NCBI GenBank assembly: GCA_023411215.1
Contig: JAEYOY010000038.1
Location: 1 to 64,000 of the forward strand
DNA length: 64,000 nt
Origin: Bacillota bacterium
Lineage (GTDB): Bacteria; Bacillota; Clostridia; Lachnospirales; Lachnospiraceae
Direction of reading: 5' to 3'
Made by a program: the position numbers and the translations under genes. The notes under the pieces are model-generated. The model was not told where the DNA came from. It made no database searches and was given only the letters and a program-made list of their open reading frames with translations. Positions 1 through 64,000 of this stretch are shown here, piece by piece; within the stretch, counting starts at the first letter, position 1, and every line of letters begins with the position of its first letter.

Positions 1-300
1 GCTGTGTGGAGGGCACTGATCACCGCAGGAGACAGAGGAAGCGTAACATCACCGATGCCCAGGCGTATGATTTTACTCTCCGGATTCGCCTCGCTATATT
101 CTCTTACCTTTCTGCCGATGGTGGAAAACAAATAGCTTCCCGGTAATTTCAGATAATTCTCATTAATCTTGAACATATATCAAACCAACCTTTCCGATGG
201 AACATCATCCCTATTGCTAAGCTCTGACATCCTCTTAAACTTTATTATATTTATAACTCAAAATGCAACTTTATACTAGATGAATTTTGAATCTACTCAT

Positions 301-1134
301 CTATAGGTCTATCTCACCTTCAAATACCTTCACTGCCGGACCGGTCATGAATACAGTATTTTGTTTCTCATCATATCTTACCTTCAGATCTCCACCTAAC
401 AGGCTTACTGTAACCTCATGATCGGTAAAGCCGTTCAGAATACAAGCCACAACACTAGCACAGGCGCCGGTTCCACAGGCCAGGGTCTCCCCTGAGCCAC
501 GCTCCCATACACGCATCTTAATATGACTTCGGTCTATTACCTGAATGAATTCAGTATTCACTCTCTCCGGAAACATCTCATGATACTCGAACTTCGGCCC
601 AATCACCTCAAGAAGAAGCGAATCGATATCTTCAACGAATACGACTGCATGAGGATTCCCCATCGATACGCAGGTAATCTCATAACTCTGATCATCTATG
701 GTAATCGGCTCTTTGATCAGCAGCTCCTTTTCGGAAATCACAGGTATTAATGGTGCCTTAGTGATCGGCGCTCCCATATCCACTGTGACCCAGGTTACCT
801 TGCCATCCTCAACCGTTAAATCCAATACCTTAATACCACTTAGAGTTTCAATTCTAAGCTGCTTTTTATCCGTCAGGCCATAATCATAGACATACTTTGC
901 CACACAACGGATACCGTTACCACACATTTTTCCGCTGGAGCCGTCATTGTTATACATGTCCATATAAAAATCCGCTATTTGTGAAGGCCTGATTAGGATT
1001 AGACCGTCAGAACCTATTCCAAAGTGTCTGTCACTTACCTTAATCGCTGTCTCCGGTATATGGTCAATAAGCTCCTTTGTACAATCGACATAGACATAAT
1101 CGTTGCCACACCCTTGCATCTTTGTAAATTTCAT
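301..1134 (-). CDS. dapF: diaminopimelate epimerase
   Basis: 277 aa. N-terminal GCGNDYV motif and paired catalytic Cys regions ([14 protein letters not shown]) typical of DapF. Confidence 0.9.
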
Positions 1135-1372
1135 AACAATACCAACCTTTCTTTTTACAGTTTAGTTACTGTATGAAAATAATTTTCATGTTATTTCATT
1201 GGAAATTACAATGATTGATATTATAGCAAAAACTGGACTGCAGGTAAAGACATCTTTTTTTATACAGCACAAAACACATGATACTTAGCACTTTCTTCTG
1301 CTAATTAAACGGATGCAATTTTCAAATCCATCTCCTCTACAAACTGACTTAGCAAACGCACCAAATCATTCT

Positions 1373-1636
1373 CTGCGGCGGCGCAAACAACGACTTATAA
1401 TGTTTATCACATCAGTCATTAAAAAGAATAGCGTGTGACTATTAATCCATAAAGAGACCGTTTGCCGCCATCGGTACTTAGGTTGTGGCAGATGCTTTTA
1501 TCTGTCACAACCTTATGTACCGCTATGTGCGGCAACCGAGTGAGAACGTGTCTTAAGTTAGATTAATAGTCACATGCTATTTTTGTAAAACTTAATATGT
1601 GATAAACATCACTAACTTGAAAAGGGCGCCGCACAT
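1373..1636. repeat. large imperfect nested inverted repeat (~75-bp arms around a ~110-bp core) between dapF and the ANTAR gene
   Basis: Left arm 1373-1448 (gcggcggcgc...atgtttatcacat...aatagcgtgtgactattaatc) is the near reverse complement of right arm 1561-1636 (gattaatagtcacatgctatt...atgtgataaacat...gggcgccgc). The core carries further hairpins (ggttgtggcagatgcttttatctgtcacaacc). Confidence 0.5.
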
Positions 1637-1682
1637 TGATGCGACAGCCCCCAAAAGCAGCAATATAGCTGTTCCTGTTTGA

Positions 1683-2228
1683 TTAGTGATAAAACATCTT
1701 TAGTACCATCTCTGACATCTCTACCAGATTCGTCCCACTGTCCATACTTGTTTTCTGAAGATAACGATGTGCTTCTTCTTCACTCATATTATTCCGATCC
1801 ATTAATATCAGCTTAGCCTTCTTAATCGTTGCTATTTCCTCTTCCGATCGTACCTTTGGTCTATCCTTTTCCTTCTTCTTCCGACGCTGATACTGATATG
1901 ACATCATCTGAAGAGTATTGAGTAAATCATGGGTTTTAATCGGCATTGGTAAACAGACGATATTATTCTGACAAAATTCCAGCTTCTCAGGAGAAGCAAT
2001 CATAAGCATTTCAAAACCTTTCGGCAGATAATTATAGAGCTCACTGAAATGCATATCCGAAAATCGATAACCGCAAACAACGATTCCTGCATCCAAGTCA
2101 TTGGCATGACTGACTATCTGAGAGCCTAAGGTACAGGAGTCGCTGACATTATATCCATTTCTTATTAATAGATTCTTAATACTGTTTGCATCTTCCAGCT
2201 TTGGGAATCCCACTATTATACTAAACAC
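1683..2228 (-). CDS. ANTAR-domain response-regulator-like RNA-binding antiterminator (NitR/GlnR-type, downstream of glnA)
   Basis: 181 aa. C-terminal ANTAR signature (IATIKKAKLILMDRNNMSEEEAHRYLQKTSMDSGTNLVEMSEMVL). Position immediately 3' of glnA as in clostridial glnA-nitR loci. Confidence 0.75.
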   Translation of the reverse strand: MFSIIVGFPKLEDANSIKNLLIRNGYNVSDSCTLGSQIVSHANDLDAGIVVCGYRFSDMHFSELYNYLPKGFEMLMIASPEKLEFCQNNIVCLPMPIKTHDLLNTLQMMSYQYQRRKKKEKDRPKVRSEEEIATIKKAKLILMDRNNMSEEEAHRYLQKTSMDSGTNLVEMSEMVLKMFYH

Positions 2229-2280
2229 ATCTGTTCACCTCCGTTCTCTCATCTTAAATATATAACGTGAAGTAACAGAT

Positions 2281-3612
2281 TTATATGCGATATAAATATT
2301 GATCCAACTCCCACCTAGTAACCTGAGTTCTGTAATCCTCCCATTCAACCTTTTTTGCCTCAATATATTTCTTGCTGATATGCTCTCCTAATACATCCTT
2401 CACGAAATCACTCTTTTCAAGATCAGCGATTGCTTCGCAAAGATTTAATGGAAGACGGCGAACATCCAGACGCGCTCTCTCCTGCTCTGACATCTCAAAC
2501 ACATTACAATCAATACTCTGCGGTGGAGTAAGCTTATTCTTAATCCCATCCAGACCTGCTGCCAGGCATAATGCCAAGGTAAGATAAGGATTTGCAGAAG
2601 GGTCGGGATTACGAAGCTCCAGTCTGGTGGATGCTCCGCGGTTAGCTGGGATGCGTATGAGCGGACTACGATTGGAAACCGACCAGGCAACATAAACCGG
2701 TGCTTCATAATTTGGAACCAATCTCTTATAGGAATTAACCAATGGATTGGTGATCGCAGCCATGCTTTCGATATGCTTCATGATACCTGCAATAAAATAA
2801 TAGGCTTCCTTACTCAACCCAAGCTTATCGTTAGTGTCTTCAAATATATTCTTTCCGTCTTTTTTCAGGGACATGTTAACATGCATGCCAGAGCCGTCTA
2901 CACCGTACTTCGGTTTCGGCATAAAGGTCGCATGAAGTCCATGGCGCTTTGCAATCGTTCGTGCTACCAATTTAAAAGTCATAATATTGTCAGCAGTCGT
3001 TAATGCATCATCGTATTTGATATCAATTTCATGTTGAGCAGGAGCTACCTCGTGATGGGAGGCTTCCACATTTAACCCCATCTCTTCCAGAGTAAGTACC
3101 ATATCACGCCTTGCATTTTCACCAAAGTCAAGGGGCCCTAAATCAAAATATCCCGCTCTCTCGTTGGTGTTGGTCGTAGGCTGTCCATTCTCCTCCATAT
3201 GGAATAAAAAGAACTCAAGCTCCGGGCCTACATCAAAGGTGTAGCCCATCGCTTCTGCTTCTTCAATCGTCTTGCGAAGAATATATCTTGGATCTCCTGC
3301 AAAGGGCTTGCCATCCATTGTATAAACATCACAAATCAATCGAGCCACCTTACCCTGCTGAGGTCTCCAGGGAAATGTAACATAGGTATCCAGATCCGGA
3401 TGCAAATACATATCAGATTCCTCAATACGTACGAAGCCTTCAATGGAAGATCCGTCAAACATACATTGATTATCCAGTGCCTTCTCCAACTGGTTCGTTG
3501 TGATTGCAACATTTTTCAGATTACCAAACATATCTGTAAACTGCAAACGAATAAACTCAACGTCATCCTCTTCCACCATTCTCATAATATCGTCTCTCGT
3601 ATACTTTTTCAT
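2281..3612 (-). CDS. glnA: glutamine synthetase, type I
   Basis: 443 aa, full-length GS-I architecture, strongly conserved along the whole length. Confidence 0.95.
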
Positions 3613-3778
3613 CTACACCACTCCTTACAATTTATTATATGATTCACAATAAACATTTACGTCTAAATTCATTAAGCCCCAATCATTTCCACGTTCACTG
3701 AGTCTGATTATTCCATAAGACGCCTTTTCCTATGAAACGACGGAGTGCTTTTACATCGGATGTAATCACCTATGTATT

Positions 3779-3816
3779 AAAAAAAGACGAGGGAATCCAT
3801 CGGAACCCCTTCGTCC
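3779..3816 (-). terminator. intrinsic terminator hairpin (ADH terminator and/or glnA leader attenuator)
   Basis: Minus-strand gacgaaggggttccgatggattccctcgtc followed by a U7 run. It lies 79 nt after the ADH stop and ~170 nt before the glnA start. Confidence 0.5.
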
Positions 3817-3894
3817 ATATTAAATAAGATAATAACAGCAGGTATACCGCCTTGTCAATATTTTATTTTCTATATTTCTTATCAAAACTTCCAC

Positions 3895-5073
3895 TTATGA
3901 TAAGACCGAGAGACTCCTATTATAGATAGCTTCGATATCTTCCTTCGTCGGTATCACTCTGGAATTCGTCACATTTTTTGCCTGGAAAGCAATGGCTGTA
4001 TAACGCTCAAGTTCCTTCGCTGTGATCTGCTCTCTATCTCCAAGAAGACGCAGAAATATTGCTTCGAACTCATCCAGTGAGGATACTCCTGCTGCTGAAA
4101 GTATTTTCTTAACCACTTCGGTGTCATGCTTGGCAACAAAACGAAGAAAGCTTGGCAGGATCAAACCATTCGCTCTGCCATGATCTAAATTCTTGAAATA
4201 TGTCAAGCAATAACCCATAGGGTGCACTACAGTCGTTCCGGTATGAGCAATCACAACTCCAGCAAGCATGGATGCATAGAGAAGCTTTTCTCTAATATCA
4301 ATAGAGATTCTATTATTATCATTCACAGTCGGACTTGGTGAAAGGCTGCTCAGACATTGTCTAATACGGCTAATGCTTTCGATAGCCAAAGCATCACTTA
4401 CACTGGAAGCTCGAACGGATAGCATACCCTCAATAGAATGTGATAAGGCATCCAATGCCGTATTGATCGTTGTCAGCATCGGCAGGCTTTTTGTGTATCT
4501 GGCATCCAAAAAGGCTATCTTCGGAAAAAGTATCGGAGATGATATGCTTGTCTTCGTTTGTTTTAAATCATTTGTTATGATTGAATAAGGAGTTACTTCT
4601 GATCCCGTCCCAGCAGTAGTCGGAATTAATATAATGGGTAAAGCCCGATTACCATATTTACTCAGGAAGAGCTCATCCTCCTTAATCTCCTGAATTGCCA
4701 GAAGCGCAATTGCTTTCGCAGCATCCATCGGCGAGCCTCCGCCAATTCCTATTATAAATTCAGCCTGTTTATCCTTTGCAAATTCCGCACCTTCATATAC
4801 GCTGGTTATCGTAGGATTGCTTTTTATCCTGTCATAGATTTCGAATTCAATTCCTTGACTTTGTAAGGACAGAGTCACATCCTGCAAAGCACCGCATACC
4901 TTGGCAGAGTTACCGCCGGTAACAATCAAGGCTTTCTTTCCGTAGTCCTTCCATAGTTCAGCATTCTTTTGTATGCATCCCTCCGACATAATTACTTTGG
5001 TAGGCATAAAGAAGTTGATCACCATACCTTGAATACACCTCCTCACATAAGCCAAATTCATCAAGCTAGTCAT
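3895..5073 (-). CDS. iron-containing (group III) alcohol dehydrogenase
   Basis: GGGSPMDAAKA motif and His-rich metal site (HTGTTVVHPMGY). The true start is probably the internal Met (MVINFFMPTKVIMSEG...), not the ORF-track start. Confidence 0.85.
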   Translation of the reverse strand: MTSLMNLAYVRRCIQGMVINFFMPTKVIMSEGCIQKNAELWKDYGKKALIVTGGNSAKVCGALQDVTLSLQSQGIEFEIYDRIKSNPTITSVYEGAEFAKDKQAEFIIGIGGGSPMDAAKAIALLAIQEIKEDELFLSKYGNRALPIILIPTTAGTGSEVTPYSIITNDLKQTKTSISSPILFPKIAFLDARYTKSLPMLTTINTALDALSHSIEGMLSVRASSVSDALAIESISRIRQCLSSLSPSPTVNDNNRISIDIREKLLYASMLAGVVIAHTGTTVVHPMGYCLTYFKNLDHGRANGLILPSFLRFVAKHDTEVVKKILSAAGVSSLDEFEAIFLRLLGDREQITAKELERYTAIAFQAKNVTNSRVIPTKEDIEAIYNRSLSVLS

Positions 5074-5237
5074 AAATCTAATTATACCTTCAATCTATTT
5101 TCTGTCAACAACTAAGAAACCTCGAATTTATTGGCGAATTATGGTAATTATTGGCGTATATTTGAAATACTTTTTGTTGTAATAGAAAAAAAATTGTTAT
5201 ATACTGGATTTATAAAAATTACTTTGGGGGTGTAGTT

Positions 5238-5927
5238 TTGCACATTGATTCAATTTCAAAAGGCGGATTGATGGAAGTAGAGGTCAGATGTAACGGTAAG
5301 ACAGTTACTTTCAAAAGTGAAGTAGCTCATATCATAAACAACTCTATTTTGATTGCACCCATTAAGGTAAATGAGCAGACCATCGGTTTTTCAGAAAGCT
5401 GTAAGATTAACTTCCTATATGTATTTGAGGGAAAGCTTTTTTTATGGGAGATCGCTAATGTTAAGCTCGTGAAATATGACGGTATTATTTATCATAAGAT
5501 TGATATTTTTGGTGACGGAAAGCCTTTCAACCGCCGTGATTCTTATCGAATGTTTATCGGTGAGGATATGCCTATTTATGTCAACACCGCTTCCGGACCT
5601 ACTGCGCTATCTGTCCTAATAAAGGATCTTAGTGAAACCGGTGTCGGTTTTATTGCCAAGGAAGACATCGATATTGAGCGTACCATCCGCCTTAAGCTGA
5701 AGGATAATAATTTAATTCTTAATCTATCCGGTATCATCGTTAGAAAAGAATTTCTTAATAATCTGGGCTCCTACTTATATGGTTGCCGCTTTAATGAGAA
5801 GAATGACAAATTATCGAGGTATATTGCAAAGAAGCAGAGCGAAGCCCTTCGCAAAAAGAATATTGGCGGTACTACATTGCATACCAGAGAAGCCGGTTCA
5901 AAATATGCCGAAATACTTAATAAATAA
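5238..5927 (+). CDS. PilZ-domain (c-di-GMP binding) protein, YcgR-like
   Basis: RxxxR motif (NRRDSYRM) and D-x-S-x-x-G motif (DLSETGVGF), with an N-terminal YcgR-N-like beta domain. Confidence 0.65.
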   Translation: MHIDSISKGGLMEVEVRCNGKTVTFKSEVAHIINNSILIAPIKVNEQTIGFSESCKINFLYVFEGKLFLWEIANVKLVKYDGIIYHKIDIFGDGKPFNRRDSYRMFIGEDMPIYVNTASGPTALSVLIKDLSETGVGFIAKEDIDIERTIRLKLKDNNLILNLSGIIVRKEFLNNLGSYLYGCRFNEKNDKLSRYIAKKQSEALRKKNIGGTTLHTREAGSKYAEILNK

Positions 5928-6066
5928 ACTATGAAAAATGACTTCACAATATAGAAGAAATATAAGGCAACTAGTCTGGTAATGTCCGCCAGACCAGTTG
6001 CCTATTTGATTTACGACCTTAGAAGGTTCACAAAGCGTTCCTTTTATTGATTGTTGAAAAGCAGGA

Positions 6067-8076
6067 TTATAATTGCTCCTCCACCTTATTCTTTGTCTCT
6101 TCCTTATCTGATATTGCTTTCTTATCCGTTCCAACCGAGTTGTGGTCTAAGGATACACCCAGTTTTTCGATGGTAATGAATTTTAGTAAGGTATCCATGA
6201 CAGTACCGCTGTTATTATAACTGTCGCCTTCACCTGAGCCCATATTAACTACAGTCTTAGGTACGATATCAACCGTTGCATTCTTAATGGCATCGGATAG
6301 CTTATCTGTAATCTCCTGTATAACCCTATACTCAGCGCCGCCATAAGCCTTTACCTGAGCATCAATTGCACGTGCCTTCGCAAGACCTACATTACGTTCC
6401 TTTGAGGCTTCTGCTTCACCCTCTAAGGTAATTCTTGAGGAATTCGCTTTTGCCAGAGCGATGATCTGATTTGCTTCCTGCTCTGCCTTGCTTGCTAATG
6501 CAGCACCACTATTACGCTCAATATCAATTTGAATCTTAGACTTCGTAAGGAAGCTCTGCTGTTCTGCAACAGCCTGTGCTTCACGCAGTGATTTCTCGCT
6601 TTCTGCTGCGGATTGCTGCTTCTGATATGTAACCTTCTTCTCCTCTGCAATCTGTCTCTCACGGAGTTGAGTCAGTATGTTCTCAATCTGAATATCCTCT
6701 ACCGGAGATTTTGGTGTACCGATTAATACCTCCTCCAGCTGTAGGTTGTATTTCTGGAATTTATCCTTCATCTCTCCAAGTGCTCTTTCACGTATCTCAC
6801 TGCGTTCTTGAATTAATTCTATTAAGGTTTTTGTCTGTGCAACATCCTTGAAGTAGGCGCTAACCAACGGATCAAGTGACTGATTGACCAGCATGCTGAT
6901 GTCACCGAAACGTTGAATTACCCAAGGAGCCTGCTTATAATCAATGTGCATAACAACAGAAAGCGGTAAGGAAGGTTCAAACGCATCCTTTGTAATGATA
7001 TCAACCTCCGTTAGATTCTCATCGTATTTGTGAGTCCCGATTTCCGACTTATTCCATTTCAATATGATATTCGTTGTAGGAACGAGGACAACGCGACCGG
7101 CATCGGTGTTGAATGCATATTTACCTGGCATAAGTGGCTTCTCCAAGACACCTTTGCATCCCTGCCCAACAAGCTCACCATGCTTATAATCGCTACCGGT
7201 GGTATCCACACCCTCTACACCGAAGAAGGATACGACTACACCTACGAAACCAATCGGAACCACAGTCTTCTGCCTGAATTCTACCGTCGCAAATAATCGA
7301 TTAATATAATAGGTACCATCGGTAAGAACCTGAATTTGTTTACCACGTCTTCCGCCCAGTAAGAGGAACTTCTCCGGATCCTGGAAGCTTGCATGCTCTT
7401 CTCCTACATAAGAAGCAATGATTTCGCCTTCTTGCAGAGATGGTCCGTCATGGACCGTTACAATTCCCATTAGATCGCTGGCTTCTGCTCCATGTCCCAT
7501 AATAATTACCGGACTGAAAGCATTTCTTTCCAGCAATGTCTTCTGCATGGAAATCAATTCCATCCGCTCATTCTTAGAACTATTGAAGGCAGCCTTGATA
7601 TCGGTAGGTGTAATAACAATAAATTGTACCAGATTAATTGCGTAAGTACCTTCTCTTAAAATACTTCGCTGCGGTCCCCTCTGTCCGCCATTTTTTAAGA
7701 AGCCTGTTACATCCTGAAAGTTATTCGCCTCCGGTATAACCTTACCTAAGGTCTGTATCGGAGACAAAGGTGCTCCGTCACGGGCAAATATATACGCGAT
7801 CTGACCTTGCGGAATCGTGATTAGAGGGTAACGGTGTAATTTGTACATAAGCGCTGTCTTAAAATGTATACCACCACGAAGTACGTGAGGTGCATAACCG
7901 GCCTCACCGTTAAGAGCGATAATCGAATCCTTTAAGGATCCCCTTAAGCTCCACCATTTCTCCACTACTGCTACTTGATCCGAGGATATCACCCTCAATC
8001 CAAGGATCACGAAGATCAGTAAGTAAAGGCCTACCAAAGCTCCTGCAACCATTCCTAAAATCATAAACAACTCCAT
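6067..8076 (-). CDS. flotillin-like SPFH/band-7 family membrane protein (YqiK-like)
   Basis: N-terminal TM helix, SPFH-like core, and a long C-terminal Ala/Glu-rich coiled coil (EAEA-type flotillin repeats: AEQEANQIIALAKA...EGEAEASKERNVGLAKARAID). Confidence 0.6.
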   Translation of the reverse strand: MELFMILGMVAGALVGLYLLIFVILGLRVISSDQVAVVEKWWSLRGSLKDSIIALNGEAGYAPHVLRGGIHFKTALMYKLHRYPLITIPQGQIAYIFARDGAPLSPIQTLGKVIPEANNFQDVTGFLKNGGQRGPQRSILREGTYAINLVQFIVITPTDIKAAFNSSKNERMELISMQKTLLERNAFSPVIIMGHGAEASDLMGIVTVHDGPSLQEGEIIASYVGEEHASFQDPEKFLLLGGRRGKQIQVLTDGTYYINRLFATVEFRQKTVVPIGFVGVVVSFFGVEGVDTTGSDYKHGELVGQGCKGVLEKPLMPGKYAFNTDAGRVVLVPTTNIILKWNKSEIGTHKYDENLTEVDIITKDAFEPSLPLSVVMHIDYKQAPWVIQRFGDISMLVNQSLDPLVSAYFKDVAQTKTLIELIQERSEIRERALGEMKDKFQKYNLQLEEVLIGTPKSPVEDIQIENILTQLRERQIAEEKKVTYQKQQSAAESEKSLREAQAVAEQQSFLTKSKIQIDIERNSGAALASKAEQEANQIIALAKANSSRITLEGEAEASKERNVGLAKARAIDAQVKAYGGAEYRVIQEITDKLSDAIKNATVDIVPKTVVNMGSGEGDSYNNSGTVMDTLLKFITIEKLGVSLDHNSVGTDKKAISDKEETKNKVEEQL

Positions 8077-8415
8077 AACTATCTCCCACTTCTTTCTTTT
8101 TTATTTTTGTACAGGGGGAAGGTTAATTCCTTCTTACTCTGACAATGTTTCCTTATAATCCCAATATACTCCTTCTCCGGGAAAATACAACATCTGGAAA
8201 TTAAAAAAAGATTAAAATCATATTAAAGAGCATTATCTCATAATATGTCAGGAAAAGAAGACAAGCCGGACGATATGCTACAGTACAGATTATGCTTTTG
8301 GTATCCGAGTTATGAATTGAAATAGAGTGGCTATTGCATGGTATAAAAGAAAGAACAACATGCATGCTGTCCTTTCCTTATGCTTCAACCTGCGTTTTGC
8401 AACATCAGGAGGTTT

Positions 8416-10344
8416 TTATTCTTCCGGTATCCATACCCTCATCTGGCCTAAGCCACGATTGCCCCAGACATAATATGGGACCGCTGTTATTGTGGTGGGC
8501 TGAGGCTGAGGACGAACCCGTGAATAGAGACCGGGAGCAGACTGCATCCGATACCCCTTTGTCTTCAGCAAATTAATACCACCAAAAAGGTTATGATTAA
8601 ACTCTAGTTTCAATTCTGAAGACTTTGCTAAACGCAGGCTGTGAACCTCCCCGTCATTATCTATTCCTTCCAGACAATATACGAAGGGACCGCTCTGAAG
8701 AGCAGCATAACCCTCATTATTGTGAACTAAGGTGTTGGAATAGATCCGGTAAGGCTCCATATCAAGCACGAGCTGCAGCTCGTCACCGTCTGCAAAGCTC
8801 TGATTCACATAGGCGTATCCATCCTTTACGATATCGGTCAGGCATAATTCTTTCTTATTATAATATAGCTTTGTCCTGGTAATATCACTCCAGCCAGGAA
8901 TTCGTATTGCCAATACAAAATTTGCTCTTGTTCCATCCATTGCAACCTTATAATTAATCTTGTCTCCGTATGGATAGTCTGTCTCTGTAATCAGCCTGCA
9001 GCCCTTTGACTCATTAAAATCGGTTTCTCCACCTATGAACAGGTTCGAAAAAATAGTACTTTCATTTTCCGACCAAGCATATAACTCCAGGGAGGAAATT
9101 AATCTGGCCACATTCGGTGGACAGCAGGCACAACCGAACCACTTCGGCCGCTCGGGCAGTACATGACGATGGGTCTGTGCTTTACCGGAAATTCCCGGTG
9201 TTACTTCCAGCGGGTTAACATAGAAGAAACGCTTACCGTCCTGACTCATTCCAGCCAGCACCGTATTATATAGTGCACGTTCCATGACATCAGCATATTC
9301 CCCCTTCGGTGACAGCTCCAACATCTTCTGTGCGAAGAAAATCAATCCAATTGAGGCACAGGTTTCCGCATATACCGTATCATTCGGCAAATCGTAATCC
9401 TCAGTAAAAGCTTCTCCGATCACGGTAGAGCCGATCCCTCCGGTAATATAGATACGTCGCTTGGTAATGCTTTCCCACAGATTCTCACAAGCCCTCTTCA
9501 GCTCTTCCTCTGAAGTCTCTCCTGCCAGATCAGCCATACCGGCATAAAGATATACAGCGCGTACACTATGACCGACTGCATCCTTCTGTTCACGGACCGG
9601 CGCATAATTCTGAGTATAATTCAAATCAAGCCCATCGGAATTCCAGATGGACCAGTCACGGTTCTCCTGCTCTTCCTTAAAGTAGTTAGGATGGGTACCA
9701 CGCTCGTTTATAAAATATTCACATAGCTTAAGGTATCGTTCTTCACCCGTAATGCGGTAAAGCTTCATCAGCGCCAGCTCAATCTCTGGGTGTCCCGGAA
9801 TACCGCGTACCTTACCCTTGCCAAAACGACGATCGATATGATCTGCCATACGCATCATCACCTTAAGCAGGCGATCCTTACCTGTTGCATTATAATAAGC
9901 GACAGCTGCTTCGATCATATGTCCGGCGCAGTAAAGCTCATGCCCCTCCTGTAGATCCGTCCATCGGCGGGTCGGCTCCTTCAGAGTAAAGAAGGTATTC
10001 AGGTAGCCATCCTCCTGTTGCGCTTTCTCAATAGCTTCTATTACCTCATCAACGACAGCCTCCAGCTTCTGATCAGGGCAGTTTGTCAGTGAATACGCAC
10101 AAGCCTCAATCCATTTGGCCACATCGCTGTCCTGGAATACCATCCCGTAAAACTCACCCTGCTTTGTACCGGCTGCAATTCTGAAATTCTCGATTGCATG
10201 GGACTTTTCCGCGTCCGGGATCTGATCCTCCAGCATCGCATATTGATAAGGCAGTACTTCTTCCCTGACCAGCTTTCGGTAGGAAGACCAAAATCTGTCC
10301 TTTATCTTAAAGTTCTTCATATTAATTGCATGTGACTGCTTCAT
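8416..10344 (-). CDS. glycoside hydrolase family 127 (beta-L-arabinofuranosidase-like, DUF1680)
   Basis: 642 aa. Conserved GH127 regions, including the Cys-rich zinc site near the C-terminal half (CACCPPN). Confidence 0.7.
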   Translation of the reverse strand: MKQSHAINMKNFKIKDRFWSSYRKLVREEVLPYQYAMLEDQIPDAEKSHAIENFRIAAGTKQGEFYGMVFQDSDVAKWIEACAYSLTNCPDQKLEAVVDEVIEAIEKAQQEDGYLNTFFTLKEPTRRWTDLQEGHELYCAGHMIEAAVAYYNATGKDRLLKVMMRMADHIDRRFGKGKVRGIPGHPEIELALMKLYRITGEERYLKLCEYFINERGTHPNYFKEEQENRDWSIWNSDGLDLNYTQNYAPVREQKDAVGHSVRAVYLYAGMADLAGETSEEELKRACENLWESITKRRIYITGGIGSTVIGEAFTEDYDLPNDTVYAETCASIGLIFFAQKMLELSPKGEYADVMERALYNTVLAGMSQDGKRFFYVNPLEVTPGISGKAQTHRHVLPERPKWFGCACCPPNVARLISSLELYAWSENESTIFSNLFIGGETDFNESKGCRLITETDYPYGDKINYKVAMDGTRANFVLAIRIPGWSDITRTKLYYNKKELCLTDIVKDGYAYVNQSFADGDELQLVLDMEPYRIYSNTLVHNNEGYAALQSGPFVYCLEGIDNDGEVHSLRLAKSSELKLEFNHNLFGGINLLKTKGYRMQSAPGLYSRVRPQPQPTTITAVPYYVWGNRGLGQMRVWIPEE

Positions 10345-10424
10345 TATATCCTCCTTAAATATATTTAAAAACGGCAGGTGGTCGGAATGACACCCACCGA
10401 ATACCGATTGAAGATGAGATAAAG

Positions 10425-10901
10425 CTATAGTTTGATTTTCTCCGACTTTGTATCATTTGCATTGCAATTATAATTTTGTCCCTTCCCTTTACGGCGGAAG
10501 AAGGTATCAATAATAAAGATGCCCAGTGCTATGGAACCGGCAATCTGTAAGGTTTCAAAAAAATAATAGGAAGTCCGTTCCACATTCCCCTCAACAATTC
10601 CCGTAACGATCTGATACATTCCCGCTCCCGGCACAAAAGGAATTACACCGGGAATTAAAAACATAGTTACCGGAGTCTTATAGATTCTGGCAAGGATATG
10701 GGAAGCCAGTGCCACTAAAATCGTAGCTACTAGTGTGGAAAGTACTTTATCCTCCAGTACCTCAAGGCCAATCAGATAGATGAGCCACCCAAAGCTCCCG
10801 GTCATTCCTGAATGTATGATATATTTTTTCGGCAGATAAAAAAGAATCGAGAAGGCTGCCGTAGCGATAAATGCACTGATTATTTGTAACAGCATAATCA
10901 T
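10425..10901 (-). CDS. threonine/serine exporter family protein, small subunit (ThrE_2/DUF3815)
   Basis: 158 aa, 4-5 TM helices. Translationally coupled (4-nt overlap) with the upstream DUF1212 partner. Confidence 0.7.
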   Translation of the reverse strand: MIMLLQIISAFIATAAFSILFYLPKKYIIHSGMTGSFGWLIYLIGLEVLEDKVLSTLVATILVALASHILARIYKTPVTMFLIPGVIPFVPGAGMYQIVTGIVEGNVERTSYYFFETLQIAGSIALGIFIIDTFFRRKGKGQNYNCNANDTKSEKIKL

Positions 10902-11665
10902 AACATCCTTTCTATGAAATTGAAAAACCCGATACCAAGACCGACACCTACCGCAATACCGAGGGAAATTACGAAAGCCTCTACTGCTCTGGCTGTACCA
11001 GAGTTATAATCCCCTTGAAGCGTATCACGGATCGCGTTCGTAATCGGTATTCCGGGTACCATTGGCATGATGGAGCCGATAATAATCAGGTTGCGCTCAA
11101 TTCCACCGAAGTATTTAGCAAAAATCATTGTTATAACTGCTAATACGAAGCTTTTAGCCATATCCATAATAAATGCGCTGCCTACTCGGTTATCTGCCAG
11201 TCTTCCTATGATGACAATAAAAATACCGTTAATCCCCGCAAGAAAACAATCCATGAAAGAACCTCCGAAAATACCAACAAAGCCTCCCATCGAGATAACC
11301 GTTGCTATTGCTATGATCAAGCCGTTGTAGGTTCTGCTGTTCCTTATCTTCTCCAGCTTTTCATAAGCCTCCTCAACACTGATAATACCATCACAGATAT
11401 TCCTGGATATCTGATTGACATCATTAATTCTGCTTAGATTATTAGAACGATTTGCAATTCTCTTCACACCACTAATCGGTTCCATCGAAGGGTCGGACAG
11501 AGTTGCAACAATACCCGTAGTAGTTGCATATACCTCCACCGAAGAGAGACCTGCGGCTTTCATAATACGTATCATGGTGTCTTCCACACGAAAAGTCTCT
11601 GCTCCGCTCTGTGCCATAATCTCTCCGGCGAGCATTGCTGTTTTGAATAACGCCTGATAATTCAT
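10898..11665 (-). CDS. threonine/serine exporter family protein, large subunit (ThrE/DUF1212)
   Basis: 255 aa. N-terminal cytoplasmic region plus TM helices. Typical paired arrangement with the DUF3815 gene. Confidence 0.7.
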   Translation of the reverse strand: MNYQALFKTAMLAGEIMAQSGAETFRVEDTMIRIMKAAGLSSVEVYATTTGIVATLSDPSMEPISGVKRIANRSNNLSRINDVNQISRNICDGIISVEEAYEKLEKIRNSRTYNGLIIAIATVISMGGFVGIFGGSFMDCFLAGINGIFIVIIGRLADNRVGSAFIMDMAKSFVLAVITMIFAKYFGGIERNLIIIGSIMPMVPGIPITNAIRDTLQGDYNSGTARAVEAFVISLGIAVGVGLGIGFFNFIERML

Positions 11666-11828
11666 CTTTCTATTCTCCTGTACACTAACTTATCATACCT
11701 TCACTTCTTGTTAGCTTACTTTTTATTCTACCATAAAAGATTAAGTACATCACGATTTATTTTCTTTTCATTTTCTCTATAATCGTGTATTATCATCAAT
11801 ATAACTTCAATGACGAGGAGTCCTACTA

Positions 11829-13040
11829 ATGAGAACGTTTGCAATCAACCGAACCGGATATAAGCTTTTAATGATTAATGCCTTTATCTATATTTCCATG
11901 GCAATGTATACACCATATTTAAGCTCCTATTATACTAAAGCAGGAATTAGTGCCGTTGAAATCGGAATTCTGCTTACGGTTGCTCCCTTATCCTCCTTTC
12001 TGATTCAACCTATATGGGCTATTATCAGTGATCGGACCGGAAGAAGAAAGGATGTGCTCTCTCTTGTTGTTCTTGGTAGTGCTCTATCCATTCTAAGCTA
12101 TTATATCGGAAAAACCTTCGTATCCTTTTTAATCGCTTCTATATTATTCGCTATTTTTATGACCTCAATCGTTCCACTGAGTGATGCGCTCATACTGAGT
12201 AGTGCCCATAAAAACCAGCTGGATTTCTCAAAGATCAGAATGGGTGGGACGATTGGCTATGCCATCTTCGTTATCTTATCGGGAAGTATCATCAAGCTAA
12301 ATTCCGACCTCGCTTATATTATGGGCTCTGTGGGCTTTCTATGCCTATTTTTCTTCGTGCGACGTCTTCCGAAGGATGAACCGAAGGATATCACTGATAA
12401 GAAGGAGCTTCAACTAACAAGGCAAGAAAAGAAAACCAAAAAGTCCTTCTTTCATATCTTTGAATCAAAGCAGATCTATTTTCTCTTAGCTTTCGCTTTC
12501 ATCAGCCAGGTAGGATTAAGCTTTCATTTCAGCTTCCTAGGTGTATATATGTTGGATATGGGAATGACTGAGGGAACCATAGGCATAACCAATAGCATCG
12601 CTGCCTTCAGTGAATTGCCGGTATTATTCTTAATGAAGCGAATCATGAAGAAGATAAGTATACAGAAGATCATATTTACTGCATGTATGTTGTTAGGGCT
12701 TCGTCTTCTTTTGATTACCGGTGATAGTCTTCTCTTTATCATTCTATCGCAAACACTTCACGGAATCACCTTTATGTCGATTTATTTTAGCTGTGCCATC
12801 TTCATCAGTAAGAATGTAAAGCCTGAGAATCTATCCAGAGGACAAAGTATGCTAGCCTTGATTCAGACTGGACTTGCAAGTATCATAGGAAACATTCTCG
12901 GTGGATTTCTGGTGGATACCTACAGTTTGAAAACCGCTTATATTACAATTACAGTTCTAGTCGTAACTGTAGCAGTACTTATTGCCCTGCTTCAGTCAAT
13001 TTATCAGAGAAAGCAAAAACCTGAATTAAACAACATTTAG
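11829..13040 (+). CDS. MFS transporter
   Basis: 403 aa, 12 predicted TM helices. MFS loop motif (ISDRTGRRK) between TM2 and TM3. Confidence 0.8.
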   Translation: MRTFAINRTGYKLLMINAFIYISMAMYTPYLSSYYTKAGISAVEIGILLTVAPLSSFLIQPIWAIISDRTGRRKDVLSLVVLGSALSILSYYIGKTFVSFLIASILFAIFMTSIVPLSDALILSSAHKNQLDFSKIRMGGTIGYAIFVILSGSIIKLNSDLAYIMGSVGFLCLFFFVRRLPKDEPKDITDKKELQLTRQEKKTKKSFFHIFESKQIYFLLAFAFISQVGLSFHFSFLGVYMLDMGMTEGTIGITNSIAAFSELPVLFLMKRIMKKISIQKIIFTACMLLGLRLLLITGDSLLFIILSQTLHGITFMSIYFSCAIFISKNVKPENLSRGQSMLALIQTGLASIIGNILGGFLVDTYSLKTAYITITVLVVTVAVLIALLQSIYQRKQKPELNNI

Positions 13041-13196
13041 TGAAATAACGCGATGCAACTTCTATGAAGAAATTATTTAATCGATCGGAACTGAGTAACA
13101 CCTGTTTCTATCAAAATTATTATGCAATAAGCTGCGGTTTCTTCTCATTCTCTTAGTAAAAATCAGAACAATATAGTCTGGCTACTGTCATGAATC

Positions 13197-13224
13197 AAAA
13201 AGGCTTGCATCTTAGCAAGCCTTT
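13197..13224 (-). terminator. hairpin terminator
   Basis: aaaggcttgcatcttagcaagccttt. The minus strand is followed by a U-rich tract. It sits just 3' of the 13237..13473 gene. Confidence 0.5.
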
Positions 13225-13236
13225 CAAATTTATATC

Positions 13237-13473
13237 CTATAAACCGTTATACATAAAATTAATTAATCGGTTGATATCTTCCTTTTCATAAGCCACCAGC
13301 TCGAGCTCTTCAATCTTTCCGTCGGAGAATACCTTAGCGAGTGCCACGTATTGAGAAAGTTTTGATTTCAAATTGAGACGATCACCTTCATTTGTTACCA
13401 GTTCCACTTTACCAACGCAGTTATCAATTACTTTAAATAATCCATCAATATTTGTTATGTTTGTAACCTTCAT
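13237..13473 (-). CDS. small hypothetical protein
   Basis: 78-aa ORF with plausible RBS. No recognisable domain. Confidence 0.4.
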   Translation of the reverse strand: MKVTNITNIDGLFKVIDNCVGKVELVTNEGDRLNLKSKLSQYVALAKVFSDGKIEELELVAYEKEDINRLINFMYNGL

Positions 13474-13724
13474 AGCATTCTCTCCTTTTCCTTTTTTCTA
13501 ATCCTTACTGATCAGGTTAATTATAGCAGATATTCCATAAAGAATCCATCCTTCCTTATTGTCCATAACGAGACGTCAATACGAAACTATATCCGGTATC
13601 CGATCGATTATTTACTGTCTCTGCTCTTAAATATATGTTGTAACCTTTCTTGTATGCGAGGCGTTAATGTGGTAAACTTTTTATTGATATATATTTCATA
13701 TCAAAAACCAATCAGGAGGAGAAT

Positions 13725-14837
13725 ATGCAGAAAAGAGCCTTTGGTAATACGGGACTACATACTTCCATTTTAGGCTTCGGCGGATTTCATTTATTAGAGA
13801 TCCCGGTGGCAGAAGCTAATTATCTCTTGAACCGTTATCTTGATGCCGGCGGTAACTATATCGAAACGGCAGCAAGCTACGGCAACGGGGAATCTGAGAG
13901 AAAGATCGGTCTATGTGTGGCTGACAGGAGAAATGAATATATCCTGGCTACGAAGACTGGAGAACGTTCGAAAGAAGGGGCCCTTTCCTCTTTGGAGCGT
14001 AGTCTTCATAACTTGAGAACAGACTATGTTGACCTTCTTATCATGCATGCGGTCGGAACTATGGAAGAGTTGGAACAGATATTGGCACCCGGCGGTGCAC
14101 TGGAAGGTGTGGAAGAAGCTCGCAGGGAGGGTAAAGTTCGCCATATCGGGATATCGATGCACGGACAGCCGGATGTACTGCTTCGCGCCTTGAAGGAATA
14201 TCCCTTTGAGGCTGTGATGACTACAATCAACTACTATGATCATTTTAATTTTCCAGAGATTCAACAGGAACTGGTACCTCTAGCCGAGGAAAAAGGGGCT
14301 GCCGTTATCCTAATGAAGCCAGTAGCAGACGGATTATTATGGCGATCCTCTGAAATCGCATTCAAGTATGCCTTCAGCCAACCGGTTTCTATCGTTGTTG
14401 CAGGAATTAATAACCGCGAAATACTAGAGGCGGATTTGAATTATGCCAAGAATTTCAATCCCATCACTGTCTCCAGAACGGAGCAATTATATACAGATGC
14501 GCCGGAACTCGGTAATTATGTATGCAGGCAATGTGGAAAATGTCTTCCATGTCCTGAGGGGATTCCGATACAGCAGATCTTTCTCTATGAAGGCTATTAT
14601 GATCGTCAGATGGCGGACGGTATTGTTACTAACGCTTCTGACTATGCCCTAAAGGAGCGCCTGCGTTTCTGGTTCGGAAATAATGCTATGGCGAGAAGAA
14701 GGTACGACGAGCTTGAAGTGAAGGCCGACCAATGTAATTCCTGTGGAGAATGCATGCCAAAGTGCCCATATGGAATTGATATCATACGTAAGCTATCCAT
14801 CTGTGATTATAAATTAGCCGGGAAAGATATTTATTAG
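13725..14837 (+). CDS. aldo/keto reductase fused to a C-terminal 4Fe-4S ferredoxin-like domain
   Basis: AKR N-terminus (GNTGLHTSILGFGG) and two Cys clusters (CRQCGKCLPCP, CNSCGECMPKCP). Confidence 0.8.
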   Translation: MQKRAFGNTGLHTSILGFGGFHLLEIPVAEANYLLNRYLDAGGNYIETAASYGNGESERKIGLCVADRRNEYILATKTGERSKEGALSSLERSLHNLRTDYVDLLIMHAVGTMEELEQILAPGGALEGVEEARREGKVRHIGISMHGQPDVLLRALKEYPFEAVMTTINYYDHFNFPEIQQELVPLAEEKGAAVILMKPVADGLLWRSSEIAFKYAFSQPVSIVVAGINNREILEADLNYAKNFNPITVSRTEQLYTDAPELGNYVCRQCGKCLPCPEGIPIQQIFLYEGYYDRQMADGIVTNASDYALKERLRFWFGNNAMARRRYDELEVKADQCNSCGECMPKCPYGIDIIRKLSICDYKLAGKDIY

Positions 14838-15123
14838 ACAGATATTCCCTAGTTTTACAATACTTCACGTATAGCAAAAACATCCTCTTAAAGATATAAT
14901 AGAAAATCATATCAGTATGTCGAATATAGATTTTCTGGTATGACAATACACTTATATAAGTGACATATATAAAGAAAGTAGGGATAATTATATTATCCTT
15001 ATCTATACTGTTTTGCCTGGTTCCAAAGACAGTATAGGCAACATAGGGCTCACTCATAGGAGTCATAGACGATAGAAAGCAGGCTTCACAATCTTTCTAT
15101 TGTCAGAAATAGGATGCCAAGAA

Positions 15124-15153
15124 GGGCTGATGCATAACGCATCAGCCCTTTTT
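15124..15153 (+). terminator. intrinsic terminator
   Basis: gggctgatgcataacgcatcagccc followed by a T5 run, after the AKR gene. Confidence 0.6.
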
Positions 15154-15298
15154 GGTACCGAAAGCATATAATAGAATCCAAACGAACTAAACCATCTAAC
15201 TTCATGATAAAAAGCACTATTCACAGGTAGCAACCTCATACGTTGTGTAACAAACCAAACATAATCAGTTCCACCTACAAACAGTGCCTATATAAATC

Positions 15299-15544
15299 CT
15301 ATAATTCTCTAAGAATCAGATCGGTACTTCCTTGATTGAGGCCAATTTCTATCCGAAGCACCTTAGGATGGCGGGAATATTCACCTCGAACCAGATCTCT
15401 TAAGTGGGTTCCACTCTGATAGCCATGGATTACCCGGATTCGATAGATATCCTTCTTTGCCTTCTTCAGTTGGTTATCAAGATATATCTTAGCCTGATAT
15501 TTTGTCATACCATGTATATCAACTTCAACAATGCCAGTATTCAA
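15299..15544 (-). CDS. Smr-domain protein
   Basis: 81 aa. VDIHGMTKYQA...L motif characteristic of the small MutS-related (Smr) domain. Confidence 0.65.
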   Translation of the reverse strand: MNTGIVEVDIHGMTKYQAKIYLDNQLKKAKKDIYRIRVIHGYQSGTHLRDLVRGEYSRHPKVLRIEIGLNQGSTDLILREL

Positions 15545-15549
15545 TCTGA

Positions 15550-17175
15550 TTACCTTCCAAACTCTGATAATTCCAGTCCCTTATTACGATCAAGGGCTGT
15601 CTGAATGCTCCAGTTATGCACGAACAAAAGAAGAGGGTTTCCTTTGAGATCCTTAACCTTCTTCGTGTCCGAGGAGACACTTAGTTTACTTACGTCAATA
15701 TCCTTATTCTCTACCCAACGGATATATTCGTACGATAAGGGTTCCAGACGAATCTCTACCCCATACTCGGTTTCCAGCCGGAACTTCAAAACATCGAATT
15801 GCAGGGTACCAACCACACCCACAATGATTTCTTCCATACCGGTATTATATTCCTGGAAGATCTGGATCGCACCCTCCTGGGCAATCTGTGAGATTCCCTT
15901 TAGAAATTGCTTTCTCTTCATGGTGTCCACCTGTCTCACTTTTGCAAAATGCTCCGGAGAGAAGGTAGGAATACCTTCATAAGTGAATTTCTTATCTGTC
16001 ATGCATAATGTATCTCCGATAGAGAAGATACCAGGATCAAAAACACCGATAATATCTCCCGCATATGCCTCCTCGATGATAGTCCTTTCACTTGCCATTA
16101 ACTGCTGTGGCTGGGATAAGCGAAGCTTCTTATTGCCTTGAACATGGTTCACTTCCATACCAGCAGTAAATTTACCGGAACAGATTCTCATAAAGGCGAT
16201 ACGATCCCGGTGTGCCTTATTCATATTCGCTTGTATCTTAAATACAAAAGCGGAAAACTCATTCTCCAAAGGATCGATTAATCCCTCTGAGGATAACCTC
16301 GGCAGAGGAGAGGTGGTCATCGCCAGATATTTCTTAAGAAAGAATTCAACACCAAAGTTCGTCAACGCCGATCCAAAAAATACCGGAGTCAGCTTACCGG
16401 ATAAAACCTGATCGATATCAAATTCGCTGCTGGCACCATCAATCAACTCGATCTCCTCAGTCAAGATATCATGATTCTCTTTCCCGATCAATGCATCGAG
16501 GCTAGGGTCACCCAACTCAACTTCAACTGTCTCGACTTCTTTCATACCGTTATGAGCTGCATAGAAGCGGGCAATGTGTTTGCTCTCTCTGTCGTAGACA
16601 CCTCTGAAATTCTTGCCAGAGCCTATTGGCCAGTTGATCGGACAGGTACGGATGCCGAGTACTGTCTCGATTTCATCCAACAATTCGAAGGTATTCTTAG
16701 CTTCACGATCCAGCTTATTGATAAATGTAAAGATCGGTATTCCTCTCATTACGCATACCTTGAACAGCTTCTTGGTCTGTGCTTCTACACCTTTGGAAGC
16801 ATCAATTACCATGACAGCAGAATCCGCTGCCATCAGGGTACGATAGGTATCCTCGGAGAAATCCTGATGTCCCGGTGTATCCAATATATTAATACAATAA
16901 TCATCATAGTTAAACTGCATTACAGAAGAAGTAACAGAGATACCACGCTGCTTCTCAATCTCCATCCAGTCTGATACCGCATGCTTATCCGTCTTCTTTC
17001 CCTTAACGGAGCCTGCAAGATTAATCGCTCCACCATATAACAGCAGCTTCTCTGTCAGAGTAGTCTTGCCGGCATCAGGGTGCGAGATAATTGCAAAGGT
17101 ACGTCTCTTTTTTATTTCCTTGGTATAATTACTCAAAGTAAATCCTCCAAACATATTTCCTATTACAAATGTCAA
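15550..17175 (-). CDS. prfC: peptide chain release factor 3
   Basis: GTPase motifs (AIISHPDAGKTT, DTPGH, NKLD) and RF3-specific C-terminal domains. Confidence 0.9.
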   Translation of the reverse strand: MTFVIGNMFGGFTLSNYTKEIKKRRTFAIISHPDAGKTTLTEKLLLYGGAINLAGSVKGKKTDKHAVSDWMEIEKQRGISVTSSVMQFNYDDYCINILDTPGHQDFSEDTYRTLMAADSAVMVIDASKGVEAQTKKLFKVCVMRGIPIFTFINKLDREAKNTFELLDEIETVLGIRTCPINWPIGSGKNFRGVYDRESKHIARFYAAHNGMKEVETVEVELGDPSLDALIGKENHDILTEEIELIDGASSEFDIDQVLSGKLTPVFFGSALTNFGVEFFLKKYLAMTTSPLPRLSSEGLIDPLENEFSAFVFKIQANMNKAHRDRIAFMRICSGKFTAGMEVNHVQGNKKLRLSQPQQLMASERTIIEEAYAGDIIGVFDPGIFSIGDTLCMTDKKFTYEGIPTFSPEHFAKVRQVDTMKRKQFLKGISQIAQEGAIQIFQEYNTGMEEIIVGVVGTLQFDVLKFRLETEYGVEIRLEPLSYEYIRWVENKDIDVSKLSVSSDTKKVKDLKGNPLLLFVHNWSIQTALDRNKGLELSEFGR

Positions 17176-17376
17176 AAATCAATAAACCATCTCATCTTAA
17201 TATAAAAGAAAGAGGATTGTCAAGGTATTTATCTACAGGATTTATATTCGTTGAAGTATTCTAGGGAAAACTAAGGTTACTCCAGTAACCCCATTTGCAT
17301 ACACAACATTTTTTGGCTTATATTAACATCACCATAGTAAAAATGTGTCGATTATACTTGATGAACATAGCCCTAC

Positions 17377-17406
17377 AAAAAGAATCAAACCCGAAGGTTT
17401 GATTCT
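17377..17406 (-). terminator. intrinsic terminator
   Basis: Minus-strand gaatcaaaccttcgggtttgattc followed by a U5 run, downstream of the Ig-like protein gene. Confidence 0.5.
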
Positions 17407-17502
17407 CATATTGGTCGGTATCCATAATTATAGTTTTATGAGTAGCTTGCCACAGTTTTATGCCAAACAGACCATAGAAGGGCTGCTGTAGCATCTTCCC
17501 AA

Positions 17503-18087
17503 CTAATTGGCTTTGCCTGAGGTCTTAGTAACCTCTTCTACCTTAGTTATCTTTGCTTCAATTCCAAGCATCTTTAAATACTGAACTAAATATTGCTGCA
17601 TAACCTGTGTGATTTCCCCCGGCAGTGTTGCCTCTAAGCCAATATTATAGGTAATGCCTTCTTTCGGTGTTACCGACTGCTTCCCAGGGTCTTCCTCTGT
17701 GATAAAGTCAAAGCTTTTATACTTCTTAAGTATATTCCCCGCCGCATCCCGTACTGCACCGGAAGGAATTGCAACCGTATAATTCGTATTATAATCCAGC
17801 TTGGTCTTTGGCGTAATAATCAGTAAATTATCCTCAATCTCATATGTATATTCCACTACTTTTCCTAAAACAGATTTAATATTAATTTGATCTATGTTCT
17901 TTCCCTTTTTGATCATTTCGCTGAATCGAATTACAATCTCACATTCCTTCATGATATCAGTTGCTTTATCCGCAGGACTGGTTTTTGTAATTGTTGGCGC
18001 TTTTGTATCCTTTGCAGCGGCATACACTGCTGGGGTCATATTGATCAGTAATGCGATCATACAAATAACAGTAATAAACTTTTTCAT
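17503..18087 (-). CDS. secreted Ig-like (SbsA/Big-type) domain protein
   Basis: Signal peptide (MKKFITVICMIALLINMTPAVYAA) and an Ig-like beta-rich domain. Confidence 0.5.
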   Translation of the reverse strand: MKKFITVICMIALLINMTPAVYAAAKDTKAPTITKTSPADKATDIMKECEIVIRFSEMIKKGKNIDQINIKSVLGKVVEYTYEIEDNLLIITPKTKLDYNTNYTVAIPSGAVRDAAGNILKKYKSFDFITEEDPGKQSVTPKEGITYNIGLEATLPGEITQVMQQYLVQYLKMLGIEAKITKVEEVTKTSGKAN

Positions 18088-18188
18088 GAAATCCCTCCTA
18101 AGATCTTAACACCAGCTTTCATGCAAAGCTGATTGACTTAATCACAATTGTTTCTATCTATATTATACCAATATATGAAATAAGCTGT

Positions 18189-18278
18189 CAAACATTCCAA
18201 TACATGCTTTACCTTCAAACATTTTTCGAACATTCTTCAAACATACTTCTAACATTCTTCAAACATTCTGTACATTCT
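18189..18278. repeat. tandem degenerate ~10-bp repeats (AACATTCTTC-like, 7-8 copies)
   Basis: caaacattcc / aaacatttttcg / aacattcttc / aaacatacttct / aacattcttc / aaacattctgt / acattctag, upstream of the LysM-SleB gene. Confidence 0.5.
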
Positions 18279-18546
18279 AGTTTCACTCGCCTGTCCTTTG
18301 AATGAATTTATGTCAAGTTACACCTTCCAGGATCATAACTATCTTCTTCTGAGTTCATTTCATGTAATAAGCTATAAAATCATTATAGCAATAGCATATT
18401 CTAATCATTAAGGAAATAGGTTCCTTGTTTTATGCCCATAAATACCTGCATTACCAAGAAACCCACATTGGATTTATGCATTATGTCAGGTTATAATAGT
18501 TCCTATATCTAAGTAACCATTATTATCACCAAAAAGGAGGCTTCCA

Positions 18547-19299
18547 ATGAGACGATACCGCAGGCTAGTTCTAATCTTAGTGTGTGTACTTCTTTCCACG
18601 ATTCCTACAACAGTATTAGCTGCCGATTATACGGTTGTAGCCAACGACTCACTTTATAAGATAAGTCAGTTATTCGATACGCCGATTAATACCATCAAGC
18701 AGGATAACCATCTGACAACTGACACTCTTTACCCCGGACAGGTATTGTATGTTCCTGCAAAAATACATACTGTAATCAACGGGGACAGTCTGTTTACCAT
18801 CTCAAGGCAGTACGGGGTTCCCCTGGCTTCCTTACGTAAAGCGAATAACAAGTGGGATGATCTTATTCTACCTGGTCAGCAGTTCATGATACCCGGTGTA
18901 AAACCGACAGGTGGCGCAAACACAGTCATTCCTTATACAAATAGTGAATTGGATTTGCTTGCCCGATTGATAGAAGCAGAGGCAGGAGGTGAAATCTATG
19001 AGGCGAAGGTAGCGGTCGCTGCTGTTGTGGTTAACCGAGTCCAAAGCAAAGAATGGCCCTCAACTATTACATCAGTAATCAACCATGTGGCTGGAGGATA
19101 TTATCAATTTACTCCTGTAAAAATCGGAACCATCAATAATCCCGCTTCCTCTGATTCCATCCGAGCAGCCTGGGCGGCGCTGTACGGAAGTGATCCAAGC
19201 AAGGACGCTCTCTTCTACTTTGATAACAGCTCTACCAACCAATGGCTCTGGTCAAAGCCCATAACCGCCTATATTGATCATATGGTATTTGTTAAATAG
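18547..19299 (+). CDS. LysM-domain cell-wall hydrolase, SleB-like (spore cortex-lytic enzyme family)
   Basis: Signal peptide, two LysM repeats (YTVVANDSLYKISQ; HTVINGDSLFTISRQYG), and a C-terminal Hydrolase_2/SleB domain (LLARLIEAEAGGE...AVAAVVVNRV). Confidence 0.8.
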   Translation: MRRYRRLVLILVCVLLSTIPTTVLAADYTVVANDSLYKISQLFDTPINTIKQDNHLTTDTLYPGQVLYVPAKIHTVINGDSLFTISRQYGVPLASLRKANNKWDDLILPGQQFMIPGVKPTGGANTVIPYTNSELDLLARLIEAEAGGEIYEAKVAVAAVVVNRVQSKEWPSTITSVINHVAGGYYQFTPVKIGTINNPASSDSIRAAWAALYGSDPSKDALFYFDNSSTNQWLWSKPITAYIDHMVFVK

Positions 19300-19451
19300 C
19301 TGCCAATAACTGACGGACAGATTATTGATTTTATAAGTCTTATTCAAACGGCATTATCCGCCATTGACTTACGAAATCATTAATCTGTCCGTCAAATATA
19401 CTATCAACTGACATCTCTTATCAATGTCATTCATTGTACGGTTTCTCTTAA

Positions 19452-20726
19452 TTATATTATTTTCTTACCAGCTATGTATTTATCAACAAGATTACGATCA
19501 TCCGACAGATAAATCACTCTCTCTAGTCGTTGCTTCAGAGTTAATGGCTGCGGATGAACCAGGCTGGTATCATCAATTACTAAAGCATCAAACTCATAAC
19601 CCGGCTCAAAGCTTCCTACCTTGCCAAAGAATTCTCCACCACCCTTGGTACCAAGAAAGAATGCCTCTTCCATAGATAAGGGGGTAAGACTCTGGTCCTG
19701 TAATCTCCATAAAAGCTTTGATACCTTAACGGTTTCTGTCATCATTTTAAAGATAGAAAGAGAATCACCGGCCGCAACATCACTACCCAACCCCATCTTC
19801 AGTCCGCGGTCAAGATAGGTTCTGACCGGAGCAATACCAGAGGATAAATTCATGTTAGAATCGGGACAATGGGCGATGAATACTTTATTCTCATGTACCA
19901 GCTCTATCTCTTCCTTCGTCAGATAGATGCAATGCGCCATAATCGTCGGTACCGTACCGCCAAACAACCCATATTCATTATAAGCATCTGCATACCCTGC
20001 TGTACTGGGAAACAGTTCTTTCACAAATTCTATCTCTAACAAGTTCTCGGACAGATGAGATTGCACTGGCAGATCCTCTTCCCTGCAGATTACGGATAGC
20101 TCGGTTAACAGATCTTCTGTACAGGAAGGCAAGAATCTCGGAGTAATAATCGGTGTTATATTATTATATTTATTACGTGATGAACTAAGCCACTTCTTTG
20201 TGTCATGTATAGACTGCTCACTGTCCTCACATAGTACCGGCGGACAGTTCCGATTCATGTTTACCTTACCAACCTTGCACTTAAGTCCTGTTTCCTCCAA
20301 CAGATCCATAAGTAATCCGGTTCCTTCTGTATGGATGGTTCCAAAGATACATGCTCTGGTTGTTGCGCTCTTCTTCAAGTCTTCCGCAAAGATGGAATAT
20401 GCCTTTCTTGCATAATCAAGATCAGCGTACTTTGCTTCCTCCGGAAATGTATTATATTCCAACCATTTTAAAAGCTCCATGTCCATCCCTAAACTACGGA
20501 TTGCATACTGAGGTGCATGAGTATGCAGATCAATCAACCCCGGTATAATTAAACTATCCTGATAATCCGTACAGCTAATGCCAATGAATTTTTCAGGAAG
20601 CATCTCATATACTCCCTCAACCTTACCGTCTTCACAAACCAGGTATCCGTTCGGAATACACACAAGCTCCTTTGAACTCCTTGAATATAAGATGTTTCCC
20701 TTTAAAGCAAATAACTTCATATCCAT
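19452..20726 (-). CDS. amidohydrolase-family metallo-dependent hydrolase (guanine deaminase/chlorohydrolase-like)
   Basis: HxH metal motif (IDLHTHAPQ) and downstream His/Asp ligands typical of the amidohydrolase superfamily. Confidence 0.7.
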   Translation of the reverse strand: MDMKLFALKGNILYSRSSKELVCIPNGYLVCEDGKVEGVYEMLPEKFIGISCTDYQDSLIIPGLIDLHTHAPQYAIRSLGMDMELLKWLEYNTFPEEAKYADLDYARKAYSIFAEDLKKSATTRACIFGTIHTEGTGLLMDLLEETGLKCKVGKVNMNRNCPPVLCEDSEQSIHDTKKWLSSSRNKYNNITPIITPRFLPSCTEDLLTELSVICREEDLPVQSHLSENLLEIEFVKELFPSTAGYADAYNEYGLFGGTVPTIMAHCIYLTKEEIELVHENKVFIAHCPDSNMNLSSGIAPVRTYLDRGLKMGLGSDVAAGDSLSIFKMMTETVKVSKLLWRLQDQSLTPLSMEEAFFLGTKGGGEFFGKVGSFEPGYEFDALVIDDTSLVHPQPLTLKQRLERVIYLSDDRNLVDKYIAGKKII

Positions 20727-20913
20727 CGAATCACACCTTTCCTGTATATATTCATAGTACTAAGTCAAAAAATAAGTCAATTATATAAGCACTGATACAT
20801 GTCTTCTCTATACATAAAGAACCGTTCGAAATATAAAATTGATCATCACTTGTATCAAATCCTTCCTTGATAATTGATTGAATTCCCTCCTATATCTATT
20901 TTACTTTATTTGA

Positions 20914-20948
20914 TAAAAAAAGCCAATCAGAAACTTTCTGATTGGCTT
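20914..20948 (-). terminator. intrinsic terminator (bidirectional)
   Basis: aagccaatcagaaactttctgattggctt flanked by A7 (plus strand) / U7 (minus strand), just 3' of the ATPase gene. Confidence 0.6.
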
Positions 20949-20983
20949 AGTTATTTTACAAAAGTTATATATTAATCTACCTA

Positions 20984-23623
20984 CTATGCCTTCTGTAGCT
21001 TTCGTTGTATTGCTTTCACAATCTCTACAATCGGAATAACACTGACAGCTAACAGCATTGCGATTCCATATTCCTCTAAGCTGATATGCTCAAATTCGAA
21101 GATGTTACTGAGGAAAGGAATATATATTACCGCCGTGGTCAGAATCAAGCTCATGGCAGCGGCTCCGATCAGTACCACATTCTGAGTATTCATACGAAAA
21201 ATTGATCCACGCTGACTTCTCATATTAAAACTATGGAATATCTCAGCCATACTCATAGTTAAAAAGGCCATCGTCATACCATCTGGACTGTTTACAAATT
21301 CCCATCTACCGGATTCAATATAATGACCGAGTAAATAAGCCAATAAGGTTACGACTGTTACCATTGCCCCCTGATACGCAACATCAATTCCGACACCACC
21401 GGAGAAAATCCCATCCTTAGAGGAGCGAGGCTTACGCTGCATCAGATCCTTCTCACCCTGCTCCATACCAAGTGCCAATGCCGGGAAGCAGTCTGTGATC
21501 AGGTTAATCCATAAGATATGCACGGGTTTCATGATAGTAAAGCCCAACAAGGTAGCAGTAAAGATGGATAATACCTCACTTAAGTTGGAGGATAAGAGGA
21601 ACTGTATCGCTTTACGGATATTGTCGTAAATTCGTCGTCCTTCTCCTACAGCTGATACAATGGTAGCAAAATTATCGTCGGCCAGTACCATGTCTGCAAC
21701 ATTCTTTGTTACGTCAGTACCTGTGATACCCATACCGACACCGATATCAGCACTCTTGATGGAAGGTGCATCATTTACTCCATCACCGGTCATAGCGGTG
21801 ATCATACCCTTCTTCTTCCAGGCTGTTACGATACGTACTTTATGCTCCGGTTGAACACGGGCATAGACGCCATAATTCTCGATGGTAGCCTGAAGCTCTT
21901 CGTCAGAGATCTCATTCAGCTGTGCTCCAGTTATGGCTTGCATCGGATCTTGAATAATACCAATCTGTGTTGCAATTGCAATGGCCGTATCTCTATGATC
22001 TCCCGTAATCATAACAGGACGGATACCTGCACTGCGACATTCCTTTATCGCTTCGATAACCTCTGGACGTACCGGATCAATCATACCGGTTAAACCGATG
22101 AATATAAGTTCCTTCTCCAAGAACTCAGGAGTGTACTCCGTCGGTGCTGTCTCATAGGTACGGTAGGCTGCTGCCAGGACGCGAAGTGCTTTGTCTGCCA
22201 TTCGTTTGTTTTCTTTTAATATCTCCTGACGCTTCTTCTCTGTCATAGGAAGGACTGTACCATTCTCTATGTAGAAAGTACATACGCGGAGTACTTCATC
22301 GGGAGCACCCTTTGTAAATTGTACAATACCTGAATTGTCATGTACGGTAGACATCATCTTTCGAACAGAATCAAAGGGAGCCTCTCCGATACGAGGAAAT
22401 ACTTTCTTCAATTCCGGCTTCAAGAGCGACAGCGTAGCCGCATAATTAACCAAAGCACATTCGGTGGGTTCACCGATTGCAGATCCATTCTCCAGCTCAG
22501 CATCACAACAGAGTGCCATTGCTCTACCAAGCAATTCCTCATCAGAGGTAAAATGATCAACTACAGTCATCTTATTCTGTGTCAGAGTTCCGGTCTTATC
22601 ACTACAGATAATCTGGGTACAGCCTAAGGTCTCAACTGCTGTTAATCGGCGAATTACTGCATTACGCTTACTCATATTCGTAACACCGATGGATAGAACG
22701 ATAGTTACAACAGCTGCCAGACCCTCAGGAATAGCGGCTACCGCTAGACTTACTGCCACCATGAAGGTATCAAGGACAACTGTTCCGTTCAAATCACCGG
22801 ATCGGAGCAGGCTGAATGCAAAGATGAATACACAGATACCAATTACAAGAACGGTAAGAATCTTACTTAATTGGTTTAATTTAATTTGAAGAGGAGTCTC
22901 GCCTTCTTCTGTTTTCGTGATGGCATCTGCAATCTTTCCCATCTCAGTGTCCATGCCGGTAGCGACAACAACAGCGCGCCCACGTCCATATACCACTGTA
23001 CTTCCCATGTAAGCCATGTTCTTCCGATCACCCAGGGGTATCTCCTTCTCTTCCTTTTTCAGAGATAGGATATCAATGATTTTATTTACAGGAACGGATT
23101 CACCGGTTAACGCAGCTTCTTCGATCTTCAAGCTGGCGCTTTCTAAGATTCTGCAATCAGCTGGAACAGAATCTCCTGCTTCCAGAAGAACCATATCACC
23201 AACAACCAGTTCCTCACTTTTTACACTTACAATAGTCCCGTCGCGAAGCACCTTACTCGTAGCTGCTGCCATCTCCTGTAGGGCTTCTATTGCCTTCTCA
23301 GCTTTATTTTCCTGATATACACCAAGCACGGCATTAATGATTACTACAATCAAAATGATGAAAACATCCGCAATAGACTCTCCGGCATAGATACTGGTTG
23401 CACCCGATATTGCTGCTGCCACGAGCAGTATTATAATCATAGGATCGGTAAGCTGGGATAAAAATCGTTTAAGCAGGCCATCCTTCTTACCCTCTACCAG
23501 TTTGTTCTTACCATTCTTCTCCAATCTTTCTTTGGCCTCAGAGGCGGTAAGCCCCTCTGCTTTACTTCCTACTACTTTTAACACATTTTCTTCTTGCTCA
23601 AGATAAAACTTCATTCGCGACAA
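20984..23623 (-). CDS. P-type cation-transporting ATPase (P2-type, Ca2+/Mn2+-ATPase family)
   Basis: DKTGTLT phosphorylation motif (CSDKTGTLTQN), TGDGVNDAPS hinge motif, 10 TM helices. The likely true start is the ATG 3 codons into the ORF, with an aaggaaggga RBS. Confidence 0.9.
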   Translation of the reverse strand: MSRMKFYLEQEENVLKVVGSKAEGLTASEAKERLEKNGKNKLVEGKKDGLLKRFLSQLTDPMIIILLVAAAISGATSIYAGESIADVFIILIVVIINAVLGVYQENKAEKAIEALQEMAAATSKVLRDGTIVSVKSEELVVGDMVLLEAGDSVPADCRILESASLKIEEAALTGESVPVNKIIDILSLKKEEKEIPLGDRKNMAYMGSTVVYGRGRAVVVATGMDTEMGKIADAITKTEEGETPLQIKLNQLSKILTVLVIGICVFIFAFSLLRSGDLNGTVVLDTFMVAVSLAVAAIPEGLAAVVTIVLSIGVTNMSKRNAVIRRLTAVETLGCTQIICSDKTGTLTQNKMTVVDHFTSDEELLGRAMALCCDAELENGSAIGEPTECALVNYAATLSLLKPELKKVFPRIGEAPFDSVRKMMSTVHDNSGIVQFTKGAPDEVLRVCTFYIENGTVLPMTEKKRQEILKENKRMADKALRVLAAAYRTYETAPTEYTPEFLEKELIFIGLTGMIDPVRPEVIEAIKECRSAGIRPVMITGDHRDTAIAIATQIGIIQDPMQAITGAQLNEISDEELQATIENYGVYARVQPEHKVRIVTAWKKKGMITAMTGDGVNDAPSIKSADIGVGMGITGTDVTKNVADMVLADDNFATIVSAVGEGRRIYDNIRKAIQFLLSSNLSEVLSIFTATLLGFTIMKPVHILWINLITDCFPALALGMEQGEKDLMQRKPRSSKDGIFSGGVGIDVAYQGAMVTVVTLLAYLLGHYIESGRWEFVNSPDGMTMAFLTMSMAEIFHSFNMRSQRGSIFRMNTQNVVLIGAAAMSLILTTAVIYIPFLSNIFEFEHISLEEYGIAMLLAVSVIPIVEIVKAIQRKLQKA

Positions 23624-23806
23624 GTCCCTTCCTTTTCATTGTTAGTAGAAGCACTGTGTTCGAACCGATTCATGTCCTAGAATCATGTATCAGTATACCG
23701 ACAGTTTCGTACCATAGTAGATTGCACAGCAAGCTATTCCTTGCCACACGGTGAGTCATCTCAAAGTGAACTTCGTTCATTTGCCTGGAGGCGTAATTCT
23801 TTTGAA

Positions 23807-23950
23807 ACAAAAAAGACTCAAGTAAATCCTATTCAAATTGAATAAGAAATACATGAGTCTTGTTCTTTCCGGATAAGCCAGACAGTTACGTCTTGTTGTT
23901 GACTTAGCCACGCAATATGGTGCGCGAACTACTCCCCCACGGTTCATAAA
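23807..23950 (-). ncRNA. putative yybP-ykoY (Mn2+) riboswitch with terminator expression platform
   Basis: Minus-strand ...ccgugGGGGAGUAGuucgcgcaccauauugcguggcuaagucaacaaCAAGACg... carries the hallmark GGGGAGUAG and CAAGAC elements. It is followed by the hairpin caagacucaug...cuugagucuu plus a U6 run, ~190 nt upstream of the ATPase start. Confidence 0.5.
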
Positions 23951-24132
23951 CATTTTATGCTTTTCTAGATGATCACATCTTTATCTTCTACAGTGCTTTT
24001 AATAATAGCACAATTAAGAAGAATAATCAATGGGAATTTGCTGGGAGTGTTTTTCGCTGTAACATTCTTGGCTCGACTACTTACAGCAATCCCTGTAATA
24101 GGATACCCTTTTGTTGAAATAACTTCATATCC

Positions 24133-25170
24133 TTAAAAACAACGTTGGTTCTTCTCCTTCGGGCAGACTTCACCTTTACTGCATTGATAACATACCTCAT
24201 TATCCAGTGATTTATCGTCAAAAAAGCTCCGACAGTTCTGTAATGTAGTCTCTGCAATATTGATCAAGGCTTCTTTTGTTAAGAATGCTTGATGTGAGGT
24301 TACTATTACATTCGGCATGGAAATAATTCGGGCTAATATATCATCTCTAACAATCGTATAGGACATGTCCTCATAAAAGAACTCTGTTTCCTCCTCATAC
24401 ACATCCAGACAAGCTCCTCCAACCTTCTCGTCCATAAGGGCCTCCAGCAGCTCTTCTGTATTAATCAACGCTCCTCTGGAGGTATTTACGATATAGACAC
24501 CCTTCTTCATCATTTGAAGCTTCTCCTTATTAATAAGATGAAAGGAATCCTTGGTTAAAGGGCAATGTAAGGAGATAATGTCCGATTCCCTGCACAGCTC
24601 CTCCAAGCTTACATATTGGATATCCGCATCCTTAATTGGATACGGATCATAAGCAATTAAATTCATTCCAAAGCCCTTACAGATATCCACAAAGATGCGT
24701 CCAATCTTGCCGGTACCGATTACACCCATGGTCTTTCCATGAAGATCAAACCCTGTCAGGCCATTTAAGCTGAAATTAAAATCCCTTGTTCTTATATATG
24801 CCCGGTGGATCTTACGATTGAGGGTAAGCAGCAGAGCGATTGCATGCTCCGCTACTGCATACGGAGAATAGGCCGGAACACGTACCACATGAAGCTTCCC
24901 ATATGCTGCCTTGAAATCCACGTTATTATAACCGGCACAACGCATGGCGATCAGCTTCACTCCATTCTCATATAGAATACGAATGGTTTCTTCATCAATG
25001 GTATCGTTGACAAATGCAACCACAGCCTCATATCCTTTAGCCATAAGGGCAGTTCTGGGACCAAGCTTAGGTTCAAAATATTCTATTTCGATCTTATATT
25101 GTTCCTTCAACTGGTCAAAGTAAACCTTATCATAGGGCTTTGTATCAAAAAAGCATATTCGGTTCATCAA
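24133..25170 (-). CDS. D-isomer-specific 2-hydroxyacid dehydrogenase (D-lactate dehydrogenase-like)
   Basis: NAD-binding GxGxxG (GVIGTGKIG) and the catalytic Arg/Glu/His triad region. The C-terminus has an extra Cys-rich tail. Confidence 0.8.
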   Translation of the reverse strand: MMNRICFFDTKPYDKVYFDQLKEQYKIEIEYFEPKLGPRTALMAKGYEAVVAFVNDTIDEETIRILYENGVKLIAMRCAGYNNVDFKAAYGKLHVVRVPAYSPYAVAEHAIALLLTLNRKIHRAYIRTRDFNFSLNGLTGFDLHGKTMGVIGTGKIGRIFVDICKGFGMNLIAYDPYPIKDADIQYVSLEELCRESDIISLHCPLTKDSFHLINKEKLQMMKKGVYIVNTSRGALINTEELLEALMDEKVGGACLDVYEEETEFFYEDMSYTIVRDDILARIISMPNVIVTSHQAFLTKEALINIAETTLQNCRSFFDDKSLDNEVCYQCSKGEVCPKEKNQRCF

Positions 25171-25325
25171 AAACTCCTTTCTTTATACCGTCTCAACCGC
25201 CTTTGCTACTCAACTTCTTAGGTATTTACTGTACTAATGACTAATATCATCTTTTTTATTGTATTTATACCTTTCAAATAGAGAAAAGAGCTTTACAACA
25301 TCGTCTTATTGCGTGTAATTAAGCA

Positions 25326-25622
25326 TCACTCTGATCGGTTACTTTTTATGATGTCATAGCCTAAAAGCTGTATTAACTTTAGCGCTTCCATCGAGGTTCT
25401 ACGGTCAAGCTCCTTCTCAGCTTCGGGTAGCTCATCATAGGATACTAAATTCGGATGCCGTTTTAAGCGGTCATTTCTTTTAGGGCCATAACTCCATCCA
25501 TTCTTCAATCTCTCTTCTGCCCAATTTTCATGGGTATTCTTTGCCAGTGTCTCTGCTATTTTTAATAGGTTATGATCTATTGCAACCTTGCTTGTATCGA
25601 TTGGATTTGGAATATATTTCAT
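25326..25622 (-). CDS. standalone RyR (ryanodine-receptor) domain protein
   Basis: 98 aa. HENWAEERLKNGWSYGPKRNDRLKRHPNLVSYDELPEAEKELDRRT closely matches the bacterial RyR-domain consensus (NWA...GW.YG...D...HP.LVPYEELPE.EKE.DR). Confidence 0.7.
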   Translation of the reverse strand: MKYIPNPIDTSKVAIDHNLLKIAETLAKNTHENWAEERLKNGWSYGPKRNDRLKRHPNLVSYDELPEAEKELDRRTSMEALKLIQLLGYDIIKSNRSE

Positions 25623-25635
25623 AGGTTAACCTCTT

Positions 25636-27468
25636 TTATAAATCACTTTTTGTTATACCATAACCTGAGGAAGATAAAATCAATCCAAGATTCTGTATCA
25701 GGAACTGGTCTGCTTTTTTATAATCTTTATTGAATACAGAACTTACATGATCAAGCTCATCCCATTCAACCAAACAACTATGTAATTTTAGGACTTCATC
25801 CTTGTTTTTTTCCTTCCCTTGAATATCAGTCATGGTTCTCCATCCATTTACAAAATGGTATGCATTCCATCTCATATGCTCTCCCTTTGATAACTGATCA
25901 AAGATAACATTATCTTTCAAAAGATTTTCATAGATTGTCGTTTTAGATCCTTTTTCATAACTGAGTCCAACGGAATTTAGCTTGGACTGGAAATGTAAAG
26001 CCAACGCTCTATTTGACTGCTTTTCAAAAAGGCTGATCTCCTCCCAAGTCCTAGTACTTTTATATACCGAATTATAAAAATCATGACATTGTTTCGCTAG
26101 ATGATCCAACTCTTCATTTATAATATTATTCTCTGTAAACAAATTATTTGATGACCCAAACCATATAACGTTACTAAGCAAGGTTGTTTTAAATAGTACT
26201 TTATATTTCTCATAATCTTTCACATATGCACATATCCTGGCTTTTGCCTTACTATGAATACATAGCCGGCTAACCTCGGATGCAGTCTCTACATCATCAT
26301 TAGCAATTATGATACAATTCAGATCAGGGAGATACCCCTTAAGCTTAATATAATATTGTTCTGTATCAAGCTTTGCATCAACAAACTCAAATGATGCGCA
26401 CTTCTCAACTTCCGGATTTTTTTGAAAAAAGGAAGCGGTTTTATCCCTGATCTCTTGTTCAACCAGAACTAACTTTAATTTAATGCCATCACATTGACCC
26501 AAAATGATAATATTTCTATATAGATCTTCACATATCTCTGAAAAACCGATGATGCATACCGTTAGTACCTCCTTCTTATCAAGTGTACTAACAAGCGTAA
26601 ATTGATCAAACAGCTGTCGGGAGATCAGATTATTCAAATCTATGATATGAATATCCAGTTGTGAAAAATCATCCCTAGAAAATACATCCTCACAAATATT
26701 ATGATCGGTGAAAACATACAGACTAACATCCTTATTCTTTTTTTTATTCTTTTTGTAACTTTCAGCATATTGATCAGTAAAAGTTATATTATCATAAATA
26801 TCTTCATTGATTGCAAAAATAAACGTCTTGTATTTTACAAATCTTAAACAAATGTTAATGATATCGTCAAGACTATATATCATGTATATAATATGTCCAT
26901 ATTTTGAAGCTTCTATTTCAAGCCTTATACTCTCATCCGAGTCACTTTTATTATCAACACTAAGGATTATGATGCTGTCTTTATTTTGCTTTTTAATATC
27001 ATTTGCTAGAGCTAAACTGTTTTTATTCAGCGCTGTAAAAATGTATACTTTCTTATTCCGAGTAAAACACCGGATAAACTTCAACTGAATCTTGCTCATT
27101 ACCCGATAACCTAACAGGGATAATATGATCATTCCGGTTACCAGCAGGGAAAAGGTCATGATAAGACCAAAAAAAATATTATACAGAGGCATGTTAGTAA
27201 CATTTGTTTCAAAAGAGGAAATATCATTTTCTAATACAAACATTCTTCCCGTACTGAAAATTGCCATTAATCCAGATGATATATAATCAAGAGGGCCCTG
27301 GCTTTTTGTGAGATATCCAATGGTATAGATACATATACCCAATATAATAAATGCAGATAGTATTTTTAATCGATGCTTTGCAAACCAGGTCTGATACCGA
27401 GATATTATAAATACTCCAAAAAATATTAATAGAATATCAAAAATGATAATTATGATTTGAACTAGCAT
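25636..27468 (-). CDS. membrane protein with degenerate RCK/TrkA-like middle region and C-terminal RyR domain
   Basis: 610 aa, 4 N-terminal TM helices. The C-terminal ~90 aa (EHMRWNAYHFVNGW...LHSCLVEWDELDHV) is RyR-like. The gene is very AT-rich. Confidence 0.55.
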   Translation of the reverse strand: MLVQIIIIIFDILLIFFGVFIISRYQTWFAKHRLKILSAFIILGICIYTIGYLTKSQGPLDYISSGLMAIFSTGRMFVLENDISSFETNVTNMPLYNIFFGLIMTFSLLVTGMIILSLLGYRVMSKIQLKFIRCFTRNKKVYIFTALNKNSLALANDIKKQNKDSIIILSVDNKSDSDESIRLEIEASKYGHIIYMIYSLDDIINICLRFVKYKTFIFAINEDIYDNITFTDQYAESYKKNKKKNKDVSLYVFTDHNICEDVFSRDDFSQLDIHIIDLNNLISRQLFDQFTLVSTLDKKEVLTVCIIGFSEICEDLYRNIIILGQCDGIKLKLVLVEQEIRDKTASFFQKNPEVEKCASFEFVDAKLDTEQYYIKLKGYLPDLNCIIIANDDVETASEVSRLCIHSKAKARICAYVKDYEKYKVLFKTTLLSNVIWFGSSNNLFTENNIINEELDHLAKQCHDFYNSVYKSTRTWEEISLFEKQSNRALALHFQSKLNSVGLSYEKGSKTTIYENLLKDNVIFDQLSKGEHMRWNAYHFVNGWRTMTDIQGKEKNKDEVLKLHSCLVEWDELDHVSSVFNKDYKKADQFLIQNLGLILSSSGYGITKSDL

Positions 27469-27610
27469 AATTTTCTCCTTCGATTAATCATTTAATTGCT
27501 AACAAAACCATCATAATTTATGTCAAATTATAAATAAAATCTTCTGGTACTTTATACAATGGAATTTGAAATAATTCATTACCACATTCAAGCGAGAATA
27601 TTTATTAACG

Positions 27611-28132
27611 CTATTGCTGTTTAGCTCCGCATCTGGAACAGAAAACTGCATCGACTGTTATCTGATGACCACAGGCTGTACAGAAAGCACCGGCAGTGGT
27701 TGTCGAAGTTTTATAACTGCTATATCCATTCGCTTCGAGGGTATGTACCGCTTCTTCGACCACGCTTATTGCCTCATCATCCAGTTTGGATTGTTTCACT
27801 AGGCCTGATATCTGAGTAAGCAACACGGGCCACGCAATAAATAAGGATATTGCTGAAGGGATCAACTGCTGTCCAAAGATTCCTACCTTGGCACTTACTG
27901 ATATTCCCCCCATTGCTTCCTTTATTTCGATATTTAAAGCAGTTTTCATTCCAAGAATTGACTTAAAGATTCCGCCCTTGCTAATACTGATAAACTGCCC
28001 AAACGCATTCCCTTCCACATGAACAGTATATCCGTTATTTTCAAAATGAGTTTTTGCTATCTTCGCAACTTCATCCAAACTTTTATAATGAGTTGTTATA
28101 AATTTATCCGATTTAAATGTAGCCATATTCAT
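27611..28132 (-). CDS. hypothetical protein with C-terminal zinc ribbon
   Basis: 173 aa. One hydrophobic helix. C-terminal CTACG...CSRCG zinc-ribbon motif. Confidence 0.5.
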   Translation of the reverse strand: MNMATFKSDKFITTHYKSLDEVAKIAKTHFENNGYTVHVEGNAFGQFISISKGGIFKSILGMKTALNIEIKEAMGGISVSAKVGIFGQQLIPSAISLFIAWPVLLTQISGLVKQSKLDDEAISVVEEAVHTLEANGYSSYKTSTTTAGAFCTACGHQITVDAVFCSRCGAKQQ

Positions 28133-28140
28133 ATCCTCCC

Positions 28141-28386
28141 CTATATACGCTTACTATTCAGTGTGTATAGTACTGCCATTTCACTGAATGCATCAACGAA
28201 CAATTTTTTATCATCATCACTTACCTGTTGATTAATCTGCTTCAGAAGGTTTAGTACTACGTTTGACTGCTCTATGATTTCCTCGTCCGTTATTCGTGCA
28301 TCCTCCATTATTTTTTTGTAGCTTGGCATCTCCATCACTATTTCATCCAAACATAAAAATCCATTTTTATCAAATAAGCTCAACAT
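28141..28386 (-). CDS. small hypothetical protein
   Basis: ORF 28141..28416. Its start is probably the internal Met (MLSLFDK), which avoids overlap with the upstream M48 gene. Confidence 0.3.
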   Translation of the reverse strand: MLSLFDKNGFLCLDEIVMEMPSYKKIMEDARITDEEIIEQSNVVLNLLKQINQQVSDDDKKLFVDAFSEMAVLYTLNSKRI

Positions 28387-29279
28387 GTAAAGTCCTCCTC
28401 TATTTTCTTTCCGCAATGTTTACAGAATACCCAGTCTTTCTCAACCATTCCACCACAACTGCGGCATTCATTATCATTTTGCTTCATATAATCCATAATT
28501 TTCTCAAAATCGCTACTCTCACACCATTGCTTAATCTCGGCAGCACGTACAGCAGTAAAGGGATGTGTCTGGTTCATCAATACCATAAACTGAAGAGTCT
28601 TGTTCCATAAGGAACTATCAATCAATTTTTGATATTCTTTTGCCTGTTCGATGTATAGCTTCTGATTCACCTTTGCCGTAATATTTTTACTTCCTCCAGA
28701 AAGGCGTGTCATAACCTCTATTACTGAGGAACAGCTCTGAAGATATACTGCAGCAGCCCGATCCGCGGAAAATTCACTGCATCTTTGCCAATGGCAAAAG
28801 GCTATCTTAAGAGGTAAAGAGATTGCATCTATTCCCAATAAATCTATCCCCTGGTTGATAATTATATCTGCCATAGAATGATACAGACAATGCCTGCATG
28901 CAATATGTCCACACTCATGAGCAAGTACTGCTTTCACTTCATCCTCTTCCATGATTTCAATCAATCCTGAAGTTACTGTTATGGAAATCATTGAATCACC
29001 GAAGGTATACGCATTTGGATAAGGATTCATTTCCAGATAAAACTCAGGTTCCGTAATGCCCAATACTTTACATATAGGTGGCAGCAGTTGGTATATTTCC
29101 GGTAACTGATCGGGTCCGAGCCTAATCTTACTTGACATATTAATCCCATGAATCATAGTTTCATTATAAATTTTCATAAAAGTTTTTAATACCAGTTGAA
29201 ATCCAGGTATCGCTTCTAGCGCCAGTAAAGTTTTCTTATCCTGTTCATGGTAATAGTTACTTGGGTTAATTACTTTCAT
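28380..29279 (-). CDS. M48-family zinc metallopeptidase with C-terminal zinc ribbon
   Basis: HEXXH motif (LAHECGHIACRH) in an M48/Ste24-like context. C-terminal CRSCG...CKHCG ribbon. Confidence 0.7.
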   Translation of the reverse strand: MKVINPSNYYHEQDKKTLLALEAIPGFQLVLKTFMKIYNETMIHGINMSSKIRLGPDQLPEIYQLLPPICKVLGITEPEFYLEMNPYPNAYTFGDSMISITVTSGLIEIMEEDEVKAVLAHECGHIACRHCLYHSMADIIINQGIDLLGIDAISLPLKIAFCHWQRCSEFSADRAAAVYLQSCSSVIEVMTRLSGGSKNITAKVNQKLYIEQAKEYQKLIDSSLWNKTLQFMVLMNQTHPFTAVRAAEIKQWCESSDFEKIMDYMKQNDNECRSCGGMVEKDWVFCKHCGKKIEEDFTC

Positions 29280-29871
29280 ATAAGCAATCTCCTTCCATTA
29301 ATACACAGATAAAGCCTACATCTCTTTGTCATATAGACTTAATTCACAGTGATACTTACCTTTTTTACTCATTTTTTTATGTAAGGATTTCCATTTGTCC
29401 AATCACATCTAGTTACATTATCACTGCCTTATTTGCATTCTAAATGTTCTAAATCATTTTAATTGACTTAGTGGCATAATTGTATTTTATTAGTTAATTT
29501 TACCATATTTCTTCATGACATGCATTACATTTTTAATTTCAAACCAATACATTTCATTCTTCTTTCATTCTTTTTAAACGTTCTAAAATAAGTTCTAGCA
29601 AATTCTCATATGCATATCTTATTAAGAAAGGCATGAAACGAACGACTATCTTGTCCAATAACATCTGACCAATTCAGGAACAGCCTCATCTAAGATACAT
29701 TTTTCCATTTGCTCTATCATCTAGCAGGAGCCCCTATAATATCATGCAAAGCCCGAATGATTATTAACAGTACCGTAAATTTGTATTGTTATATTCTGTT
29801 TAATTATGGTAAAATATACCTAGGTTTTATCCTAATAAATAGATTATCATTCTTAAAGTGGGGAGGAAAAT

Positions 29872-32800
29872 ATGATGCAAAATTCATTTGATACAACACC
29901 TGAAACAGAGGAAAAGTATACCTATTATGCCTTTATCAGCTATAAACATGAAGATGAAAAATGGGCCAGATGGATTCAGAATAAATTGGAGACCTACAAG
30001 TTGCCTACGGTTCTGCAAAAGGAAATTAGAGACCTCCCAAATCGCATCACTCCGATTTTTCGTGATAAGACGGATATCACCTCAGGCCCCTTAAAGAAGA
30101 CCCTTTCGAAGGAGCTACAGTCTTCCAGATTCCTAATAGTCATATGTTCTCCCAATGCAGCAAAATCAATTTATGTGGATTATGAGGTTGAGCAATTTAT
30201 CCGAATGGGAAGACAGGACAGAATCATTCCTCTGATCATCGACGGTGCTGTCAGAACCCAGAACCCTGAACAGGAATGCTTTGTTCCATCTCTTCTTGCA
30301 ATGGAGGAAACCATCCTTGGTGTAGATCTACCTACGCTTGGTAAGCACAAAGCTTTCCTGACAGTTATAGCCACGATGCTTGATATTAAGCTGGATACCC
30401 TAGTGAGGAGGGATCGGATCAGACAAAAGAAAAAAAACCTTCTGGCGACGGCAAGCATCACTATATTGCTGATACTTGCAGGCTTTACACTGGATTATTA
30501 CATCCCTAAGACCTATTATTATTCCGATTATGTACTGCAATGGGGAATACCAAAGGGTATATTCCGGCTTGACTATAGCTTCCTAGCCTTTGGTAAGAAT
30601 GAGCTGAAGGATAGAGACGATTTTTACGCTGTTACCATATCAAAATCCAATAAGACGATTACGCTGAAGCATATGAATTCCGCCATGGTTCCGGTTGACT
30701 ATCCAACCGAAACGGAGCAGAGTGACCGACCGGTTTTTGCAGAATATGATTATAAAGTTACGGATGGAATTAAGCAAGTTTCAGATGCAAAGTACTTCGA
30801 CAGATACGGGAATATTATACTTGTGCTGAAGTATTCGGACGACTCTACCATCGTTGATTTCACCAGCCCAGATGGATCCAACACCCCTGTTACCTTATCC
30901 GGAAGCTTGTTTTCAGAAAACGGTACAATGGATGTTAAAAATTTGGAAATAAAAAGCTCAATCACACGATACATATATCAATATGATGAAAACGGATACA
31001 TCAGTCTGGTTAAATTCATGCGAGATAACCGTGCCACATCCCCTACGCCGGATCAGAACGGAATCACGGGTTACATCTGTACGGTCGATCAATACGGCAG
31101 AGTAGTTACTAAGAGAATGAATTATGTATTTGATAATACCATCCATAATACTGTATTTGACAGAATCTATTACAATTACGCTTACCAATCTCCCAACCTT
31201 GTTAGTGTGGTATATACTGATGCCGAAGATAATTTGATATATAATGGTGATTTCTATGCAAAAAAAGAATTTTTCTATTATGATAATGGGAATATTAGTG
31301 ATATTTATTATTATGGGACAGATGGTGAAAAATGCACAGGCCCTTATGGTTATGCCCACGCCAGCATCATTTACGATAATAAAGGCTTTATACAGGAAGT
31401 TGATTACTATAACGAAAATAATTATCCGGTCATCACCGTATTCGGCTATGCGAAGGCGCAGCATGTACACGACAAGAAGGGCAATTTGACACAAGCTTCT
31501 GTATTCGATACCGATGGGAATCCAGTTGTGGCACTTCCTACTGATATATATCGGTATGTCAGCGGTTTTTCTACGATTCGTCGGGTTTATGATGAGAAAA
31601 ACATGCTCATTAGTGAAACCTATTACGATGAAAACGATGAACCCATGCTTTGTACTGGTGAATATGCAAGGCTCGATACCGCGTATCATAAAGGTCTTCT
31701 CAGTGAAGTAAGCTATTATGATGTTAACGGCGAACCAAAAACATGTAATATAGGCTTTGAAAAATTCACAAAGGAATATAATGAGTTCGACCTGGCGATC
31801 AACTGGCGATACTGCAATGCAGATGGGACCCTGTCGGAAACAACATGGGGATATTCCCGTATTGAGCTAGAGTATGATGAGAATAGAAATATAAAATCCT
31901 ATTCCTTTTATGATGAGAATGACCGACTCGTCATGACGGAAGATAACATTGCCCGCCAGGAACTAGTCTGGGATGACAGAGGACTGTTGTCTGAACAAAG
32001 TAATTATGATACGGTCGGTAACCTTGTTGTTTCAACCGCCGGATATGCCAAGAATGTTAAGGAATACAATGAAAGCGGTTTGTTGACCAAGGATATCTAC
32101 TATGATCAGAATGAGGAGCCGGTGTACGTTCCGGATCAAGGCTATGCAAGATATGAAGCAGCCTATGATGAATATGGTGACTGCACTTATAAGTCATATT
32201 ATGACGTTGATGGTCAGCTGGTTATGACCAATTATGGATATGCAGAATACAAAGCCTGGTATGACAGCAAAGCACAGAAGGTCGAGGAAGCCTATTACGA
32301 CGAAACAGGTAGTCTGGTCCTTCCAAATGGTTATGATTGGGCAAGACATACCATGGCATATACGGAAGAAGGATTACCAAAATGTGAAAGCTATTATGAT
32401 GCAGATAATCACCTGGTAATCAATTCTTACACCGGCTATGCAAAATGCTATGCAGAGTATGATGAGTGGAATAATATGCGTTCAAAAACCTTCTACGGTA
32501 CGGATGGTAAGGAGTTCATCTCACCGAATTTGGGGTTTGCTTCCGTTAAATATGTATACGAGAATAACTACCTGATCAGGACCAGCTATTATGATGAAAA
32601 AGGAGATCTGATTATTTCCCCAACCATTAACTATGCCGAGCAGATCCAGAAGCTGGATTCGAATGGAAAACTTCTTAGCAGCTGTACATATGACGATACA
32701 GGGAAGCCGATCCTTAATCTTTACGGTTATTCCAGCGTAACATGTACCTATAATCAAAAAGGGTTAGAGACAAATAGACAATACCTTGATGCCCAGGGCA

Positions 32801-33276
32801 AGCCGACGATTGCCCTGAATTATGGTTACGCAGAGATGGATATTCTTTATAATAAGGATGGTACATGGAAAAATGCCGTATTTTATGACCAGAGTGGCAA
32901 GGAAATTGATTCAAATCTGATTGTAACGAAATCCTTTGTATATATTTCTGAGGTTAAAGCACAGAGTGCCGGCTTAAAAGCCGGAGTACATATTAATGAT
33001 CTTATACTGCAGTACGGCGACTGGTGTTATTTCCCTGTGAATGAAGAAGATAGTATGTTTACCCTTCTTACAAATGAATTAGAAAGAGTAAAGGATTTAT
33101 CTAAAAAAGTTGTAATATATCGTCCGACGGACGCTTCCATCCAAACCTATCAATTTGATAGCGGGATGGTGGGACTACGAATTAACTCTGTAGATTTCAG
33201 CTTCCCGAGTCAGGAGGCTTATATGGAATACAGCACGGGACTGGAGTCGGCTTATCTTAGTAGCGGCTTAGAATAA
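29872..33276 (+). CDS. TIR-domain transmembrane protein with extracellular YD-like repeats and C-terminal PDZ-like domain
   Basis: N-terminal TIR_2-like motif (YYAFISYKHEDEKWARWIQNKLE...FLIVICSPN...DYEVEQF). One TM helix (LLATASITILLILAGFTLDYYI). About 20 tandem ~23-aa YD-like repeats (GYA...YDE.G.L.....YYD..G.PV). C-terminal GLKAGVHINDLILQYGDW PDZ-like segment. Confidence 0.6.
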   Translation: MMQNSFDTTPETEEKYTYYAFISYKHEDEKWARWIQNKLETYKLPTVLQKEIRDLPNRITPIFRDKTDITSGPLKKTLSKELQSSRFLIVICSPNAAKSIYVDYEVEQFIRMGRQDRIIPLIIDGAVRTQNPEQECFVPSLLAMEETILGVDLPTLGKHKAFLTVIATMLDIKLDTLVRRDRIRQKKKNLLATASITILLILAGFTLDYYIPKTYYYSDYVLQWGIPKGIFRLDYSFLAFGKNELKDRDDFYAVTISKSNKTITLKHMNSAMVPVDYPTETEQSDRPVFAEYDYKVTDGIKQVSDAKYFDRYGNIILVLKYSDDSTIVDFTSPDGSNTPVTLSGSLFSENGTMDVKNLEIKSSITRYIYQYDENGYISLVKFMRDNRATSPTPDQNGITGYICTVDQYGRVVTKRMNYVFDNTIHNTVFDRIYYNYAYQSPNLVSVVYTDAEDNLIYNGDFYAKKEFFYYDNGNISDIYYYGTDGEKCTGPYGYAHASIIYDNKGFIQEVDYYNENNYPVITVFGYAKAQHVHDKKGNLTQASVFDTDGNPVVALPTDIYRYVSGFSTIRRVYDEKNMLISETYYDENDEPMLCTGEYARLDTAYHKGLLSEVSYYDVNGEPKTCNIGFEKFTKEYNEFDLAINWRYCNADGTLSETTWGYSRIELEYDENRNIKSYSFYDENDRLVMTEDNIARQELVWDDRGLLSEQSNYDTVGNLVVSTAGYAKNVKEYNESGLLTKDIYYDQNEEPVYVPDQGYARYEAAYDEYGDCTYKSYYDVDGQLVMTNYGYAEYKAWYDSKAQKVEEAYYDETGSLVLPNGYDWARHTMAYTEEGLPKCESYYDADNHLVINSYTGYAKCYAEYDEWNNMRSKTFYGTDGKEFISPNLGFASVKYVYENNYLIRTSYYDEKGDLIISPTINYAEQIQKLDSNGKLLSSCTYDDTGKPILNLYGYSSVTCTYNQKGLETNRQYLDAQGKPTIALNYGYAEMDILYNKDGTWKNAVFYDQSGKEIDSNLIVTKSFVYISEVKAQSAGLKAGVHINDLILQYGDWCYFPVNEEDSMFTLLTNELERVKDLSKKVVIYRPTDASIQTYQFDSGMVGLRINSVDFSFPSQEAYMEYSTGLESAYLSSGLE

Positions 33277-33283
33277 CCTGCAC

Positions 33284-33307
33284 CTGAGGCGGGGTTGCCC
33301 GCCTCAG
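33284..33307. terminator. bidirectional hairpin between convergent TIR genes
   Basis: ctgaggcggggttgcccgcctcag (GC-rich 9-bp stem). No strong U-run on either side. Confidence 0.45.
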
Positions 33308-33382
33308 ATTTATGATAGATAATTGTACCTTCTGTGCTTTAAAACCTTCTTATAAAGTTCTCACAATAAAAGCTGCTACATT

Positions 33383-35137
33383 TTATTCCATTACCTCACA
33401 AAGATCATATAATAATACAAGACTATCACCAACCGGTATTTCACCTTCCGCAATATCAAATCCTGATCCATTATATCGAAGTACTTTTACTTTGCTATTT
33501 TCATTTTTTATTCTGGCAGTCACAATATCTTCCATGGTCTTTATTTTTTTGCCGTTCATTTCAATTAAGATATCACCAAGCAGATAGAAGCTGTTCTGTG
33601 GCTTATCCGGTTCATACCCACCGATTAAACATCCGTAGTCAATCCCTGTACTGTCAACTTGTCTAAAGAATGCCTCTGCAATTGGAATGAAAACATCTGC
33701 CTCATCCGATGTATCCTTCTCATGGAATATCTCAAGGCATTCAATACACATATCATACATCTTCAGGGTATTAAAGCGAAGCATCTTCCCCCATATTATG
33801 CCTACTTCATCCGTCTCTAATGGTTTAAATTTTTCCTTTGCTTCTTCCTTTGTCTTATTCAATTCTTCCGTGACTTCCTTTAGTTTATTTACCTTACCCT
33901 CCAGCTCATCGAGCTGTACATTATAATCCCCTATTATAGAAGCAATTTCAGTAATTATATTTTGATACTTCGTAAAATTTGCGTCTGATATCGCTTTTAT
34001 TTCTTCCTTATTCTTACTCCACGACTGCCCATTATAGATATCCGGTAGTATGGGGAGCAATTCTGCTTTAAAATCTTTCAGAGCATCTTCATCTACATCA
34101 ACCAGGATATCATTTATGCCATAAAAAATCAGGTCCTTATTAATATCCATAATCTGTTCATAATAATCTGACAATTGAGTCATCGATGTTTTGGATAATA
34201 CACTTTCACCGGAGGACATATATATCATGTAGTCAATATTATTGAGGAATTCATCGGTACAAGTGATTAGGAAGTCCCTTACAGCAATAATATCATCTTT
34301 TGCTAGAATGGTATTATCAAGCTTTGCCGATAAAGTATCATCCAGTGTGACATAATTATCCTTCGCCTTTGTGATTTTCTCCTTGTTCTTTCTTAAATCC
34401 GATTGAAGAGCAGTATAATTAATTTCAGTCGGATCTGTTAGATAGTATTGGAATGCAGTTATAGCAAGATCATATTCTGCGATTGCTATATTGGCATTTG
34501 TTAAGTTTGTTGAAATATAATATATTACTTCCTTTACGGTGTTCTTATCCGCTTTCGAATATGGAAACGATGCCTGTGTTGTTTGATAGAACTGATACCC
34601 TGTGAATATGACACCAAAAGTAACAAACAATGCAATAACCAAGGGTAAAACCTTTTTAATTAAGCTATTATGAGTGATTCTATGTACAATCCTAGGCTTT
34701 GTTTTTAAAAATTCTACCAACCGTTTTGCAAAAGCATCAAAAAATTCTGTAGATGCCTCTATTCCGCTTTGATACCGAAGCTGTTCCATATCCTCGGGTA
34801 GCTTATCAGGAAATTGAAAGCCTCTTAACAGGACCGGTACCACATTCTTCCTTTTCTGTAAAGCATAAGCTACTTCCAGTCTGACCCAGTCATTATCATT
34901 GCCACATCGCTCCAAACAATTCGGCGATAAAACGGAGATAAAATCCTCGCATTCATCGATTACTGAAAACAGCTTTGAGTTGAATTGCCCCGAGCGAAGC
35001 GATTCAACGTCAAAAAATACATTATATCCCAATTCGGTTAATTTATCATGAATTATTTTAGCTGTATACTCTCCGCCTTCACGCCGATAGCTTATAAAAA
35101 TATCATATTTCATAGTAACTATACCTCCCTGATACAA
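33383..35137 (-). CDS. TIR-domain transmembrane protein with extracellular coiled-coil region and C-terminal PDZ-like domain
   Basis: N-terminal TIR (KYDIFISYRREGGEYTAKIIHDKLTELGYNVFFD...DFISVLSPNCLERCGNDNDWVRLEVAYAL). TM helix (VLPLVIALFVTFGVIFTGYQFY). C-terminal GDILIEMNGKKIKTMEDIVTARIKNENSKVKVLRYNG PDZ-like. Confidence 0.6.
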   Translation of the reverse strand: MYQGGIVTMKYDIFISYRREGGEYTAKIIHDKLTELGYNVFFDVESLRSGQFNSKLFSVIDECEDFISVLSPNCLERCGNDNDWVRLEVAYALQKRKNVVPVLLRGFQFPDKLPEDMEQLRYQSGIEASTEFFDAFAKRLVEFLKTKPRIVHRITHNSLIKKVLPLVIALFVTFGVIFTGYQFYQTTQASFPYSKADKNTVKEVIYYISTNLTNANIAIAEYDLAITAFQYYLTDPTEINYTALQSDLRKNKEKITKAKDNYVTLDDTLSAKLDNTILAKDDIIAVRDFLITCTDEFLNNIDYMIYMSSGESVLSKTSMTQLSDYYEQIMDINKDLIFYGINDILVDVDEDALKDFKAELLPILPDIYNGQSWSKNKEEIKAISDANFTKYQNIITEIASIIGDYNVQLDELEGKVNKLKEVTEELNKTKEEAKEKFKPLETDEVGIIWGKMLRFNTLKMYDMCIECLEIFHEKDTSDEADVFIPIAEAFFRQVDSTGIDYGCLIGGYEPDKPQNSFYLLGDILIEMNGKKIKTMEDIVTARIKNENSKVKVLRYNGSGFDIAEGEIPVGDSLVLLYDLCEVME

Positions 35138-35402
35138 AAAACTTCATTTGGTAAAATATCACACTATTACCCTAATTATATCAATTAATGCACTTTATTT
35201 CCATATGCATTTTAAAATGGTCCCACAATGTTTTTACATATATTCACATTTAATAACGCGCGAGACTTGTTTTTCAATAGGATAATCCAACGAACTGTGC
35301 GAAGAAGTGTGGAAGTCAGTTCTACAGATACAAAAAAATGGGAAAGTCCCCAATATATGACTTTCCCATTTTTAAGCGTAAAACCCGGACTAGCTTCTTA
35401 GT

Positions 35403-36722
35403 TTAGTCGGGTACAAACATACTATAAATCGCCTTTGTTGCTTCTTCAAAATCCTCCTCAGCAACGCCTATAATAATATTCAACTCAGAGGAGCCCTGAT
35501 CAATCATCTTCACATTGACCTTAGCCTGAGCCAGAGCAGTAAATATCTTAGCAGCTGTACCTCTTGCCTTTCTCATACCTCTTCCTACAACAGCAATCAG
35601 TGCTAAATTATCCTCAATATCGATATTATCCGGATGTGTTCTTGCCGTAATCTCATCCAGAACAGATTTTTCTTTGCCACGAAATCCTTCTGTACTAACG
35701 ATAACACTTAATGTATCGATACCGGAGGGAATATGCTCGAAGCATAAGGCATTTTTCTCCAGAGCACGAAGTACATTTCTGCCAAAGCCGAGCTCGGAAT
35801 TCATCATATCCTTCTCAATATTAATAACAGAGAAGCCCTTCTTTCCGGCAATGCCGGTTACTGTATAGGGACTACTATCCACAGTCTGAGCAACAATCAT
35901 CGTACCGGGATCCTCCGGATGATTCGTATTCTTAATATTAATCGGAATTCCTACTGTACGCACCGGAAAGATAGCATCTTCATGAAGTACCGTTGCTCCC
36001 ATATAGGAAAGCTCACGAAGTTCACGATAAGTAATTGTAGTAATTGGCTTCGGATTCTTAACAATTCTGGGATCACAGATTAAAAAACCACTGACATCAG
36101 TCCAGTTCTCATAAATCTCAGCGTTCACAGCTCTAGCTACAATGGAACCGGTCACATCAGAGCCTCCACGTGAAAAGGTCTTAATCGTATCATTTGGCAT
36201 AGAACCGTAGAAGCCTGGTATTACTGCATTCTCCATCTGAGCAAGCTTCGGTTCAAGCTTTGAAATGGTTCTATCCAGGTCAAATTCACCGCTTTCGTTA
36301 AAGTATAGTAACCCCACGGTATCAAGGAACGGAAAATCAAGATACTTCGCAAGAAGCAGGCTGTTCAGATACTCTCCGCGGCTGGCTGCATAATCACGTC
36401 CTGCGCTATGCGCAAAAGCAGCTTTGATAAAGTTGAATTCCTCTTCTAACGAGATATCCAAGGATAAGTCCTGAATAATACTATTATAGCGCTCTTCAAT
36501 TGCAGAAAATTCCTTCTCAAAATTTTCCCCCTTCGATGCTTTATCATAGCAGCTATATAGCATGTCTGTAATCTTAATATCCTTATCATATCGTTTACCG
36601 GGAGCAGATGCTATAACAAAACGTCTGGTTTTGTCAGCACGGATAATATCCGCAACCTTTTTGAATTGGTTGGCATCAGCAAGTGAACTACCTCCGAATT
36701 TTACAACCTTTGTACCTTTCAT
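35403..36722 (-). CDS. lysC: aspartate kinase
   Basis: KFGGSS motif at the N-terminus, amino-acid kinase fold, and two C-terminal ACT domains. Confidence 0.9.
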   Translation of the reverse strand: MKGTKVVKFGGSSLADANQFKKVADIIRADKTRRFVIASAPGKRYDKDIKITDMLYSCYDKASKGENFEKEFSAIEERYNSIIQDLSLDISLEEEFNFIKAAFAHSAGRDYAASRGEYLNSLLLAKYLDFPFLDTVGLLYFNESGEFDLDRTISKLEPKLAQMENAVIPGFYGSMPNDTIKTFSRGGSDVTGSIVARAVNAEIYENWTDVSGFLICDPRIVKNPKPITTITYRELRELSYMGATVLHEDAIFPVRTVGIPINIKNTNHPEDPGTMIVAQTVDSSPYTVTGIAGKKGFSVINIEKDMMNSELGFGRNVLRALEKNALCFEHIPSGIDTLSVIVSTEGFRGKEKSVLDEITARTHPDNIDIEDNLALIAVVGRGMRKARGTAAKIFTALAQAKVNVKMIDQGSSELNIIIGVAEEDFEEATKAIYSMFVPD

Positions 36723-37025
36723 ATAATATCCTCTTTCTTTTTTAGATTAATGTATTAAAGTATTTTATATTATATATGGAGTATTCAATTTAATCAATAG
36801 AATATTTACAACCTATTTCCACCTGCTTAACAGCAATAACAGTTCAGCCCTTATGCAAAGTTGTAAATAATAGTTCGATCAAAGGTTCCGAAATCGGAAA
36901 TGCTTTCGCTTATTGGTTGATATTTTACTTAACCTTCGCATGATTAAGAGTCTGGGCGAAAATACCACCCAGACTCTTATAATACAGAAAACATATATAA
37001 ATATTACTCAATACTACTTTTAACC
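36723..37025 (-). promoter_or_regulatory. long 5' leader of lysC (possible lysine riboswitch/attenuator), includes hairpin 36965-36997
   Basis: A ~300-nt untranslated leader upstream of an aspartokinase gene. The minus strand has UAAGGGCUGAAC and GGUGGAAAUAGG segments loosely resembling L-box J-regions. It is not confidently assignable by eye. Confidence 0.25.
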
Positions 37026-38678
37026 TTATTCAACGTATTTTGCTGCACGCTCGTCGATTACTGACTGAGCACCGGCATTCAACCATTCCTTAATATTTGC
37101 ATCCCAAACTGCATCAAAATCAGCTGGCTTACAGGTTACTGCTTCTGCTAAAAGGGTCTTGCCCATATCGGTTAAGGTCTGGCTAACCGGACCTGCAGCA
37201 CTAAGAACTACCGGTACGATTGTAGAAGGACGACCATTTCTCATGGAGTTCTCATAAGCATCGGTAATTAACTGAGGATCCACTGTATAAGACTGTGCAA
37301 GTGCTTGTGCATACTTACTATCATCGCCTACATCAAGACCATTAATCATAAGCGTATAATCAATATTCTGAGCAGAGTTCATAATCTTCTCATTGGTTGC
37401 AGCGATCATCTTCGGAACACCGTTAACCATCTCATGAGTTACACCCTCTTCACCAATCTGAAGGAAGTAGCGGTTTTCAAACTTTGATAACCAGTTGATA
37501 TAGCGAAGTGCACCTTCCACATTCTTGCTGGATGCAGGAACAAACATATTAACACCAGCTGCATCATAGGTAAACTTCTCCGTTACACCAGCACTGTTCT
37601 GGAAGCAGTCAATCGTAACGATCTCTGCATCCGGAACATTAACCTTAAGGTCACGTAATAATCCAGGGGTATCACGGTAAGCTTGATCCCAGTTGTGAAT
37701 GAAAGCACCAACCATACCGCTCTTGATGAGGTTATCGCTATCGTTATCATCATTGTAAAGAGCGAACTGTGTATCAACTAAACCTTCATTATACATCTTG
37801 TTTAAGAAACGAACGCCTTCCTTGTATCCAGGAAGTAAGAAATTACGATCTACAGCGGAATTCACCCAACGATCTTTTTTGCTGATGGTAGGATCGATAA
37901 AGGATTCTATTAAGGTACTTGCTCTCCAACGAACATCGCTGGTCATAGTAAAAGGAACAACCTTATCCTTACCAACACCGCCGGGATCCTGAGTCTTGAA
38001 TGCTACAAGAGCATCATAGAATTCCTGTGTGGTTGTAGGTAACGGTAAACCAAGCTTATCCAACCAATCCTTACGAATAAAGGTGTTTGCACCTGCAGTG
38101 TTCATACGACGAGCAGGGATCGAGAATAACTGGCCTGTTTCTGTGTTTACATTACGCATGATCATATCTCTTCCCTCTAATGCTAAATCAGGGCCGAGGA
38201 ATGCTTTCAGATCCGGTAATAAAGTATCAACATAAGGAGCTAAATCTGCAAGACCACCTAAATCACGATAGTTCGCAATCAGGTCACCACTGTATGTAAG
38301 GCATACGTCCGGAGCAGTACCTGCAGCCATAAGGTTATTCAGCTGATCGGTCTCCTCCCAACGGGATACTGCTACGAAGTTAACACCGATGTTCTCATCT
38401 TCTAATACCTTGGCTTTAATCCAATCGGTATAGAAATTGTTGGTCGGGTCTGTCTTTCCGCCATCAGTACCACGGTCAAATACTTCAACCGTAATCTCAC
38501 TGTATTCGGGCTTTGATGCTTCTACCGGAGCAGCAGTTGCTTCAGGTGCCTTGGTAGGCTCAGACGTTGTGGTTCCTTGATCTGTCGGTGCAGGATTATC
38601 GGTTTTAGCTTTACATCCCCCCAAAACGCTGACAATCATTATACACGCAAGTATAAGTGACAACCATTTTCTTTTCAT
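37026..38678 (-). CDS. ABC transporter extracellular solute-binding lipoprotein (CUT1 family, large LplA-like type)
   Basis: Lipoprotein signal with lipobox (LGGC), Ser/Thr/Pro-rich linker, ~550-aa SBP. Confidence 0.85.
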   Translation of the reverse strand: MKRKWLSLILACIMIVSVLGGCKAKTDNPAPTDQGTTTSEPTKAPEATAAPVEASKPEYSEITVEVFDRGTDGGKTDPTNNFYTDWIKAKVLEDENIGVNFVAVSRWEETDQLNNLMAAGTAPDVCLTYSGDLIANYRDLGGLADLAPYVDTLLPDLKAFLGPDLALEGRDMIMRNVNTETGQLFSIPARRMNTAGANTFIRKDWLDKLGLPLPTTTQEFYDALVAFKTQDPGGVGKDKVVPFTMTSDVRWRASTLIESFIDPTISKKDRWVNSAVDRNFLLPGYKEGVRFLNKMYNEGLVDTQFALYNDDNDSDNLIKSGMVGAFIHNWDQAYRDTPGLLRDLKVNVPDAEIVTIDCFQNSAGVTEKFTYDAAGVNMFVPASSKNVEGALRYINWLSKFENRYFLQIGEEGVTHEMVNGVPKMIAATNEKIMNSAQNIDYTLMINGLDVGDDSKYAQALAQSYTVDPQLITDAYENSMRNGRPSTIVPVVLSAAGPVSQTLTDMGKTLLAEAVTCKPADFDAVWDANIKEWLNAGAQSVIDERAAKYVE

Positions 38679-38781
38679 TAATACATCCTCCTATTATTTT
38701 TTTATAAATAGCAACGTCCCCTCTAGAAACGTTGAAATTTAACATGGTTACAATAAATCCCTTAATTACAATGGTATTACA

Positions 38782-39654
38782 TTATTCCTTGATTGCTCCC
38801 AGCGTAACACCTTGAATAAAGTGTTTTTGAAGGAATGGATAGATTATAACAATCGGAATTGTCGCAAACATTACGGATGCGGCTTTCAATCCTTCACTTG
38901 CCATCGGGGCTGAGAAGCCCTCCTGTTGGGCAGTCTCTATTGCAGATAGATTATTGATTACCTGATACAGCTTCAACTGGATCGGAGCATATTTCGCATC
39001 CGGTACATACATAAGAGCATCAGAAAAACCGTTCCAGCGACCAACTGCATAAAACAGTGCCAGAGTGGCTAATACGGGTTTTGATAACGGCAGATAAATC
39101 TTGGTCAGAATTGAGACTGGACCTGCACCATCCAGCTCAGCAGATTCACGAAGGCTATCAGGAATACCGTATAAAAAGCTACGTAAAATAATCATATTGA
39201 AGATGGACAAGCAATTTGGTATAATTAGTACTAGCGGATTGTTAATTAAATTCAGATCCTTCATCAACAGATAATTAGGAATCGTTCCTGCACTAAAATA
39301 CATAGTTAGCAGCATCAAACCGTTCAAGAACCTTTTTCCCCTTAACTTATCAAAAATCAAAGGATAAGAACATAATATCGTCATAAACAATGATACCAAG
39401 GTACAGATAAGAGTTAATAATGCTGTCCACCACAAGGAACGAACAAAGGCTGCGTCCTTCAATACAAAATCATAAGATTCAATGGTGAAATCCACTGGTA
39501 ATAAGAATACTCGGTTATTGATTAGTGACTGAGTAGAACTAAGTGAACGGGCTAGAATGTTCAACAGCGGTAATAAACATATAAGTATAATAATGAAACA
39601 GATGAATGCAATTATAATATCTTCAATTCTTCGTTTGGTTGATTTTACCATCAC
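38782..39654 (-). CDS. sugar ABC transporter permease
   Basis: 6 TM helices. EAA loop (ESAELDGAGPVSILTKIYLPL). Confidence 0.85.
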   Translation of the reverse strand: MMVKSTKRRIEDIIIAFICFIIILICLLPLLNILARSLSSTQSLINNRVFLLPVDFTIESYDFVLKDAAFVRSLWWTALLTLICTLVSLFMTILCSYPLIFDKLRGKRFLNGLMLLTMYFSAGTIPNYLLMKDLNLINNPLVLIIPNCLSIFNMIILRSFLYGIPDSLRESAELDGAGPVSILTKIYLPLSKPVLATLALFYAVGRWNGFSDALMYVPDAKYAPIQLKLYQVINNLSAIETAQQEGFSAPMASEGLKAASVMFATIPIVIIYPFLQKHFIQGVTLGAIKE

Positions 39655-39664
39655 AGCGGCCCCC

Positions 39665-40594
39665 TTACCATACTCCGCGTTCGCCGAACTTCTTAGCTAT
39701 GGCGTTAGCGCTTAATAGGAATATTACACATACTACAGATTGAAACAGACCCACTGCAGCCGTCAGCGAGAATTGGAAGCCTCGGATACCTACTCGATAT
39801 ACATAGGTACTTAATACATCAGCAACACCCATTACAAGGCTGTTGGAGAAAGAATAAGGTCGGTCAAATTCACTTCCCAAGATACGTCCCATGTTCATAA
39901 TAAGAAGAACTACGATGGTGGAACGAATTCCGGGCAGTGTAATATGCCATATCTTCTTCCAACGGGTTGCGCCGTCTACCTCTGCTGCTTCATAAAGCTC
40001 AGGATTAATTCCTGTGATTGCAGCTAGATAAATGATGGTATTCCAACCCATCTCCTTCCATAAACCGAAGGCTATGTAGGTTGCTACATAGAGTGTAGGA
40101 TTTGTAAGGAAGTCAATGGATTCTGCACCCATACCATTCAGCAATACATTCACCATACCAGAACGGGGAGCAAGTAACTGTTTCGCAATACCGCTGATAA
40201 TAATCCAAGATAAGAAGTGTGGTAAATAGACGATTGTCTGGGTAACCTTCTTATAACGCTTAAATGCAAGCTCATTTAGTAATATTGCAAGAAAAATAGG
40301 CATCGGAAATCCGAAGACCAGGTCCAGAGAATTCAACATCAAGGTGTTGCGCAGAGCATCCCAGAAATCTTTGGTTGTAAATGCTTTTGCAAACCATTTG
40401 TATAAAGGTTCGGACCACGGTGATGCCCACACACCCTTGAACATGTTGTATTCCTTAAATGCCATTGTGATATTCGTCATAGGCAAATAACGGAATACGA
40501 CGGCAAACGCCACCGGTAAAGCCATCATTAGATACAGTGTCCATGTCTTTTTAATGTATAGAATGGTTTTGCGAGTGACACTTTTTTGTTTCAT
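39665..40594 (-). CDS. sugar ABC transporter permease
   Basis: 6 TM helices. EAA loop (EAAEVDGATRWKKIWHITLP). Confidence 0.85.
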   Translation of the reverse strand: MKQKSVTRKTILYIKKTWTLYLMMALPVAFAVVFRYLPMTNITMAFKEYNMFKGVWASPWSEPLYKWFAKAFTTKDFWDALRNTLMLNSLDLVFGFPMPIFLAILLNELAFKRYKKVTQTIVYLPHFLSWIIISGIAKQLLAPRSGMVNVLLNGMGAESIDFLTNPTLYVATYIAFGLWKEMGWNTIIYLAAITGINPELYEAAEVDGATRWKKIWHITLPGIRSTIVVLLIMNMGRILGSEFDRPYSFSNSLVMGVADVLSTYVYRVGIRGFQFSLTAAVGLFQSVVCVIFLLSANAIAKKFGERGVW

Positions 40595-41015
40595 ACATGA
40601 TCCCCCTTAATGCTTTATTCAGGATGAAATGGAAGAAATCCCTGAATGTTCCTATAATTACAATTGGTTTCAAAGTGAATTGTTATAGCTCTTATAATTA
40701 GACATATTACCTTATTTAAGTATTGCAATAAGCCAAAAATGAATGTATAATTTTCCTATATAATTCACTAATTAAACCAATTATAGGTTCATTATATCAG
40801 CAAAACATACAATAAAACATAGGAAAACTATTGAAATCATGTACAAATTATGGATTAGTTTTTTATACAGATAAATAGTTGAAAATCACCGAATTATTCA
40901 CTATCAATCTGATTAAAAGAGTAATTTTTTGTAATGTTATTACTCTGATCCGGTTCTTAGATACAGCTAAATACACCACTAATTATAGTTTCGAAAGATA
41001 AGGAGCGGAATATCT

Positions 41016-41828
41016 ATGGTATATGAAACATTGGATACAATCGTTGCTACAATTGAATATTATAACCATCGCGAGAGAACTCCTGATTGGTGCATTGATG
41101 ATGCAATTATTAATTTCGTCGATATCACCTATATAGTTAACGGCCAGGCAGAATATACAATCGATGGTCAAAAATACATTGTATCTGCCGGGGATCTGCT
41201 ATGCATCCCTTCCGGAAGCCGTCGCTCTGCCTTCACCTATCCTGATTCGTTAGTCGAATCCTATTGCATCAACGGTATGATACGTAATATTGATGGAGAG
41301 GACATCAGTCCCCCCTTCCCTACGGTAAGTAAAATAGGAATTTATAAGGATATTATTTCCCTTTATAGTGACCTGACCTGTATATGGCATCTACGGGATC
41401 CTGGTTATCACCTTAAGGCCAGAGCAATCTATCTAATGATCCTCCAGCGTTATCTTCAGATTATTGTATACCAGAAGGATACCAACATTACAGACAAGAG
41501 GATAAAAAAGGCACTTCACTATATGACCACTCATTATCAAGAGTCACTTACTGTGCAGAAGATGGCGGAACTGGTGAATTTAAGCAATATGTATTTCGGA
41601 AATCTGTTCAAGCAGGAAACCGGTATGTCCTTTCATAAATTCTTGACCTCTATTCGCCTAAATCGTGCAGAGGATATGTTGTACAGCGGCGAATACAAGA
41701 TCAATGAGATTGCTGATGCCTGCGGTTTTTCCGATGTATTCTATTTCAGCCGCTTATTCAAAGAGAGCAGGGGCTTTGCACCGTCCAATGTGATCCGAAC
41801 CAGAAAAGAACATAGCATAAATGAATAA
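41016..41828 (+). CDS. AraC-family transcriptional regulator
   Basis: N-terminal cupin-like sensor and C-terminal AraC HTH (FGNLFKQETGMSFHKFLTSIRLNRA). Divergent from the ABC sugar importer. Confidence 0.85.
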   Translation: MVYETLDTIVATIEYYNHRERTPDWCIDDAIINFVDITYIVNGQAEYTIDGQKYIVSAGDLLCIPSGSRRSAFTYPDSLVESYCINGMIRNIDGEDISPPFPTVSKIGIYKDIISLYSDLTCIWHLRDPGYHLKARAIYLMILQRYLQIIVYQKDTNITDKRIKKALHYMTTHYQESLTVQKMAELVNLSNMYFGNLFKQETGMSFHKFLTSIRLNRAEDMLYSGEYKINEIADACGFSDVFYFSRLFKESRGFAPSNVIRTRKEHSINE

Positions 41829-41839
41829 TCCATATGAAG

Positions 41840-41868
41840 AAGGTCTGCCTGGCAGACTTTCTTTTATT
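41840..41868 (+). terminator. intrinsic terminator after AraC gene
   Basis: ggtctgcctggcagac hairpin followed by tttcttttatt. Confidence 0.55.
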
Positions 41869-42039
41869 ATATAACAATAGAATACTACTTCGAGAACTTT
41901 CTATTGTCATGAATCAAAAAGAGCAGCTATGTCGTTCAATGCATTCGAGGTTTTAGTTTAATCCAATAACTTGAATGCAACAGAACTCATCCGCTGCTCT
42001 CTCTAAGGATTATTGCTTTCTAATAATCCTTTATTCACA

Positions 42040-43227
42040 CTAATATAGATGTCCCATCTTTTCTTTCTTTGTCTCAAAGTATCTCTTATTATACTTATTT
42101 GTATCCATTATGATAGGTACCCTCTCTACGATCTCAATTCCATGGCCTCTTAGACCTACCAGCTTCTTCGGATTATTGGTCATTAACCGAATTTTTCCAA
42201 CCTTTAACTCACTTAATATCTGAGCACCTATGCCGTAATCTCTCATATCTGCCGGGAAGCCCAACGCAATATTCGCTTCCTCCGTATCCAACCCTTCCTC
42301 CTGAAGCTTATAAGCTTTTATCTTATTAATCAAGCCAATTCCACGACCCTCCTGCCTCAGATACAAGAGGACACCCTTCCCCTCTTTTTCGATATTCTGC
42401 AAGGCAGCTGCCAATTGCTCACCACAATCGCATTTTAAGGAATGAAAGGCATCACCTGTCAGACATTCGGAGTGAACCCGAACCAGAACTTCGTCATTAG
42501 GATCAATTATACCTTTTACCAGGGCAACATGATGCTCACCATTCAACTTATTAACAAAGCCTACCATTCGAAAATCACCATATTCGGTAGGTAGATTGGC
42601 TTCCGCTTCCCTCACTACATAACAATCGGTCTCTCTCCGGTAGGCAATCAGTTCCTCTATCGTTATGATCTTAAGGTCCTCTCTCCTTGCATATTCCAGT
42701 AGCTGCTCCCCCCGTAATACATCACCCGTGTCGCCAAGTACCTCTGTGAAGGTACCTGAGGGGTAGCTGCCTGCTATTTTCGCAAGATCCGAAGCGGCTT
42801 CCGCATATCCGGCTTTCTTTAGAACGCCGCCCTCTGATGCTTTCATGATAAAGACATGACCAGGCGTTTTAAAATGATTGGGATCAATTGAGTGCTTTAG
42901 TAAGCTTCGTATGGTTTGCTCCCGGCCCTCTGCAGTAATCCCGTTCATACTATCAATTCCATCTACGGATAGCAGATAAGCATTGGGATTGCTATGATTT
43001 CCATAGGCGTTAAGCTGTGGTAATCTAATCTCATTTATCTTCTCAGAAGGAAGCGAGATGCAGGTAAATCCAGTACCATGCTTCATCATATAATTAATAT
43101 TTTCCTTCACAGCCAGCTCGCTTGCAACGAAGAATACACCTCCACTTATTGCCAGGTCATCATCGGCAATGATAACAATTTTACTCTTTTTAACATCTTC
43201 AATAACATCATGTAATTCTACTGACAT
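42040..43227 (-). CDS. ribBA: RibBA-like bifunctional protein: GTP cyclohydrolase II domain intact, DHBP synthase domain apparently degenerate
   Basis: The C-terminal GCHII is conserved (VRVHSECLTGDAFHSLKCDCG; YLRQEGRGIGL). The N-terminal RibB-like domain has DDDLAISGGV instead of DDEDRENEGD, and GYAEA instead of the catalytic GHTEA. Confidence 0.85.
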   Translation of the reverse strand: MSVELHDVIEDVKKSKIVIIADDDLAISGGVFFVASELAVKENINYMMKHGTGFTCISLPSEKINEIRLPQLNAYGNHSNPNAYLLSVDGIDSMNGITAEGREQTIRSLLKHSIDPNHFKTPGHVFIMKASEGGVLKKAGYAEAASDLAKIAGSYPSGTFTEVLGDTGDVLRGEQLLEYARREDLKIITIEELIAYRRETDCYVVREAEANLPTEYGDFRMVGFVNKLNGEHHVALVKGIIDPNDEVLVRVHSECLTGDAFHSLKCDCGEQLAAALQNIEKEGKGVLLYLRQEGRGIGLINKIKAYKLQEEGLDTEEANIALGFPADMRDYGIGAQILSELKVGKIRLMTNNPKKLVGLRGHGIEIVERVPIIMDTNKYNKRYFETKKEKMGHLY

Positions 43228-43279
43228 TTGTTTATCCTCCTTGTTTGATTATGCAGTATTTATGTTGAATAATTTGTTC

Positions 43280-44392
43280 TTATATTAAATACCCTTTAAC
43301 GATAACATCTGGGCCGACTATCTCATGTGACACCCGCTTAAGTACAATTGCATCTCTCATGTATTCGATGCCTTCGCCTCCGACTGGAGTAAAAGCGTTT
43401 CTGCCACCAATTATTTTAGGAGCTATTGCTGCATAGACCTTATGCACGCAACCGCTCTCAAAGGCAGAGGCAAGAATTGCACTCCCTCCTTCAATATATA
43501 AGGAATCAATGCCCATACTCCCCAACAATCTCATGATATCTCGAAAGTCAATCCGATTATTCACTTCCTTTAGCTTGGCAATCAGAATCCCTTTCTCAAG
43601 AAACTCTTCCTCTTTTTGAGGTGATAGTTTATCCGAGGTGATAATCAAGGTTTTCACGTTTTCATCTACCTTAAGCACCTTAGCTTCCATCGGGATATCG
43701 CCATACCTTGATACAATAACACGCAGTGGATTAGAAACCTTCACACCGCTCAGTCTTGTTGTGAGCATCGGATCATCCATTTTAACGGTATTCTCCCCAA
43801 CCATGATTGCTGTGACCCGCTGTCGTAAGTGATGGACGAACCGCAAGCTATCCTCCGAGCTGATCCATTTGGAATCGCCTGTCTTCGTAGCCAGCTTTCC
43901 ATCCAGTGTCATCGCCCATTTAACAAAAACAAAGGGCTCTTTATTCTTTATATAATAGGAATAAATTTCATTCTGCTCTTCACACTCTGCGGAAAGAACT
44001 CCAACCTCAGCATCTACTCCTAACTTGGTAAGTTCTGACCAGAAATCCATTTTCTTCTTAGGATTAGGATCAGGCATACCGACAAATAGCTTAGCAATTC
44101 CTCTTTCTTTAATCAGGTTAAGACATTCCTGAACTCTTGGCTCGGATTGAAACGGTTCAATATTCAGATAAAGCTCGGCACCTGTCAGATCATCCGTTGT
44201 CTGCCTCAATACTTTTATCTCGGCAGGTTCAGAACCATAAGCCACATAACAAGCCTCCCCAAGTATTCTACCATCTTTAACCAGTAATGCACCGGACAGA
44301 GGATCTGGATTAACAAAACCGCTGCCTTGATTAGCCAACTCAATAGCTCTCTTCATATATTCTGTATTCATAGGATATCCCCCCTGTAGCAT
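43280..44392 (-). CDS. ribD: RibD-like protein: pyrimidine reductase domain intact, deaminase zinc site apparently degenerate
   Basis: The reductase region is conserved (TLDGKLATKTGDSKWISSE). The deaminase motifs are altered: EAHAE becomes SEPAE, and PCSHxGxTPPC becomes PFQSEPRVQEC, so 2 of 3 Zn ligands are lost. Confidence 0.85.
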   Translation of the reverse strand: MLQGGYPMNTEYMKRAIELANQGSGFVNPDPLSGALLVKDGRILGEACYVAYGSEPAEIKVLRQTTDDLTGAELYLNIEPFQSEPRVQECLNLIKERGIAKLFVGMPDPNPKKKMDFWSELTKLGVDAEVGVLSAECEEQNEIYSYYIKNKEPFVFVKWAMTLDGKLATKTGDSKWISSEDSLRFVHHLRQRVTAIMVGENTVKMDDPMLTTRLSGVKVSNPLRVIVSRYGDIPMEAKVLKVDENVKTLIITSDKLSPQKEEEFLEKGILIAKLKEVNNRIDFRDIMRLLGSMGIDSLYIEGGSAILASAFESGCVHKVYAAIAPKIIGGRNAFTPVGGEGIEYMRDAIVLKRVSHEIVGPDVIVKGYLI

Positions 44393-44629
44393 AAAACTGA
44401 TTATAATGCTTTATAACACGAGATAACTAATCCGCTTATATTGCATAAGATGATGAACCTTATATTGTATTATATTAATTTCTGTTAAGTGTGTCAATTT
44501 TATTGTTATTTTCAAAATTTAATGCTCCGATTAGCGAATTTCCCAAACAATAGCAGTGCAGGTATATAATGTTACATAGGAGCTTTATTTGTTTTATAAT
44601 ACCCACTTTCCATGTAACGATTGAAAGCA

Positions 44630-44738
44630 CACTTCGCGAGCTTACTATTGTCCTATACGATGTCATAAACCGGTAGAAACACGCTTCGCGAACTTTCTAT
44701 TGTCCTATACAAGATGAATTGATAAATCAATTCACTTG
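44630..44738. repeat. two tandem copies of a dispersed intergenic repeat plus a shared 31-bp segment
   Basis: cacttcgcgagcttactattgtcctatacgatg (44630-44662) and cgcttcgcgaactttctattgtcctatacaagatg (44682-44716). atacaagatgaattgataaatcaattc recurs at 52248-52274. Related CTTTCTATTGTCA copies sit at 13180, 15093, 41888 and 52320-52377. Confidence 0.5.
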
Positions 44739-44873
44739 TAATAAAAAACAGAGTAAACAAGGATTCATCCTTATATACTCTGTCTCTGTAATATTCATAA
44801 ACTGAGAAAGATATTTCTTATGAGCTCCCAACACTTTATCCAGCAACTCAACTGAATCGCTTGGGAGCCATTC

Positions 44874-45119
44874 TTATACCCTACTCATGATCTTCTCAAC
44901 AAAGAATTCTTTGACCTGTTTTGGTTCGATCCGAAATTCCTCATTATCCACCTTAATGGATACCCCTTTGGCCTGGCACTGCTTCATGCAAAATATTGCT
45001 TCAAAATTGAGTTGATCATGCAAGGAATGCTGCTCTATCAATTGTTGAATATCCTGAACTACATTGTAAGAACCGTTCAGATGGCAGGACGTACCGACGC
45101 ATACTCTAACTTCGACCAT
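44874..45119 (-). CDS. thioredoxin-like [2Fe-2S] ferredoxin-domain protein (NuoE-like mini protein)
   Basis: 81 aa. CVGTSCHLNGS and CMKQC Cys pattern of NuoE/HndA-type 2Fe-2S domains. Last gene of the hydrogenase operon. Confidence 0.6.
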   Translation of the reverse strand: MVEVRVCVGTSCHLNGSYNVVQDIQQLIEQHSLHDQLNFEAIFCMKQCQAKGVSIKVDNEEFRIEPKQVKEFFVEKIMSRV

Positions 45120-46817
45120 TTAAATATGCTCCTTTCCATGGGTGTAATCCACATGTAGTAGTTCATGAACCCTGCCCTGCAATACTCCCTTATAGAGGGT
45201 CATCATCAGAGGATTCTCCTCTGCAAATTTCACATTGCATAGCTTATCTGCCGCATACAGGCCTTTTCCTCTACCTTCACGAACCTTCGACTCTGCAAAG
45301 GGTTGACCGGCACCGCTTACACAGCCACCGGGACAAGCCATGACCTCTACAAAATCATAATGCTCACCGGATTTTATCCGTTCAATCAGATCACTAGCAT
45401 TCTTCAGACCACTGACAATTGCTATCTTAACTTCTTTGTCACCATACATAACTGTGGTTTCCTTCACGCCCTTCATTCCTCTGACACCCTGATAAGCAAT
45501 CGACATAAGTGCTCCCTTGGATTTATCAGCAGAGAGTCTACGAAGCACAGCCTCGGTTACCCCCCCTGTAACACCGAAGATTACTCCTGCTCCTGTCATA
45601 GTTCCAAAAGGCATATCAACAGCCTCCGGTTCCAAATCATTGAAAATAATTCCAGCTTCGCGGATCATCTGGATCAATTCCTGTGTCGTAATGACATAAT
45701 CTACATTGGGACTGCCCTCTACCATAAACTCTTCTCTTGTTGCTTCCTGTTTCTTAGCCGTACAGGGCATAATCGCAATATGTACATGGCGGCGGCTGGA
45801 GCTGCTGGATTGATCCTTAACAATGGATGCCAGCATCTGCATCGGAGAACGGCAGGTAGATACATTTGGTAACAGCTCAGGATAATTCTTCTCACAATAC
45901 TGAACCCAGGCAGGACAGCAGGATGTAAATAGGGGTAATTGACTGCCGTTTTGCAAGCGGCCAAGGAATTCCGAGGTTTCCTCCAGTACGGTAAGATCCG
46001 CTCCGGTACTGGTATCATAGATTTCATCAAAGCCCATACGGCGCAGAGCTGCAACAATCTTGCCCATTGCATTTTCTTCCGATTTCACATCCATCTTCTT
46101 CCCAAGTCCAACGCGGACTGCCGGCGCGATTTGCACCGTCACCTTAGTATTTACATCATCTAGGGCTTCCCATACCTTCTGGGTATGATTCTTTACAACG
46201 ATGGCACCGGTGGGACACACAGCAGCACACTGTCCGCAGCCGACACAGGGAGATTCAGCAATCGGAATATCAAAGGCGGTACTGATGGTCATATTGGAAC
46301 CGCGGTGCGCAAAGTCGATGGCACCGACATTCTGTATCTCGTTACACATTCTTACACAATCTCCGCAAAGAATGCATTTATTCGTATCTCTGGTAATGCT
46401 TACCGAAGAATCATCCAGTCTGGGATGTTCTGCAGTATTCGGAAAGCGTACCCCAGTAATATTAAATCTCATAGCCAGATCCTGAAGCTTACACTTCCCG
46501 TTGTTGCCACAGGTGGTGCAATCGCGGCAATGGTTTGCCAGCAGCAGCTCTAGTATATTCTTACGGTATCTGCGCAACCGTTCCGTATTTGTCTTGATAT
46601 TCATACCTGCCTTCGGTATCGTGGAGCAGGCCGCATCGATTCCACCCCATTCATTCTCGACCATGCACATACGACAGGCGCCATAGATAGAAAGTTCAGA
46701 ATGATAGCAGAAGGTTGGCATCTTGATACCGACTTTACGAATCAGCTCCAATAGGTTTTTTTCCTGGCTTATTTCTACGGGTATACCGTCAATTGTCATA
46801 ATTTTATTCTTATCCAT
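45120..46817 (-). CDS. hydA: [FeFe]-hydrogenase catalytic subunit (HydA/HndD, bifurcating type)
   Basis: H-cluster motifs L1 (TSCCPAW), L2 (MPCTAKKQE) and L3 (EVMACPGGCVSGAGQP). N-terminal 2Fe-2S and 4Fe-4S ferredoxin domains. Confidence 0.9.
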   Translation of the reverse strand: MDKNKIMTIDGIPVEISQEKNLLELIRKVGIKMPTFCYHSELSIYGACRMCMVENEWGGIDAACSTIPKAGMNIKTNTERLRRYRKNILELLLANHCRDCTTCGNNGKCKLQDLAMRFNITGVRFPNTAEHPRLDDSSVSITRDTNKCILCGDCVRMCNEIQNVGAIDFAHRGSNMTISTAFDIPIAESPCVGCGQCAAVCPTGAIVVKNHTQKVWEALDDVNTKVTVQIAPAVRVGLGKKMDVKSEENAMGKIVAALRRMGFDEIYDTSTGADLTVLEETSEFLGRLQNGSQLPLFTSCCPAWVQYCEKNYPELLPNVSTCRSPMQMLASIVKDQSSSSSRRHVHIAIMPCTAKKQEATREEFMVEGSPNVDYVITTQELIQMIREAGIIFNDLEPEAVDMPFGTMTGAGVIFGVTGGVTEAVLRRLSADKSKGALMSIAYQGVRGMKGVKETTVMYGDKEVKIAIVSGLKNASDLIERIKSGEHYDFVEVMACPGGCVSGAGQPFAESKVREGRGKGLYAADKLCNVKFAEENPLMMTLYKGVLQGRVHELLHVDYTHGKEHI

Positions 46818-46868
46818 TTCAATTCACCATGCTGCAGCATCTTTGCAGCTTAATCCTTTCTCCACTTC

Positions 46869-48737
46869 TTACGCGATTGCATGGAATGGACATGCAGTGA
46901 TACAAGCTCCACACTTGATACATTTCGTTCCATCAATATGAAAGGGTTCCTTCACTTTGCCACTGATTGCATTCACCGGACAGGACCTGGAGCATTTTGA
47001 GCAGCCCTTACAAAGGTCTGGATCAATCGTAATTGATTTTAGTTTCTGGCAGTTACCGGTGGGGCAGTGTTTTGCATGGATATGTGCCTCATATTCTTCT
47101 CGGAAATGCTTGATGGTACTGACAATAGGGAAAGGAGCTGATTTTCCGAGACCGCAGAGAGCAGTGGAGGATATGGTATCCGCAAGCTCCAGAAGCAGTT
47201 CAATATCCCCTTCCTCGCCTTCTCCCTCTATGATTCTCTCCAGGATGGCAAGCATTCTCTTAGTGCCCTCACGACAGGGTACACATTTACCACAGGATTC
47301 ATTCTGGGTGAAATTCATAAAAAACCGCGCCACTTCCACCATACAGGTGCTCTCATCCATAACCACCAGACCGCCGGATCCGATCATCGCACCGGCTTTC
47401 TTTAGTGAATCGAAATCCAGAGGAAGATCCAGGTCTTCCTTCGTCAGACAACCACCGGAGGGACCGCCGATCTGAACTGCCTTAAACTCCCCTCCGTCCT
47501 TCATACCACCACCGACCTCAAAGATAACTTCTCTTAATGTCGTGCCCATAGGCACTTCAATCAAACCTGTGTTCTCAATGTTTCCGGTTAATGCAAAGGC
47601 TTTCGTTCCCGGGCTCTTCTCCGGTCCGATCTGCTTATACCATTCCGCTCCGTTATTGATAATCAACGGTACATTGGCATAAGTCTCTACGTTATTCAAC
47701 ACGGTAGGTTTATCGAACAAGCCTTGCTCTACTGTTCTTGGCGGTTTTACTCTTGGCATACCGCGCTTGCCTTCGATGGAGGCAGTCAGCGCACTTCCTT
47801 CTCCGCAGACAAAGGCTCCGGCACCGCGGTTAATATGTATCTGAAAGGAAAAACCGGTTCCAAGAATATTCTCACCCAACAGCCCATATTCCGTTGCCTG
47901 TTCAATCGCCAGCTTCAGGCGGCTAACAGCCATCGGATATTCAGCACGTACATAAATGTAGCCTTCATCCGCTCCACAAGCCAAACCAGCAATCATCATA
48001 CCTTCCAGCATTCTATGTGGATCCCCCTCCATGATGCTTCGATCCATAAATGCACCCGGATCGCCCTCATCTCCGTTACAAACCACATATTTTTTGGACT
48101 CCTTCTGTCTCTTAACCTGGGCCCATTTGCGTCCGGCAGGGAAACCACCGCCCCCTCTGCCCCTAAGATTAGACTCTGATATCTCGTTGATAATGTCATC
48201 GCCGGTCAACTCAAAGAGAGCCTTCTCAAAGGCTGTATATCCACCTATTCCGAAGTATTCCAGAATTGAGGTTGCATCAATCTGACCGCAATGCTCTAGT
48301 ACCAGACGGGTCTGACGCTTATAAAAGGGGATATCATCTTGCTTTTGATAAACGATACCATCCTTCTTATAAGAGAGGCGTTCGATGTGTTCTCCCTGGA
48401 TTATTGTCTTATCTATAATTTCTTCGCAGTCAGTGAGCTTAACCTTAGTATATAACCACCCCTGAGGCTCAATGCGTACCAAAGGTCCCATCTCGCAGAA
48501 GCCGTGACATCCGCTCTGTTTCATACCAACCGTCTCTTCATGAGGTTCTTTGGCCAGTTCTACACTGCAGGGCACCTTTTTATCCTGTAACAGTTCTGTT
48601 AAACGATCAAAAATGTCAAGTGCTCCGCTGGAAACACAACCAGTTCCAGCACATACCAGTATTTTCTGCGTCTGCCACTCCAGAGAGCTGCCATAGACAG
48701 CACGTACCTGAACCAGATCTTCTCTTGATTTTAGCAT
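46869..48737 (-). CDS. hydB: NuoF-like NADH-binding flavoprotein subunit of [FeFe]-hydrogenase (HydB/HndC)
   Basis: NuoF FMN/NADH motifs (GRGGGGFPAGRKW; CGKCVPCREG), N-terminal 2Fe-2S, and C-terminal 2x[4Fe-4S] (CKGCSKCSRSCP, CIKCGACITACP). Confidence 0.9.
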   Translation of the reverse strand: MLKSREDLVQVRAVYGSSLEWQTQKILVCAGTGCVSSGALDIFDRLTELLQDKKVPCSVELAKEPHEETVGMKQSGCHGFCEMGPLVRIEPQGWLYTKVKLTDCEEIIDKTIIQGEHIERLSYKKDGIVYQKQDDIPFYKRQTRLVLEHCGQIDATSILEYFGIGGYTAFEKALFELTGDDIINEISESNLRGRGGGGFPAGRKWAQVKRQKESKKYVVCNGDEGDPGAFMDRSIMEGDPHRMLEGMMIAGLACGADEGYIYVRAEYPMAVSRLKLAIEQATEYGLLGENILGTGFSFQIHINRGAGAFVCGEGSALTASIEGKRGMPRVKPPRTVEQGLFDKPTVLNNVETYANVPLIINNGAEWYKQIGPEKSPGTKAFALTGNIENTGLIEVPMGTTLREVIFEVGGGMKDGGEFKAVQIGGPSGGCLTKEDLDLPLDFDSLKKAGAMIGSGGLVVMDESTCMVEVARFFMNFTQNESCGKCVPCREGTKRMLAILERIIEGEGEEGDIELLLELADTISSTALCGLGKSAPFPIVSTIKHFREEYEAHIHAKHCPTGNCQKLKSITIDPDLCKGCSKCSRSCPVNAISGKVKEPFHIDGTKCIKCGACITACPFHAIA

Positions 48738-49276
48738 GCTAATTCCTCCTTTAATTCCTTTAAAAGTTCAGAGGTTTTCTCCGGTGTCATGGCAGGATAT
48801 ACCTTATCGTTTACCGTAATTACCGGTGCCAATCCACAAGCACCGAGGCAAGATACGGTCTCAACGGTGAAGCCAAGGTCATCCGTTGTCGTCTTCTTAT
48901 CGGAAAGCCCCAGTTCCTCTCTAAGCTTTGCCAATATTGGAATTGACTTTCGAACATGACAGGCAGTACCGTCACATATTTTAATCACAAATTGTCCTTT
49001 GGGCTCCAGAGAAAAATTCTCATAAAAAGTTGCTGTACTGTAAATTCTGGCTTCACTCACACCGATCCTCTTCGATAAATAGGGGAATACCTCTCTCGGT
49101 AAATAGCGGTAATGTTCCTGAACCCCCTGTAAAATTGCAATGATTGCACTTTGTTTGCAACCGTGCTCTTCAATAATCTTGTCAACCACTGCATAATCAA
49201 ATGTATCGTTCATAACTTTCCTCCATTCTCTTGTCTGAAAAGAATTATATAATCTAGGGTTATCATCAATGGACAT
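48731..49276 (-). CDS. hydC: NuoE-like 2Fe-2S subunit of [FeFe]-hydrogenase (HydC/HndA)
   Basis: CDGTACHVRKS...CLGACGLAPV thioredoxin-like 2Fe-2S pattern. Confidence 0.85.
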   Translation of the reverse strand: MSIDDNPRLYNSFQTREWRKVMNDTFDYAVVDKIIEEHGCKQSAIIAILQGVQEHYRYLPREVFPYLSKRIGVSEARIYSTATFYENFSLEPKGQFVIKICDGTACHVRKSIPILAKLREELGLSDKKTTTDDLGFTVETVSCLGACGLAPVITVNDKVYPAMTPEKTSELLKELKEELAC

Positions 49277-49910
49277 CTTTGTTTAACTTCTGGGCTAAAT
49301 GATTGGACAGGATTGCCAAGGAGCTGGCCAGATTTTCATTTTTAACCAGTATCTGCTCCGACACCTGCAGGTGAACTGATGAAAAATTCCAGATCGCCTT
49401 GATACCACAGTCCACCAGCATATCACAAGCCTTTTGTGCCATCCGGGAGTCTACGGCGATGATACCGATTTTTATCTTCATTCTGGAACAGACACCTGGC
49501 AGTTTGCTAAGCGGCAGTATCTTATTCATATGATTATCGGTATTCTGTAGGTTCTCCTCCTCATCAAAGGCTGCTATGATATCCATTCCATAATCCAAGA
49601 ACCCCTCATAAGCCAGCAGAGCCTGCCCAAAGCTGCCTGTTCCAATCAATACGGCAGATTGCACATTGTCATAACCAAGGCAATGCTCCAGATCACGAAT
49701 TAATTCCTGTAGGACATATCCGACCTTCGGGCGTCCGCCACCGCTGACCTGCGCTAAATCCTTTCGGACCTGTACATCATTCAACCTTAATTCATGGGCT
49801 ATGGTTGTTGCCGAAATATTGGCTGCCCGCTCCTTAGGCAGGCTCTTAAGAAAGCACAGATACAAAGGCAAGCGCTTTATCATCTGTGTCGTCAAGGTCT
49901 TTGCCTCCAT
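49266..49910 (-). CDS. rex: redox-sensing transcriptional repressor Rex
   Basis: Winged-helix N-terminus (ISATTIAHELRLNDVQVRKDL) and Rossmann GxGxxG (VLIGTGSFGQAL). Confidence 0.85.
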   Translation of the reverse strand: MEAKTLTTQMIKRLPLYLCFLKSLPKERAANISATTIAHELRLNDVQVRKDLAQVSGGGRPKVGYVLQELIRDLEHCLGYDNVQSAVLIGTGSFGQALLAYEGFLDYGMDIIAAFDEEENLQNTDNHMNKILPLSKLPGVCSRMKIKIGIIAVDSRMAQKACDMLVDCGIKAIWNFSSVHLQVSEQILVKNENLASSLAILSNHLAQKLNKDVH

Positions 49911-49922
49911 GCTTCACTCTCC

Positions 49923-51311
49923 CTAACCGGATATAAATTCATCTATTGCAGTCGCTGCCGTCTTACCTGCACCCATCGCTAATATTACTGTAGCTGCTCC
50001 GGTTACAGCATCTCCACCGGCATACACGCCTGTTCTCGAGGTAAGACCCGTTGCTTCTTCAACCACGATGCCTCCCCACTTATAAGTCTCAAGCCCGCTT
50101 GTTGTCGCTTTGATTAATGGATTTGGTGAGGTTCCGATTGCCATGATGACACAATCTGTCTCCAGCTCAAACTCACTATCCGGCACCGGGATCGGCTTCT
50201 GTCTTCCCGAGGCATCCGGTTCTCCCAATTCCATCTGCTGACACAGGACACCTTTCACCCAATTCTTTTCTTTCTCTTTAATAGCAAGTGGATTGGTCAG
50301 GAACAGAAATTGTATCCCTTCCTCTTTGGCATGCTCGACCTCTTCCAAACGGGCAGGTAATTCCTTCTCGGTACGACGATATATAATCGTCACCTCCGCT
50401 CCGAGACGCTTTGCACAACGGGCCGCATCCATAGCAACATTCCCGCCGCCTACGACTGCTACTCGGTTCCCCTTCTGAATGGGCGTCATCGCACCATTCT
50501 CATAAGCTTTCATTAGGTTGATTCTTGTTAGGAATTCATTAGCAGAATATACCCCTTTTAGATTCTCTCCTGCTATATTCATAAAATTCGGGAGACCGGC
50601 TCCTGAACCGATGAATACTGCTTCATAACCGTAATCCTGTATCAATTCATCAATGGATACGGTTTTTCCGATTACCATATTCGTTTTTATCTCTACCCCT
50701 AATTCTTTCAGGGTGGTGATCTCTTTATTAACGATATCCTTTGGGAGTCTGAATTCAGGAATACCGTAGACAAGCACGCCACCAGCCAAGTGCAAGGCTT
50801 CAAAAACTGTGACTTCATAACCTTTCTTCGCCAGGTCTCCGGCGCAGGCCAGTCCAGACGGACCGGATCCGATTACAGCCACCTTATGTCCGTTGCCCTG
50901 GGGCTGTACTGCCTTACCTGTGCTATTAGCGTTATGATAGTCTGCTACAAAACGCTCCAATCGTCCAATTGCCACAGCTTCCCCTTTCATACCTCTGACA
51001 CATTTTGACTCACATTGTGATTCCTGAGGACATACTCTTCCGCAGACAGCCGGAAGGGAGCTTGCCTTGGCAATCACTTGAAATGCTTCCTCAAAGTTAC
51101 CCTTTGCTACCTCCTGTACAAATACAGGTATGTCGATCTGGACAGGACATCCGGATACGCATTGCTTGTTCTTACAATTCAAACAGCGCCTGGCTTCATC
51201 CATCGCCTGCTCCATACTATAGCCCAGTGCTACCTCAAGGAAATTACTATTTCTGATTCCTGCCTCGCGGACTGGCATTTCATTTTTTATTAAAGACATG
51301 TTTGCTGCCAT
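49923..51311 (-). CDS. nfnB: NfnB/GltD-family NADPH-dependent oxidoreductase (glutamate synthase small-chain-like)
   Basis: N-terminal 2x[4Fe-4S] Cys clusters (CLNCKNKQCVSGCP; CGRVCPQESQCESKC). FAD and NADPH GxGxxG motifs (VAVIGSGPSGLA; VAVVGGGNVAMD). Confidence 0.8.
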   Translation of the reverse strand: MAANMSLIKNEMPVREAGIRNSNFLEVALGYSMEQAMDEARRCLNCKNKQCVSGCPVQIDIPVFVQEVAKGNFEEAFQVIAKASSLPAVCGRVCPQESQCESKCVRGMKGEAVAIGRLERFVADYHNANSTGKAVQPQGNGHKVAVIGSGPSGLACAGDLAKKGYEVTVFEALHLAGGVLVYGIPEFRLPKDIVNKEITTLKELGVEIKTNMVIGKTVSIDELIQDYGYEAVFIGSGAGLPNFMNIAGENLKGVYSANEFLTRINLMKAYENGAMTPIQKGNRVAVVGGGNVAMDAARCAKRLGAEVTIIYRRTEKELPARLEEVEHAKEEGIQFLFLTNPLAIKEKEKNWVKGVLCQQMELGEPDASGRQKPIPVPDSEFELETDCVIMAIGTSPNPLIKATTSGLETYKWGGIVVEEATGLTSRTGVYAGGDAVTGAATVILAMGAGKTAATAIDEFISG

Positions 51312-51312
51312 A

Positions 51313-52155
51313 CTATAATACCTCTGCTTTCAGGAGATTACAGGTTGTCTCATGAATCTTACGTTCAAATTCCAGGTACATGGAAGATCTGGCGATCGCT
51401 TCATCAAAATCAATTTCATGCCCGTCAAATTCAGGTCCATCCACACAGGCGAATTTGGTTCTGCCACCAACGGTCAGACGACAACCGCCACACATTCCGG
51501 TTCCGTCAATCATAACCGGATTCATACTCGCAACCGTCTTAATGTTGTATTCCTTGGTCAGCCTACTGACGAACTTCATCATGACAAGCGGTCCTATGGT
51601 TACAACCTCATCGTATTGTTCACCATGATCAATCAGCTTCTTCAGAGCATCGGTTACAAGCCCCTGTTCTCCACAGCTACCATCATCGGTCATCACGATA
51701 AATCGACTGCTGTTCTTCCTGAATTCTTCCTCTAAAATCACTAGCTCCTTGGAACGAAAGCCTACGATTGCGTGAACTTCAGTTCCCTGCTCGTGGAACT
51801 TTTTCACCACCGGATAAGCGATCGCGCATCCGACACCACCACCGACAACCGCTACCTTCCGCTTCCCCTCTGTCTCTGTAGAGCGACCGAGAGGACCGAC
51901 AAAATCCTTAAGATAATCGCCTTCCTTCATATAATTAAGTTGCTCTGTCGTAGCACCGACAATCTGAAAAATAATTGTGACAGTTCCTCTATTCCGGTCA
52001 AAATCCGCAATTGTCAACGGCATTCTCTCCCCATTTTCATCGGTTCTCAGAATGATAAACTGTCCCGGCTCAGCCTTTCTTGCTACCATGGGCGCATCAA
52101 TTTCCATCAAGGTGACCGTGGGATTTAGTATTTGTTTTCTAACAATTTGGTACAT
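51313..52155 (-). CDS. nfnA: NfnA/SudB-like FAD/NAD-binding, 2Fe-2S subunit
   Basis: Ferredoxin-NADP reductase-like fold with C-terminal Cys cluster (CGGCRLTVGGRTKFACVDGPEF). The start is set at the internal MYQIVRK rather than the ORF-track Met. Confidence 0.7.
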   Translation of the reverse strand: MYQIVRKQILNPTVTLMEIDAPMVARKAEPGQFIILRTDENGERMPLTIADFDRNRGTVTIIFQIVGATTEQLNYMKEGDYLKDFVGPLGRSTETEGKRKVAVVGGGVGCAIAYPVVKKFHEQGTEVHAIVGFRSKELVILEEEFRKNSSRFIVMTDDGSCGEQGLVTDALKKLIDHGEQYDEVVTIGPLVMMKFVSRLTKEYNIKTVASMNPVMIDGTGMCGGCRLTVGGRTKFACVDGPEFDGHEIDFDEAIARSSMYLEFERKIHETTCNLLKAEVL

Positions 52156-52664
52156 ATCAGCCTCCTGGTTCTTTACACTTTCTTTTTTATATAAATCATA
52201 ACCCCCTGTATCTAAGCAGCTACAGTGATCGATATCGGCTAATCTCAATACAAGATGAATTGATAAATCAATTCGCTTATATTGAATAAAAGGCTGCGGC
52301 CATTGACGACAGCAGCCTTATTCATGACAATAGATCGTTCGCAAGGCGTGCTTTCTATTGTATTGTGAATGAAAACCTGAGGCAAACAAGTCCTCATTCC
52401 TATATTCTAAATCGATAACTTAGCTTGCGTGGCGACACAATTTTCAGTTAAGGATTAGAAAGCAACTTCAGTATCGTAACAACAATACCGTAATTTTCTT
52501 TCCCTCAGGGGTAATAGATCCGGGATAGGATCCAGTACATGCATAGCCGACTGCAACTCAGAAACCTTCCACTGAGGACTCTATGATGTCTGTTGTTTCG
52601 TTGTCGTTCTGCGGTTTCATGAATTGTCTATATTTTAACAATCTATATCGCTAATGTGAAATGC

Positions 52665-52706
52665 AAAATGCGTATATCGATATTCCATTATCGATATACG
52701 CATTTT
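52665..52706. promoter_or_regulatory. 42-bp palindromic operator-like site
   Basis: aaaatgcgtatatcgatattccattatcgatatacgcatttt. Shares the core TCGATATTCCATTATCGATA with a second site at 52879-52911. Confidence 0.4.
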
Positions 52707-52878
52707 AATCTTGATTTCCAATTATAAGTAAAAGCTTTATTATGTAAATAAGAGGTTCAACCGTTTGTACCTCGGTCTTTGGCTAATTCCGTCTATGTTC
52801 GTCTCCTTGATACAAAAATAATCAGACAATCCAAAGCTCAAAGCAAAATTCCAAGTCTTGCCATGTTTTTATCCCTCC

Positions 52879-52911
52879 CGATATATCGATATTCCATTAT
52901 CGATATATCGG
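52879..52911. promoter_or_regulatory. 33-bp palindromic operator-like site (second copy)
   Basis: ccgatatatcgatattccattatcgatatatcgg, 28 bp from the LysR stop and in the upstream region of nfnA. Confidence 0.4.
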
Positions 52912-52939
52912 TATTCTTTCCTATCCATCTCATATCCTT

Positions 52940-53875
52940 CTATTGATATTCCCGAAAGGACACCTCATTCTTTGCTTCCGATAATCGGTCAATAAATTGC
53001 CTGTCCAATTCGGTTAGTTTATAATTCTTAGGATAGACTAATACATCTTTATATCTGTGCCCGTTCACTTTACATGTGCGCTGCACCAGATGATAACGCT
53101 GCAACCACTTCTCCGGAATTGGTGACACCCACATATACGTTGTTGGTATCTCAGACAGCAAATCATATTGGCTGCACCGGTCATATACATAGATGCGCTT
53201 GGAGGTAAGGGAAGAAACTTCTGCCTTCAGACTATTCTGAAGTATATAAGGAATTGAAGTATCACCGTGAGTAACCTGGGTATATTTACTTAGCTCCTGT
53301 TCATTCACATCTTCGCGAAAAGCCATTGGATGCTTCTCAGACATAAGTGCCAGATACTCGAATTCCCAGACTGTTTCATACCGAAGCTGCTTTTCATTCA
53401 GATAATCCACAAAATAATTCTCATAATCTGTCTGATACCTTATAATACCGAGATTAAAGGGTCCGTCAATAATATTATTTATTACCTGAATCGAGTTGGT
53501 CTCCTGTACATTTGCATGAATTCCTTTATTCGTATCTAGCTCTGACAGGAAATTGGTAATCGCATCTGCAATATAGCTCCCCCTTGGAATCGATATATTA
53601 AAGTTCTGAATATCCGCATCCGCTTTATCCGACAATGCTTCCATCTTATCAAGCTGACTCAGGACATTTCTGGCATAGGATAAGAACTTGATTCCCTTCT
53701 GCGTCGGTTTTACTCCCTTGGAGGTACGCTCAAAAATAGTAAATTCAAGAGAATCCTCCAATTCCTTAATGGCCTTACTTAGACTCGGCTGTCCCATATA
53801 TAGATTTTCCGCCGCTTGAGAGATAGAGCTTGTCCTCTCGACTTCAATTACATATTTCAAATGCTGTGTATTCAT
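52940..53875 (-). CDS. LysR-family transcriptional regulator
   Basis: N-terminal HTH (MNTQHLKYVIEVERTSSISQAAENLYMGQPSLSKAIKELE) and LysR substrate-binding domain. Confidence 0.85.
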   Translation of the reverse strand: MNTQHLKYVIEVERTSSISQAAENLYMGQPSLSKAIKELEDSLEFTIFERTSKGVKPTQKGIKFLSYARNVLSQLDKMEALSDKADADIQNFNISIPRGSYIADAITNFLSELDTNKGIHANVQETNSIQVINNIIDGPFNLGIIRYQTDYENYFVDYLNEKQLRYETVWEFEYLALMSEKHPMAFREDVNEQELSKYTQVTHGDTSIPYILQNSLKAEVSSLTSKRIYVYDRCSQYDLLSEIPTTYMWVSPIPEKWLQRYHLVQRTCKVNGHRYKDVLVYPKNYKLTELDRQFIDRLSEAKNEVSFREYQ

Positions 53876-54008
53876 CCTGACACCTAACTTTCTATAATAT
53901 AACACGAACAATCATGATACCGTTTTATGTATCATCCATTCTGCCGCAAACCCGCGAATTTAGGCAGCAGCACAAATTTGCTGATTGAAAAATCTAAGAT
54001 TTTTCAAT

Positions 54009-54662
54009 CTAGTCTACCGATTTCAGGGCTCGCTTCAGATGATTGGATAAAACAGCAAGGGAAGCGGCCAGATTTTCATTTTGCACAAGAATGTGGTCAG
54101 GTACAGACAAATGAATCGGTGCGAAATTCCAGATTGCAAGCACCCCTCCGGCAACCAGCTGGTCGCATACGGTCTGTGCTTGGGATGCCGGCACGGTAAT
54201 AATTCCGATATGAATCTTCATACGCCGACATAGATTACTGATTTTATCAGTCGGTAATACTTTGATCCCGTTAATCTCTGTATTAATTAGCTCCGTCTTT
54301 ACATCAAAGGCTGCAATAATCTTCAGACCGTAATTCTGAAAATCAACATGAGCCATTATGGCACGTGCAAGTGAACCAGCGCCGACGATTACCGCATCTT
54401 CGGCATTGTTATAGCCTAGCAAATCTTCCATCGCAGCCAATAATTCCTCTACGATAAAGCCTGTCTTCGGTTTGCCTTTGGTTACATAAACAGATGCAAA
54501 ATCCTTTCGGACCTGTACTTCATTGAGCTTCAAGAATTCTGCAACCTTAGGAGCTGATATTGTCTCGACCCCTTGCTCCTTTAATATCCGAAGCTGCTGG
54601 ATATAATAGGGCATTCTGTATAACGCCTGTGTTGTTACCGCTCCCTTACCCTTTTCTGTCAT
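54009..54662 (-). CDS. Rex-family redox-sensing repressor (second paralogue)
   Basis: Same architecture as the Rex at 49266..49910 (FLKLNEVQVRKDF; VIVGAGSLARAI; NENLAASLAVLSNHL). Confidence 0.8.
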   Translation of the reverse strand: MTEKGKGAVTTQALYRMPYYIQQLRILKEQGVETISAPKVAEFLKLNEVQVRKDFASVYVTKGKPKTGFIVEELLAAMEDLLGYNNAEDAVIVGAGSLARAIMAHVDFQNYGLKIIAAFDVKTELINTEINGIKVLPTDKISNLCRRMKIHIGIITVPASQAQTVCDQLVAGGVLAIWNFAPIHLSVPDHILVQNENLAASLAVLSNHLKRALKSVD

Positions 54663-55055
54663 TTCCCTTCCTCCGCTAAATCAGTATTATATTATCGATA
54701 TTATAATGCTGATTTATCAATACGTCAATCACGAAGAATTCGGGGGCAGTTACATAATGATCTGTACTTCGGAAGAAAGATGATTAAGCTCCCTTCCTAT
54801 AGTATAGGAATTTTACAACAGCTCCATCGTATATTTCGCGACGATATCACTTTATTGGTCATATTTGCAGACAAATTGTTCCTCCTATTCATCGTTTTAT
54901 TAATATTTATTGTTAATTTTTTATTAATAATATAATTGTCATTTTACTCTTGCATTTTTCTTTTTATTGTGTAATAATAAACCTATAATAAATTTTACAC
55001 AATATAATTGTTATAAACCTAATACAAATTAATATACGTAAAGGAGTGCATATAT

Positions 55056-55682
55056 ATGTTTAAACAGATCGAACTAAATTATAATTTCAACGCATTGGAG
55101 CCTTATATTGATGAACTTACCATGGTAACCCACTATACTAAGCACCATGCTGCTTATACCAGTAATCTGAATGCAGCGCTGGAAAAAGTAACTGAGCTAA
55201 CCTATTCTTCGATCGAAGACCTATTCAAAAACCTCGACCGCATATCCGACGAAGCATCGCGGGCAGCAATAAGAAATAACGGTGGTGGTTATTATAACCA
55301 TAACCTGTATTTTGCCACACTGCAGCCCGGCGGCAGTAAGGAACCTAAGGGTGAACTGGCAAATCAGATCTCGAAGGATTTTGGTGACTACAATAGCCTA
55401 AAGGATAAACTGGCAAGCGCCGGAGCAACCCGCTTCGGTTCCGGTTGGGCTTGGTTATCAGCAAATAAGAAGGGTGAGCTCAAGGTATCCTCAAGTCCAA
55501 ATCAGGATAATCCGTTAATGGATAGTCAGGAAGATTGGGTTCCCATCCTAGGTATCGACGTGTGGGAACATGCTTATTATCTGAAGTACAGGAACCTCCG
55601 CGCCGACTATATCAAAGCCTTCTTTGAATTAGTTAACTGGGATGTCGTTGCTGATCATTATGCCAAAGTAAAAGAGGCGTAG
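55056..55682 (+). CDS. sodA: superoxide dismutase [Mn/Fe]
   Basis: Metal-ligand His (HYTKHH), DVWEHAYY motif, ~200 aa. Confidence 0.9.
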   Translation: MFKQIELNYNFNALEPYIDELTMVTHYTKHHAAYTSNLNAALEKVTELTYSSIEDLFKNLDRISDEASRAAIRNNGGGYYNHNLYFATLQPGGSKEPKGELANQISKDFGDYNSLKDKLASAGATRFGSGWAWLSANKKGELKVSSSPNQDNPLMDSQEDWVPILGIDVWEHAYYLKYRNLRADYIKAFFELVNWDVVADHYAKVKEA

Positions 55683-55820
55683 GTCGTTTCATTAATCAGA
55701 ACTGAAGCTAAAGGAGCTTTCCTCCGTATTCAGCATAGCAAAAGAGGCAATGTAAAACCGGTATCCGGCTTTGCATTGCCTCTGATTTCTTAAATAAATA
55801 GTAAGTCTCCTCTAGAGGAT

Positions 55821-56024
55821 TTATTGTTCTATTATACTGTACTCTAGATACTCATATCGCAGATGAGTACCTTCTATGATCTGCGGCGGCAGAATTGCCC
55901 TTGCCACCAGCTTAGGTTCATCATCCGGCTGGTCTACCCTAACAAGATGAGCATAATCCCCGTCAATCTTTCCTACTATATATTCAAATGCTTCCATGCT
56001 ATCACCCCTTGTCTGTGATGTCAT
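55821..56024 (-). CDS. small DUF3006-like protein
   Basis: Internal EYIVGKIDGDYAHLVRVD resembles DUF3006 (I.DRfEGdyAVle). The stop is translationally coupled to the start of the kinase gene. Confidence 0.35.
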   Translation of the reverse strand: MTSQTRGDSMEAFEYIVGKIDGDYAHLVRVDQPDDEPKLVARAILPPQIIEGTHLRYEYLEYSIIEQ

Positions 56025-58381
56025 TCAATGAGCACTTCGAAGGGTACCTCACCCAGCTGCTCTTTGATTATTTTTTGTTGCTCCTGATTACAATATACTG
56101 TCTTCAAAGTCTTAACCCCAAGAAGCGGGGTATAATCGGAGCATTTAGAATCCCGCAGGTGAATCTGCTCTAAGCAGGTTAACTTCTCGATTCCGGTAAG
56201 GTCAAGTACTTGACAGTACACAAGATAAAGCTGGGTAAGCTTCGGATTCGACAGGTCTCCCAGATTGCTGTTATTCCACATACCGCATAAATCAAGTAAA
56301 TATAAGGATTTTAGCGTTGATAATTTCGATAGATCAATCCGATCGCTACCGAAAATCTTTAATATCTTAAGATTGGTCAACTTGCTCACTCGGTCAATCG
56401 CCCGATCGGTAATGGCATTATTGACTCCGGTCAGGATCAGATTATCTAAGGTAGCAATCTCGTCTAAACCGATGCAGTCACCCATCTTACACTCAAATAA
56501 GGATAAAAAGTATAGCTTCAGCTCTTTTATCTCATATAGGCTGGTGACCTTGGTAGCACCCAGATCAAGCCCCCACAGATACGGCAGCTCCCTCAGATGC
56601 TTAAGCTCGTCATTCATGATCGGATTACCTGACAGATCAATATAATTCAAGCTCTTAATAGAAGTAAGATGTGTCAGTTCACTGATATTGTTGCTTCCAA
56701 GTCCAAGATAAGATAAGTAATGCAAATCCTTCAACGGAGCAAGATCACTAATCTTTTGGTTATATAAAGCCAGCATCTCCAGATTCACCATATGGGAGAT
56801 GTCCTCAAGACTTGTAACCTCACCGTTAACGGTAAATAATTGAGTATCTGTATATTGTGAGCCAATCATATATTGATTGACACCATAGACAAAATGCTCC
56901 TCCCAACGGTTATAACGCTGTTTACCACAGATAAACAAGGAGGTAATCTGCTCCAAGTCACCATAGGTTACCTTATCCTTATCAGACTTGTCAAGTATCT
57001 CCCGTACTGCCGCTTCAATCAAGGGGGACTGAAAGTCATACTCTATCTCATTATTCTTGGCAAGTGCAGGAGTCACCGCTCGCTCCGTTATCTGATCGGA
57101 ATTCTCCTGTTCCATCGATATTTCCTGAACTTCCTCGCCTGCTTGTTGTGCGATTCTTTTATTCTTAGTCTGGGCATCCTTTTTTTCTTTTGCAGAGAGC
57201 TCTTCCTTGGAAGCCTCTTCTTCGAATGGTATCGACCTTTGCTTCTCGTCTACTTCAAAAGCCAGACCCGAAATATCTACTACTGTCGATTCCGTGGGAT
57301 TGACAGTAGCGTGTACCGTCATATCCTTCTCTTCTCCTCCGCCTGCAGCGGACTCTGCTGTTTCCGGCAAAGAGAGTTCTGGTGTAATATCTCTCGGCTT
57401 CTCTGTTAAAACCGTGCTGCTTAGGCTGGGATCAATACTTGATGTTATCACTGCCTTATCCTCATATGCAATGGACTGCTTCGAAGCGAGGTTGAATAAA
57501 CCAAGTGTCAGAACTAAGGAGGCAATTAAGATGATCCCTGCATAGAAAAATCTACGCTTTCTATATAGATATGGATAACTGTTCAATTTATTTTTTAAGA
57601 GCTTAACGGACGAATAGCGATCTTTCGGCGAAAATCCGGTACACTTAATAATAATTCTTCGTATATCTCCCGATATCGGATATTGCTTTAAATCACGGAT
57701 ATCCAGATTACCGGTCGCCATATAGAACATCAGAACACCAATGGAGTAGATATCACTTCGTTCATTCGTCTGAGCAAATCCATACTGTTCCGGCGGTGCC
57801 GAAAATTGTGTTCCCATTACAAAGGTATCCGAATCAAGCTTCCCCTGATATCTTCTTGAGATCCCAAAGTCAATGAGTTTGCATTCCTTTTGCTTTGTTA
57901 CAATAATATTATCCGGTTTGATATCCCGGTGAATAATGGGTGGTTTCTGCGAGTGAAGATATTCCAGAATATCACACAGCCGGAGTGTAATCAGCAGCAG
58001 CTCCTCGTGCTGAAGATGGCCTTCTTCTGTCATCTCAACCAACTCAGTGACAGTATAGCCCTCCACATACTCACGTATCAAATAATTGTATTCTCCTCCT
58101 TCAATATACTCGACTGCAGCAACAATACCGGGATGGGACAACTCCCTCGACAACCGGAATTCCTCCTTCAGACTCTCGTGGCAATGACTGGAGAGTGCTT
58201 TCAATATGTACTTCTTCCAATTTGTTTTTGAGGTCACTAAATAGACCTGTTTATCTTCGCTCATCTTTAAACAGGCTTTTATCTCATAGCGATTCGTAAT
58301 GTCTTCTAAAATGTCATGACCCATCCAGTCACTATTGTTGTATTCCATAAAGAAATCCAATACTTTGCCCATAGATCTCAT
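56021..58381 (-). CDS. receptor-like Ser/Thr protein kinase with extracellular leucine-rich-repeat domain
   Basis: Hanks kinase motifs (HRDIKPDNIIV, DFGISR, APE-like SAPPEQ). One TM helix (FFYAGIILIASLVLTLGLF). The C-terminal ~330 aa have LxxLxLxxN repeats (LSYLGLGSNNISELTHLTSIKSLNYIDLSGNPI...). Confidence 0.8.
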   Translation of the reverse strand: MRSMGKVLDFFMEYNNSDWMGHDILEDITNRYEIKACLKMSEDKQVYLVTSKTNWKKYILKALSSHCHESLKEEFRLSRELSHPGIVAAVEYIEGGEYNYLIREYVEGYTVTELVEMTEEGHLQHEELLLITLRLCDILEYLHSQKPPIIHRDIKPDNIIVTKQKECKLIDFGISRRYQGKLDSDTFVMGTQFSAPPEQYGFAQTNERSDIYSIGVLMFYMATGNLDIRDLKQYPISGDIRRIIIKCTGFSPKDRYSSVKLLKNKLNSYPYLYRKRRFFYAGIILIASLVLTLGLFNLASKQSIAYEDKAVITSSIDPSLSSTVLTEKPRDITPELSLPETAESAAGGGEEKDMTVHATVNPTESTVVDISGLAFEVDEKQRSIPFEEEASKEELSAKEKKDAQTKNKRIAQQAGEEVQEISMEQENSDQITERAVTPALAKNNEIEYDFQSPLIEAAVREILDKSDKDKVTYGDLEQITSLFICGKQRYNRWEEHFVYGVNQYMIGSQYTDTQLFTVNGEVTSLEDISHMVNLEMLALYNQKISDLAPLKDLHYLSYLGLGSNNISELTHLTSIKSLNYIDLSGNPIMNDELKHLRELPYLWGLDLGATKVTSLYEIKELKLYFLSLFECKMGDCIGLDEIATLDNLILTGVNNAITDRAIDRVSKLTNLKILKIFGSDRIDLSKLSTLKSLYLLDLCGMWNNSNLGDLSNPKLTQLYLVYCQVLDLTGIEKLTCLEQIHLRDSKCSDYTPLLGVKTLKTVYCNQEQQKIIKEQLGEVPFEVLIE

Positions 58382-58658
58382 CCTCTGTTCGGGTTAAGGT
58401 GTCAAAAGATAATTTTTACATTTTAATCCTTGTAAAATTAAGTTAATATCTTAACATTATTATAAATTGACAAAAAAAGTATAGCAACAAAATACTTTAA
58501 GTAATTTGTGCTATACTTTATTATTATCTTAATTTAGGTCTAATGCACTACCTGTTTGTAAGTATAATTACTAATCTATTCCAGAAGTTACTGCTACAGA
58601 GCAGTAACTCCTGGCCCCCGAATAAGAAAGACTGCTAATTGTTGTTATTTCAAAATTA

Positions 58659-61600
58659 CTATTCCGCTTTATAAATATTGTAAAGAATTACAGCAACCTC
58701 TGCTCTGGTCAGAGTGGCTTTCGCGTTAATCTTTTTTCCGCTAATGTTTAGAATTCCTGATTTGATAAGCTTAGCCATACTAGTAACCGAACTGTTTGAA
58801 ACCTTGGCTGCATCATTGAATTTAGATAGATCCTCTCTGGTAGCTGATTTTAGTGACTTCTGTGACAGCTGCATGGCTCTCACTACATAAATTGCCATTT
58901 CTTCCTTCGTTATCAACTGATCAGCGTAGAATTTACTCTTACCTGTACCAGATAGGATTCCTAGTTTCTTTGCTGTACCTATTGCATTATAGTTCGGATT
59001 TGTAGCTTTTACATCGGCAAAATTAGTATTAACTTCTGCTGTCAGACCCAGGGTATTCAGAAGATATGAGATAAAATCTCCTCTGGTAACCTTACCCTCC
59101 GGATCAAAGGTTGTATCAGTTTTTCCATTCATGATACCCTTCGATGCAACAAACTCAATCTCATTCTTAGCATCCAACTCTGCAATATCTTTAAAGCTCT
59201 TCATTACATAAGCAACTGCAAACGTGCTAAAGTGAGTCGTCGTAAATGTAACCGTTCCGGTTTTCGCATCATATCGTCCGTTTGATACCGTTTGAACCTT
59301 TCCTTTGCTGTCAATGTACCAAACGACGATATGGTCTGGATTCTTTAATTCCTTCGCAGTTGGCTTATACGGTATCGCAATTGTTATAGTTGCATTTACA
59401 TTACTCCAGGTTATTGCTTTTCCATCGATAGAAGCTGATAATTGGAGGATCGGTCTACTTCCTATTGCCCTTAAAGTCTCTTTATCCAGTTTACTATTAT
59501 CTGCCGCAGTAATTGAGATACCAAGATTGCTCCTATTCTTCAAATCCTTTGAAGCAAACATGTTTCCGGGCACGGTGATTGTTCCGATCGGTGTTATTAT
59601 CTGAATATTCAGGTCTGCACCACCAGCCTGCATGGCACTTACCGGCAGAATCTGTGTATAGGTTTTCACACCTTTCACCTTTTGGATCTCAATTATAACT
59701 GTTTTGACTCCATCTGTGTCTTCCTTTGTTTCGGTAATCGCAGTGTTTAATTCTGCATTCGTAGTAGTTGCTGTTGCAATACTTCCTTTCTTTACCGGTT
59801 TTTCTAATATGGTATGCGTCTTGCTCTCCGACTTATTTGTTTCAGAAGTATCCGCTTGTGGCGGTGCTTCCGGTTTCGCCTTGTCATCCTTGTTGTCCTC
59901 GGAAGGTACTACACCACCGGGAGCTCCTCCGGGATAACCGCCACCAGGATTACCTCCTCCGGGATTACCTCCTCCGGGATTACCTCCGTTATTCGCAGGT
60001 TGTGTTCTTGTAACACTGATTGTAAGCAAGGTTTCATGTCCAACCACATCCACTGCCTTGACATGGAAGGTATTGGAGCCCAGGTTCAGGTTTTGTCCTG
60101 TGATGCTGAAATTTCCGGCAGGATTTCCTGCTATTACCAGCGTATTACCCAGATAGATGTCAGCTGCTTCATCAAGGGTTCCTGTCAGGTTGATCGTAGC
60201 ATTCTCAGTCTGTGTAACGGTAGTTGATTTAATTACAGGATTTTTTCTATCCACGGTTAGATTGATCGTTGTGCTTGCCCATCTTAGCTGCCCGCCTACC
60301 GTCTTCTTAGCCGTTATTGCTATCGTATAGCTATGCTGCTCACCTGCCGCACCAAGACTTACGCTTGCACTTGCACTGGATCCGGTTATTGTTGCATTGA
60401 CATTAACCGGTGGCTGGTTATCGGTGGCTTTTGTAATAATCAGTTCGTCAACATTGTCTGCTGTGATGTTCAGCGTTTTATCCGTCGCATACTTACCATC
60501 GTTATTTGCACCTGTCACATTAATTACAGGTACACTCTTGTCAATTGTAAATACTACTGTTCTTGATGATGTATTTCCATAGGAGTCCGTTGATGATACC
60601 ACAAGGGTATGCTGTCCTTCCGTTGAGAATACACCCGGAGTATAGTTATTTCCATCCATTGTAATACTTGTATTCGTTGTATGGGAATCCGATACACTAA
60701 CCCCAATCGTTACATTATTTCCGTATACATCACCGTTGCTTACACCTGTTATAGTAATGGAAGGTGCCGTTGAATCTCTTGTAACACTGATAGCCTGGGC
60801 TGCTGTTGTATTACCGAAGGAATCTGTTGCGGTAACATTAATCGTATTGACAGCGTTATCAGTCAGGTTGAAGGCAATTATTCCGCCACCATTCAATTGT
60901 CCTTTTGAAGCACCATTAATAAATATCTCCGCATTCTCTCCGGTATTGATTGAGATGTCAACCGAGTTCCTGTTCGTATTTGTAGTAGCTGCCACTGCGG
61001 TCAGCGATGGCGAGGTGACATCAACCTGATAGTTTCTTATCACTGTCGCTGTATTTCCGGCAGCATCCGAAGCCTTGATAGTAACCTCATGTGCACCATC
61101 CGTCAGATCGAGTGCTATACTAAAGCTTACATCCAGATTGGATGCAGGGATACCACTGATATCCATGGAAACGCCGTCTATCAATACCTGCGTTATTACT
61201 ACATTAGGATCCGCGTCTGTAATCGCTCCTTCGATCTTCATACCACCTGCATCTTTGACTGCTTTATTGATGACGAAATTTGAAGTCGTCACAGTAAGAA
61301 CAGGGGCAATATTATCCTGTGCAACCTGATAGGAGGAGAAATTAGTAGTCCTGAAGATCAGATAACCTGTGTCAATTAGATAATAAGGGTCATCTACTCC
61401 CATACCACCGATTCCCGGATCTGTGGACATTACTACTTTCGCGATCAATGTCTTATCAACTACTCCACTTTCATTCACATGCATCAGTACAACACCATTC
61501 AGTCCTACCCCGATATAATTCCTGATTAATAACGGAGTAGTCGGATCGATTGATGTTCCCTGATCATTTATAAAATCAAATGAAATTGCTGCTCCAAGAG

Positions 61601-64000
61601 GCTTATAATTTGTTATTCCATTTACATCTACCGTCTTCACAAGAATCTGCGTACTGGTATCAAATGCATCGTCCGGAATATCCATGGTAGCATTATCATT
61701 TAAGGGCAGATCATTATGTGCGGTATTCGGAGGTATATAGGTGCTGGTATAAGATCCTGTACCCATATTCCCAACCTCATCCAGTGCTGTTGCATTCAAA
61801 ACATTGGTACCTTCTACAGGCAGTGGTGTTATGACGTGGTATATTTTTTGCTGACCGGTAGGTACTGCTGTAACATTATCAGCTGATACGACATCTCCAT
61901 TAAATTTAACAATCGGTTTTGTTATGTTTTCACTTGATGTAATTGTATAATGCGTATCATCGATTTTTTCAAGTTGTAGAACCGGCACTGTACTATCCAG
62001 AGTTCTAGTCAGAGTAACTGCATTTTGGCTCTGGTTTCCTGCAAGATCAATCGCTGTAATGCTAAAGGTATTCCATCCTTCCGTCAGCCTGATACCGTCA
62101 AAATCAAAGGTACCGCCTATTTTCACACTGGCCTTAGCGATTACTTCTCCTGACTTTTTCAGCAGTACCTTCGTACCGGTTGTGGGGCCTTCACTGGATA
62201 CGGTACCATTAATCTTTAGATACTCCATCGAGGTGGTTCCGGTTGCCGGTGAGATTAAAGTTACATCTGCCGGTTGGATACTGTCAAATGCAAATACATA
62301 GACTTTTTCATCGGATACATTTCCTGCAGGATCCATTGCATAGTAGAAAAGAACATTTGTCCCCTGGGAAGGCGTAAGTTCCTTACTGCCTGCCGCTGAC
62401 CCTGAGCTTCCGTTCAAATTCCAGTAAATAGTATCATTCGTCCCGGTAGCCAAAGTTACCTTAGTAGTCGGAGATTTGAATATTTGATTATCTCCATCCG
62501 GTACTGCAGGATTCGTATGGATACTTACCAAAGGCTTGGTATTATCAATGGTTAAAGTCTTGTTATAGCTTTGTGAGGCTAAATTACCAGCTTTGTCCTT
62601 TGCACTGACCGAGATGGCAAGGGCATCGAAGCTTCCGCTTCCTATATTGAATTTTCCCTCATAATAGTCTCCTGTTTCGATATATTGCATCGATACAGCT
62701 GTTGTTCCTATATAGAGGATAACATCTCCTACACCGCCCAAATCCGTTGCCTTTGCTCTTACTGTAATGATATCACCTGCTTTGGCAATGATACTGTCTG
62801 AGTAGGCTGCTGCATTTTTCATCACACTGATCACAGAAACAGCAGGTGCAGTTTTATCTATTGTGAAATGCAATGTCTTGGAATAAGTTATCCCTTTGCT
62901 TACATATTTGGCAACCAGAGTATGTGCCCCTGCTATAGAATAACTTCCTCCATTGAAGGCTATACCGTCAATTGTTACTGTAGTTCCTTGCTGTTCTTGT
63001 GTTCCTTCAAAGGTAGTGAAGGATATATCCAGACTGGAGTTGACCAACATACCTTCGGTTACACCATTTACAATTATATTTACTGCAAGTCGGTCAATCG
63101 AAAAGCTCAGTTGCTGTTCCGTAGTATTTCCTGCCATATCCACTGCCTTTGCGATTACCTTATAAGTGACTACCTGATTTGCCATTCCGGTAAAGGTATA
63201 CTGACCACTGCTATTTAGAGTAATTGCTTCGCCGGAATCATTTAGAACAGTTAAATTTCCCTCGTTTGTCTTAATTGTAAGTGTCACACTCTGATCTTTA
63301 TAAGTAGCTCCATTGAAGGCTCCAGTGATCGATATTACCGGCTTGGTCTTATCAATCGTGAAGCTCTTTGTCACTATATTAGAGACATGGTTCATGGAAT
63401 CTTTTGTCTTTGCGGTTAGAACATAATCGCCATCTAAGGATATGGTGTCTCCCATGTGATAGGTAACAAGTACTCCACTCCTTCTCAGGGTTACCTCGGC
63501 ATTGGTAAGTAGAATCTGCTGTGAAGTAACGTCATCCGTAAAGCTTAAGATAGGAGTAACCGCATAATTATAAATCGCATGATCCGATACTCCTACAACA
63601 GCTGCTACAGGAGCTGATTTGTCAATGATAAATTCAACTACCTTGCTGCTGGTTTTATCAGAATAACCGGGATTCGTGGCAACTATCTCAAGACGGTATG
63701 CACCCGGTCCTGTAAGCGCCGGTACACCATTCTCTTTAATCACTATATTTCCGTTTGGCAGTTTCAGGCTTGCCTTATAGCTATAATTGGCCTGGTTACT
63801 GTTCTCAGGGAGAGTACCTACGTCCGAAGCTAGGGAAACCGAAATGGTTGCAGTCTCATATATACCGCCATTTGTAACTCCATTGATTGTGATTACCGGA
63901 CTGCTGCTGTCCCATATAATATCAAAGTTACTGCTGACCGTCTTGATATTTCCGGCTGCATCCTTTGCTGTGGCAGTCAAAACATAATGACCTGCTTCGC
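58659..64000 (-). CDS. giant S-layer-associated surface protein (partial; N-terminus beyond window) with many Ig-like domains, Gly/Pro linker and C-terminal SLH domains
   Basis: The reading frame is open to the window edge. It contains tandem Ig-like/Big-type beta domains, a (GGNPG)3 linker, and three C-terminal SLH repeats (FKDIAELDAKNEIEFVASKGIMNG...TRGDF; FADVKATNPNYNAIGTAKKLGILSG). Confidence 0.8.
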   Translation of the reverse strand, partial: EAGHYVLTATAKDAAGNIKTVSSNFDIIWDSSSPVITINGVTNGGIYETATISVSLASDVGTLPENSNQANYSYKASLKLPNGNIVIKENGVPALTGPGAYRLEIVATNPGYSDKTSSKVVEFIIDKSAPVAAVVGVSDHAIYNYAVTPILSFTDDVTSQQILLTNAEVTLRRSGVLVTYHMGDTISLDGDYVLTAKTKDSMNHVSNIVTKSFTIDKTKPVISITGAFNGATYKDQSVTLTIKTNEGNLTVLNDSGEAITLNSSGQYTFTGMANQVVTYKVIAKAVDMAGNTTEQQLSFSIDRLAVNIIVNGVTEGMLVNSSLDISFTTFEGTQEQQGTTVTIDGIAFNGGSYSIAGAHTLVAKYVSKGITYSKTLHFTIDKTAPAVSVISVMKNAAAYSDSIIAKAGDIITVRAKATDLGGVGDVILYIGTTAVSMQYIETGDYYEGKFNIGSGSFDALAISVSAKDKAGNLASQSYNKTLTIDNTKPLVSIHTNPAVPDGDNQIFKSPTTKVTLATGTNDTIYWNLNGSSGSAAGSKELTPSQGTNVLFYYAMDPAGNVSDEKVYVFAFDSIQPADVTLISPATGTTSMEYLKINGTVSSEGPTTGTKVLLKKSGEVIAKASVKIGGTFDFDGIRLTEGWNTFSITAIDLAGNQSQNAVTLTRTLDSTVPVLQLEKIDDTHYTITSSENITKPIVKFNGDVVSADNVTAVPTGQQKIYHVITPLPVEGTNVLNATALDEVGNMGTGSYTSTYIPPNTAHNDLPLNDNATMDIPDDAFDTSTQILVKTVDVNGITNYKPLGAAISFDFINDQGTSIDPTTPLLIRNYIGVGLNGVVLMHVNESGVVDKTLIAKVVMSTDPGIGGMGVDDPYYLIDTGYLIFRTTNFSSYQVAQDNIAPVLTVTTSNFVINKAVKDAGGMKIEGAITDADPNVVITQVLIDGVSMDISGIPASNLDVSFSIALDLTDGAHEVTIKASDAAGNTATVIRNYQVDVTSPSLTAVAATTNTNRNSVDISINTGENAEIFINGASKGQLNGGGIIAFNLTDNAVNTINVTATDSFGNTTAAQAISVTRDSTAPSITITGVSNGDVYGNNVTIGVSVSDSHTTNTSITMDGNNYTPGVFSTEGQHTLVVSSTDSYGNTSSRTVVFTIDKSVPVINVTGANNDGKYATDKTLNITADNVDELIITKATDNQPPVNVNATITGSSASASVSLGAAGEQHSYTIAITAKKTVGGQLRWASTTINLTVDRKNPVIKSTTVTQTENATINLTGTLDEAADIYLGNTLVIAGNPAGNFSITGQNLNLGSNTFHVKAVDVVGHETLLTISVTRTQPANNGGNPGGGNPGGGNPGGGYPGGAPGGVVPSEDNKDDKAKPEAPPQADTSETNKSESKTHTILEKPVKKGSIATATTTNAELNTAITETKEDTDGVKTVIIEIQKVKGVKTYTQILPVSAMQAGGADLNIQIITPIGTITVPGNMFASKDLKNRSNLGISITAADNSKLDKETLRAIGSRPILQLSASIDGKAITWSNVNATITIAIPYKPTAKELKNPDHIVVWYIDSKGKVQTVSNGRYDAKTGTVTFTTTHFSTFAVAYVMKSFKDIAELDAKNEIEFVASKGIMNGKTDTTFDPEGKVTRGDFISYLLNTLGLTAEVNTNFADVKATNPNYNAIGTAKKLGILSGTGKSKFYADQLITKEEMAIYVVRAMQLSQKSLKSATREDLSKFNDAAKVSNSSVTSMAKLIKSGILNISGKKINAKATLTRAEVAVILYNIYKAE

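Follow-up and report, generated by a model that had tools for sequence, protein, structure and literature searches.

A P4-less three-way-junction leader of the yybP-ykoY (Mn2+) class, probably a transcriptional ON riboswitch, upstream of a P2-type ATPase gene in a Clostridia genome

Organization of the locus

The DNA analyzed here, referred to below as the window, is a stretch of 64,000 nucleotides from a Bacillota bacterium. The locus under study lies on its minus strand, and all features described in this report are on that strand, so that their coordinates descend in the direction of transcription. The order of elements is a promoter, a leader that contains an aptamer, an intrinsic terminator, a spacer of approximately 190 nt, a ribosome-binding site (RBS), and the gene for a P2A-type cation ATPase. 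The promoter (TTGATT-17-TGcTATTAT, 24030-24002) is of the sigma-70 type with a TG extended −10 element and was located by a consensus scan; transcription would be expected to start near position 23996. The same scan revealed no second promoter-like site on the minus strand between this promoter and the start codon. The spacer (23808-23615) is non-conserved and unstructured, with a fold z-score of +0.32, and carries at its 3′ end the RBS AAAGGAAGGGA (23635-23625). When the spacer was checked for a second structured element or promoter with Rfam, with the covariance model R1 described below, by consensus scan, by folding, and by comparison with relatives, none was found.

The ATPase had been described in the original prediction as a protein of 879 amino acids. 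The open reading frame of that length does exist and begins at TTG 23623, but the ATG at 23614 is the likelier start because of the conserved N-terminus MKFYLEQE and the spacing to the RBS. The gene then extends from 23614 to 20984 and encodes 876 amino acids, which NCBIfam and Pfam assign to the P2A-type cation ATPases. Neighboring RyR-domain and orphan open reading frames were considered as further members of the system and rejected, as they are syntenic in no relative.

With respect to the ATPase, the closest relatives are Bacillota metagenome-assembled genomes (92% and 91% identity), followed by Anaerotaenia torta (85%). Similarity to the closest relatives starts at the promoter (24030-24002). 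Among the five closest relatives, the conserved parts are exactly the promoter, a short stretch of 5′ leader, aptamer, terminator, and RBS; apart from the RBS, the spacer varies in both sequence and length. As a separate observation, the terminator is situated approximately 190 nt upstream of the start codon, and a promoter below the sensitivity of the consensus scan could bypass the switch.

Anatomy of the aptamer

The aptamer is a P4-less three-way junction of the yybP-ykoY (Mn2+) class that spans 90 nt (23941-23852) and is closed by helix P1.1. Position i of the alignment corresponds to window coordinate 23944 − i. P1.1, the switch helix, is formed by the 5′ strand CGUGGG (23941-23936) and the 3′ strand CUCAUG (23857-23852). 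Two of its six pairs are G-U, and it is 94-96% paired across relatives, with compensatory changes. The 5′ strand of L1, GGAGUA (23935-23930), follows, and GGGAGUA (23936-23930) is invariant in all 56 aligned leaders. As judged by sequence, geometry aside, G23935, G23934, and A23933 are the equivalents of G8, G9, and A10 in the Lactococcus lactis RNA, for which roles have been described and of which A10 is the adenosine that makes an A-minor contact (PMC6649816, PMC6754395). P1.2 pairs GUUC (23929-23926) with GAAC (23865-23862). Its strands take the forms GUU/AAC, GUCA/UGAC, GCAA/UUGC, and GCGA/UCGC across the leaders, with compensatory changes in four of four pairs in the orthologue set and in three of four in the metagenome set. 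The P2 hairpin, GCGCA-CCAUAU-UGCGU (23925-23910), shows compensatory changes in six of its seven model pairs and was recovered de novo by RNAalifold.

The 5′ strand of P3.1, GGCUAAG (23909-23903), pairs with CUUAUCC (23877-23871) with one C·U mismatch. Immediately above L3, P3.1 is closed by the pair G23903-C23877; of the leaders compared, 48 of 56 in the orthologue set and 82 of 82 in the metagenome set have G-C here. By analogy with the structure described in PMC6754395, this pair is a candidate for the A-minor receptor. If the S. pneumoniae numbering is followed, the receptor may be the pair next to it, which is A-U here. L3 (UCAACAACA, 23902-23894) begins with UCAACA (23902-23897), within which CAACA is invariant in 56 of 56 leaders and C23901 and A23900 are the equivalents of C40 and A41 in L. 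lactis. A41 is the invariable L3 adenosine whose N7 contacts Mn2+, and the L3 of L. lactis reads UCA41AU (PMC6754395, PMC6649816). The P3.2 hairpin, AGAC-GUAACU-GUCU (23893-23880), covaries in all five model pairs, and its stem is GGCC.../...GGUC in most relatives. A conserved GG (23879-23878) lies 3′ of P3.2, with UGG kept in 55-56 of the 56 leaders.

In place of P4, the junction is spanned by the single-stranded linker GGAAA (23870-23866), five unpaired nucleotides that lead from the 3′ strand of P3.1 to the 3′ strand of P1.2. The family consensus at this site is U-[U/G]-A-A-A, with position 1 being U in 46, G in 8, and A in 2 of the 56 leaders. The linker of the window agrees with UNAAA at four of five positions and has G at position 1, as have seven other leaders with aptamers that are otherwise intact. 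The 3′ strand of L1, A-AGA (23861-23858), completes the aptamer. Its AGA is invariant together with the following C (23857), and the base 5′ of AGA is variable (A in 24, C in 16, and G in 16 leaders). The window carries all the elements that are invariant in 56 of 56 leaders, namely GGGAGUA, CAACA, the U-G of UGG, and AGAC, and these invariant nucleotides are the L1 and L3 pocket residues known from crystal structures and mutagenesis (PMC6649816, PMC6754395).

All the sequence features on which the original prediction was based are present on the minus strand at the coordinates given here, and two of them call for comment. The motif GGGGAGUAG occurs at 23937-23929 and nowhere else in the window. 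Alone, it is weak evidence, with 0.26 copies expected by chance and at least one copy in 23 of 100 shuffled sequences, and a full-text literature search for it returned nothing relevant. The composite GGGAGUAG...UCAACA...CUGGCUU, on the other hand, occurs once in the window and in 0 of 100 shuffles. The second feature, GUCAACAACAAGAC (23903-23890), had been taken as a whole for a conserved strand of the aptamer. This is correct for GUCAACA, the conserved strand of L3, but not for the CAAGAC that follows, which supplies the 5′ side of the P3.2 stem (AGAC/GUCU) and is replaced by CAUGGCC in most relatives. L1 has its true 3′ strand (A-AGA followed by C) in a second ACAAGAC (23863-23857), which had been counted only as an arm of the terminator.

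Comparative and covariation evidence

A genome scan based on the ATPase yielded 80 orthologous loci from Clostridia. In approximately 70 of the 80, GGGAGTA is found 5′ of the start codon, usually 140-230 nt away, and approximately 70 of the 80 orthologous ATPase genes carry a leader of the yybP-ykoY type, with 56 leaders being P4-less and 13 having a four-way junction or lacking P2. Canonical four-way junctions ending ...UAGCAAGACC are found in a minority (loci L014, L022, L059, and L061, among others), and L075 is without P2. In the four-way-junction relatives L014, L028, and L037, a hairpin stands at exactly the position of the window's linker. In the majority of the leaders, including that of the window, P3.1 leads on to the 3′ strand of P1.2 with no hairpin in between.

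The covariance model R1 was built from 54 P4-less orthologous leaders, which were aligned with MAFFT and onto which the proposed structure was written. It finds a single match in the window, at 23943-23850 on the minus strand, with a score of 73.5 bits and an E value of about 1e-14; the range for the family, over 56 loci, is 58-93 bits. When the model was applied to 11 leaders of other forms (ten with a P4 hairpin plus L075), scores of 18-38 bits were obtained, and these link the P4-less form to the others.

After realignment of the 56 orthologous leaders with R1, 93% of the cells are paired and compensatory changes are present in 23 of the 28 pairs. The covariation score of this orthologue set is 0.53, compared to 0.22 for shuffled alignments, none of which reached 0.53 in 500 trials, and 0.05-0.12 when the partners were slid. 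As the realigned set is fitted to the proposed structure, two independent checks were performed. First, RNAalifold applied to the unfitted MAFFT alignment recovered P1.1, P1.2, and the cores of P2 and P3.2, with compensatory changes in 12 of 15 pairs. Second, 100 metagenomic copies that were outside the model building are 92.6% paired, with compensatory changes in 20 of 28 pairs and a score of 0.43 versus 0.20. The MAFFT alignment shifts window-like rows by one column in P3.1 and was used for seeding and for RNAalifold, not for pair counts. Collectively, helices P1.1, P1.2, P2, P3.1, and P3.2 are backed by compensatory changes in two independent sets of sequences, in keeping with the class architecture of two legs (P1.1-P1.2 and P3.1-P3.2) that meet at a junction of several helices. 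Nearest-neighbor folding of the isolated aptamer favors another fold (−23.2 kcal/mol, compared to −18.0 kcal/mol for the three-way junction), in which P1.1 and P2 are kept.

Terminator and switch mechanism

The intrinsic terminator (23861-23809) consists of an outer stem, AAGACUCA/UGAGUCUU extended by GUA/UAC, an inner stem, UCUUAUUCA/UGAAUAGGA, and a run of six U residues (U6, 23814-23809). The hairpin that had been recognized at first sight, caagacucaug (23862-23852) with cuugagucuu (23822-23813) followed by U6, belongs to this structure. The 5′ arm of the terminator (23861-23850) overlaps the 3′ strands of both L1 and P1.1, and nucleotides 23861-23852 can pair either with 23941-23936 or with 23824-23813. 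The original prediction had suggested a terminator platform that works in the ON direction and had proposed RNA folding of the aptamer against the terminator as a check. The layout is borne out: the 3′ strand of P1.1 is common to the aptamer and the terminator, and the alternative pairing is plainly present. The structure of minimum free energy for the full leader is the terminator conformer, at −45.2 kcal/mol, compared to −30.0 kcal/mol for the best structure in which P1.1 and P1.2 are enforced. From this folding model, the default state of the leader would be termination, and stabilization of P1.1 by the ligand would lead to read-through. The overlap of terminator and P1.1 is conserved. It was detected in 45 of the 56 loci by an automatic criterion and in six more by eye, which brings the count to at least 51 of 56, and the remaining five loci show a two-hairpin relay with the same logic.

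These features suggest the following sequence of events. Transcription would begin at the promoter at 24030-24002. As the aptamer emerges, L1 (GGAGUA / AAGA) would dock with L3 (UCAACA...) and the two would hold a divalent metal ion, with Mn2+ as the most likely one, and this docking would stabilize P1.1 (23941-36 paired with 23857-52). The 3′ strands of P1.1 and L1 (23861-23852) would double as the 5′ arm of the terminator. With metal bound, formation of the terminator would thereby be blocked and the polymerase would read into the pump gene; with metal absent, the much more stable terminator would form and transcription would stop. The pump would then export the excess metal, presumably Mn2+ and possibly also Ca2+. 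A mechanism of this type, in which P1.1 and the terminator compete, has been shown for the L. lactis member of the class (PMC11087558).

Performance of the Rfam model

The family model of Rfam, RF00080, gave no match on the whole window at the gathering threshold, nor on 600 nt of the leader region or the 106-nt aptamer alone at E ≤ 10. According to the original prediction, the riboswitch assignment was to be given up if a score below the gathering threshold coincided with the lack of any alternative pairing between the aptamer and the terminator. The score does fall below the threshold of 45 bits, while the alternative pairing exists, and the rule needed both.

RF00080 (Rfam 15) has 177 positions, includes no closing pairs of P1 in its structure line, and devotes about half its length to P4. 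Even on a textbook four-way-junction leader of this clade (L014), it scores only 16.4 bits against the gathering value of 45. It found nothing on the best relative (L013) and nothing at the gathering threshold on 16 related loci. On 19 further P4-less copies, it gave at most 24.3 bits and never reached the threshold. In that run, RF00080 was the only riboswitch family to touch the aptamers, with three local matches to P3/L3 (E values of 0.01-0.07), and the controls (tRNA, L10 leader, and Clostridiales-1) passed their thresholds. The failure of RF00080 on the window is therefore uninformative, because the model is insensitive to known relatives in the clade. It reflects how a single search model behaves and does not bear on any biological trait by which the class is defined. 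Other Rfam matches that appeared under permissive settings (mir-7910, SpF19, bglG leader, sroD, and RAGATH-26) were rejected as chance-level hairpins far below threshold.

These results have a practical side. As run here, RF00080 misses the P4-less form in the window, in six orthologous leaders, and in the 19 metagenomic copies tested. With model R1, 56 orthologous copies came to light, and with a simple pattern at least 120 in metagenomes; RF00080 found none of those tested. Where annotation depends on RF00080, Mn2+ riboswitches of gut Firmicutes, chiefly the ones before mntP, will be under-annotated, and a dedicated sub-model would mend this blind spot.

The pump and the gene context of the P4-less form

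The closest relative of the ATPase with a solved structure is LMCA1 of Listeria (E ~1e-204), and 589 relatives of the ATPase were confirmed in species-representative genomes. The protein keeps every side-chain ligand of Ca2+ sites I and II of SERCA: the E of PEGL, the N and E of M5, the N, T, and D of M6, and the E of M8. In SERCA1a numbering, which agrees with the chain positions in the alignment of the pump with SERCA1a, these are E309 (PEGL), N768, E771, N796, T799, D800, and E908. LMCA1 differs at three of these positions, where it has A, N, and R. The ligands of the pump fit a site of the Ca2+ type, which, as read from the protein sequence, is compatible with either Ca2+ or Mn2+. By analogy and from the gene context, the pump probably exports Mn2+. 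An ATPase of this kind would be automatically annotated as a Ca2+ pump, and Mn2+ (or Mn2+/Ca2+) detoxification is the more likely role, here and in many gut Clostridia.

Since the first loci had all been found via the ATPase, metagenomes were scanned for a DNA pattern that singles out the P4-less form. At least 120 contigs were retrieved, and each of the 100 matches tested with the model was full length, with scores of 52-92 bits. The first downstream gene was counted for the 107 loci with a callable open reading frame among the matches listed. MntP-like genes account for 73 of the 107, P2-type ATPase genes for 12-13, ABC transporter ATPase genes for six, CDF transporter genes for five, and genes of the Ca2+/Na+ antiporter family for four; the others, again among the matches listed, are a pair and six singletons. 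The P4-less form is common in gut Firmicutes, mainly on recognized families of Mn2+ exporters, and no claim of rarity is made for it. The occurrence of MntP-like, CDF, and P-type ATPase genes downstream supports Mn2+ as the ligand.

Interpretation and alternative explanations

Taken together, the results suggest that the ATPase leader acts as an ON switch at the level of transcription and represents the P4-less three-way-junction form of the yybP-ykoY (Mn2+) riboswitch class, a reading to which we assign a probability of roughly 85%. It is built on conserved nucleotides, covarying helices, mutually exclusive pairing, linkage to the pump, and linkage of this aptamer form to families of Mn2+ exporters; what we infer is which metal is the ligand, that the leader actually switches, and what the pump transports. 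The class to which the leader had originally been assigned is supported by the invariant L1 and L3 nucleotides, the helices supported by covariation, and the 3′ strand of P1.1 that is shared with the terminator.

The alternative that survives best concerns the metal rather than the RNA fold. The leader could be a physiological sensor of Ca2+, or of both Ca2+ and Mn2+, for a genuine Ca2+ pump rather than a Mn2+ exporter. The pump does keep all the ligands of the SERCA Ca2+ sites, its closest solved relative is the Ca2+-ATPase LMCA1, and four of the P4-less metagenomic copies among the matches listed precede genes of the Ca2+/Na+ antiporter family. The mgtA riboswitch of Streptococcus pneumoniae lies before the gene of a PII-type ATPase, which reduces the Mn content of the cell and is also able to efflux Ca, and its aptamer binds Ca2+ more tightly than Mn2+ (PMC6649816). 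However, Mn2+ is far better than Ca2+ as an activator of read-through in vitro, and only Mn stress induces mgtA in vivo (PMC6649816). Furthermore, the soft-ligand adenosine of L3 is kept here, and about two-thirds of the P4-less copies among the matches listed precede MntP-like Mn2+ exporters. On balance, we consider it unlikely that this leader serves a true Ca2+ pump in such a way. For the clostridial pump-coupled P4-less aptamers in general, Ca2+ sensing is compatible with the evidence because these aptamers have the same core as the S. pneumoniae RNA, to which Ca2+ binds more tightly than Mn2+ in vitro, and a physiological role as a Ca2+ or dual Ca2+/Mn2+ sensor seems quite improbable. If true, it would make this aptamer the first natural Ca2+-responsive riboswitch.

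It is very unlikely that the element is a decayed or bypassed relic and that the ATPase is expressed from a promoter of its own in the 190-nt spacer. The spacer is unusually long and variable among close relatives, and the linker departs from the consensus at one position, as might be expected of such a relic. However, every invariant position and every helix is intact, 73.5 bits is a mid-range score for the family, and in the five closest relatives hardly anything has changed in the aptamer and terminator, in contrast to the diverging flanks. The lack of any promoter-like site in the spacer in the consensus scan also argues against this possibility.

A stand-alone small RNA gene unrelated to the ATPase, made up of a promoter, approximately 185 nt, and a terminator, would likewise be bracketed as this short transcript is, and the S. 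pneumoniae counterpart was in fact first catalogued as an sRNA, SN44 (PMC6649816). Such a gene would not be expected to keep its position and orientation before the same gene in approximately 70 of 80 genomes, and a terminator arm that overlaps the closing helix is characteristic of a cis-acting switch. An accumulating terminated leader is, moreover, the expected OFF-state product of a riboswitch, and we regard the small RNA explanation as highly improbable.

Finally, a leader-peptide attenuator that acts through the ATG-initiated 58-codon open reading frame spanning the element (23953-23777) is almost certainly wrong and was rejected, as the frame is unconserved (it has no Met in L002, is reduced to 22 codons in L005, and is frameshifted elsewhere by changes in loop length) and the substitutions follow compensatory base-pairing rather than a codon-like pattern.

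Comparison with known systems

The comparison with solved members of the class rests on features and short sequences quoted in the respective papers. Compared to other members, the riboswitch upstream of S. pneumoniae mgtA is the parallel proposed in the original prediction, and the window matches it feature by feature, except for the first base of the linker and the long spacer. The mgtA RNA belongs to the yybP-ykoY family and forms a three-way junction, with UNAAA (N being U or G) standing in for P4, a linker reported to be invariant among streptococci. Its AGA, which comes after a variable base, is invariant, as is the C-A of L3, and a terminator follows (PMC6649816). Its architecture, the kind of pump, and the ON logic have been shown experimentally (PMC6649816). 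Several features are shared by mgtA and the window. First, both have a three-way junction with a five-nucleotide single strand ending in AAA in the place of P4. Second, both carry GGA in L1, C-A in L3, and N-AGA on the 3′ side of L1. Third, the terminator is built on the 3′ strand of P1.1, which gives an ON arrangement, and the downstream gene encodes a PII/P2-type ATPase of the LMCA1 kind. The two differ in the linker (GGAAA in the window and U[U/G]AAA in mgtA), in the base before AGA (A in the window and G in streptococci), and in the position of the terminator, which is approximately 190 nt from the start codon in the window whereas that of mgtA adjoins the RBS. The hosts are also different, in that the window comes from a Lachnospiraceae-like member of the Clostridia.

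The yoaB riboswitch of L. lactis, the crystal structure of which defines the class (cited in PMC6649816, PMC6754395, and PMC11087558), shares with the window the pocket nucleotides of L1 and L3, the UCAA of L3, and the competition between P1.1 and the terminator. It likewise controls a P-type ATPase, which has been implicated in Mn2+ tolerance. However, yoaB has a four-way junction with both P2 and P4, whereas the window is without P4.

The alx and mntP elements of E. coli belong to the same family and have the same metal-sensing core as the window (PMC12153347). The alx element lacks P2 rather than P4 and shows that three-way-junction versions can be functional (PMC12153347). In E. coli, both elements regulate translation instead of relying on a simple terminator such as that found in the window, and their downstream genes code for TerC-family and MntP proteins, compared to the P-type ATPase of the window (PMC12153347). 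In C. difficile, the leader of CD2503 has been annotated as a predicted Mn2+ riboswitch before a cation-translocating P-type ATPase (PMC11477304), and this annotation resembles the window in its context.

The element of the window belongs to a subtype that has already been described, and there is nothing new in kind about it. For a Mn2+ riboswitch that turns on a metal-efflux pump, there are precedents in Lactococcus, Streptococcus, and Clostridioides, and the three-way-junction form of the aptamer was characterized in 2019.

Detection and diversity of the P4-less aptamer

When the Rfam 15 model of the yybP-ykoY riboswitch (RF00080, "Manganese") was searched against window positions 23845-23950 and against L013, L014, and L081-L117, it missed every P4-less Mn2+ riboswitch in the test set, namely, the window element, six orthologues, and 19 metagenomic copies. 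Approximately half of the 177 positions of this model are taken up by P4, its structure line lacks the closing pairs of P1, and even a canonical four-way-junction leader scores just 16.4 bits. Annotation based on RF00080 will therefore miss the P4-less subtype.

Other junction forms occupy the orthologous position upstream of related ATPase genes. A P4 hairpin is inserted exactly at the UNAAA linker, the single-stranded segment that stands in place of P4, in two loci (L028:3782-3898 and L037:3808-3930), a third has P4 and lacks P2 (L075:1184-1267), and in a fourth P3.2 is extended by an insert of some 50 nt (L070:3788-3932). Gain or loss of aptamer helices seems to have happened more than once in the lineage of this one gene.

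Genomic context

In one ATPase locus (L040:3196-3288), the aptamer is separated from the ATPase start downstream by about 800 nt, compared to the usual 140-230 nt, and the gap may hold a long leader or an additional short gene. In at least four P4-less metagenomic copies (contigs L129, L131, and L167), the first gene after the aptamer encodes a member of the calcium/sodium antiporter family (TIGR00367 at 222.6 bits, exceeding the cutoff). Mn2+ riboswitches are not usually paired with such a gene, which is a further tie of the P4-less form to Ca2+-type transporters.

Upstream of the ATPase gene in the window, a stand-alone bacterial RyR-domain protein of 98 amino acids (25326-25622, minus strand; Pfam PF02026, E = 1e-32) adjoins a 610-aa open reading frame (25636-27468, minus strand) that matches nothing in Pfam or NCBIfam. 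Both are absent from the surroundings of the ATPase gene in all 80 related loci, so the pair has the look of an insertion, specific to this lineage, that separates the dehydrogenase gene from the neighbors upstream of it.

Expression platform

Downstream of the aptamer in five Lachnospiraceae/Acetatifactor-like loci (L062, L065, L066, L073, and L074), the hairpin that sequesters the 3′ strand of the closing helix P1.1 has no U-run and is followed by a second hairpin that carries one, the 5′ arm of which approximately repeats the P1.1 3′ strand (GACUCAAGUAUAG). This platform looks like a three-hairpin relay in which the ON logic would be kept, and L057, L060, and L077 probably share this arrangement. 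At the site of competition with P1.1, the stem of the window terminator contains a U.U mismatch (23853/23821, minus strand) in place of the A-U pair of the five closest relatives (CAUG/CAUG) and is slightly weaker for it.

Metal sites of the ATPase

Every side chain that serves as a Ca2+ ligand at sites I and II of SERCA1a is retained in the pump (20984-23614, minus strand), within the motifs PEGL (M4), SSNLSEV (M5), INLITD (M6), and MAEIF (M8). Three of these positions are A, N, and R in its closest solved relative, the Listeria Ca2+-ATPase LMCA1, and the pump may therefore differ from LMCA1 in being a two-site enzyme.

Follow-up and report, generated by a model that had tools for sequence, protein, structure and literature searches.

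A free, 98-aa ryanodine-receptor (RyR)-domain protein (RyR98) and a 610-aa membrane protein, encoded next to each other in a 64,000-nt stretch of a Lachnospiraceae genome (hereafter the window; assembly GCA_023411215.1, contig JAEYOY010000038.1), may constitute the output half of a Thoeris-like TIR signalling cassette that spans 25.3-35.1 kb of the window. An ADP-ribose-derived signal is probably produced by TIR enzymes of the same cassette and sensed through the RyR-type pocket of the channel-like membrane protein. The complete reading, to which we give an even chance, is that of a Thoeris-like system in which an RCK channel gated by a RyR domain serves as the effector and the free RyR protein as an associated buffer or off-switch.

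Gene content of the cassette

Both open reading frames had been picked out by an earlier, sequence-only reading of the window and were recovered as described (Table 1). They are separated by 13 nt, and each is preceded by a Shine-Dalgarno sequence (AAGAGG in the case of RyR98). The same reading had called both genes extremely AT-rich, which holds for the gene of the 610-aa protein (31.8% GC, the mean of the window being 40.8%) but not for that of RyR98 (39.4%). The pair is located on a 401-kb bacterial scaffold, with housekeeping genes on either side and no phage genes. A phage or prophage origin was rejected in view of these housekeeping flanks and because no relatives of the channel family, that is, of the 610-aa protein and its homologues, were found in viral contigs; the term 'channel' is used here by analogy with RCK proteins.

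Table 1. Features of the cassette, with positions in the window
Feature	Position	Strand	Evidence
RyR98, standalone RyR-domain protein, 98 aa	25326..25622	(-)	Pfam RyR, PDB matches
610-aa membrane protein, whole gene	25636..27468	(-)	
610-aa protein, predicted ligand-competent RyR-like repeat B, aa 515-610	25639..25926	(-)	hhalign, PDB profile, conservation
610-aa protein, degenerate RyR-like repeat A, aa 445-514	25927..26136	(-)	hhalign
610-aa protein, tandem RCK/KTN-type Rossmann domains, aa about 136-300 and 301-444	26137..27063	(-)	
610-aa protein, membrane region, aa 1-125	27094..27468	(-)	hydropathy, family conservation, AF2
Zn-ribbon protein, 173 aa, cassette member	27611..28132	(-)	Pfam Zn_Ribbon_1 E=6.8e-7
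Helical protein, 81 aa, cassette member	28141..28386	(-)	conserved beside M48 in 7 loci; Shine-Dalgarno sequence GAGGAGG
M48 zinc metallopeptidase, 299 aa, cassette member	28380..29279	(-)	Pfam Peptidase_M48 E=8.6e-19
TIR protein, 1134 aa	29872..33276	(+)	Pfam TIR_2 E=3.1e-14, ThsB_TIR 7.4e-9
SARM1-like TIR protein, 576 aa from ATG	33383..35113	(-)	Pfam TIR_2 E=2.5e-14

The pair is not autonomous: it appears to form part of a bacterial immune-type cassette of seven genes, the others encoding two membrane-anchored TIR proteins, an M48 peptidase and two small proteins. The initial description of a two-gene module was therefore too narrow. Its placement immediately beside the TIR block also had to be amended, since three conserved genes, for the 173-aa Zn-ribbon protein, the 81-aa protein and the M48 peptidase, intervene between the pair and the TIR genes, one of which lies on the opposite strand.

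These three intervening genes encode clade-specific accessories. The M48 peptidase is soluble, with an HExxH motif and a C-terminal Zn-ribbon, and its gene abuts or overlaps the channel gene in loci L004, L006 and L012. No match was obtained for the 81-aa protein in family searches, including Pfam; an EF-hand suggested by its DxNGxL motif was dropped, as the loop misfits the consensus and Pfam returned no match. The 173-aa protein consists of an N-terminal domain without assigned fold, a hydrophobic helix (aa 90-112) and the C-terminal Zn-ribbon, and only Zn-ribbons were matched when its profile was run against the PDB. Its single-sequence AF2 model was discarded (pLDDT 44.7). The gene accompanies the channel gene in loci L001-L004, L012, L025 and L040. 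Between genomes, gene order within the cassette is shuffled and the flanking contexts differ. A P-type cation ATPase encoded nearby (20984-23623) was rejected as a functional partner, being absent from homologous cassettes. Promoter and terminator scans over 24.9-30.0 kb returned 29 sites, compared with 25.1 ± 5.7 in shuffled sequences; there being no excess over the shuffles, we do not claim operon boundaries from these scans.

The larger TIR protein (1134 aa) comprises an N-terminal TIR domain, a TM helix (aa 189-209) and a repeat-rich C-terminal region of about 900 aa; by sequence, it gave no match in the PDB. Its orthologue is kept in loci L002 and L003, and TIR proteins also occur in L004. 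The 576-aa TIR protein has a TM helix at aa 150-176, followed by a helical C-terminal region, and matches the TIR domain of human SARM1 with E=7.6e-26. In this alignment, DWVHKE falls on DWVRLE, which places the catalytic Glu, a residue that is 100% conserved in 28 neighbour TIRs. By comparison, then, the pair is encoded beside two membrane-anchored TIR proteins with an intact catalytic Glu, one of them SARM1-like. Both are candidates for a combined sensor and signal synthase, and partner TIR-type proteins have hypervariable, sensor-like C-termini (NACHT-TPR, WD40, RHS and others).

Domain architecture and the RyR-type pocket

RyR98 matches the Pfam RyR family (PF02026) over practically the full domain (model positions 1-89 of 91; E=1e-32; 112.6 bits against a gathering threshold of 27.4), and the domain assignment made from the sequence alone thus stands. 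It also matches the solved Bacteroides thetaiotaomicron RyR structures (PDB 3NRT/6UAG) with E of about 1e-28, and E-values against RyR structures in the PDB reach down to 9.5e-57. Against Repeat12 of RyR1, the best single repeat scores an i-E of 1.2e-16; the whole-chain value of about 1e-53 is summed over the receptor's four RyR repeats.

The AF2 model of the 610-aa protein is confident (pLDDT 84.7, pTM 0.80); in it, helices at the N-terminus are followed by two Rossmann-type domains and by a C-terminus that is again helical. Hydropathy analysis gave three strong TM segments (1-27, 32-55 and 95-121) and a conserved amphipathic helix (59-77) that bears the motif FSTGRMFVLEND; AF2 places helices at 2-24, 33-53, 59-77 and 94-118, with pLDDT values of 52-71. 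The four TM helices proposed earlier are accordingly better given as three to four. No pore signature was recognisable in the TM region, which the model gives with low confidence, and no K-channel P-loop, TVGYG-type filter, Ion_trans_2 domain, or TrkH or KtrB partner was found. Searched separately against Pfam at E<=10, neither the TM region nor the RCK region gave a match.

Following the last TM helix, the model contains a tandem Rossmann-type RCK fold that is nearest to TrkA/KtrA/CASTOR. GxGxxG is conserved in the second RCK domain of most family members and degenerate in the window copy (G-F-S-E-I-C). The degenerate Rossmann/RCK-like middle region seen at first sight can now be described as tandem RCK/KTN-type domains. 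Pfam TrkA_N did not match the window protein and matched 2 of 17 homologues weakly.

At the C-terminus of the window protein, Pfam RyR reaches only 14.4 bits (E=0.047, below the 27.4-bit threshold), and the RyR call therefore needs family-level evidence. Such evidence came from several comparisons: 15 of 17 close homologues match Pfam RyR at sub-threshold to moderate levels (best E=2e-5), the channel-family profile matches solved RyR domains with E=8.6e-5 to 5.7e-11, and repeat B aligns with RyR in hhalign at 97.5% (E=8.7e-12). Repeat A aligns with the small-RyR family over the whole domain as a weak match (75.5%, E=2.4e-5); it is devoid of the beta-hairpin and has lost the ligand residues. 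Based on these profiles, the C-terminus is a divergent member of the RyR-domain family: the RyR-like end that the sequence-only reading had suspected is borne out by profile comparison, though not by the Pfam HMM.

Repeat B carries two insertions relative to the canonical RyR domain and the candidate ligand residues H531, W534, H563 and D587. Among 78 family sequences, mostly 18-30% identical to the window protein, E530, H531, W534, A536 and G542 are 100% conserved, H563 91% and D587 89%, and the pocket residues are the best-conserved positions of the whole channel-protein family. The corresponding residues of RyR98 (H31, W34, H56 and D73) align with H75, W78, H100 and D117 of the phage protein RyDEP at identical 3/22/17 spacing and in invariant alignment columns. 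The pocket is likewise invariant across RyDEP, the phage protein RyR Tad, host small RyRs and the channel C-termini. By sequence or structure comparison, the 610-aa protein has three to four TM segments, a tandem RCK 'gating ring' of the K-channel type and, at its C-terminus, a tandem RyR module, and both it and RyR98 keep the His/Trp/His/Asp pocket.

In phage RyR-domain proteins, these four pocket residues bind or cleave cADPR isomers made by TIR enzymes, with 2'cADPR, 3'cADPR and cADPR being bound or hydrolysed; RyDEP (DyoEdafos gp78) acts as a cADPR glycosidase, RyR Tad (Pectobacterium phage CB1 gp68) as a sponge (PMC13232231; doi 10.64898/2026.06.04.730250). According to the same work, RyR domains operate either as two-fold dimers or in the form of tandem repeats, and the standalone RyRs solved are homodimers (PMC13232231; doi 10.64898/2026.06.04.730250). 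The residues by which the phage proteins bind cADPR isomers are, moreover, common to Repeat12 (2026 preprints). The initial statement that the function of bacterial RyR domains is essentially unknown is out of date in light of two 2026 preprints on phage RyR proteins and TIR-made cADPR isomers, and with these preprints, the TIR neighbourhood, at first mentioned in passing, becomes central to the function. Conservation of the pocket with RyDEP and RyR Tad suggests a ligand-binding role for the RyR module. Since the eukaryotic RY12 domain of RyR1 is reported as an ADP/ATP site, the ligand could also be an ordinary adenine nucleotide.

Gene neighbourhoods across the family

The channel-protein family is large and unannotated, with at least 734 clusters (50% identity, E<=1e-30), and its architecture of TM, RCK and RyR regions is conserved across thousands of proteins. 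Among 150 neighbours at positions ±1 and ±2, TIR_2 was the most frequent Pfam family (16 members), followed by RyR (12); TIR (11), ThsB_TIR (5) and DUF4062 (5) were also present. A TIR gene lay within 3 kb (<=3 kb) in 12 of 31 dereplicated, well-flanked loci (39%), and TIR genes were enriched among near genes (24/392) over far genes (6/325; p=0.004). Linkage to TIR genes is seen again at 22-100% identity and in two phyla, with annotated examples in Butyrivibrio and Arcobacter, the latter adjoining a type I R-M system. Further neighbours included NACHT/STAND-TPR and DUF4062 genes as well as other genes of defence.

The pairing of the channel with a small RyR is likewise conserved. About 32% of the dereplicated, well-flanked loci contain a small RyR gene, which, in 15 of the 20 loci having one, is the gene immediately downstream (+1); in two divergent members, 34% identical to each other, a RyR domain is fused to the C-terminus of the channel protein. 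At the family level, the two checks that the sequence-only reading had set against itself, on the RyR domain of the large protein and on the pairing, thus speak for it. Co-occurrence of small RyR and TIR genes across loci was not significant (odds ratio 3.75, p=0.13).

This close linkage has a second possible meaning within the same system: RyR98 may serve as an obligate subunit with a structural role, pairing with repeat B to make up a two-fold RyR module, a hetero-Repeat12, as the real ligand site, and not as a buffer or off-switch. The dimeric or tandem mode of action of RyR domains, the translational coupling of RyR98 (13-nt gap; +1 position) and the two fusions all argue for such a subunit, which we consider a tentative and somewhat doubtful option, as the small RyR gene is missing from two thirds of family loci and the standalone RyRs solved so far are homodimers. 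The channel's own repeat A could, as a weaker objection, be the intramolecular partner.

A further alternative turns the logic around, with the TIR proteins as NAD+-depleting toxins or effectors and the free and membrane-bound RyRs as an immunity or antidote module, which would mop up or hydrolyse ADPR-type products, or restrain the TIRs, and so protect the producer. Characterised standalone RyRs are indeed sponges or glycosidases that inactivate TIR signals, the catalytic His/Asp dyad is kept in RyR98, and the TIR proteins, given their large sensor-like regions, could be self-sufficient. We nevertheless regard an antidote as very unlikely: it leaves unexplained why a RyR pocket should be joined to conserved TM regions and an RCK gating ring, and it predicts strict co-inheritance with the toxin, whereas a TIR gene is present in no more than about 39% of loci.

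In about half of the well-flanked loci, no TIR gene and no small RyR gene lies nearby, so that an obligate partnership with TIR does not hold for the whole family. Many members are solitary, and some loci lie in conserved housekeeping synteny (radical SAM, SecDF and prismane genes). These loci fit a housekeeping channel, in which the 4TM-RCK-RyR protein would control K+ or cation flux in response to ATP/ADP/NAD(H), with the free RyR as an auxiliary nucleotide-binding subunit and the nearby TIR genes as an unrelated island insertion. Ktr/Trk/MthK-type RCK proteins and the ADP-sensing RY12 of RyR1 respond to ordinary adenine nucleotides; the kinship of the tandem RCK fold with TrkA/KtrA/CASTOR, the GxGxxG motif in most members and the ADP/ATP site reported for RY12 point the same way. 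Against this stand the rank of TIR as the most frequent neighbour domain at such varied identities and in both phyla, the other defence genes among the neighbours, and the movement of the cassette as a unit between different flanks. The window copy, finally, is without the Rossmann glycine motif yet retains the RyR pocket. All in all, we judge a housekeeping role unlikely.

Proposed mechanism and comparison with known systems

In the Thoeris-like reading that we prefer, the TIR proteins would sense a trigger, probably with their large, variable C-terminal regions, and would then turn NAD+ into an ADPR-derived nucleotide. Once bound to repeat B in the RyR module of the channel protein, this nucleotide would cause the RCK ring to open an oligomeric pore, and the resulting ion flux or depolarisation would arrest the infected cell (abortive infection). 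RyR98, presumably a dimer like other standalone RyRs, may join the cytoplasmic assembly of the channel and could act as a high-affinity sink or glycosidase, setting the activation threshold and/or ending the signal, much as ring nucleases of the host or self-limiting CARF effectors do in type III CRISPR. With the TM anchor, the RCK-like middle and the RyR calls in place, the early guess of a channel-like or signalling complex holds up.

Thoeris types I-XI combine a ThsB TIR signal synthase with a ligand-gated effector, and several of these effectors are membrane proteins (ThsC Macro-TM in type II, ThsF in type V, SLATT in type VII and ThsK, an 'ion channel', in type X), providing precedent for the proposed cassette. 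As in Thoeris, the cassette places TIR proteins with catalytic Glu next to a membrane protein with a predicted nucleotide-binding pocket, has several TIR genes per locus and is island-like and mobile, and a TIR product is predicted to act on a membrane effector. The cassette differs from Thoeris in its sensor, as a RyR/Repeat12 domain with an RCK ring is not among the effector domains described in the literature searched (the '4TM SLOG' type is outside this comparison). Its TIR partners are large and receptor-like or NLR-like instead of short ThsB proteins, it contains the additional M48, 81-aa and Zn-ribbon genes, and about 40% of family members are TIR-linked. The '4TM SLOG' type is predicted and unvalidated (Yirmiya et al.), and a search for its predicted effector by TIR sequence gave no match. 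Identity with the type X effector was ruled out: ThsK of Bacillus sp. BH32 (validated; 229 aa, beside the published TIR at L095:3298-3987, no Pfam match) scored 3.5% against the channel-family profile in hhalign. If true, our reading would introduce a sensor domain and an effector class that are new to TIR-based immunity, and assign a testable function to a family hitherto without annotation.

Like RyDEP and RyR Tad, RyR98 is a small, soluble PF02026 protein with H-x-x-W, H and D at identical spacing. Unlike these phage proteins, it is encoded on a bacterial chromosome, in an operon with a host membrane protein to which its relatives are sometimes fused, which argues for a system component rather than a viral counter-defence protein. 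Host systems would, if this is correct, carry their own RyR-type signal terminator, a plausible source of phage anti-Thoeris RyR proteins. RyR proteins are also encoded by gut phages, one example (MT836850) being 53% identical to RyR98.

Compared with RCK-gated channels (MthK, GsuK, BK/Slo, TrkA/KtrA and CASTOR/POLLUX), the 610-aa protein has no P-loop or TVGYG filter, its window copy is without the Rossmann glycine motif, and a C-terminal RyR module is appended. A second likeness is to animal ryanodine receptors, in which tandem RyR repeats form an adenine-nucleotide pocket on the cytoplasmic side of a cation channel. Here, homology is confined to the repeat of about 90 aa, whereas the pore and other domains are unrelated and the sizes differ (about 5000 versus 610 aa).

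As a parallel to the animal SARM1/cADPR/RyR axis, a SARM1-type TIR is encoded alongside the RyR proteins of the cassette, which is possibly a bacterial counterpart of that pathway. Whether cADPR acts directly on ryanodine receptors, and at which site, has been argued for decades, and an action through Repeat12 in animals is unproven. We put forward more speculatively, and with doubt, that a bacterial route from TIR through a cADPR-type nucleotide to a RyR-gated cation channel, made up of a SARM1-like TIR and a Repeat12-like sensor, was the prokaryotic forerunner of the animal axis, and that the host RyR protein, degrading or buffering the signal, was later captured as phage RyDEP-type proteins. 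If the cassette works as proposed, its 610-aa protein would offer a tractable system, next to receptors of about 5000 aa, for studying ligand-to-gate coupling.

RyR domains of the gene pair

Both genes of the pair lie where the sequence-only reading had placed them, each preceded by a Shine-Dalgarno sequence and separated by 13 nt. The 98-aa product, RyR98, fits the RyR consensus as that reading had proposed and is, by sequence comparison, a textbook RyR domain: it was matched by the Pfam RyR model (PF02026; E = 1e-32, model positions 1-89 of 91), by the 'putative ryanodine receptor' structure from Bacteroides thetaiotaomicron (E ~ 1e-28) and by Repeat12 of RyR1 (best-repeat E = 1.2e-16), while the E ~ 1e-53 against the whole RyR1 chain is a sum over the receptor's four RyR repeats. 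The AT-richness ascribed to both genes held for the 610-aa gene (31.8% GC), but not for the RyR98 gene (39.4%; window, 40.8%).

Features of the RyR cassette and its surroundings in the window
Feature	Coordinates	Strand	Description
P-type cation (Ca2+-type) ATPase	20984-23623	-	1.7 kb from the RyR98 gene
RyR98 gene	25326-25622	-	98 aa, Shine-Dalgarno upstream
Channel-protein gene	25636-27468	-	610 aa, Shine-Dalgarno upstream
RCK2 motif position	26530-26560		aa 303-313 of the channel protein; G-F-S-E-I-C in place of G-x-G-x-x-G
Conserved trio	27611-29279	-	M48 peptidase with Zn-ribbon, 81-aa helical protein, 173-aa Zn-ribbon protein
Intergenic region	29280-29871		592 bp, 29% GC, between the divergent M48 operon and TIR1134
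TIR1134	29872-33276	+	N-terminal TIR, one TM helix (aa 189-209), ~900-aa repeat C-terminus
TIR584	33383-35113	-	N-terminal TIR, one TM helix (aa 150-176), ~400-aa helical C-terminus

The RyR-like C-terminus claimed for the 610-aa protein fell below the Pfam threshold in the single sequence (14.4 versus 27.4 bits), but was borne out at the family level. RyR was matched by 15 of 17 close homologues, the family profile aligned to solved bacterial RyR domains (E = 8.6e-5) and to a tandem chimera (E = 5.7e-11), and repeat B (aa 515-610) aligned to the small-RyR family (hhalign 97.5%, E = 8.7e-12); a jackhmmer search seeded with the large protein pulled in small RyR proteins unprompted. Directly upstream, segment A (aa 445-514) gave an end-to-end RyR alignment (hhalign 75.5%, E = 2.4e-5). 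Because this segment spans the whole domain but has neither the beta-hairpin nor the ligand residues, the C-terminus could tentatively be a degenerate/competent RyR tandem, like eukaryotic Repeat12.

Two 2026 preprints describe phage RyR-domain proteins that act on TIR-made signals (PMC13232231; doi 10.64898/2026.06.04.730250). RyDEP (phage DyoEdafos gp78) is a cADPR glycosidase and its homologues are nanomolar sponges (PMC13232231), and RyR Tad (phage CB1 gp68) binds 3'cADPR with an affinity of 43 nM, and likewise 2'cADPR and cADPR, its binding residues being H129/W132, K147/H154 and K170/D171 (doi 10.64898/2026.06.04.730250). An alignment of these two proteins, three host small RyRs and the C-termini of three channel proteins had H75, W78, G86, W87, H100 and D117 as its sole invariant columns (RyDEP numbering). 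The counterparts of H75/W78/H100/D117 are H31/W34/H56/D73 in RyR98, with identical spacing (3/22/17), and H531/W534/H563/D587 in the large protein. In 78 members of the family, most of which share only 18-30% identity with the window protein, E530, H531, W534, A536 and G542 are conserved to 100%, H563 to 91% and D587 to 89%, and this candidate pocket patch is the best-conserved part of the whole large protein.

The middle region matched TrkA (17.6), KtrA (17.0), GsuK (14.8) and SLO3 (13.7) in structure comparison, followed by Slo2.2, BK and the E. coli Kch RCK, and on these matches we read it as a tandem RCK unit. A weak PADLOC match of aa 114-240 to CARF8--CARF_TM (E = 5e-4) probably reflects generic Rossmann-fold similarity, since structure comparison indicates RCK. 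Hydropathy revealed three strong TM segments and a conserved amphipathic helix carrying FSTGRMFVLEND; a Pfam scan of the TM part matched no family even at E <= 10, and the K-channel filter is absent from it. The putative label 'channel' is drawn from the RCK architecture, with no recognisable pore. Most of the family shares G-x-G-x-x-G in RCK2 (Gly 100%, 83% and 85%), so ordinary dinucleotides may be additional ligands. The window protein departs from this motif, and its clade may have dropped RCK dinucleotide binding yet kept the RyR pocket.

Family, fusions and genomic neighbourhood

A word-indexed search returned only 18 relatives of the large protein; an exhaustive profile search raised this to 734 cluster representatives (E <= 1e-30) or 3,792 (E <= 1e-10), none of the representatives carrying a Pfam annotation. 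No relatives of the channel protein were found on the viral contigs searched. Two members, P0045 (749 aa) and L026:9845-12313, carry an extra, C-terminally fused canonical RyR domain with 47-53% identity to RyR98, and both pockets are intact. On sequence grounds these fusions tie the two genes of the pair together in Rosetta-stone fashion. As the two fusion proteins share only 34% identity, the fusion is old or recurrent. RyR proteins are also encoded on unannotated human-gut 'Bacteriophage sp.' contigs (MT836850.1, 1156-1431; MT837259.1, 925-1209). At 52-53% identity they are far closer to RyR98 than the characterised phage RyR proteins are, which makes them candidate counter-defence proteins that phages took from a host gene of this kind.

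The two-gene module suggested by the sequence-only reading survives as a pairing, given the fusions and the small RyR gene in the +1 position at 15 of the 20 loci that carry one, but more than two genes belong to the unit. Nor is the pair immediately beside the TIR block: a distance of 2.4 kb, holding three genes, separates it from the TIR genes. The closest homologues keep the cassette, but with different flanks and gene orders. The window runs M48, 81-aa, Zn-ribbon, channel and RyR, TIR1134 being divergently transcribed and TIR584 lying upstream; locus L002 runs channel, RyR, M48, 81-aa, Zn-ribbon and then TIR; locus L004 runs RyR, channel, M48, 81-aa, Zn-ribbon and three TIR genes. The trio accompanies channel genes whose proteins span 25-100% identity, on either side of the channel gene. 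At one locus, where the channel gene persists alongside three TIR genes, an 83-aa ORF (L046:5655-5906) matches both the M48 N-terminus and the Zn-ribbon protein's hydrophobic core and appears to be what a deletion left of the trio. The intergenic region before TIR1134 is likely a shared regulatory region; consensus promoter and terminator scans of 24.9-30.0 kb gave about as many sites as shuffled sequence (29 versus 25.1 ± 5.7). The nearby P-type ATPase was rejected as a partner, its proximity being probably coincidental because it is missing from the homologous cassettes L002-L004.

Dereplication reduced 92 loci from genomes and metagenomes to 71 clusters, 31 of them flanked on each side by 1.5 kb or more. 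Among these 31, a TIR gene lay within 3 kb in 12, a small RyR gene nearby in 10, either in 16 and both in 6; about half had neither. Certain clades show conserved synteny with housekeeping genes, namely those for radical SAM/SPASM, SecDF and prismane. In an unbiased Pfam census covering 150 neighbours at positions ±1 and ±2, TIR_2 ranked first (16) and RyR second (12), with TIR at 11, then TPR, Zn-ribbon, M48, DUF4062, ThsB_TIR, patatin and nSTAND1. PADLOC detected mainly TIR models, with other defence genes scattered. In the annotated record of Butyrivibrio pNP243, a family member has a TIR protein directly upstream. A split version of the architecture occurs on Arcobacter plasmid CP146529.1 (5955-9678), as a 324-aa 'NAD-binding protein', a 166-aa 'RyR domain-containing protein' and a 728-aa DUF4062 protein, adjoining a type I R-M system, an integrase and recombinases.

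TIR partners and a proposed pathway

Immune signalling typically pairs a constant partner with variable sensors. The TIR-type partners here have an N-terminal TIR or DUF4062 in common, and highly diverse C-termini (NACHT/STAND-TPR, WD40, RHS repeats, Fib_succ_major or unknown). The TIR domain of TIR584 closely matched human SARM1 (E = 7.6e-26), with a Glu aligned to the catalytic E of 'DWVHKE', and this putative catalytic Glu is invariant in 28 of 28 neighbour TIRs. In both TIR proteins of the window a single TM helix follows the TIR domain, which predicts a receptor-like topology.

In the pathway we propose, the TIR sensor-enzymes would make an ADPR-derived nucleotide, to be bound by repeat B in the RyR module; the RCK ring would relay binding to the pore that the 3-4-TM region would form on oligomerising, and the resulting flux of ions would arrest the cell, presumably in defence. 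RyR98 might join the assembly and buffer or hydrolyse the ligand, as a threshold or timer. The footing of this pathway is the domain assignments, the conserved pocket, TIR competence as read from sequence, the genomic coupling seen at part of the loci, and the fusions; which ligand is used, gating, ion conduction, a part in defence and the task of RyR98 are proposals built on it. For the core claim, that the 610-aa protein is a TIR-signal-responsive membrane effector, we see the scales evenly poised.

Comparison with known Thoeris systems

The kind of system is already known, namely Thoeris-type TIR signalling. A December 2025 preprint lists 29 predicted Thoeris effector types, with types V-XI validated, and describes the type X effector as an 'ion channel' whose ligand is unknown (doi 10.64898/2025.12.03.692087). 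We located this effector, a 229-aa protein without a Pfam match, beside its published TIR and rejected it as a relative: hhalign against the channel family gave 3.5%, and the two are unrelated. The terms RyR, TrkA, Rossmann and potassium are absent from the portion of that preprint's supplementary tables that was covered. Our literature search found no paper joining a RyR domain and TrkA in bacteria, and tied Thoeris to the RyR domain itself only in the two phage papers. Judged against these systems, with the predicted '4TM SLOG' Thoeris type outside the comparison, what appears to be new is a TIR system whose RCK channel-like effector bears a RyR/Repeat12 sensor, together with a host-encoded RyR accessory. 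Most interesting is that one bacterial cassette brings together a SARM1-type TIR and a channel-like protein bearing a Repeat12-type pocket, through which the disputed connection from cADPR to RyR becomes approachable by experiment.

Follow-up and report, generated by a model that had tools for sequence, protein, structure and literature searches.

The gene block between ldhA and lysC

All positions refer to the window, that is, the whole stretch of 64,000 nucleotides that was analysed. The ldhA-lysC interval holds seven ORFs, whose coordinates agreed with those of the first-pass annotation. The genes and features are as follows.

24133-25167, minus strand: ldhA, one boundary gene of the variable segment
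25326..25622, minus strand: RyR98, a free single RyR repeat of 98 aa (Pfam RyR, 1e-32)
25636..27468, minus strand: TM610, a predicted channel-like effector, 13 nt upstream of RyR98
27469..27610, minus strand: spacer of 142 nt (GC 0.24) between the M48-sm81-ZnR173 triad and the TM610-RyR98 pair
27611..28132, minus strand: ZnR173 (Pfam Zn_Ribbon_1, 7e-7; hydropathy; family alignment A5)
28141..28386, minus strand: sm81, an acidic helical protein of 81 aa (gene call in an identical contig; family alignment A6)
28380..29279, minus strand: M48, a soluble metallopeptidase of HtpX-like type that ends in a zinc ribbon (Pfam PF01435, 9e-19)
29280..29871, no strand: divergent intergenic region of 592 bp (GC 0.29) separating TIR1134 from the M48 operon
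29872..33276, plus strand: TIR1134, 1134 aa (Pfam TIR_2, 3e-14; ThsB_TIR, 7e-9; WG_beta_rep, 7e-4)
33284..33307, no strand: GC-rich hairpin with a 10-bp stem between the convergent TIR genes
33383..35113, minus strand: TIR584, 576 aa from ATG, with an alternative TTG start at 35137
35403-36722, minus strand: lysC, the other boundary gene of the variable segment

The start of sm81 overlaps the stop of M48 by 7 nt, and ZnR173 likely starts at Met3 (position 28126). An internal promoter may lie in the 142-nt spacer, and promoters for both directions presumably lie in the divergent intergenic region, for which an Rfam search gave no match. The hairpin is likely a bidirectional terminator, and TIR584 has a promoter-like site of its own at 35203-35175.

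The first-pass annotation had proposed an accessory block of about 10 kb at this place and suggested aligning its flanking genes against relatives. By blastn against the nearest species-level relative (L003, lysC 95% identical), similarity ended at window position 35396 and resumed at 25158, leaving a variable segment of 10.2 kb (25159..35395) flanked by ldhA and lysC. The slot of that relative contains two unrelated genes (3.6 kb) instead of the block, with the SBP-lysC...ldhA-ATPase synteny kept, and in Anaerotaenia torta the ATPase gene directly adjoins lysC. The island genes were absent from all 80 related lysC loci, and the same genes in conserved synteny were thus not seen in relatives. 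Identical lysC and ldhA proteins were found in only four contigs, with the same gene neighbours in 4/4. The block is a real, strain-specific insertion. Missing at this conserved site in its close relatives and deviant in composition, it has the marks of a horizontally acquired island, and among mobility signatures no integrase or transposase was found at the block, as had been noticed before, nor any tRNA or flanking direct repeat.

The GC content of the block was 0.365 compared to 0.408 for the window, the lowest value of all 10.2-kb windows; among non-overlapping windows the minimum was 0.398 and the mean 0.420. Island genes had lower GC (p = 0.0012) and lower GC3 (p = 0.0005) than the other 35 ORFs (Mann-Whitney). 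The sharp drop in composition described earlier is moderate in size and uneven from gene to gene (0.318 in TM610, 0.357 in TIR584 and a near-normal 0.404 in TIR1134). An enrichment of codons for Asn, Lys and Ile was not borne out, the excess of these residues in island genes being non-significant (p = 0.09). As for the intergenic regions of about 600 bp said to be nearly all A/T, only one exists, the 592-bp region, and its GC is near the window spacer mean of 0.33.

Domains and conserved residues of the encoded proteins

TIR1134 has a cytoplasmic N-terminal TIR domain (Glu105), one predicted TM helix (aa 189-209) with a positive-inside flank, and an extracytoplasmic part of some 900 aa made up of WG/YD-like repeats of about 33 aa; its catalytic Glu is conserved in 40/45 sequences. 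TIR584 (Pfam TIR_2, 2.5e-14; AF2 model pLDDT 87.3) comprises a SARM1-like TIR domain, which Foldseek aligned with the SARM1 TIR at 36-39% identity (E = 4e-9), one predicted TM helix, an ectodomain of long helices and, at the C-terminus, a PDZ-like beta domain, and its catalytic Glu is conserved in 42/47 sequences. Both genes had been annotated as TIR-TM-PDZ. The TIR domain (about 3e-14) and the single TM helix hold for each of them; the PDZ evidence is modest in TIR584 (Pfam PDZ_6, E = 0.11; Foldseek match to the site-2-protease PDZ 6icc_A, E = 5.5e-3; PF17820 in two homologues), and sequence and structure searches gave no PDZ match in TIR1134.

The two RyR genes named in the first-pass annotation were both recovered. 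RyR98 exceeded the gathering threshold of Pfam PF02026 (112.6 bits, threshold 27.4) and matched the R12 repeat of RyR1 (1e-53) and B. thetaiotaomicron 3NRT (4e-28) in PDB. The RyR region of TM610 fell under the same threshold (E = 0.047, 14.4 bits, threshold 27.4) and matched small RyR proteins in a profile-profile hhalign comparison (96.7%, E = 4e-10). Residues of ligand or catalytic type are His31, Trp34, His56 and Asp73 in RyR98, conserved in 44-52 of 52 homologues, and His531, Trp534, His563 and Asp587 in TM610; the His-Trp-His-Asp set is thus present in both proteins and nearly invariant in either family. The spacing in RyR98 (3, 25, 17) equals that of RyDEP H75/W78/H100/D117. Phage RyR-domain proteins bind or cleave 2'/3'cADPR via His/Trp/His/Asp (2026 preprints, PMC13232231; 10.64898/2026.06.04.730250). 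By analogy with these phage homologues, the only ones for which binding is known, RyR98 and the RyR domain of TM610 are putative binders of a TIR-made nucleotide.

The membrane helices of TM610 occupy aa 1-135 and its tandem RCK domains aa 140-440, and the C-terminal RyR domain spans aa 450-610. Its tandem RCK (KTN) fold is joined to the last membrane helix, as in RCK-gated channels; its highest similarity is to ligand-gated channels, in their gating rings, and full-length chains of the GsuK channel were likewise aligned by Foldseek. Pfam TrkA_N was undetected in TM610. Across the TM610 alignment (A1) no TVGYG-like motif of a K+ selectivity filter was found, and the motifs G-x3-Y-x2-G-Y and FSxGR...ND are conserved instead. 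The membrane part was modelled at pLDDT 52-71. The missing filter motif and the low model confidence both weigh against the favoured reading given below. Among 18 close homologues there was no Bacillus or Vibrio member, and one family member (P0285) is a TM610 fused to an extra canonical RyR domain. TM610 is predicted to be a channel-like effector gated through RyR, which would conduct ions. Neither this channel-like nature nor a functional link between TIR and RyR formed part of the first-pass annotation.

The M48 peptidase and the two zinc-ribbon proteins, M48 itself and ZnR173, stand as annotated. M48 exceeded the PF01435 cut-off (68.5 bits, cut-off 20.3), its H121-E122-x-x-H125 motif and E169 are invariant in 26 sequences (alignment A2), no TM helix was predicted in it, and more than 3068 homologues were found. 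ZnR173 combines a conserved N-terminal domain with one hydrophobic stretch (aa ~88-112), ends in a CxxC...CxxC zinc ribbon, and is collinear with M48 in 42/53 locus clusters. In 35 of these 53 clusters sm81 is also present, a protein without informative match in Pfam or PDB.

Recurrence of the gene set and its interpretation

Whichever of three genes served as the start (TM610, M48 or TIR584), the search arrived at loci that hold TIR genes together with a small RyR gene, where flanks are unrelated and gene order is shuffled but membership is kept, and the whole set was recovered by the TM610 and M48 searches. This co-occurrence of the same families elsewhere upholds the earlier suggestion that the whole block may be one multi-gene system. 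TM610 homologues of 26-69% identity lie in L083/L084, L085, L086, L088 and L089. The M48 search yielded L092, with RyR-TM611-TIR883-M48-sm-ZnR on one strand, and a similar L090; the TIR584 search yielded L173, with RyR93, a SLOG-SLATT-like TM protein and TIR576, and a similar L174. A SLOG-SLATT-like membrane protein also adjoins the triad in L114, L118, L109/L112 and L088, and TIR1134 orthologues adjoin the gene set in L083, L092, L094 and L169. For the nearest homologues of TM610 and M48, at 69-83% identity, the genomic flanks are unrelated. The M48 survey covered 53 non-redundant loci, 19 of them with at least 5 kb of sequence on either side; among these 19 the full set was found in 9, a TIR gene in 12, TM610 in 12, and the triad without TIR, RyR or TM610 genes in 6.

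A very common human-gut variant, M48-sm81-ZnR-TM645, keeps His-Trp-His-Asp and has no TIR or small RyR gene within 10 kb. Animal RyR R12 domains bind ATP, ADP or ADPR, and conservation of the four residues in this TIR-less variant implies that the ligand need not be TIR-made and could be any of these three nucleotides.

The insertion, the recurrent linkage, the folds and domains and the conservation of catalytic and ligand residues were established in this analysis; an anti-phage function, the identity of the messenger, the direction of signalling and the roles of RyR98 and the triad are proposed from sequence. On balance, we favour the reading that the block is both horizontally exchanged cargo in a variable lysC-ldhA slot and one Thoeris-like nucleotide-signalling system. 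TIR1134 and TIR584, with TIR cytoplasmic and a large variable domain outside, would act as sensors in which a surface cue leads to TIR assembly. From NAD+ the assembled TIR domains would make a messenger that derives from ADP-ribose and belongs to the cADPR family, to be read by the C-terminal RyR domain of TM610. The tandem RCK ring of TM610 would then gate its N-terminal membrane portion, and the ensuing ion flux or depolarisation could cause cell arrest or altered physiology. RyR98 might pair with the RyR repeat of TM610 in a two-repeat, R12-like ligand module, or else buffer or hydrolyse the messenger and so set a threshold, and the triad may be a proteolytic accessory module.

An unlikely competitor is a module for envelope or ion-homeostasis signalling rather than anti-phage immunity, in which the TIR ectodomains detect glycans of the cell wall, damage or nearby cells. 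A second messenger derived from NAD would then adjust a cation channel gated through RCK/RyR, and the HtpX-like M48 module would take care of membrane-protein quality control. The sensor domains do lie outside the cell, and extracellular sensing is unusual among anti-phage TIR systems, which counts against a defence function. K+ flux is classically regulated by RCK rings, domains connected with glycans or sugars occur in the TIR paralogues of related loci (NADase-type discoidin, 5e-29; YD repeats; ROK), and flanks of system loci are mostly housekeeping or sugar-utilisation genes. Nor is there a clear enrichment in defence islands: between 115 neighbours of system loci and 115 neighbours in the lysC control, generic matches were similar, and 34 versus 17 families were hit. 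No relative of TM610 turned up on viral contigs. Against homeostasis, the cargo is specific to the strain, with other unknown genes filling this slot in the sister species, the distribution of the block is patchy and its TIR paralogues are copy-number-variable and fast-diversifying, all of which is typical of conflict systems; moreover, all bacterial TIR messenger systems characterised so far are anti-phage.

Whether the block is a single system at all may be questioned, since the M48 triad is far more widespread, at more than 3068 homologues, and stands alone in the 6 clusters mentioned above, TIR584 homologues occur without triad or TM610, TIR584 comes with a promoter-like site and a terminator of its own, and the 142-nt gap splits the triad from TM610. 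Two or three independent modules could then share one hotspot: a TIR/RyR/TM610 unit, an M48-sm81-ZnR173 unit (e.g., a membrane stress module or a toxin under protease control) and TIR584 as a lone NADase effector. We consider this improbable, because the triad lies beside TM610 and beside TIR genes in 12/19 clusters each, well above chance, a SLOG-SLATT-like protein adjoins it in several further loci, membership persists while gene order changes, and small RyR genes accompany TIR584-type genes. Loss of ancestral DNA in relatives, with low GC arising from membrane-protein and repeat content, would fit the missing integrase, att repeats and tRNA and the near-genomic GC of TIR1134. It is very hard to reconcile with absence of the block from two successive outgroups, one with different cargo in the slot, with 0/80 relatives carrying any block gene, with the unrelated flanks of the closest TM610 and M48 homologues, and with GC3 below the rest of the window.

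Comparison with known systems

Thoeris combines a TIR sensor, ThsB, with a signal-activated effector; according to Yirmiya et al. (bioRxiv 2025, 10.64898/2025.12.03.692087), its types comprise one or several TIR sensors and membrane effectors, which are an ion channel (ThsK) in type X and a SLATT protein in type VII, the latter using canonical cADPR, and type III has several TIRs and a SLOG effector. As in Thoeris, the TIR genes of the block, both with the catalytic glutamate intact, adjoin a membrane protein with a putative domain for ADPR-derived nucleotides, TIR paralogues are variable, and in related loci SLOG-SLATT-like effectors stand beside TIR584-like genes. The block differs in that its effector sensor is RyR fused to a tandem RCK ring, RyR not being named among Thoeris effector domains in the searchable text and supplement of that paper, that its TIR proteins are single-pass with large extracytoplasmic domains whereas ThsB is small and cytosolic, and that it has extra conserved partners, the free RyR protein and the M48/sm81/zinc-ribbon triad. 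None of the curated Thoeris models (PADLOC, NCBIfam) reached threshold: PADLOC ThsB1 gave only 1.2e-6 over the TIR domain and NCBIfam ThcB4 39.4 bits (cut-off 220), and TM610, RyR98 and the triad matched no curated Thoeris model at all. This recurrent, previously undescribed gene set is likely a new kind of Thoeris-type defence. In gene layout and TIR architecture the block is unlike type X, a two-gene operon with a short cytosolic ThsB (type-II-like cluster): it has seven genes, and its TIR proteins, of 576 and 1134 aa, each contain a TM helix; the type X TIR sequences in the supplement are short and of unrelated architecture.

With the phage anti-Thoeris proteins RyDEP (PMC13232231) and RyR Tad gp68 (10.64898/2026.06.04.730250), RyR98 shares PF02026 and the His-x-x-Trp...His...Asp residues at identical spacing, and like them it is small, single-repeat and likely dimeric. 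In contrast to these, the RyR genes of the block are host-encoded and share an operon with a membrane effector and TIR genes, and the copy fused to a channel-like protein suggests a probable signal receptor or regulator, not an immune-evasion factor. M48 has the HExxH...E active site of HtpX/M48 membrane metalloproteases and passes PF01435, but it lacks TM helices, bears a C-terminal zinc ribbon, is followed by the acidic sm81 (81 aa) and a membrane protein with a zinc ribbon, and scored 56 bits with the NCBIfam HtpX equivalog (cut-off 341). TM610 differs from the RCK/KTN-regulated channels and transporters GsuK, MthK, TrkA/KtrA, CASTOR/DMI1 and Slo by its low identity (9-14%), the lack of a TVGYG-type filter and the extra RyR domain.

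As in animal RyR, the RyR repeat is attached to, or lies beside, an ion-channel-type protein, here encoded next to SARM1-like TIR enzymes, which make cADPR in animals. The two share neither membrane nor gating domains: the animal protein has a 6-TM pore and a giant cytoplasmic shell, whereas TM610 has an RCK ring and about three TM helices, with a single repeat per protein in the block. The pairing of TIR with RyR nevertheless resembles a bacterial version of cADPR-to-RyR signalling.

The lysC-ldhA slot and its cargo

The block spans positions 25326-35137 of the window and holds seven ORFs, listed here with the two genes that flank it.

Genes of the block and its flanks (window coordinates, strand, product)
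24133-25167, minus, D-2-hydroxyacid dehydrogenase, ldhA-like (block flank)
25326-25622, minus, RyR98, a free RyR repeat (Pfam RyR, 1e-32)
25636-27468, minus, TM610, a channel-like membrane protein with RCK domains and a C-terminal RyR
27611-28132, minus, ZnR173, a zinc-ribbon protein (Pfam zinc ribbon)
28141-28386, minus, sm81, a protein of 81 aa
28380-29279, minus, M48 peptidase with a zinc ribbon (Pfam M48, 9e-19; zinc ribbon)
29872-33276, plus, TIR1134, a single-pass TIR protein (Pfam TIR_2, ~3e-14)
33383-35113, minus, TIR584, a single-pass TIR protein, 576 aa from ATG (Pfam TIR_2, ~3e-14)
35403-36722, minus, aspartokinase lysC (block flank)

The M48 stop and the sm81 start overlap by 7 nt, sm81 and ZnR173 lie 8-14 nt apart, and TM610 and RyR98 are separated by 13 nt; a 142-nt spacer parts the sub-operon of this M48-sm81-ZnR173 triad from that of TM610 and RyR98. 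A hairpin (33284-33307) lies between the convergent TIR genes. A perfect inverted repeat with arms of 15 nt and a loop of 10 nt (35334-35373) closely follows lysC at the edge of the island, and is probably the lysC terminator.

The first-pass annotation had described a sharp fall in composition. The block is indeed the lowest-GC 10.2-kb stretch of the window (0.365 versus 0.408 for the whole window, other windows ranging from 0.398 up), and GC and GC3 of its genes are below those of the other 35 window ORFs (p ~0.001), but the contrast had been overstated, since the drop is moderate and uneven: it comes mostly from TM610 (0.318) and TIR584 (0.357), with TIR1134 near normal (0.404). Two further compositional claims did not hold. 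The excess of Asn, Lys and Ile codons over the other ORFs was not significant, and, instead of several spacers of about 600 bp made almost wholly of A/T, there is a single one of 592 bp whose GC of 0.29 is ordinary among window spacers. The reported lack of an integrase or transposase was confirmed in that no integrase is present in the block, and searches for a tRNA and for direct repeats or att sites at its flanks were equally negative. Rfam gave no match across the whole window at the gathering threshold, nor in the 592-bp spacer at an E-value threshold.

Alignment of the flanking genes to related genomes bore out the suggestion that the block is an insertion. In a lysC-anchored scan with one genome per species, none of the 80 loci recovered carried an island gene. 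In the nearest of them (L003, lysC 95% identical), the SBP-lysC and ldhA-ATPase segments are syntenic with the window, and DNA homology ends at window position 35396 and restarts at 25158. The L003 slot (12209-14437) holds two unrelated genes, encoding a protein of 447 aa with TPRs at its C-terminus and one of 261 aa without a match in Pfam or PADLOC, and in Anaerotaenia torta lysC and the ATPase gene are immediate neighbours. Absence from all 80 loci, together with these differences at the L003 and A. torta slots, marks the block as an accessory insertion, cargo of this strain or species that sits in a variable lysC-ldhA slot. A sequence identical to the block is present on a 401-kb metagenome scaffold.

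Given the other cargo in the sister species L003, the slot looks like a hotspot of cargo exchange. Where lysC adjoins the P-type ATPase gene in A. torta DSM 100431 (L007, 11317-11676), ldhA is missing, so that the variable region extends beyond the 10-kb block in that lineage. In the window, the non-coding segment 23802-24040, which separates ldhA from the P-type ATPase gene (20984-23623, minus), shares 82-83% identity with both L003 and A. torta; the neighbouring ATPase coding DNA is about equally conserved in L003 (84%) and less so in A. torta (77%). This segment, which includes a hairpin of ~60 nt (23802-23869) matched in Rfam by generic hairpins only, could serve the ATPase gene as a conserved leader or terminator.

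Recurrent linkage of the block genes

Linkage was searched from three independent entry genes, TM610, M48 and TIR584. A word-indexed search with TM610 returned few close homologues (18), around which island genes recur with unrelated flanks and in varying order. More than 3068 homologues of M48 and more than 561 of TIR584 (34-80% identity across the full length) were found.

Homologous loci in other genomes and metagenomes (family names carry the length in aa)
L083/L084: TM609-RyR98-M48-sm81-ZnR171-TIR1133
L085: RyR95-TM639-M48-sm81-ZnR177, then three TIR genes
L086: TIR-ROK, TM617, RyR92
L087: TM609 alone
L088, L089: partial sets
L092: RyR95-TM611-TIR883-M48-sm83-ZnR170, all on one strand
L090: equivalent of L092 but frameshifted
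L173: RyR93, 587-aa protein, TIR576
L174: TIR-WD40, 592-aa protein, TIR613, RyR92

A metagenome scan from M48 added 80 loci, which an iterative HMM census sorted into 53 clusters at 90% identity, and gene content was tallied in the 19 of these clusters where sequence reached 5 kb or more to either side. The full set stood beside M48 in 9 of these 19; TIR, TM610 and the triad were found together in two, TIR with the triad in one and TM610 with the triad in one. Four had sm81 and ZnR173, or ZnR173 only, without TIR, RyR or TM610, and two had M48 alone. Relaxed HMM thresholds revealed nothing significant in the way of concealed TM610, RyR or TIR genes in the triad-only loci, in one of which (L114) a later search found a SLOG-SLATT-like protein.

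The proteins of 587-596 aa beside TIR584 homologues were considered as TM610 relatives and rejected. They belong to a separate, single family of 587-610 aa with an N-terminus resembling SLOG and a membrane part resembling SLATT/DUF4231, every Pfam match being sub-threshold (L173 8073-9836; L174 8189-9967; L088 3854-5644; L114 7987-9819; also L118, L109 and L112). Its members adjoin either TIR584-like and small RyR genes or the M48 triad (L114, L118, L109/L112, L088), and the family seems to take the place of TM610 as effector. Taken over the three entry genes, small RyR and TIR genes thus travel with a nucleotide-sensor membrane protein, either RCK-RyR or SLOG-SLATT-like, often accompanied by the M48 triad. 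The idea that the block is one multi-gene system was thereby upheld, as all three entry genes led to loci in which TIR and small RyR genes stand together amid unrelated flanks and in shuffled order, and the entries from TM610 and M48 led to the whole set.

A variant that is very common in the human gut, M48-sm81-ZnR170-TM645 (L123-L147, e.g. L129 8771-15471), accounted for 25 of the 80 metagenome loci. Within 10 kb it has neither a TIR nor a small RyR gene, yet the His-Trp-His-Asp residues of the RyR domain are kept. A weak sigma-70 region-4-like protein and a C39-like peptidase are encoded upstream of this variant, and a WG_beta_rep protein (3e-28) downstream. In L086, a vWA/Tubulin_2 (1224 aa)/vWA cluster directly downstream of the island homologues (6753-14006) may be a further conflict-type module.

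Domain content of the encoded proteins

Both TIR proteins contain a TIR_2 domain followed by a single hydrophobic helix that is preceded by a basic stretch, an arrangement which predicts a cytoplasmic TIR domain and a large C-terminal part outside the membrane. The first-pass annotation had called both TIR-TM-PDZ proteins; TIR_2 and the helix stood in each, and the PDZ assignment was overstated. The model of TIR584 (pLDDT 87.3) comprises the TIR domain, the TM helix, a long-helix ectodomain and a small beta domain with a modest PDZ match (6icc_A, E = 5.5e-3). A PDZ domain in TIR1134 was rejected, with no support in Pfam, in PDB sequences or by hhalign to the TIR584 family; its ectodomain consists of WG/YD-like repeats of ~33 aa. 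In the families of TIR1134 and TIR584 from the fetched loci, 40 of 45 and 42 of 47 sequences, respectively, retain the catalytic Glu.

The TIR domain of TIR584 (aa 1-140) matched SARM1 (E = 4e-9) and is unusually near animal SARM1 and C. elegans TIR-1 (36-39% identity, TM-score 0.86-0.89), the AbTir and SPARTA TIRs being much less similar. TIR paralogues are many in related loci, up to five in a row (L085 13678-18656; L086 2209-3735; L174 4090-7290; L155 11677-20897), and differ in their C-terminal sensor domains, which include NADase-type discoidin glycan-binding, YD-repeat, ROK sugar-kinase-like and WD40 domains.

RyR98 matches the R12 repeats of RyR1 (1e-53) and the B. thetaiotaomicron 'putative ryanodine receptor' structures (4e-28). 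Two 2026 preprints (PMC13232231; 10.64898/2026.06.04.730250) describe phage RyR-domain (PF02026) proteins that neutralise Thoeris by binding or destroying TIR-made cyclic ADP-ribose, and leave open the cellular role of RyR domains. RyDEP hydrolyses 2'/3'cADPR through His75/Asp117 and holds the ligand with Trp78 and His100 (PMC13232231), and RyR Tad sequesters gcADPR (Kd 43 nM) via His129/Trp132, Lys147/His154 and Lys170/Asp171 (10.64898/2026.06.04.730250). His31, Trp34, His56 and Asp73 of RyR98 have exactly the spacing of the phage residues, and His531, Trp534, His563 and Asp587 of TM610 align to them with two loop insertions. In the homologue sets taken from the fetched loci, 44-52 of 52 small RyR proteins and 49-56 of 56-57 TM610-type domains retain these residues. 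A literature search found no published description of host RyR-domain effectors, and a paper on the E. faecium TirE cluster proved to have no bearing on the locus.

The AlphaFold model of TM610, built with 17 homologues (pLDDT 84.7, pTM 0.80), shows membrane helices at aa 1-135, two Rossmann-like domains at aa 140-440 and a helical C-terminal domain that aligns with small RyR proteins (hhalign probability 96.7%). Independently, full-length GsuK chains ranked first in Foldseek. The membrane part was modelled at low confidence, and no selectivity filter is recognisable. The family has 734 cluster representatives at E <= 1e-30 in an exhaustive HMMER search; nearly all of ten representatives scanned lack Pfam annotation, and a scan of viral contigs found none. 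One member of the representative library, P0285 (749 aa), is a natural TM610-type fusion with an extra canonical RyR (residues 673-748, 9.9e-26), a tandem arrangement resembling the animal R12 repeat.

The M48 peptidase keeps HExxH...E and is predicted to lack a TM helix. No informative relatives of sm81 or ZnR173 were found, and for profiles of the three triad proteins run against PDB sequences the matches were limited to a zinc ribbon, designed helical proteins and a fragment of HtpX. The triad, whose homologues in gut Clostridia number in the thousands and which has no known function, is flagged here as a partner of nucleotide-sensing membrane effectors.

Proposed pathway and relation to Thoeris

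In this locus and many relatives host RyR domains adjoin TIR enzymes, and in TM610 the RyR is fused to a channel-like membrane protein. The evidence supports the view that the block encodes a recurrent TIR-RyR system of membrane signalling, as yet undescribed, of which a Thoeris-like pathway is the most economical reading. Surface-facing TIR sensors would respond to a cue and make an NAD-derived messenger, which the RyR domain on the RCK-gated, channel-like effector TM610 would read; RyR98 may be a partner repeat or a signal buffer, and the M48 triad an accessory module. If this arrangement holds up, the RyR domain would gain a native receptor role and TIR signalling an effector class (RyR plus RCK), TIR sensors facing the cell exterior would be introduced, and the long-debated link between cADPR and the ryanodine receptor would become testable in a small bacterial system; the interest of the block lies in this plausible native role for RyR domains and in the suggested bacterial analogue of cADPR-gated RyR channels. 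As TIR paralogues bear glycan- or sugar-type sensor domains, envelope or environment sensing fits as well as phage sensing.

A bolder extension of the Thoeris-like reading, which we put forward tentatively and consider rather unlikely, is a bacterial outside-in pathway in the style of Toll-like receptors. In it, a single-pass receptor with extracellular repeats or a PDZ-like domain would act through a SARM1-like TIR and a cADPR-type messenger on an RyR domain that opens an RCK ion channel; such a pathway would amount to a prokaryotic prototype of the cADPR-ryanodine-receptor axis of animals and would be the host source of phage RyR-domain anti-Thoeris sponges and glycosidases.

A systematic survey of TIR systems (10.64898/2025.12.03.692087) lists 29 putative Thoeris types, of which V-XI are validated; type X has an ion-channel effector (signal unknown), type VII SLATT with canonical cADPR, and type III multi-TIR/SLOG. 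Its text and the part of its supplement that was searched make no mention of RyR, PF02026 or M48. PADLOC and NCBIfam gave no matches for TM610, RyR98 or the triad and only generic TIR matches for the island, and no island protein matched the curated Thoeris models. Known defence genes were not clearly enriched near system loci relative to the lysC control, a comparison that is not discriminating. Confidence in the Thoeris-like reading is tempered by the TIR-less variant, the lack of a recognisable filter in TM610 and the low-confidence model of its membrane part, the lack of clear defence enrichment, the sugar-type sensors and the lack of a curated match, and we therefore file the locus outside the described Thoeris types, as a system that works like Thoeris but belongs to none of them.

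Follow-up and report, generated by a model that had tools for sequence, protein, structure and literature searches.

Membrane TIR receptors and RyR-domain proteins of a Lachnospiraceae genome suggest a bacterial outside-to-inside NAD-derived signaling system

Introduction

Two convergent genes on a Lachnospiraceae contig (JAEYOY010000038.1, assembly GCA_023411215.1; positions 1–64,000, hereafter the window) were proposed in an initial annotation to encode proteins with a cytoplasmic TIR domain, one transmembrane (TM) helix, a large ectodomain and a terminal PDZ module. What would such proteins detect outside the cell, and what would respond inside it? The analysis described here suggests that membrane TIR receptors and neighboring RyR-domain proteins constitute an undescribed bacterial system for outside-to-inside signaling through an NAD-derived molecule. 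The initial annotation knew of no TIR-TM-PDZ system, and neither family was described in the searched literature, PADLOC or NCBIfam beyond the label "TIR domain-containing protein".

Results and Discussion

Layout of the island

The TIR and RyR genes lie in an accessory island (Table 1) with a GC content of 0.367, compared to 0.40–0.41 in its flanks; the block is thus AT-rich as first noted, though modestly so. The flanking genes are of housekeeping type, which counts against a defense-related TIR-RyR system, and no integrase or tRNA was found among them. PADLOC returned no defense-gene matches in the window beyond TIR-level similarity. The minus-strand run begins with the M48 gene and continues through the 81-aa, Zn-ribbon, RyR-TM and RyR98 genes. 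Genes A and B converge on a stem-loop that is followed by a T-run on the plus strand only and is likely a terminator for both. Gene B most likely starts at ATG 35113 rather than TTG 35137, because GGGAGG is located 9 nt upstream and the database gene call is also 576 aa. It forms its own transcription unit and lies 5.9 kb away from the RyR genes, which again counts against a joint TIR-RyR system.

The two TIR genes are convergent, as described initially, but their interpretation as a two-gene system was rejected: the hairpin separates them, seven more distant gene A homologues are solo genes amid housekeeping genes, and a YD-type neighbor is rare beside gene B. Such a neighbor adjoins full-length B genes in one of the 55 loci outside the window (L046); in L077, a YD-type gene lies beside a B-type TIR gene that lacks the PDZ.

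Table 1. Coordinates of the island, its genes and their domains in the window.
Feature	Position (nt)	Strand	Description
Accessory island	25326-35113		~9.8 kb (10 kb in rounded form); TIR and RyR genes
RyR98	25326..25622	-	98-aa stand-alone RyR-domain protein, single Repeat12-type repeat
RyR-TM	25636..27468	-	610 aa; three hydrophobic TM segments (hydropathy), two Rossmann-like regions
RyR-TM conserved loop			GLMAIFSTGRMFVxEND; together with the TM segments in residues 1-125
RyR-TM C-terminal RyR domain	25639-25953	-	residues ~506-610
Zn-ribbon protein	27611..28132	-	173 aa; TM residues 90-112; C-terminal zinc ribbon (Zn_Ribbon_1, 29.3 bits)
81-aa soluble cassette protein	28141..28386	-	ATG 28386 with AGGAGG upstream; mechanical ORF extends to 28416
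M48-family zinc metallopeptidase	28380..29279	-	299 aa; HECGH; C-terminal zinc ribbon
Gene A	29872..33276	+	1134 aa, type-II membrane protein; ORF found at these coordinates
Gene A TIR	29920-30276	+	residues 17-135; catalytic Glu105 at nt 30184-30186
Gene A TM	30436-30504	+	residues 189-211; single hydrophobic segment
Gene A YD-type beta-hairpin array	30508-32886	+	residues 213-1005
Gene A PDZ-like domain	32923-33204	+	residues 1018-1111; followed by a C-terminal helix
Terminator-like stem-loop	33284..33307	+	10-bp GC-rich stem, CTGAGGCGGG-GTTG-CCCGCCTCAG, between the A and B stop codons
Gene B	33383..35113	-	576 aa, type-II membrane protein
Gene B PDZ-like domain	33404-33631	-	residues 495-570
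Gene B helical ectodomain	33644-34555	-	residues 187-490
Gene B TM helix	34574-34666	-	residues 150-180
Gene B SARM1-like TIR	34709-35113	-	residues 1-135; catalytic Glu80 at nt 34874-34876

Architecture of the TIR proteins

Both TIR domains score well above the Pfam TIR_2 threshold of 28 bits (53.9 bits over residues 21–132 of gene A; 54.2 bits over residues 13–124 of gene B), and both contain the motifs first pointed out, AFISYKHEDEKW in A and DIFISYRREGG...NDNDWVRLE in B. The catalytic glutamates are retained, align with each other and are invariant among 50 homologues of A and 56 of B. The TIR domain of gene B is closest to that of human SARM1, with 39% identity across the whole domain, SARM1-type Box1 and BB-loop motifs, and its glutamate aligned to that of SARM1 DWVHKE. 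In the AlphaFold2 models, the TM regions are long helices spanning residues 174–210 of A and 150–180 of B, the hydrophobic segment of the latter covering residues about 158–184. A Lys/Arg-rich stretch N-terminal of each TM indicates that both TIR domains should be cytoplasmic.

The ectodomain of A consists of 24 β-hairpins with 19 Y[DNT]xx[GN] motifs (the initial annotation gave roughly 20 YD-like repeats), and that of B is all helical in its AlphaFold2 model, with one helix of 60 residues. Pfam PDZ and RHS_repeat gave no match at E≤0.1 in the two window proteins themselves; both appear among homologues, with RHS_repeat in many and PDZ_6 at threshold in some of the at least 531 gene A homologues, and PDZ_6 at E≤0.01 in 17 of the 56 gene B homologues, some of which also reach its threshold. 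Since Pfam is silent on both window proteins, the PDZ assignment is made at the family level. A and B share a homologous C-terminal domain (hhalign 94%, E 1e-7), and Foldseek matched the gene A model to the PDZ domains of GRASP65 and Nas2 (E about 1e-3). The proposed architecture is borne out, and the domain identities, topology and catalytic residues of both proteins are established here.

The YD array of A resembles T6SS Rhs cores, BC components of Tc toxins and teneurins (Foldseek E 4e-27 to 3e-12; 4e-27 to 1e-17 for Rhs and teneurin YD repeats), and TIR NADases serve as interbacterial toxins in some systems. Gene A could therefore be viewed as a Rhs/WapA-type polymorphic toxin or YD-repeat adhesin that delivers its TIR domain as a toxin, its adjacency to B and the RyR genes being incidental. 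We regard this as extremely unlikely: the TIR domain is N-terminal and cytoplasmic with respect to the TM instead of forming an encapsulated C-terminus, and the C-terminus is a PDZ; the protein has no DPxGL Rhs-core motif, PAAR or signal peptide; TM-scores against closed Rhs shells are about 0.2; and the gene set recurs collinearly in two other loci (L093 and L001).

Many TIR domains signal purely through assembly (PMC7075850), and several TIR paralogues cluster within the same loci. The TIR domains could then lack catalysis and serve, as in animal TLRs, as scaffolds to which partners are recruited through TIR-TIR contacts, with the RyR proteins independent of them. However, this is very unlikely given the invariant glutamate in both families and the SARM1-type Box1 and BB-loop of B; the linkage of TIR genes to a domain that binds the products of TIR enzymes also argues for catalysis.

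RyR-domain proteins and the zinc-protein cassette

The RyR domain is strong in the 98-aa protein and supported at the profile level in the 610-aa protein. RyR98 matches Pfam RyR (PF02026) with 112.6 bits (E 1e-32), as well as RyR1 (E 1e-53) and the Bacteroides thetaiotaomicron structure 3NRT (E 4e-28). The motifs THENW, KRHPNLV and ELDRR are present, and His and Asp are kept where RyDEP has its catalytic dyad; RyR98 is predicted to bind or hydrolyze ADPR-type nucleotides. For RyR-TM, the family profile matches solved RyR domains (6uhi, E 4e-9; 3NRT, E 7e-4) and the small RyR proteins (hhalign 96%, E 3e-9), with E530, H531, W534, H563 and C565 invariant. The family comprises 739 clusters (50% identity) at E≤1e-30; among 24 members, Pfam detects RyR in 14 and, weakly, TrkA_N in two. 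The TM segments, together with weak TrkA_N and CARF_TM similarity, point to a predicted signal-gated membrane effector. Positions that contact 3'cADPR in phage RyDEP (H75, W78, H100, D117) and RyR Tad (PMC13232231; 10.64898/2026.06.04.730250) are conserved by motif, a pattern that fits sensing, sequestration and hydrolysis alike.

The M48 protein (Peptidase_M48, 68.5 bits; Zn_ribbon_3, E 5e-5) is without a TM segment. The M48, 81-aa and Zn-ribbon genes occur as a cassette with TIR/RyR genes in other genomes (L001, L006, L046, L059, L065, L077 and L093). Homologues of the 81-aa protein were found in L001, L006, L046, L059, L077, L093 and L096, and the M48 gene in 8 of the 84 first sequences compared (83 loci and the window) and also in L093 and L096. 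The gene A orthologue in L001 (80%) adjoins this cassette as in the window. The RyR and zinc-ribbon genes, initially taken as mere surroundings, are thus conserved partners by gene linkage.

TIR-RyR linkage across genomes

Linkage was assessed in 56 loci from different species with a full-length B-family gene. A ~580-aa membrane protein (c3_600) was counted as an RyR partner; it travels with an RyR gene and is accompanied by a small one in 9 of its 12 loci in this set. A RyR-domain gene or c3_600 is present in 37 of the 56 loci. In 30 loci this partner lies within 300 bp of the B gene (on the same strand in 29), and the close pairs frequently overlap by 1–8 bp. Small RyR genes recurrently adjoin B-type TIR genes, and RyR-TM directly adjoins B-family genes in many species. 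Only six loci lack RyR/c3_600 although their flanks extend at least 3 kb in both directions. The linkage spans Bacillota, Bacteroidota and Verrucomicrobiota, with varied gene order and the RyR domain fused or split, which argues for selection on the linkage. The alternative partner of B has four TM segments and SLATT similarity below the threshold, and is usually accompanied by a small RyR protein. Viewed from the RyR side, L093 holds the gene set of the window in one collinear, co-directional cluster (RyR, RyR-TM, M48, 81-aa, Zn-ribbon, TIR, TIR-YD, TIR-YD), and L094 has the order TIR, RyR-TM, RyR. Against a TIR-RyR system, RyR-TM homologues in L084 and L095 have no TIR gene within reach, the gene A family is usually solo, far from any RyR gene, and no full-length gene B homologues were found in phages or plasmids.

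The solo gene A family and the six well-flanked B loci without RyR genes would also fit a somewhat unlikely alternative, in which A and B are self-contained and an external or envelope signal causes the TIR domain to deplete NAD+ in SARM1-like fashion, leading to arrested growth or death. The task of the RyR proteins would then be safety or salvage: they would mop up or hydrolyze cADPR-type by-products instead of acting as effectors. The closeness of the gene B TIR to SARM1, an NAD+-depleting executioner, speaks for this alternative, as do the RyDEP-dyad positions kept in RyR98. Moreover, the RyR-domain proteins characterized so far either degrade a signal as an enzyme or act as signal sponges; RyDEP also contributes to the resynthesis of NAD+ (PMC13232231). 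This alternative leaves unexplained the commonest partner, a 600–700-aa RyR membrane protein in a tight two-gene operon with B, and the 4-TM partner; both look like effectors.

A further alternative, distinctly unlikely, retains the mechanism and differs from the TIR-RyR defense reading in purpose alone: the island would serve general transmembrane signaling or envelope homeostasis, not phage defense, with an NAD-derived messenger controlling ion flux. Its cues might be, for example, cell-wall or secreted-protein C-termini recognized by the PDZ, or host or community cues. In envelope stress, extracytoplasmic PDZ domains (DegS, RseP, CtpB) sense C-terminal peptides. The housekeeping surroundings, free of mobile-element or defense-island marks in the window, favor such a role, as does the location of the gene A family elsewhere beside ribosomal, enolase or cytochrome-maturation genes. 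However, the distribution is patchy, the island GC is low, the loci hold arrays of TIR paralogues with highly variable ectodomains (YD, WD40, LRR, helical), and all characterized bacterial TIR signaling systems are anti-phage.

Proposed TIR-RyR signaling

We judge the chances about even that TIR receptors sensing at the cell surface produce an ADPR-type signal and RyR-domain membrane proteins read it, an arrangement that would represent a new Thoeris-like variant. The ligand-contact residues and gene linkage are established in this analysis; we infer the TIR product, its sensing by RyR domains, the external trigger and the physiological outcome. A and B would be single-pass receptors with a catalytically competent TIR domain inside and sensors outside, built of YD repeats in A and of a helical bundle in B, with homologous PDZ domains at their ends. 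An extracytoplasmic cue may bind or rearrange the ectodomain or PDZ and cluster the receptors, so that the cytoplasmic TIR domains would assemble a composite active site and turn NAD+ into a signal derived from ADP-ribose (cADPR, 2'cADPR or 3'cADPR type). Reading this signal would be the part of the co-encoded RyR domains: RyR-TM as a putative membrane effector causing growth arrest through ion flux or permeabilization, and RyR98 as a candidate buffer or hydrolase, setting a threshold or ending the signal. In phages, RyR domains bind or cleave the cADPR isomers that TIR enzymes make (PMC13232231; 10.64898/2026.06.04.730250; 2026 preprints). In Thoeris, the gene beside the TIR gene encodes a signal-activated effector, frequently a TM protein (10.64898/2025.12.03.692087), which supports the TIR-RyR reading.

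Comparison with known systems

Thoeris systems (types I–XI) combine a TIR sensor, ThsB, with a signal-activated effector, and the present loci likewise place a TIR with a catalytic glutamate beside a protein with a predicted ADPR-signal-binding domain. The Thoeris effector is often a TM protein, and RyR-TM and B-family genes are tightly paired in two-gene operons (10.64898/2025.12.03.692087). In contrast to Thoeris, the TIR protein here is itself a transmembrane receptor with a 400–900-aa extracytoplasmic sensor, the signal-binding module would be a RyR domain, and the window locus lies outside any defense island. The text and four supplementary files of the paper listing 29 Thoeris effector types contain no RyR domain.

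Toll-like and IL-1 receptors are also single-pass proteins with an extracellular repeat or sensor region and a cytoplasmic TIR domain, and ectodomain-driven clustering is proposed here too. In A and B, however, the TIR domain is N-terminal in a type-II protein, so that the order is reversed; the ectodomains combine a YD or helical region with a PDZ in place of LRR/Ig, and the TIR is predicted to act as an enzyme instead of a scaffold. This inverted receptor logic, recognized in the initial annotation, extends to neighboring paralogues in other genomes that pair a TIR domain and one TM with WD40 propellers; another paralogue combines TIR, DUF285 and LRR without a clear TM helix. Teneurins share with gene A the type-II topology, intracellular N-terminal domain and extracellular YD β-hairpin array. 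Unlike teneurins, Rhs proteins and Tc toxins, gene A lacks a Rhs core, autoprotease motif, toxin cargo, EGF, NHL and Tox-GHH; it fits closed shells poorly overall and ends in a PDZ.

Gene B shares its TIR domain with SARM1 but has no ARM or SAM domains. RyR98 strongly matches the Repeat12 region of the animal channels RyR1-3, which cADPR is reported to modulate (10.64898/2025.12.03.692087); the bacterial domain, however, is carried by a ~610-aa protein with three TM segments rather than a 5000-aa channel, and any ion conduction by it is putative. Phage RyDEP and RyR Tad belong to the same fold family, PF02026, with His/Trp/His/Asp contacts conserved by motif. They are soluble counter-defense factors that destroy or sequester host signals, whereas the RyR domain here is host-encoded, TIR-linked and, in one case, part of a membrane protein. 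This suggests a role as receptor or regulator.

Architecture and structural models of A and B

Both open reading frames were found exactly where the initial annotation had placed them, in convergent orientation (see table). The start of gene B is likely the ATG at 35113, because a GGGAGG sequence lies 9 nt upstream of it and identical database entries contain 576 residues. Each protein has a single hydrophobic segment directly after the TIR domain, preceded by a run of Lys/Arg residues (RRDRIRQKKKN in A and the K/R-rich KTKPRIVHRITHNSLIKK in B), which predicts that the TIR domain is cytoplasmic and the remainder of the protein outside.

AlphaFold2 models, built from 50 homologues for A and 56 for B, were confident, with mean pLDDT values of 87.8 and 88.0 respectively. 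The A model consists of the TIR domain, a long TM helix (residues 174–210), 24 β-hairpins (residues 213–1005) with a regular period of about 32 residues from residue 431, an α/β domain (residues 1018–1111) and a terminal helix. The B model contains the TIR domain (residues 1–135), a TM helix (residues 150–180), an all-helical ectodomain (residues 187–490) that includes a 60-residue helix, and a small β domain (residues 495–570). The stretches between TM helix and PDZ module are unrelated to each other by hhalign, and searches with the helical ectodomain of B returned nothing more specific than helical bundles (PhoU, sensor domains). The proposed order of TIR, single TM helix, large ectodomain and PDZ-like end was thus correct, with PDZ and YD being calls at the level of family and fold. 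A and B are both type-II membrane proteins whose TIR domains are cytoplasmic and carry catalytic residues, and whose large ectodomains end in a common PDZ module.

Both families are large: clustering at 90% identity gives at least 531 clusters for A and at least 364 for B. They occur in Lachnospiraceae and other Clostridia, Bacteroidota, Verrucomicrobiota, Planctomycetota and Lentisphaerota. Database names are mostly "TIR domain-containing protein", and otherwise "hypothetical" or "YD repeat-containing protein".

Coordinates of features in the window and in comparison loci from other genomes (L numbers)
Feature	Location	Strand	Remarks
P-type cation ATPase	window, 20984-23623	-	Cation_ATPase_N/C, E1-E2; 1.7 kb from island
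Island	window, 25326-35113
RyR98	window, 25326-25622	-	98-aa RyR protein
RyR-TM	window, 25636-27468	-	610 aa
Zinc-ribbon protein	window, 27611-28132	-	single TM
81-aa protein	window, 28141-28386	-
M48 metallopeptidase	window, 28380-29279	-	soluble, with zinc ribbon
Gene A	window, 29872-33276	+	1134 aa
Hairpin between stop codons	window, 33284-33307		10 bp, GC-rich
Gene B	window, 33383-35113	-	576 aa, ATG 35113; earlier listing 33383-35137 from TTG
TIR domain of B	window, 34709-35113	-
c3_600	L003, 8073-9836		membrane protein of about 580 aa
TIR + DUF285 + LRR / TIR-TM-WD40 neighbours of B genes	L037, 11829-13580; L053, 11842-14826; L005, 4051-7278
YD + PDZ protein and preceding C-terminal-TIR protein	L046, 3677-9213		1339 aa, no TIR; 503 aa
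RelA_SpoT-RyR protein	L047, 6529-9288		919 aa
RyR-TM genes, no TIR gene in sampled DNA	L084, 9998-11821; L095, 7258-9087
P-type ATPase homologues	L010, 2435-4300; L050, 3-1346		L010 directly upstream of B

TIR domains and relationship to SARM1

Both TIR domains exceed the gathering threshold of TIR_2 (PF13676), with 53.9 bits for A and 54.2 bits for B against a cut-off of 28, and their fold was recognised by both profile and structure comparison. A glutamate in a W/Y-x-x-x-E context corresponds to the catalytic residue: Glu80 of B (DWVRLE) is invariant among 56 B homologues, Glu105 of A (YVDYE) is invariant among 50 A homologues, and the two align with each other. The profile matches and the invariant glutamate therefore exclude the alternative raised with the initial annotation, that the N-terminal domains might not have a TIR fold or might lack its catalytic residue. 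A reading of these TIR domains purely as scaffolds is unlikely.

The B TIR domain aligns with the human SARM1 TIR domain at about 39% identity across the full domain (phmmer, E 6e-26), with the motif pairs DIFISY/DVFISY, DVESLRSGQF/DVEKLEAGKF and DWVRLE/DWVHKE. The glutamate of the SARM1 DWVHKE motif is the catalytic E642. The A TIR domain gave no PDB match at sequence level. By its sequence, family B qualifies as a bacterial homologue of SARM1 at the domain level; a 2020 survey states that none could be found in bacteria (PMC7075850).

C-terminal PDZ module and YD repeats

A Pfam search of the two window proteins detected neither PDZ nor RHS_repeat. Among the 56 B homologues, 17 gave PDZ_6 or PDZ matches at E≤0.01, and PDZ_6 exceeded its threshold of 27 bits in the B homologues P0153 (30.8) and P0184 (30.9) and in the A homologue P0094 (27.8). 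The C-terminal domain of the A model matches the PDZ domains of GRASP65 and Nas2 (Foldseek), and the C-terminal domains of A and B are homologous (hhalign 94%, E 1e-7). Family-level evidence and the modelled fold together make a good case for a PDZ module in both proteins.

Pfam RHS_repeat is present in many A homologues, and the A protein contains 19 Y[DNT]xx[GN] motifs. Its ectodomain matches Rhs cores (E 4e-27), Tc toxin BC components and teneurins by Foldseek (E 4e-27 to 3e-12); the TM-scores are only about 0.2, and the likeness is therefore one of repeats, not of a closed shell. A Rhs/YD polymorphic toxin was considered for A in view of these repeats and was rejected as unlikely, since the DPxGL autoprotease motif of the Rhs core is absent from the protein and the topology is wrong. 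Rhs toxins carry a C-terminal toxin and an N-terminal secretion or trafficking domain; A instead has TIR and TM at its N-terminus and PDZ and a helix at its C-terminus.

A and B are not a conserved pair

The neighbourhood sample comprised 80 species-level loci retrieved with the B-family alignment, in which neighbouring ORFs were clustered and re-scanned with HMMs. Outside the window, only L046 among the sampled loci has a YD-type gene beside a full-length B gene; in L077, a YD-type gene adjoins a B-type TIR gene without PDZ. In seven further A-family loci (29–53% identity), the gene stands alone, with ribosomal, enolase, cytochrome-maturation or metabolic genes as neighbours. The two genes therefore do not form a conserved two-gene system, and the pairing suggested by the initial annotation, as well as an obligate A/B pair, is ruled out by these neighbourhoods together with the terminator hairpin that separates the stop codons.

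The YD + PDZ protein of L046 has no TIR domain and is preceded by a protein with a C-terminal TIR domain; these genes may represent a split version of family A.

Linkage of B-type TIR genes to RyR-domain proteins

The RyR-domain and zinc-ribbon genes pointed out earlier beside A and B are indeed present, and the RyR domain is the recurrent neighbour of family B: a partner is present in 37 of the 56 loci whose B-family gene is full-length, with c3_600 counted as one. Partners are an RyR-TM-like protein of 600–700 residues, a small RyR protein of about 95 residues, or c3_600, a four-TM protein of about 580 residues; 12 loci of this set have c3_600, and in 9 of them a small RyR gene joins it. In 30 of the 56 loci, the partner lies within 300 bp of the B gene, on the same strand in 29 of these 30 and often with overlaps of 1–8 bp. 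Nineteen B loci are without a partner; 13 of them have less than 3 kb of flanking sequence on one side, and only six are well flanked. The linkage extends over three phyla, with the partner upstream or downstream and the RyR domain fused or split off. B-type TIR proteins and RyR-domain proteins thus share a conserved operonic linkage. Two B-type TIR genes with other C-terminal regions (L052, L055) also have a small RyR gene and c3_600; the linkage therefore follows the TIR domain rather than the PDZ module.

The main rival explanation takes the TIR proteins as self-sufficient NAD+ depleters, with the RyR proteins merely detoxifying or recycling their products. It fits the many solo genes of family A but leaves the tight operons of B and RyR-TM unexplained, and we regard it as doubtful.

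In the window, B is monocistronic and lies 5.9 kb from the RyR genes, and A-family genes are mostly solo. Locus L093 is essentially the window gene set in one cluster, with RyR, RyR-TM, M48, 81-aa, zinc-ribbon, TIR and two TIR-YD genes in this order, co-directional and with short gaps. The order is TIR, RyR-TM, RyR in L094, and c3_600, RyR-TM, M48, 81-aa in L096, where the contig ends. An 80% orthologue of A (L001) is adjoined by zinc-ribbon, 81-aa, M48, RyR and RyR-TM genes, and an 80% orthologue of B (L003) by RyR and c3_600. Because the same genes recur together when viewed from the RyR side (for example in L093 and L001), the unit in the window is the whole island: M48, 81-aa, zinc-ribbon, RyR-TM and RyR98 in one minus-strand run, gene A divergent from this run, and gene B, which is transcribed separately.

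Three of these genes form a cassette: one encodes a soluble M48 metallopeptidase carrying a zinc ribbon, one the 81-aa protein, and one a zinc-ribbon protein with a single TM segment. This cassette accompanies TIR/RyR genes repeatedly, across three phyla (L001, L006, L046, L059, L065, L077, L093 and L096). In two loci with an RyR-TM gene, the sampled DNA contains no TIR gene: L084, with about 10 kb on the upstream side and 6.7 kb downstream, and L095, a contig of 10 kb. The two components therefore need not be linked, or RyR-TM may have other inputs. Among the TIR genes of L047 lies a protein with a RelA_SpoT nucleotide-pyrophosphokinase domain and a C-terminal RyR domain, by its domains a putative second nucleotide-signalling enzyme tied to RyR.

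RyR proteins and c3_600

RyR98 scores 112.6 bits against Pfam RyR (PF02026; cut-off 27.4) and matches RyR1 Repeat12 (E 1e-53) and the Bacteroides thetaiotaomicron structure 3NRT (E 4e-28), and is unambiguously assigned by these matches as an RyR repeat. The 610-aa RyR-TM protein by itself is sub-threshold (14.4 bits). Its family profile matches solved RyR domains (E 4e-9), 14 of the 24 family members are recognised by Pfam RyR, and hhalign pairs its C-terminal domain with the small RyR proteins (96%); by these three measures, the domain is classed as RyR-like. The side-by-side genes of the island encode domain-level homologues of the SARM1 TIR domain and of RyR Repeat12.

RyR-TM contains three hydrophobic segments, the second and third joined by a strongly conserved loop (GLMAIFSTGRMFVxEND), and positive charges after TM1 and TM3 suggest that its C-terminal portion is cytoplasmic. 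The membrane segments are followed by two Rossmann-like stretches with weak matches (TrkA_N in 2 of 24 homologues; PADLOC CARF_TM, E 5e-4). Residues E530, H531, W534, H563 and C565 are invariant in the family, and D587 is invariant inside the 610-aa subfamily. An exhaustive profile search found 739 clusters at 50% identity (E≤1e-30), mostly of 600–700 residues; a narrow RyR-TM alignment found only two loci in a metagenome scan. No homologue in the database searched carries an informative name, the entries being unnamed, "hypothetical protein" or "nitroreductase" (one partial match).

In the structure of the phage protein RyDEP, H75 and D117 contact the terminal ribose, W78 stacks on the adenine and H100 coordinates the phosphates; other homologues are sponges (PMC13232231). 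RyR Tad binds 3'cADPR (KD 43 nM), 2'cADPR and cADPR (10.64898/2026.06.04.730250). Binding of TIR-made nucleotides by RyR domains has been demonstrated for phage homologues only (PMC13232231; 10.64898/2026.06.04.730250; preprints, 2026). Equivalents of the ligand contacts (His-x-x-Trp, His, Asp) are present by motif in both RyR98 and RyR-TM.

Members of the c3_600 family (L003 and 11 related loci, alignment A5) are soluble in their N-terminal half and contain four TM segments. A split RyR-TM was ruled out as its identity (hhalign probability 0.1%). A SLOG-like N-terminus was not confirmed, with no matches in a PDB profile search, and SLATT_1 or SLATT_4 matches were sub-threshold and limited to one or two of the 12 members.

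Genomic setting

The island has a GC content of 0.367, compared with 0.40–0.41 in its flanks, and is bordered by housekeeping genes: at one end lie those for a 2-hydroxyacid dehydrogenase and a P-type ATPase, at the opposite end that for aspartate kinase. No integrase, tRNA or other defence genes were found around it, and no tRNA in the window. Promoter-like sites in the island did not exceed the shuffled expectation (54 vs 44.7 ± 6.2). No full-length B homologue occurs among 50,697 records of phages and 72,556 of plasmids, which rules out phage or plasmid carriage of the family as far as these collections reach.

Two other species also have homologues of the P-type cation ATPase close to B-family genes. 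This proximity to RyR-type proteins is possibly due to chance, yet suggestive.

A possible TIR–RyR pathway

TIR domains are activated by being brought together, as established for SARM1, plant TNLs and ThsB. An extracytoplasmic cue acting on the ectodomain or PDZ module of A or B would cluster the receptors, so that their TIR domains meet for catalysis. The product would be a nucleotide of the cADPR family, RyR-TM a membrane effector gated via its own RyR domain, and RyR98 a buffer or hydrolase of the signal. Taken as a whole, such a pathway, from surface-sensing TIR receptors through an NAD-derived signal to an RyR effector, seems to us evenly balanced between right and wrong. The same mechanism serving a signalling purpose other than defence is considered improbable.

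More tentatively, and with less than even confidence, the island might encode an outside-in second-messenger pathway in which a SARM1-type TIR surface receptor would act through a cADPR-family nucleotide on a membrane protein gated by RyR Repeat12. If so, the animal SARM1, cADPR and ryanodine-receptor modules would have a prokaryotic counterpart, possibly even their evolutionary source, and the island would be the first Thoeris-like system to sense outside the cytoplasm. Hundreds of membrane receptors that differ in an exchangeable ectodomain (YD, helical with PDZ, WD40) would then couple surface events to NAD-derived messengers. With host RyR membrane proteins in operons with SARM1-like TIR genes, RyR Repeat12 gains a candidate role as a cellular receptor, and through the TIR–RyR linkage the long-debated link between cADPR and the ryanodine receptor becomes testable in a simple system. 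The reagents defined here are the TIR domains with Glu80 and Glu105, RyR98, and residues 506–610 of RyR-TM.

Comparison with known systems

Further neighbours at B loci combine an N-terminal TIR domain and one TM helix with WD40 propellers or other ectodomains; A and B are therefore two versions of a broader receptor-like architecture, TIR-TM-variable ectodomain. Toll-like receptors consist of an N-terminal extracellular LRR region, a TM helix and a C-terminal TIR domain; A and B run the other way round, and their outside parts consist of YD repeats or helices plus PDZ. The inverted Toll-like-receptor logic first proposed for the two proteins is thus solely a likeness of logic. One B-family neighbour, with TIR, DUF285 and LRR and no clear TM helix, has the Toll-like-receptor domain set in reverse order.

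To our knowledge, all characterised bacterial TIR signalling systems have cytoplasmic TIR sensors. PADLOC and NCBIfam gave matches to known defence systems at the level of the TIR domain only, and no described Thoeris type was matched (NCBIfam ThcB4, 39 bits vs a cut-off of 220, a TIR-level match only). The text of a recent survey of TIR signalling describes 29 putative Thoeris types, many with TM effectors, leaves out stand-alone TIRs, and reports that the SLATT effectors of type VII answer to canonical cADPR; RyR, PF02026, PDZ and M48 are absent from that text and from four of its supplement files (10.64898/2025.12.03.692087).

In Thoeris, the TIR gene is in an operon with the effector gene; 30 of the 56 B-family loci have a partner gene within 300 bp (29 on the same strand), B in the window is monocistronic, and A is mostly solo. 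The Thoeris effector has a domain that binds the TIR-made nucleotide, and here its place may be taken by RyR domains with conserved contact positions and predicted binding. On its gene content, the island resembles Thoeris-type signalling, in a new form that would sense cues at the surface.
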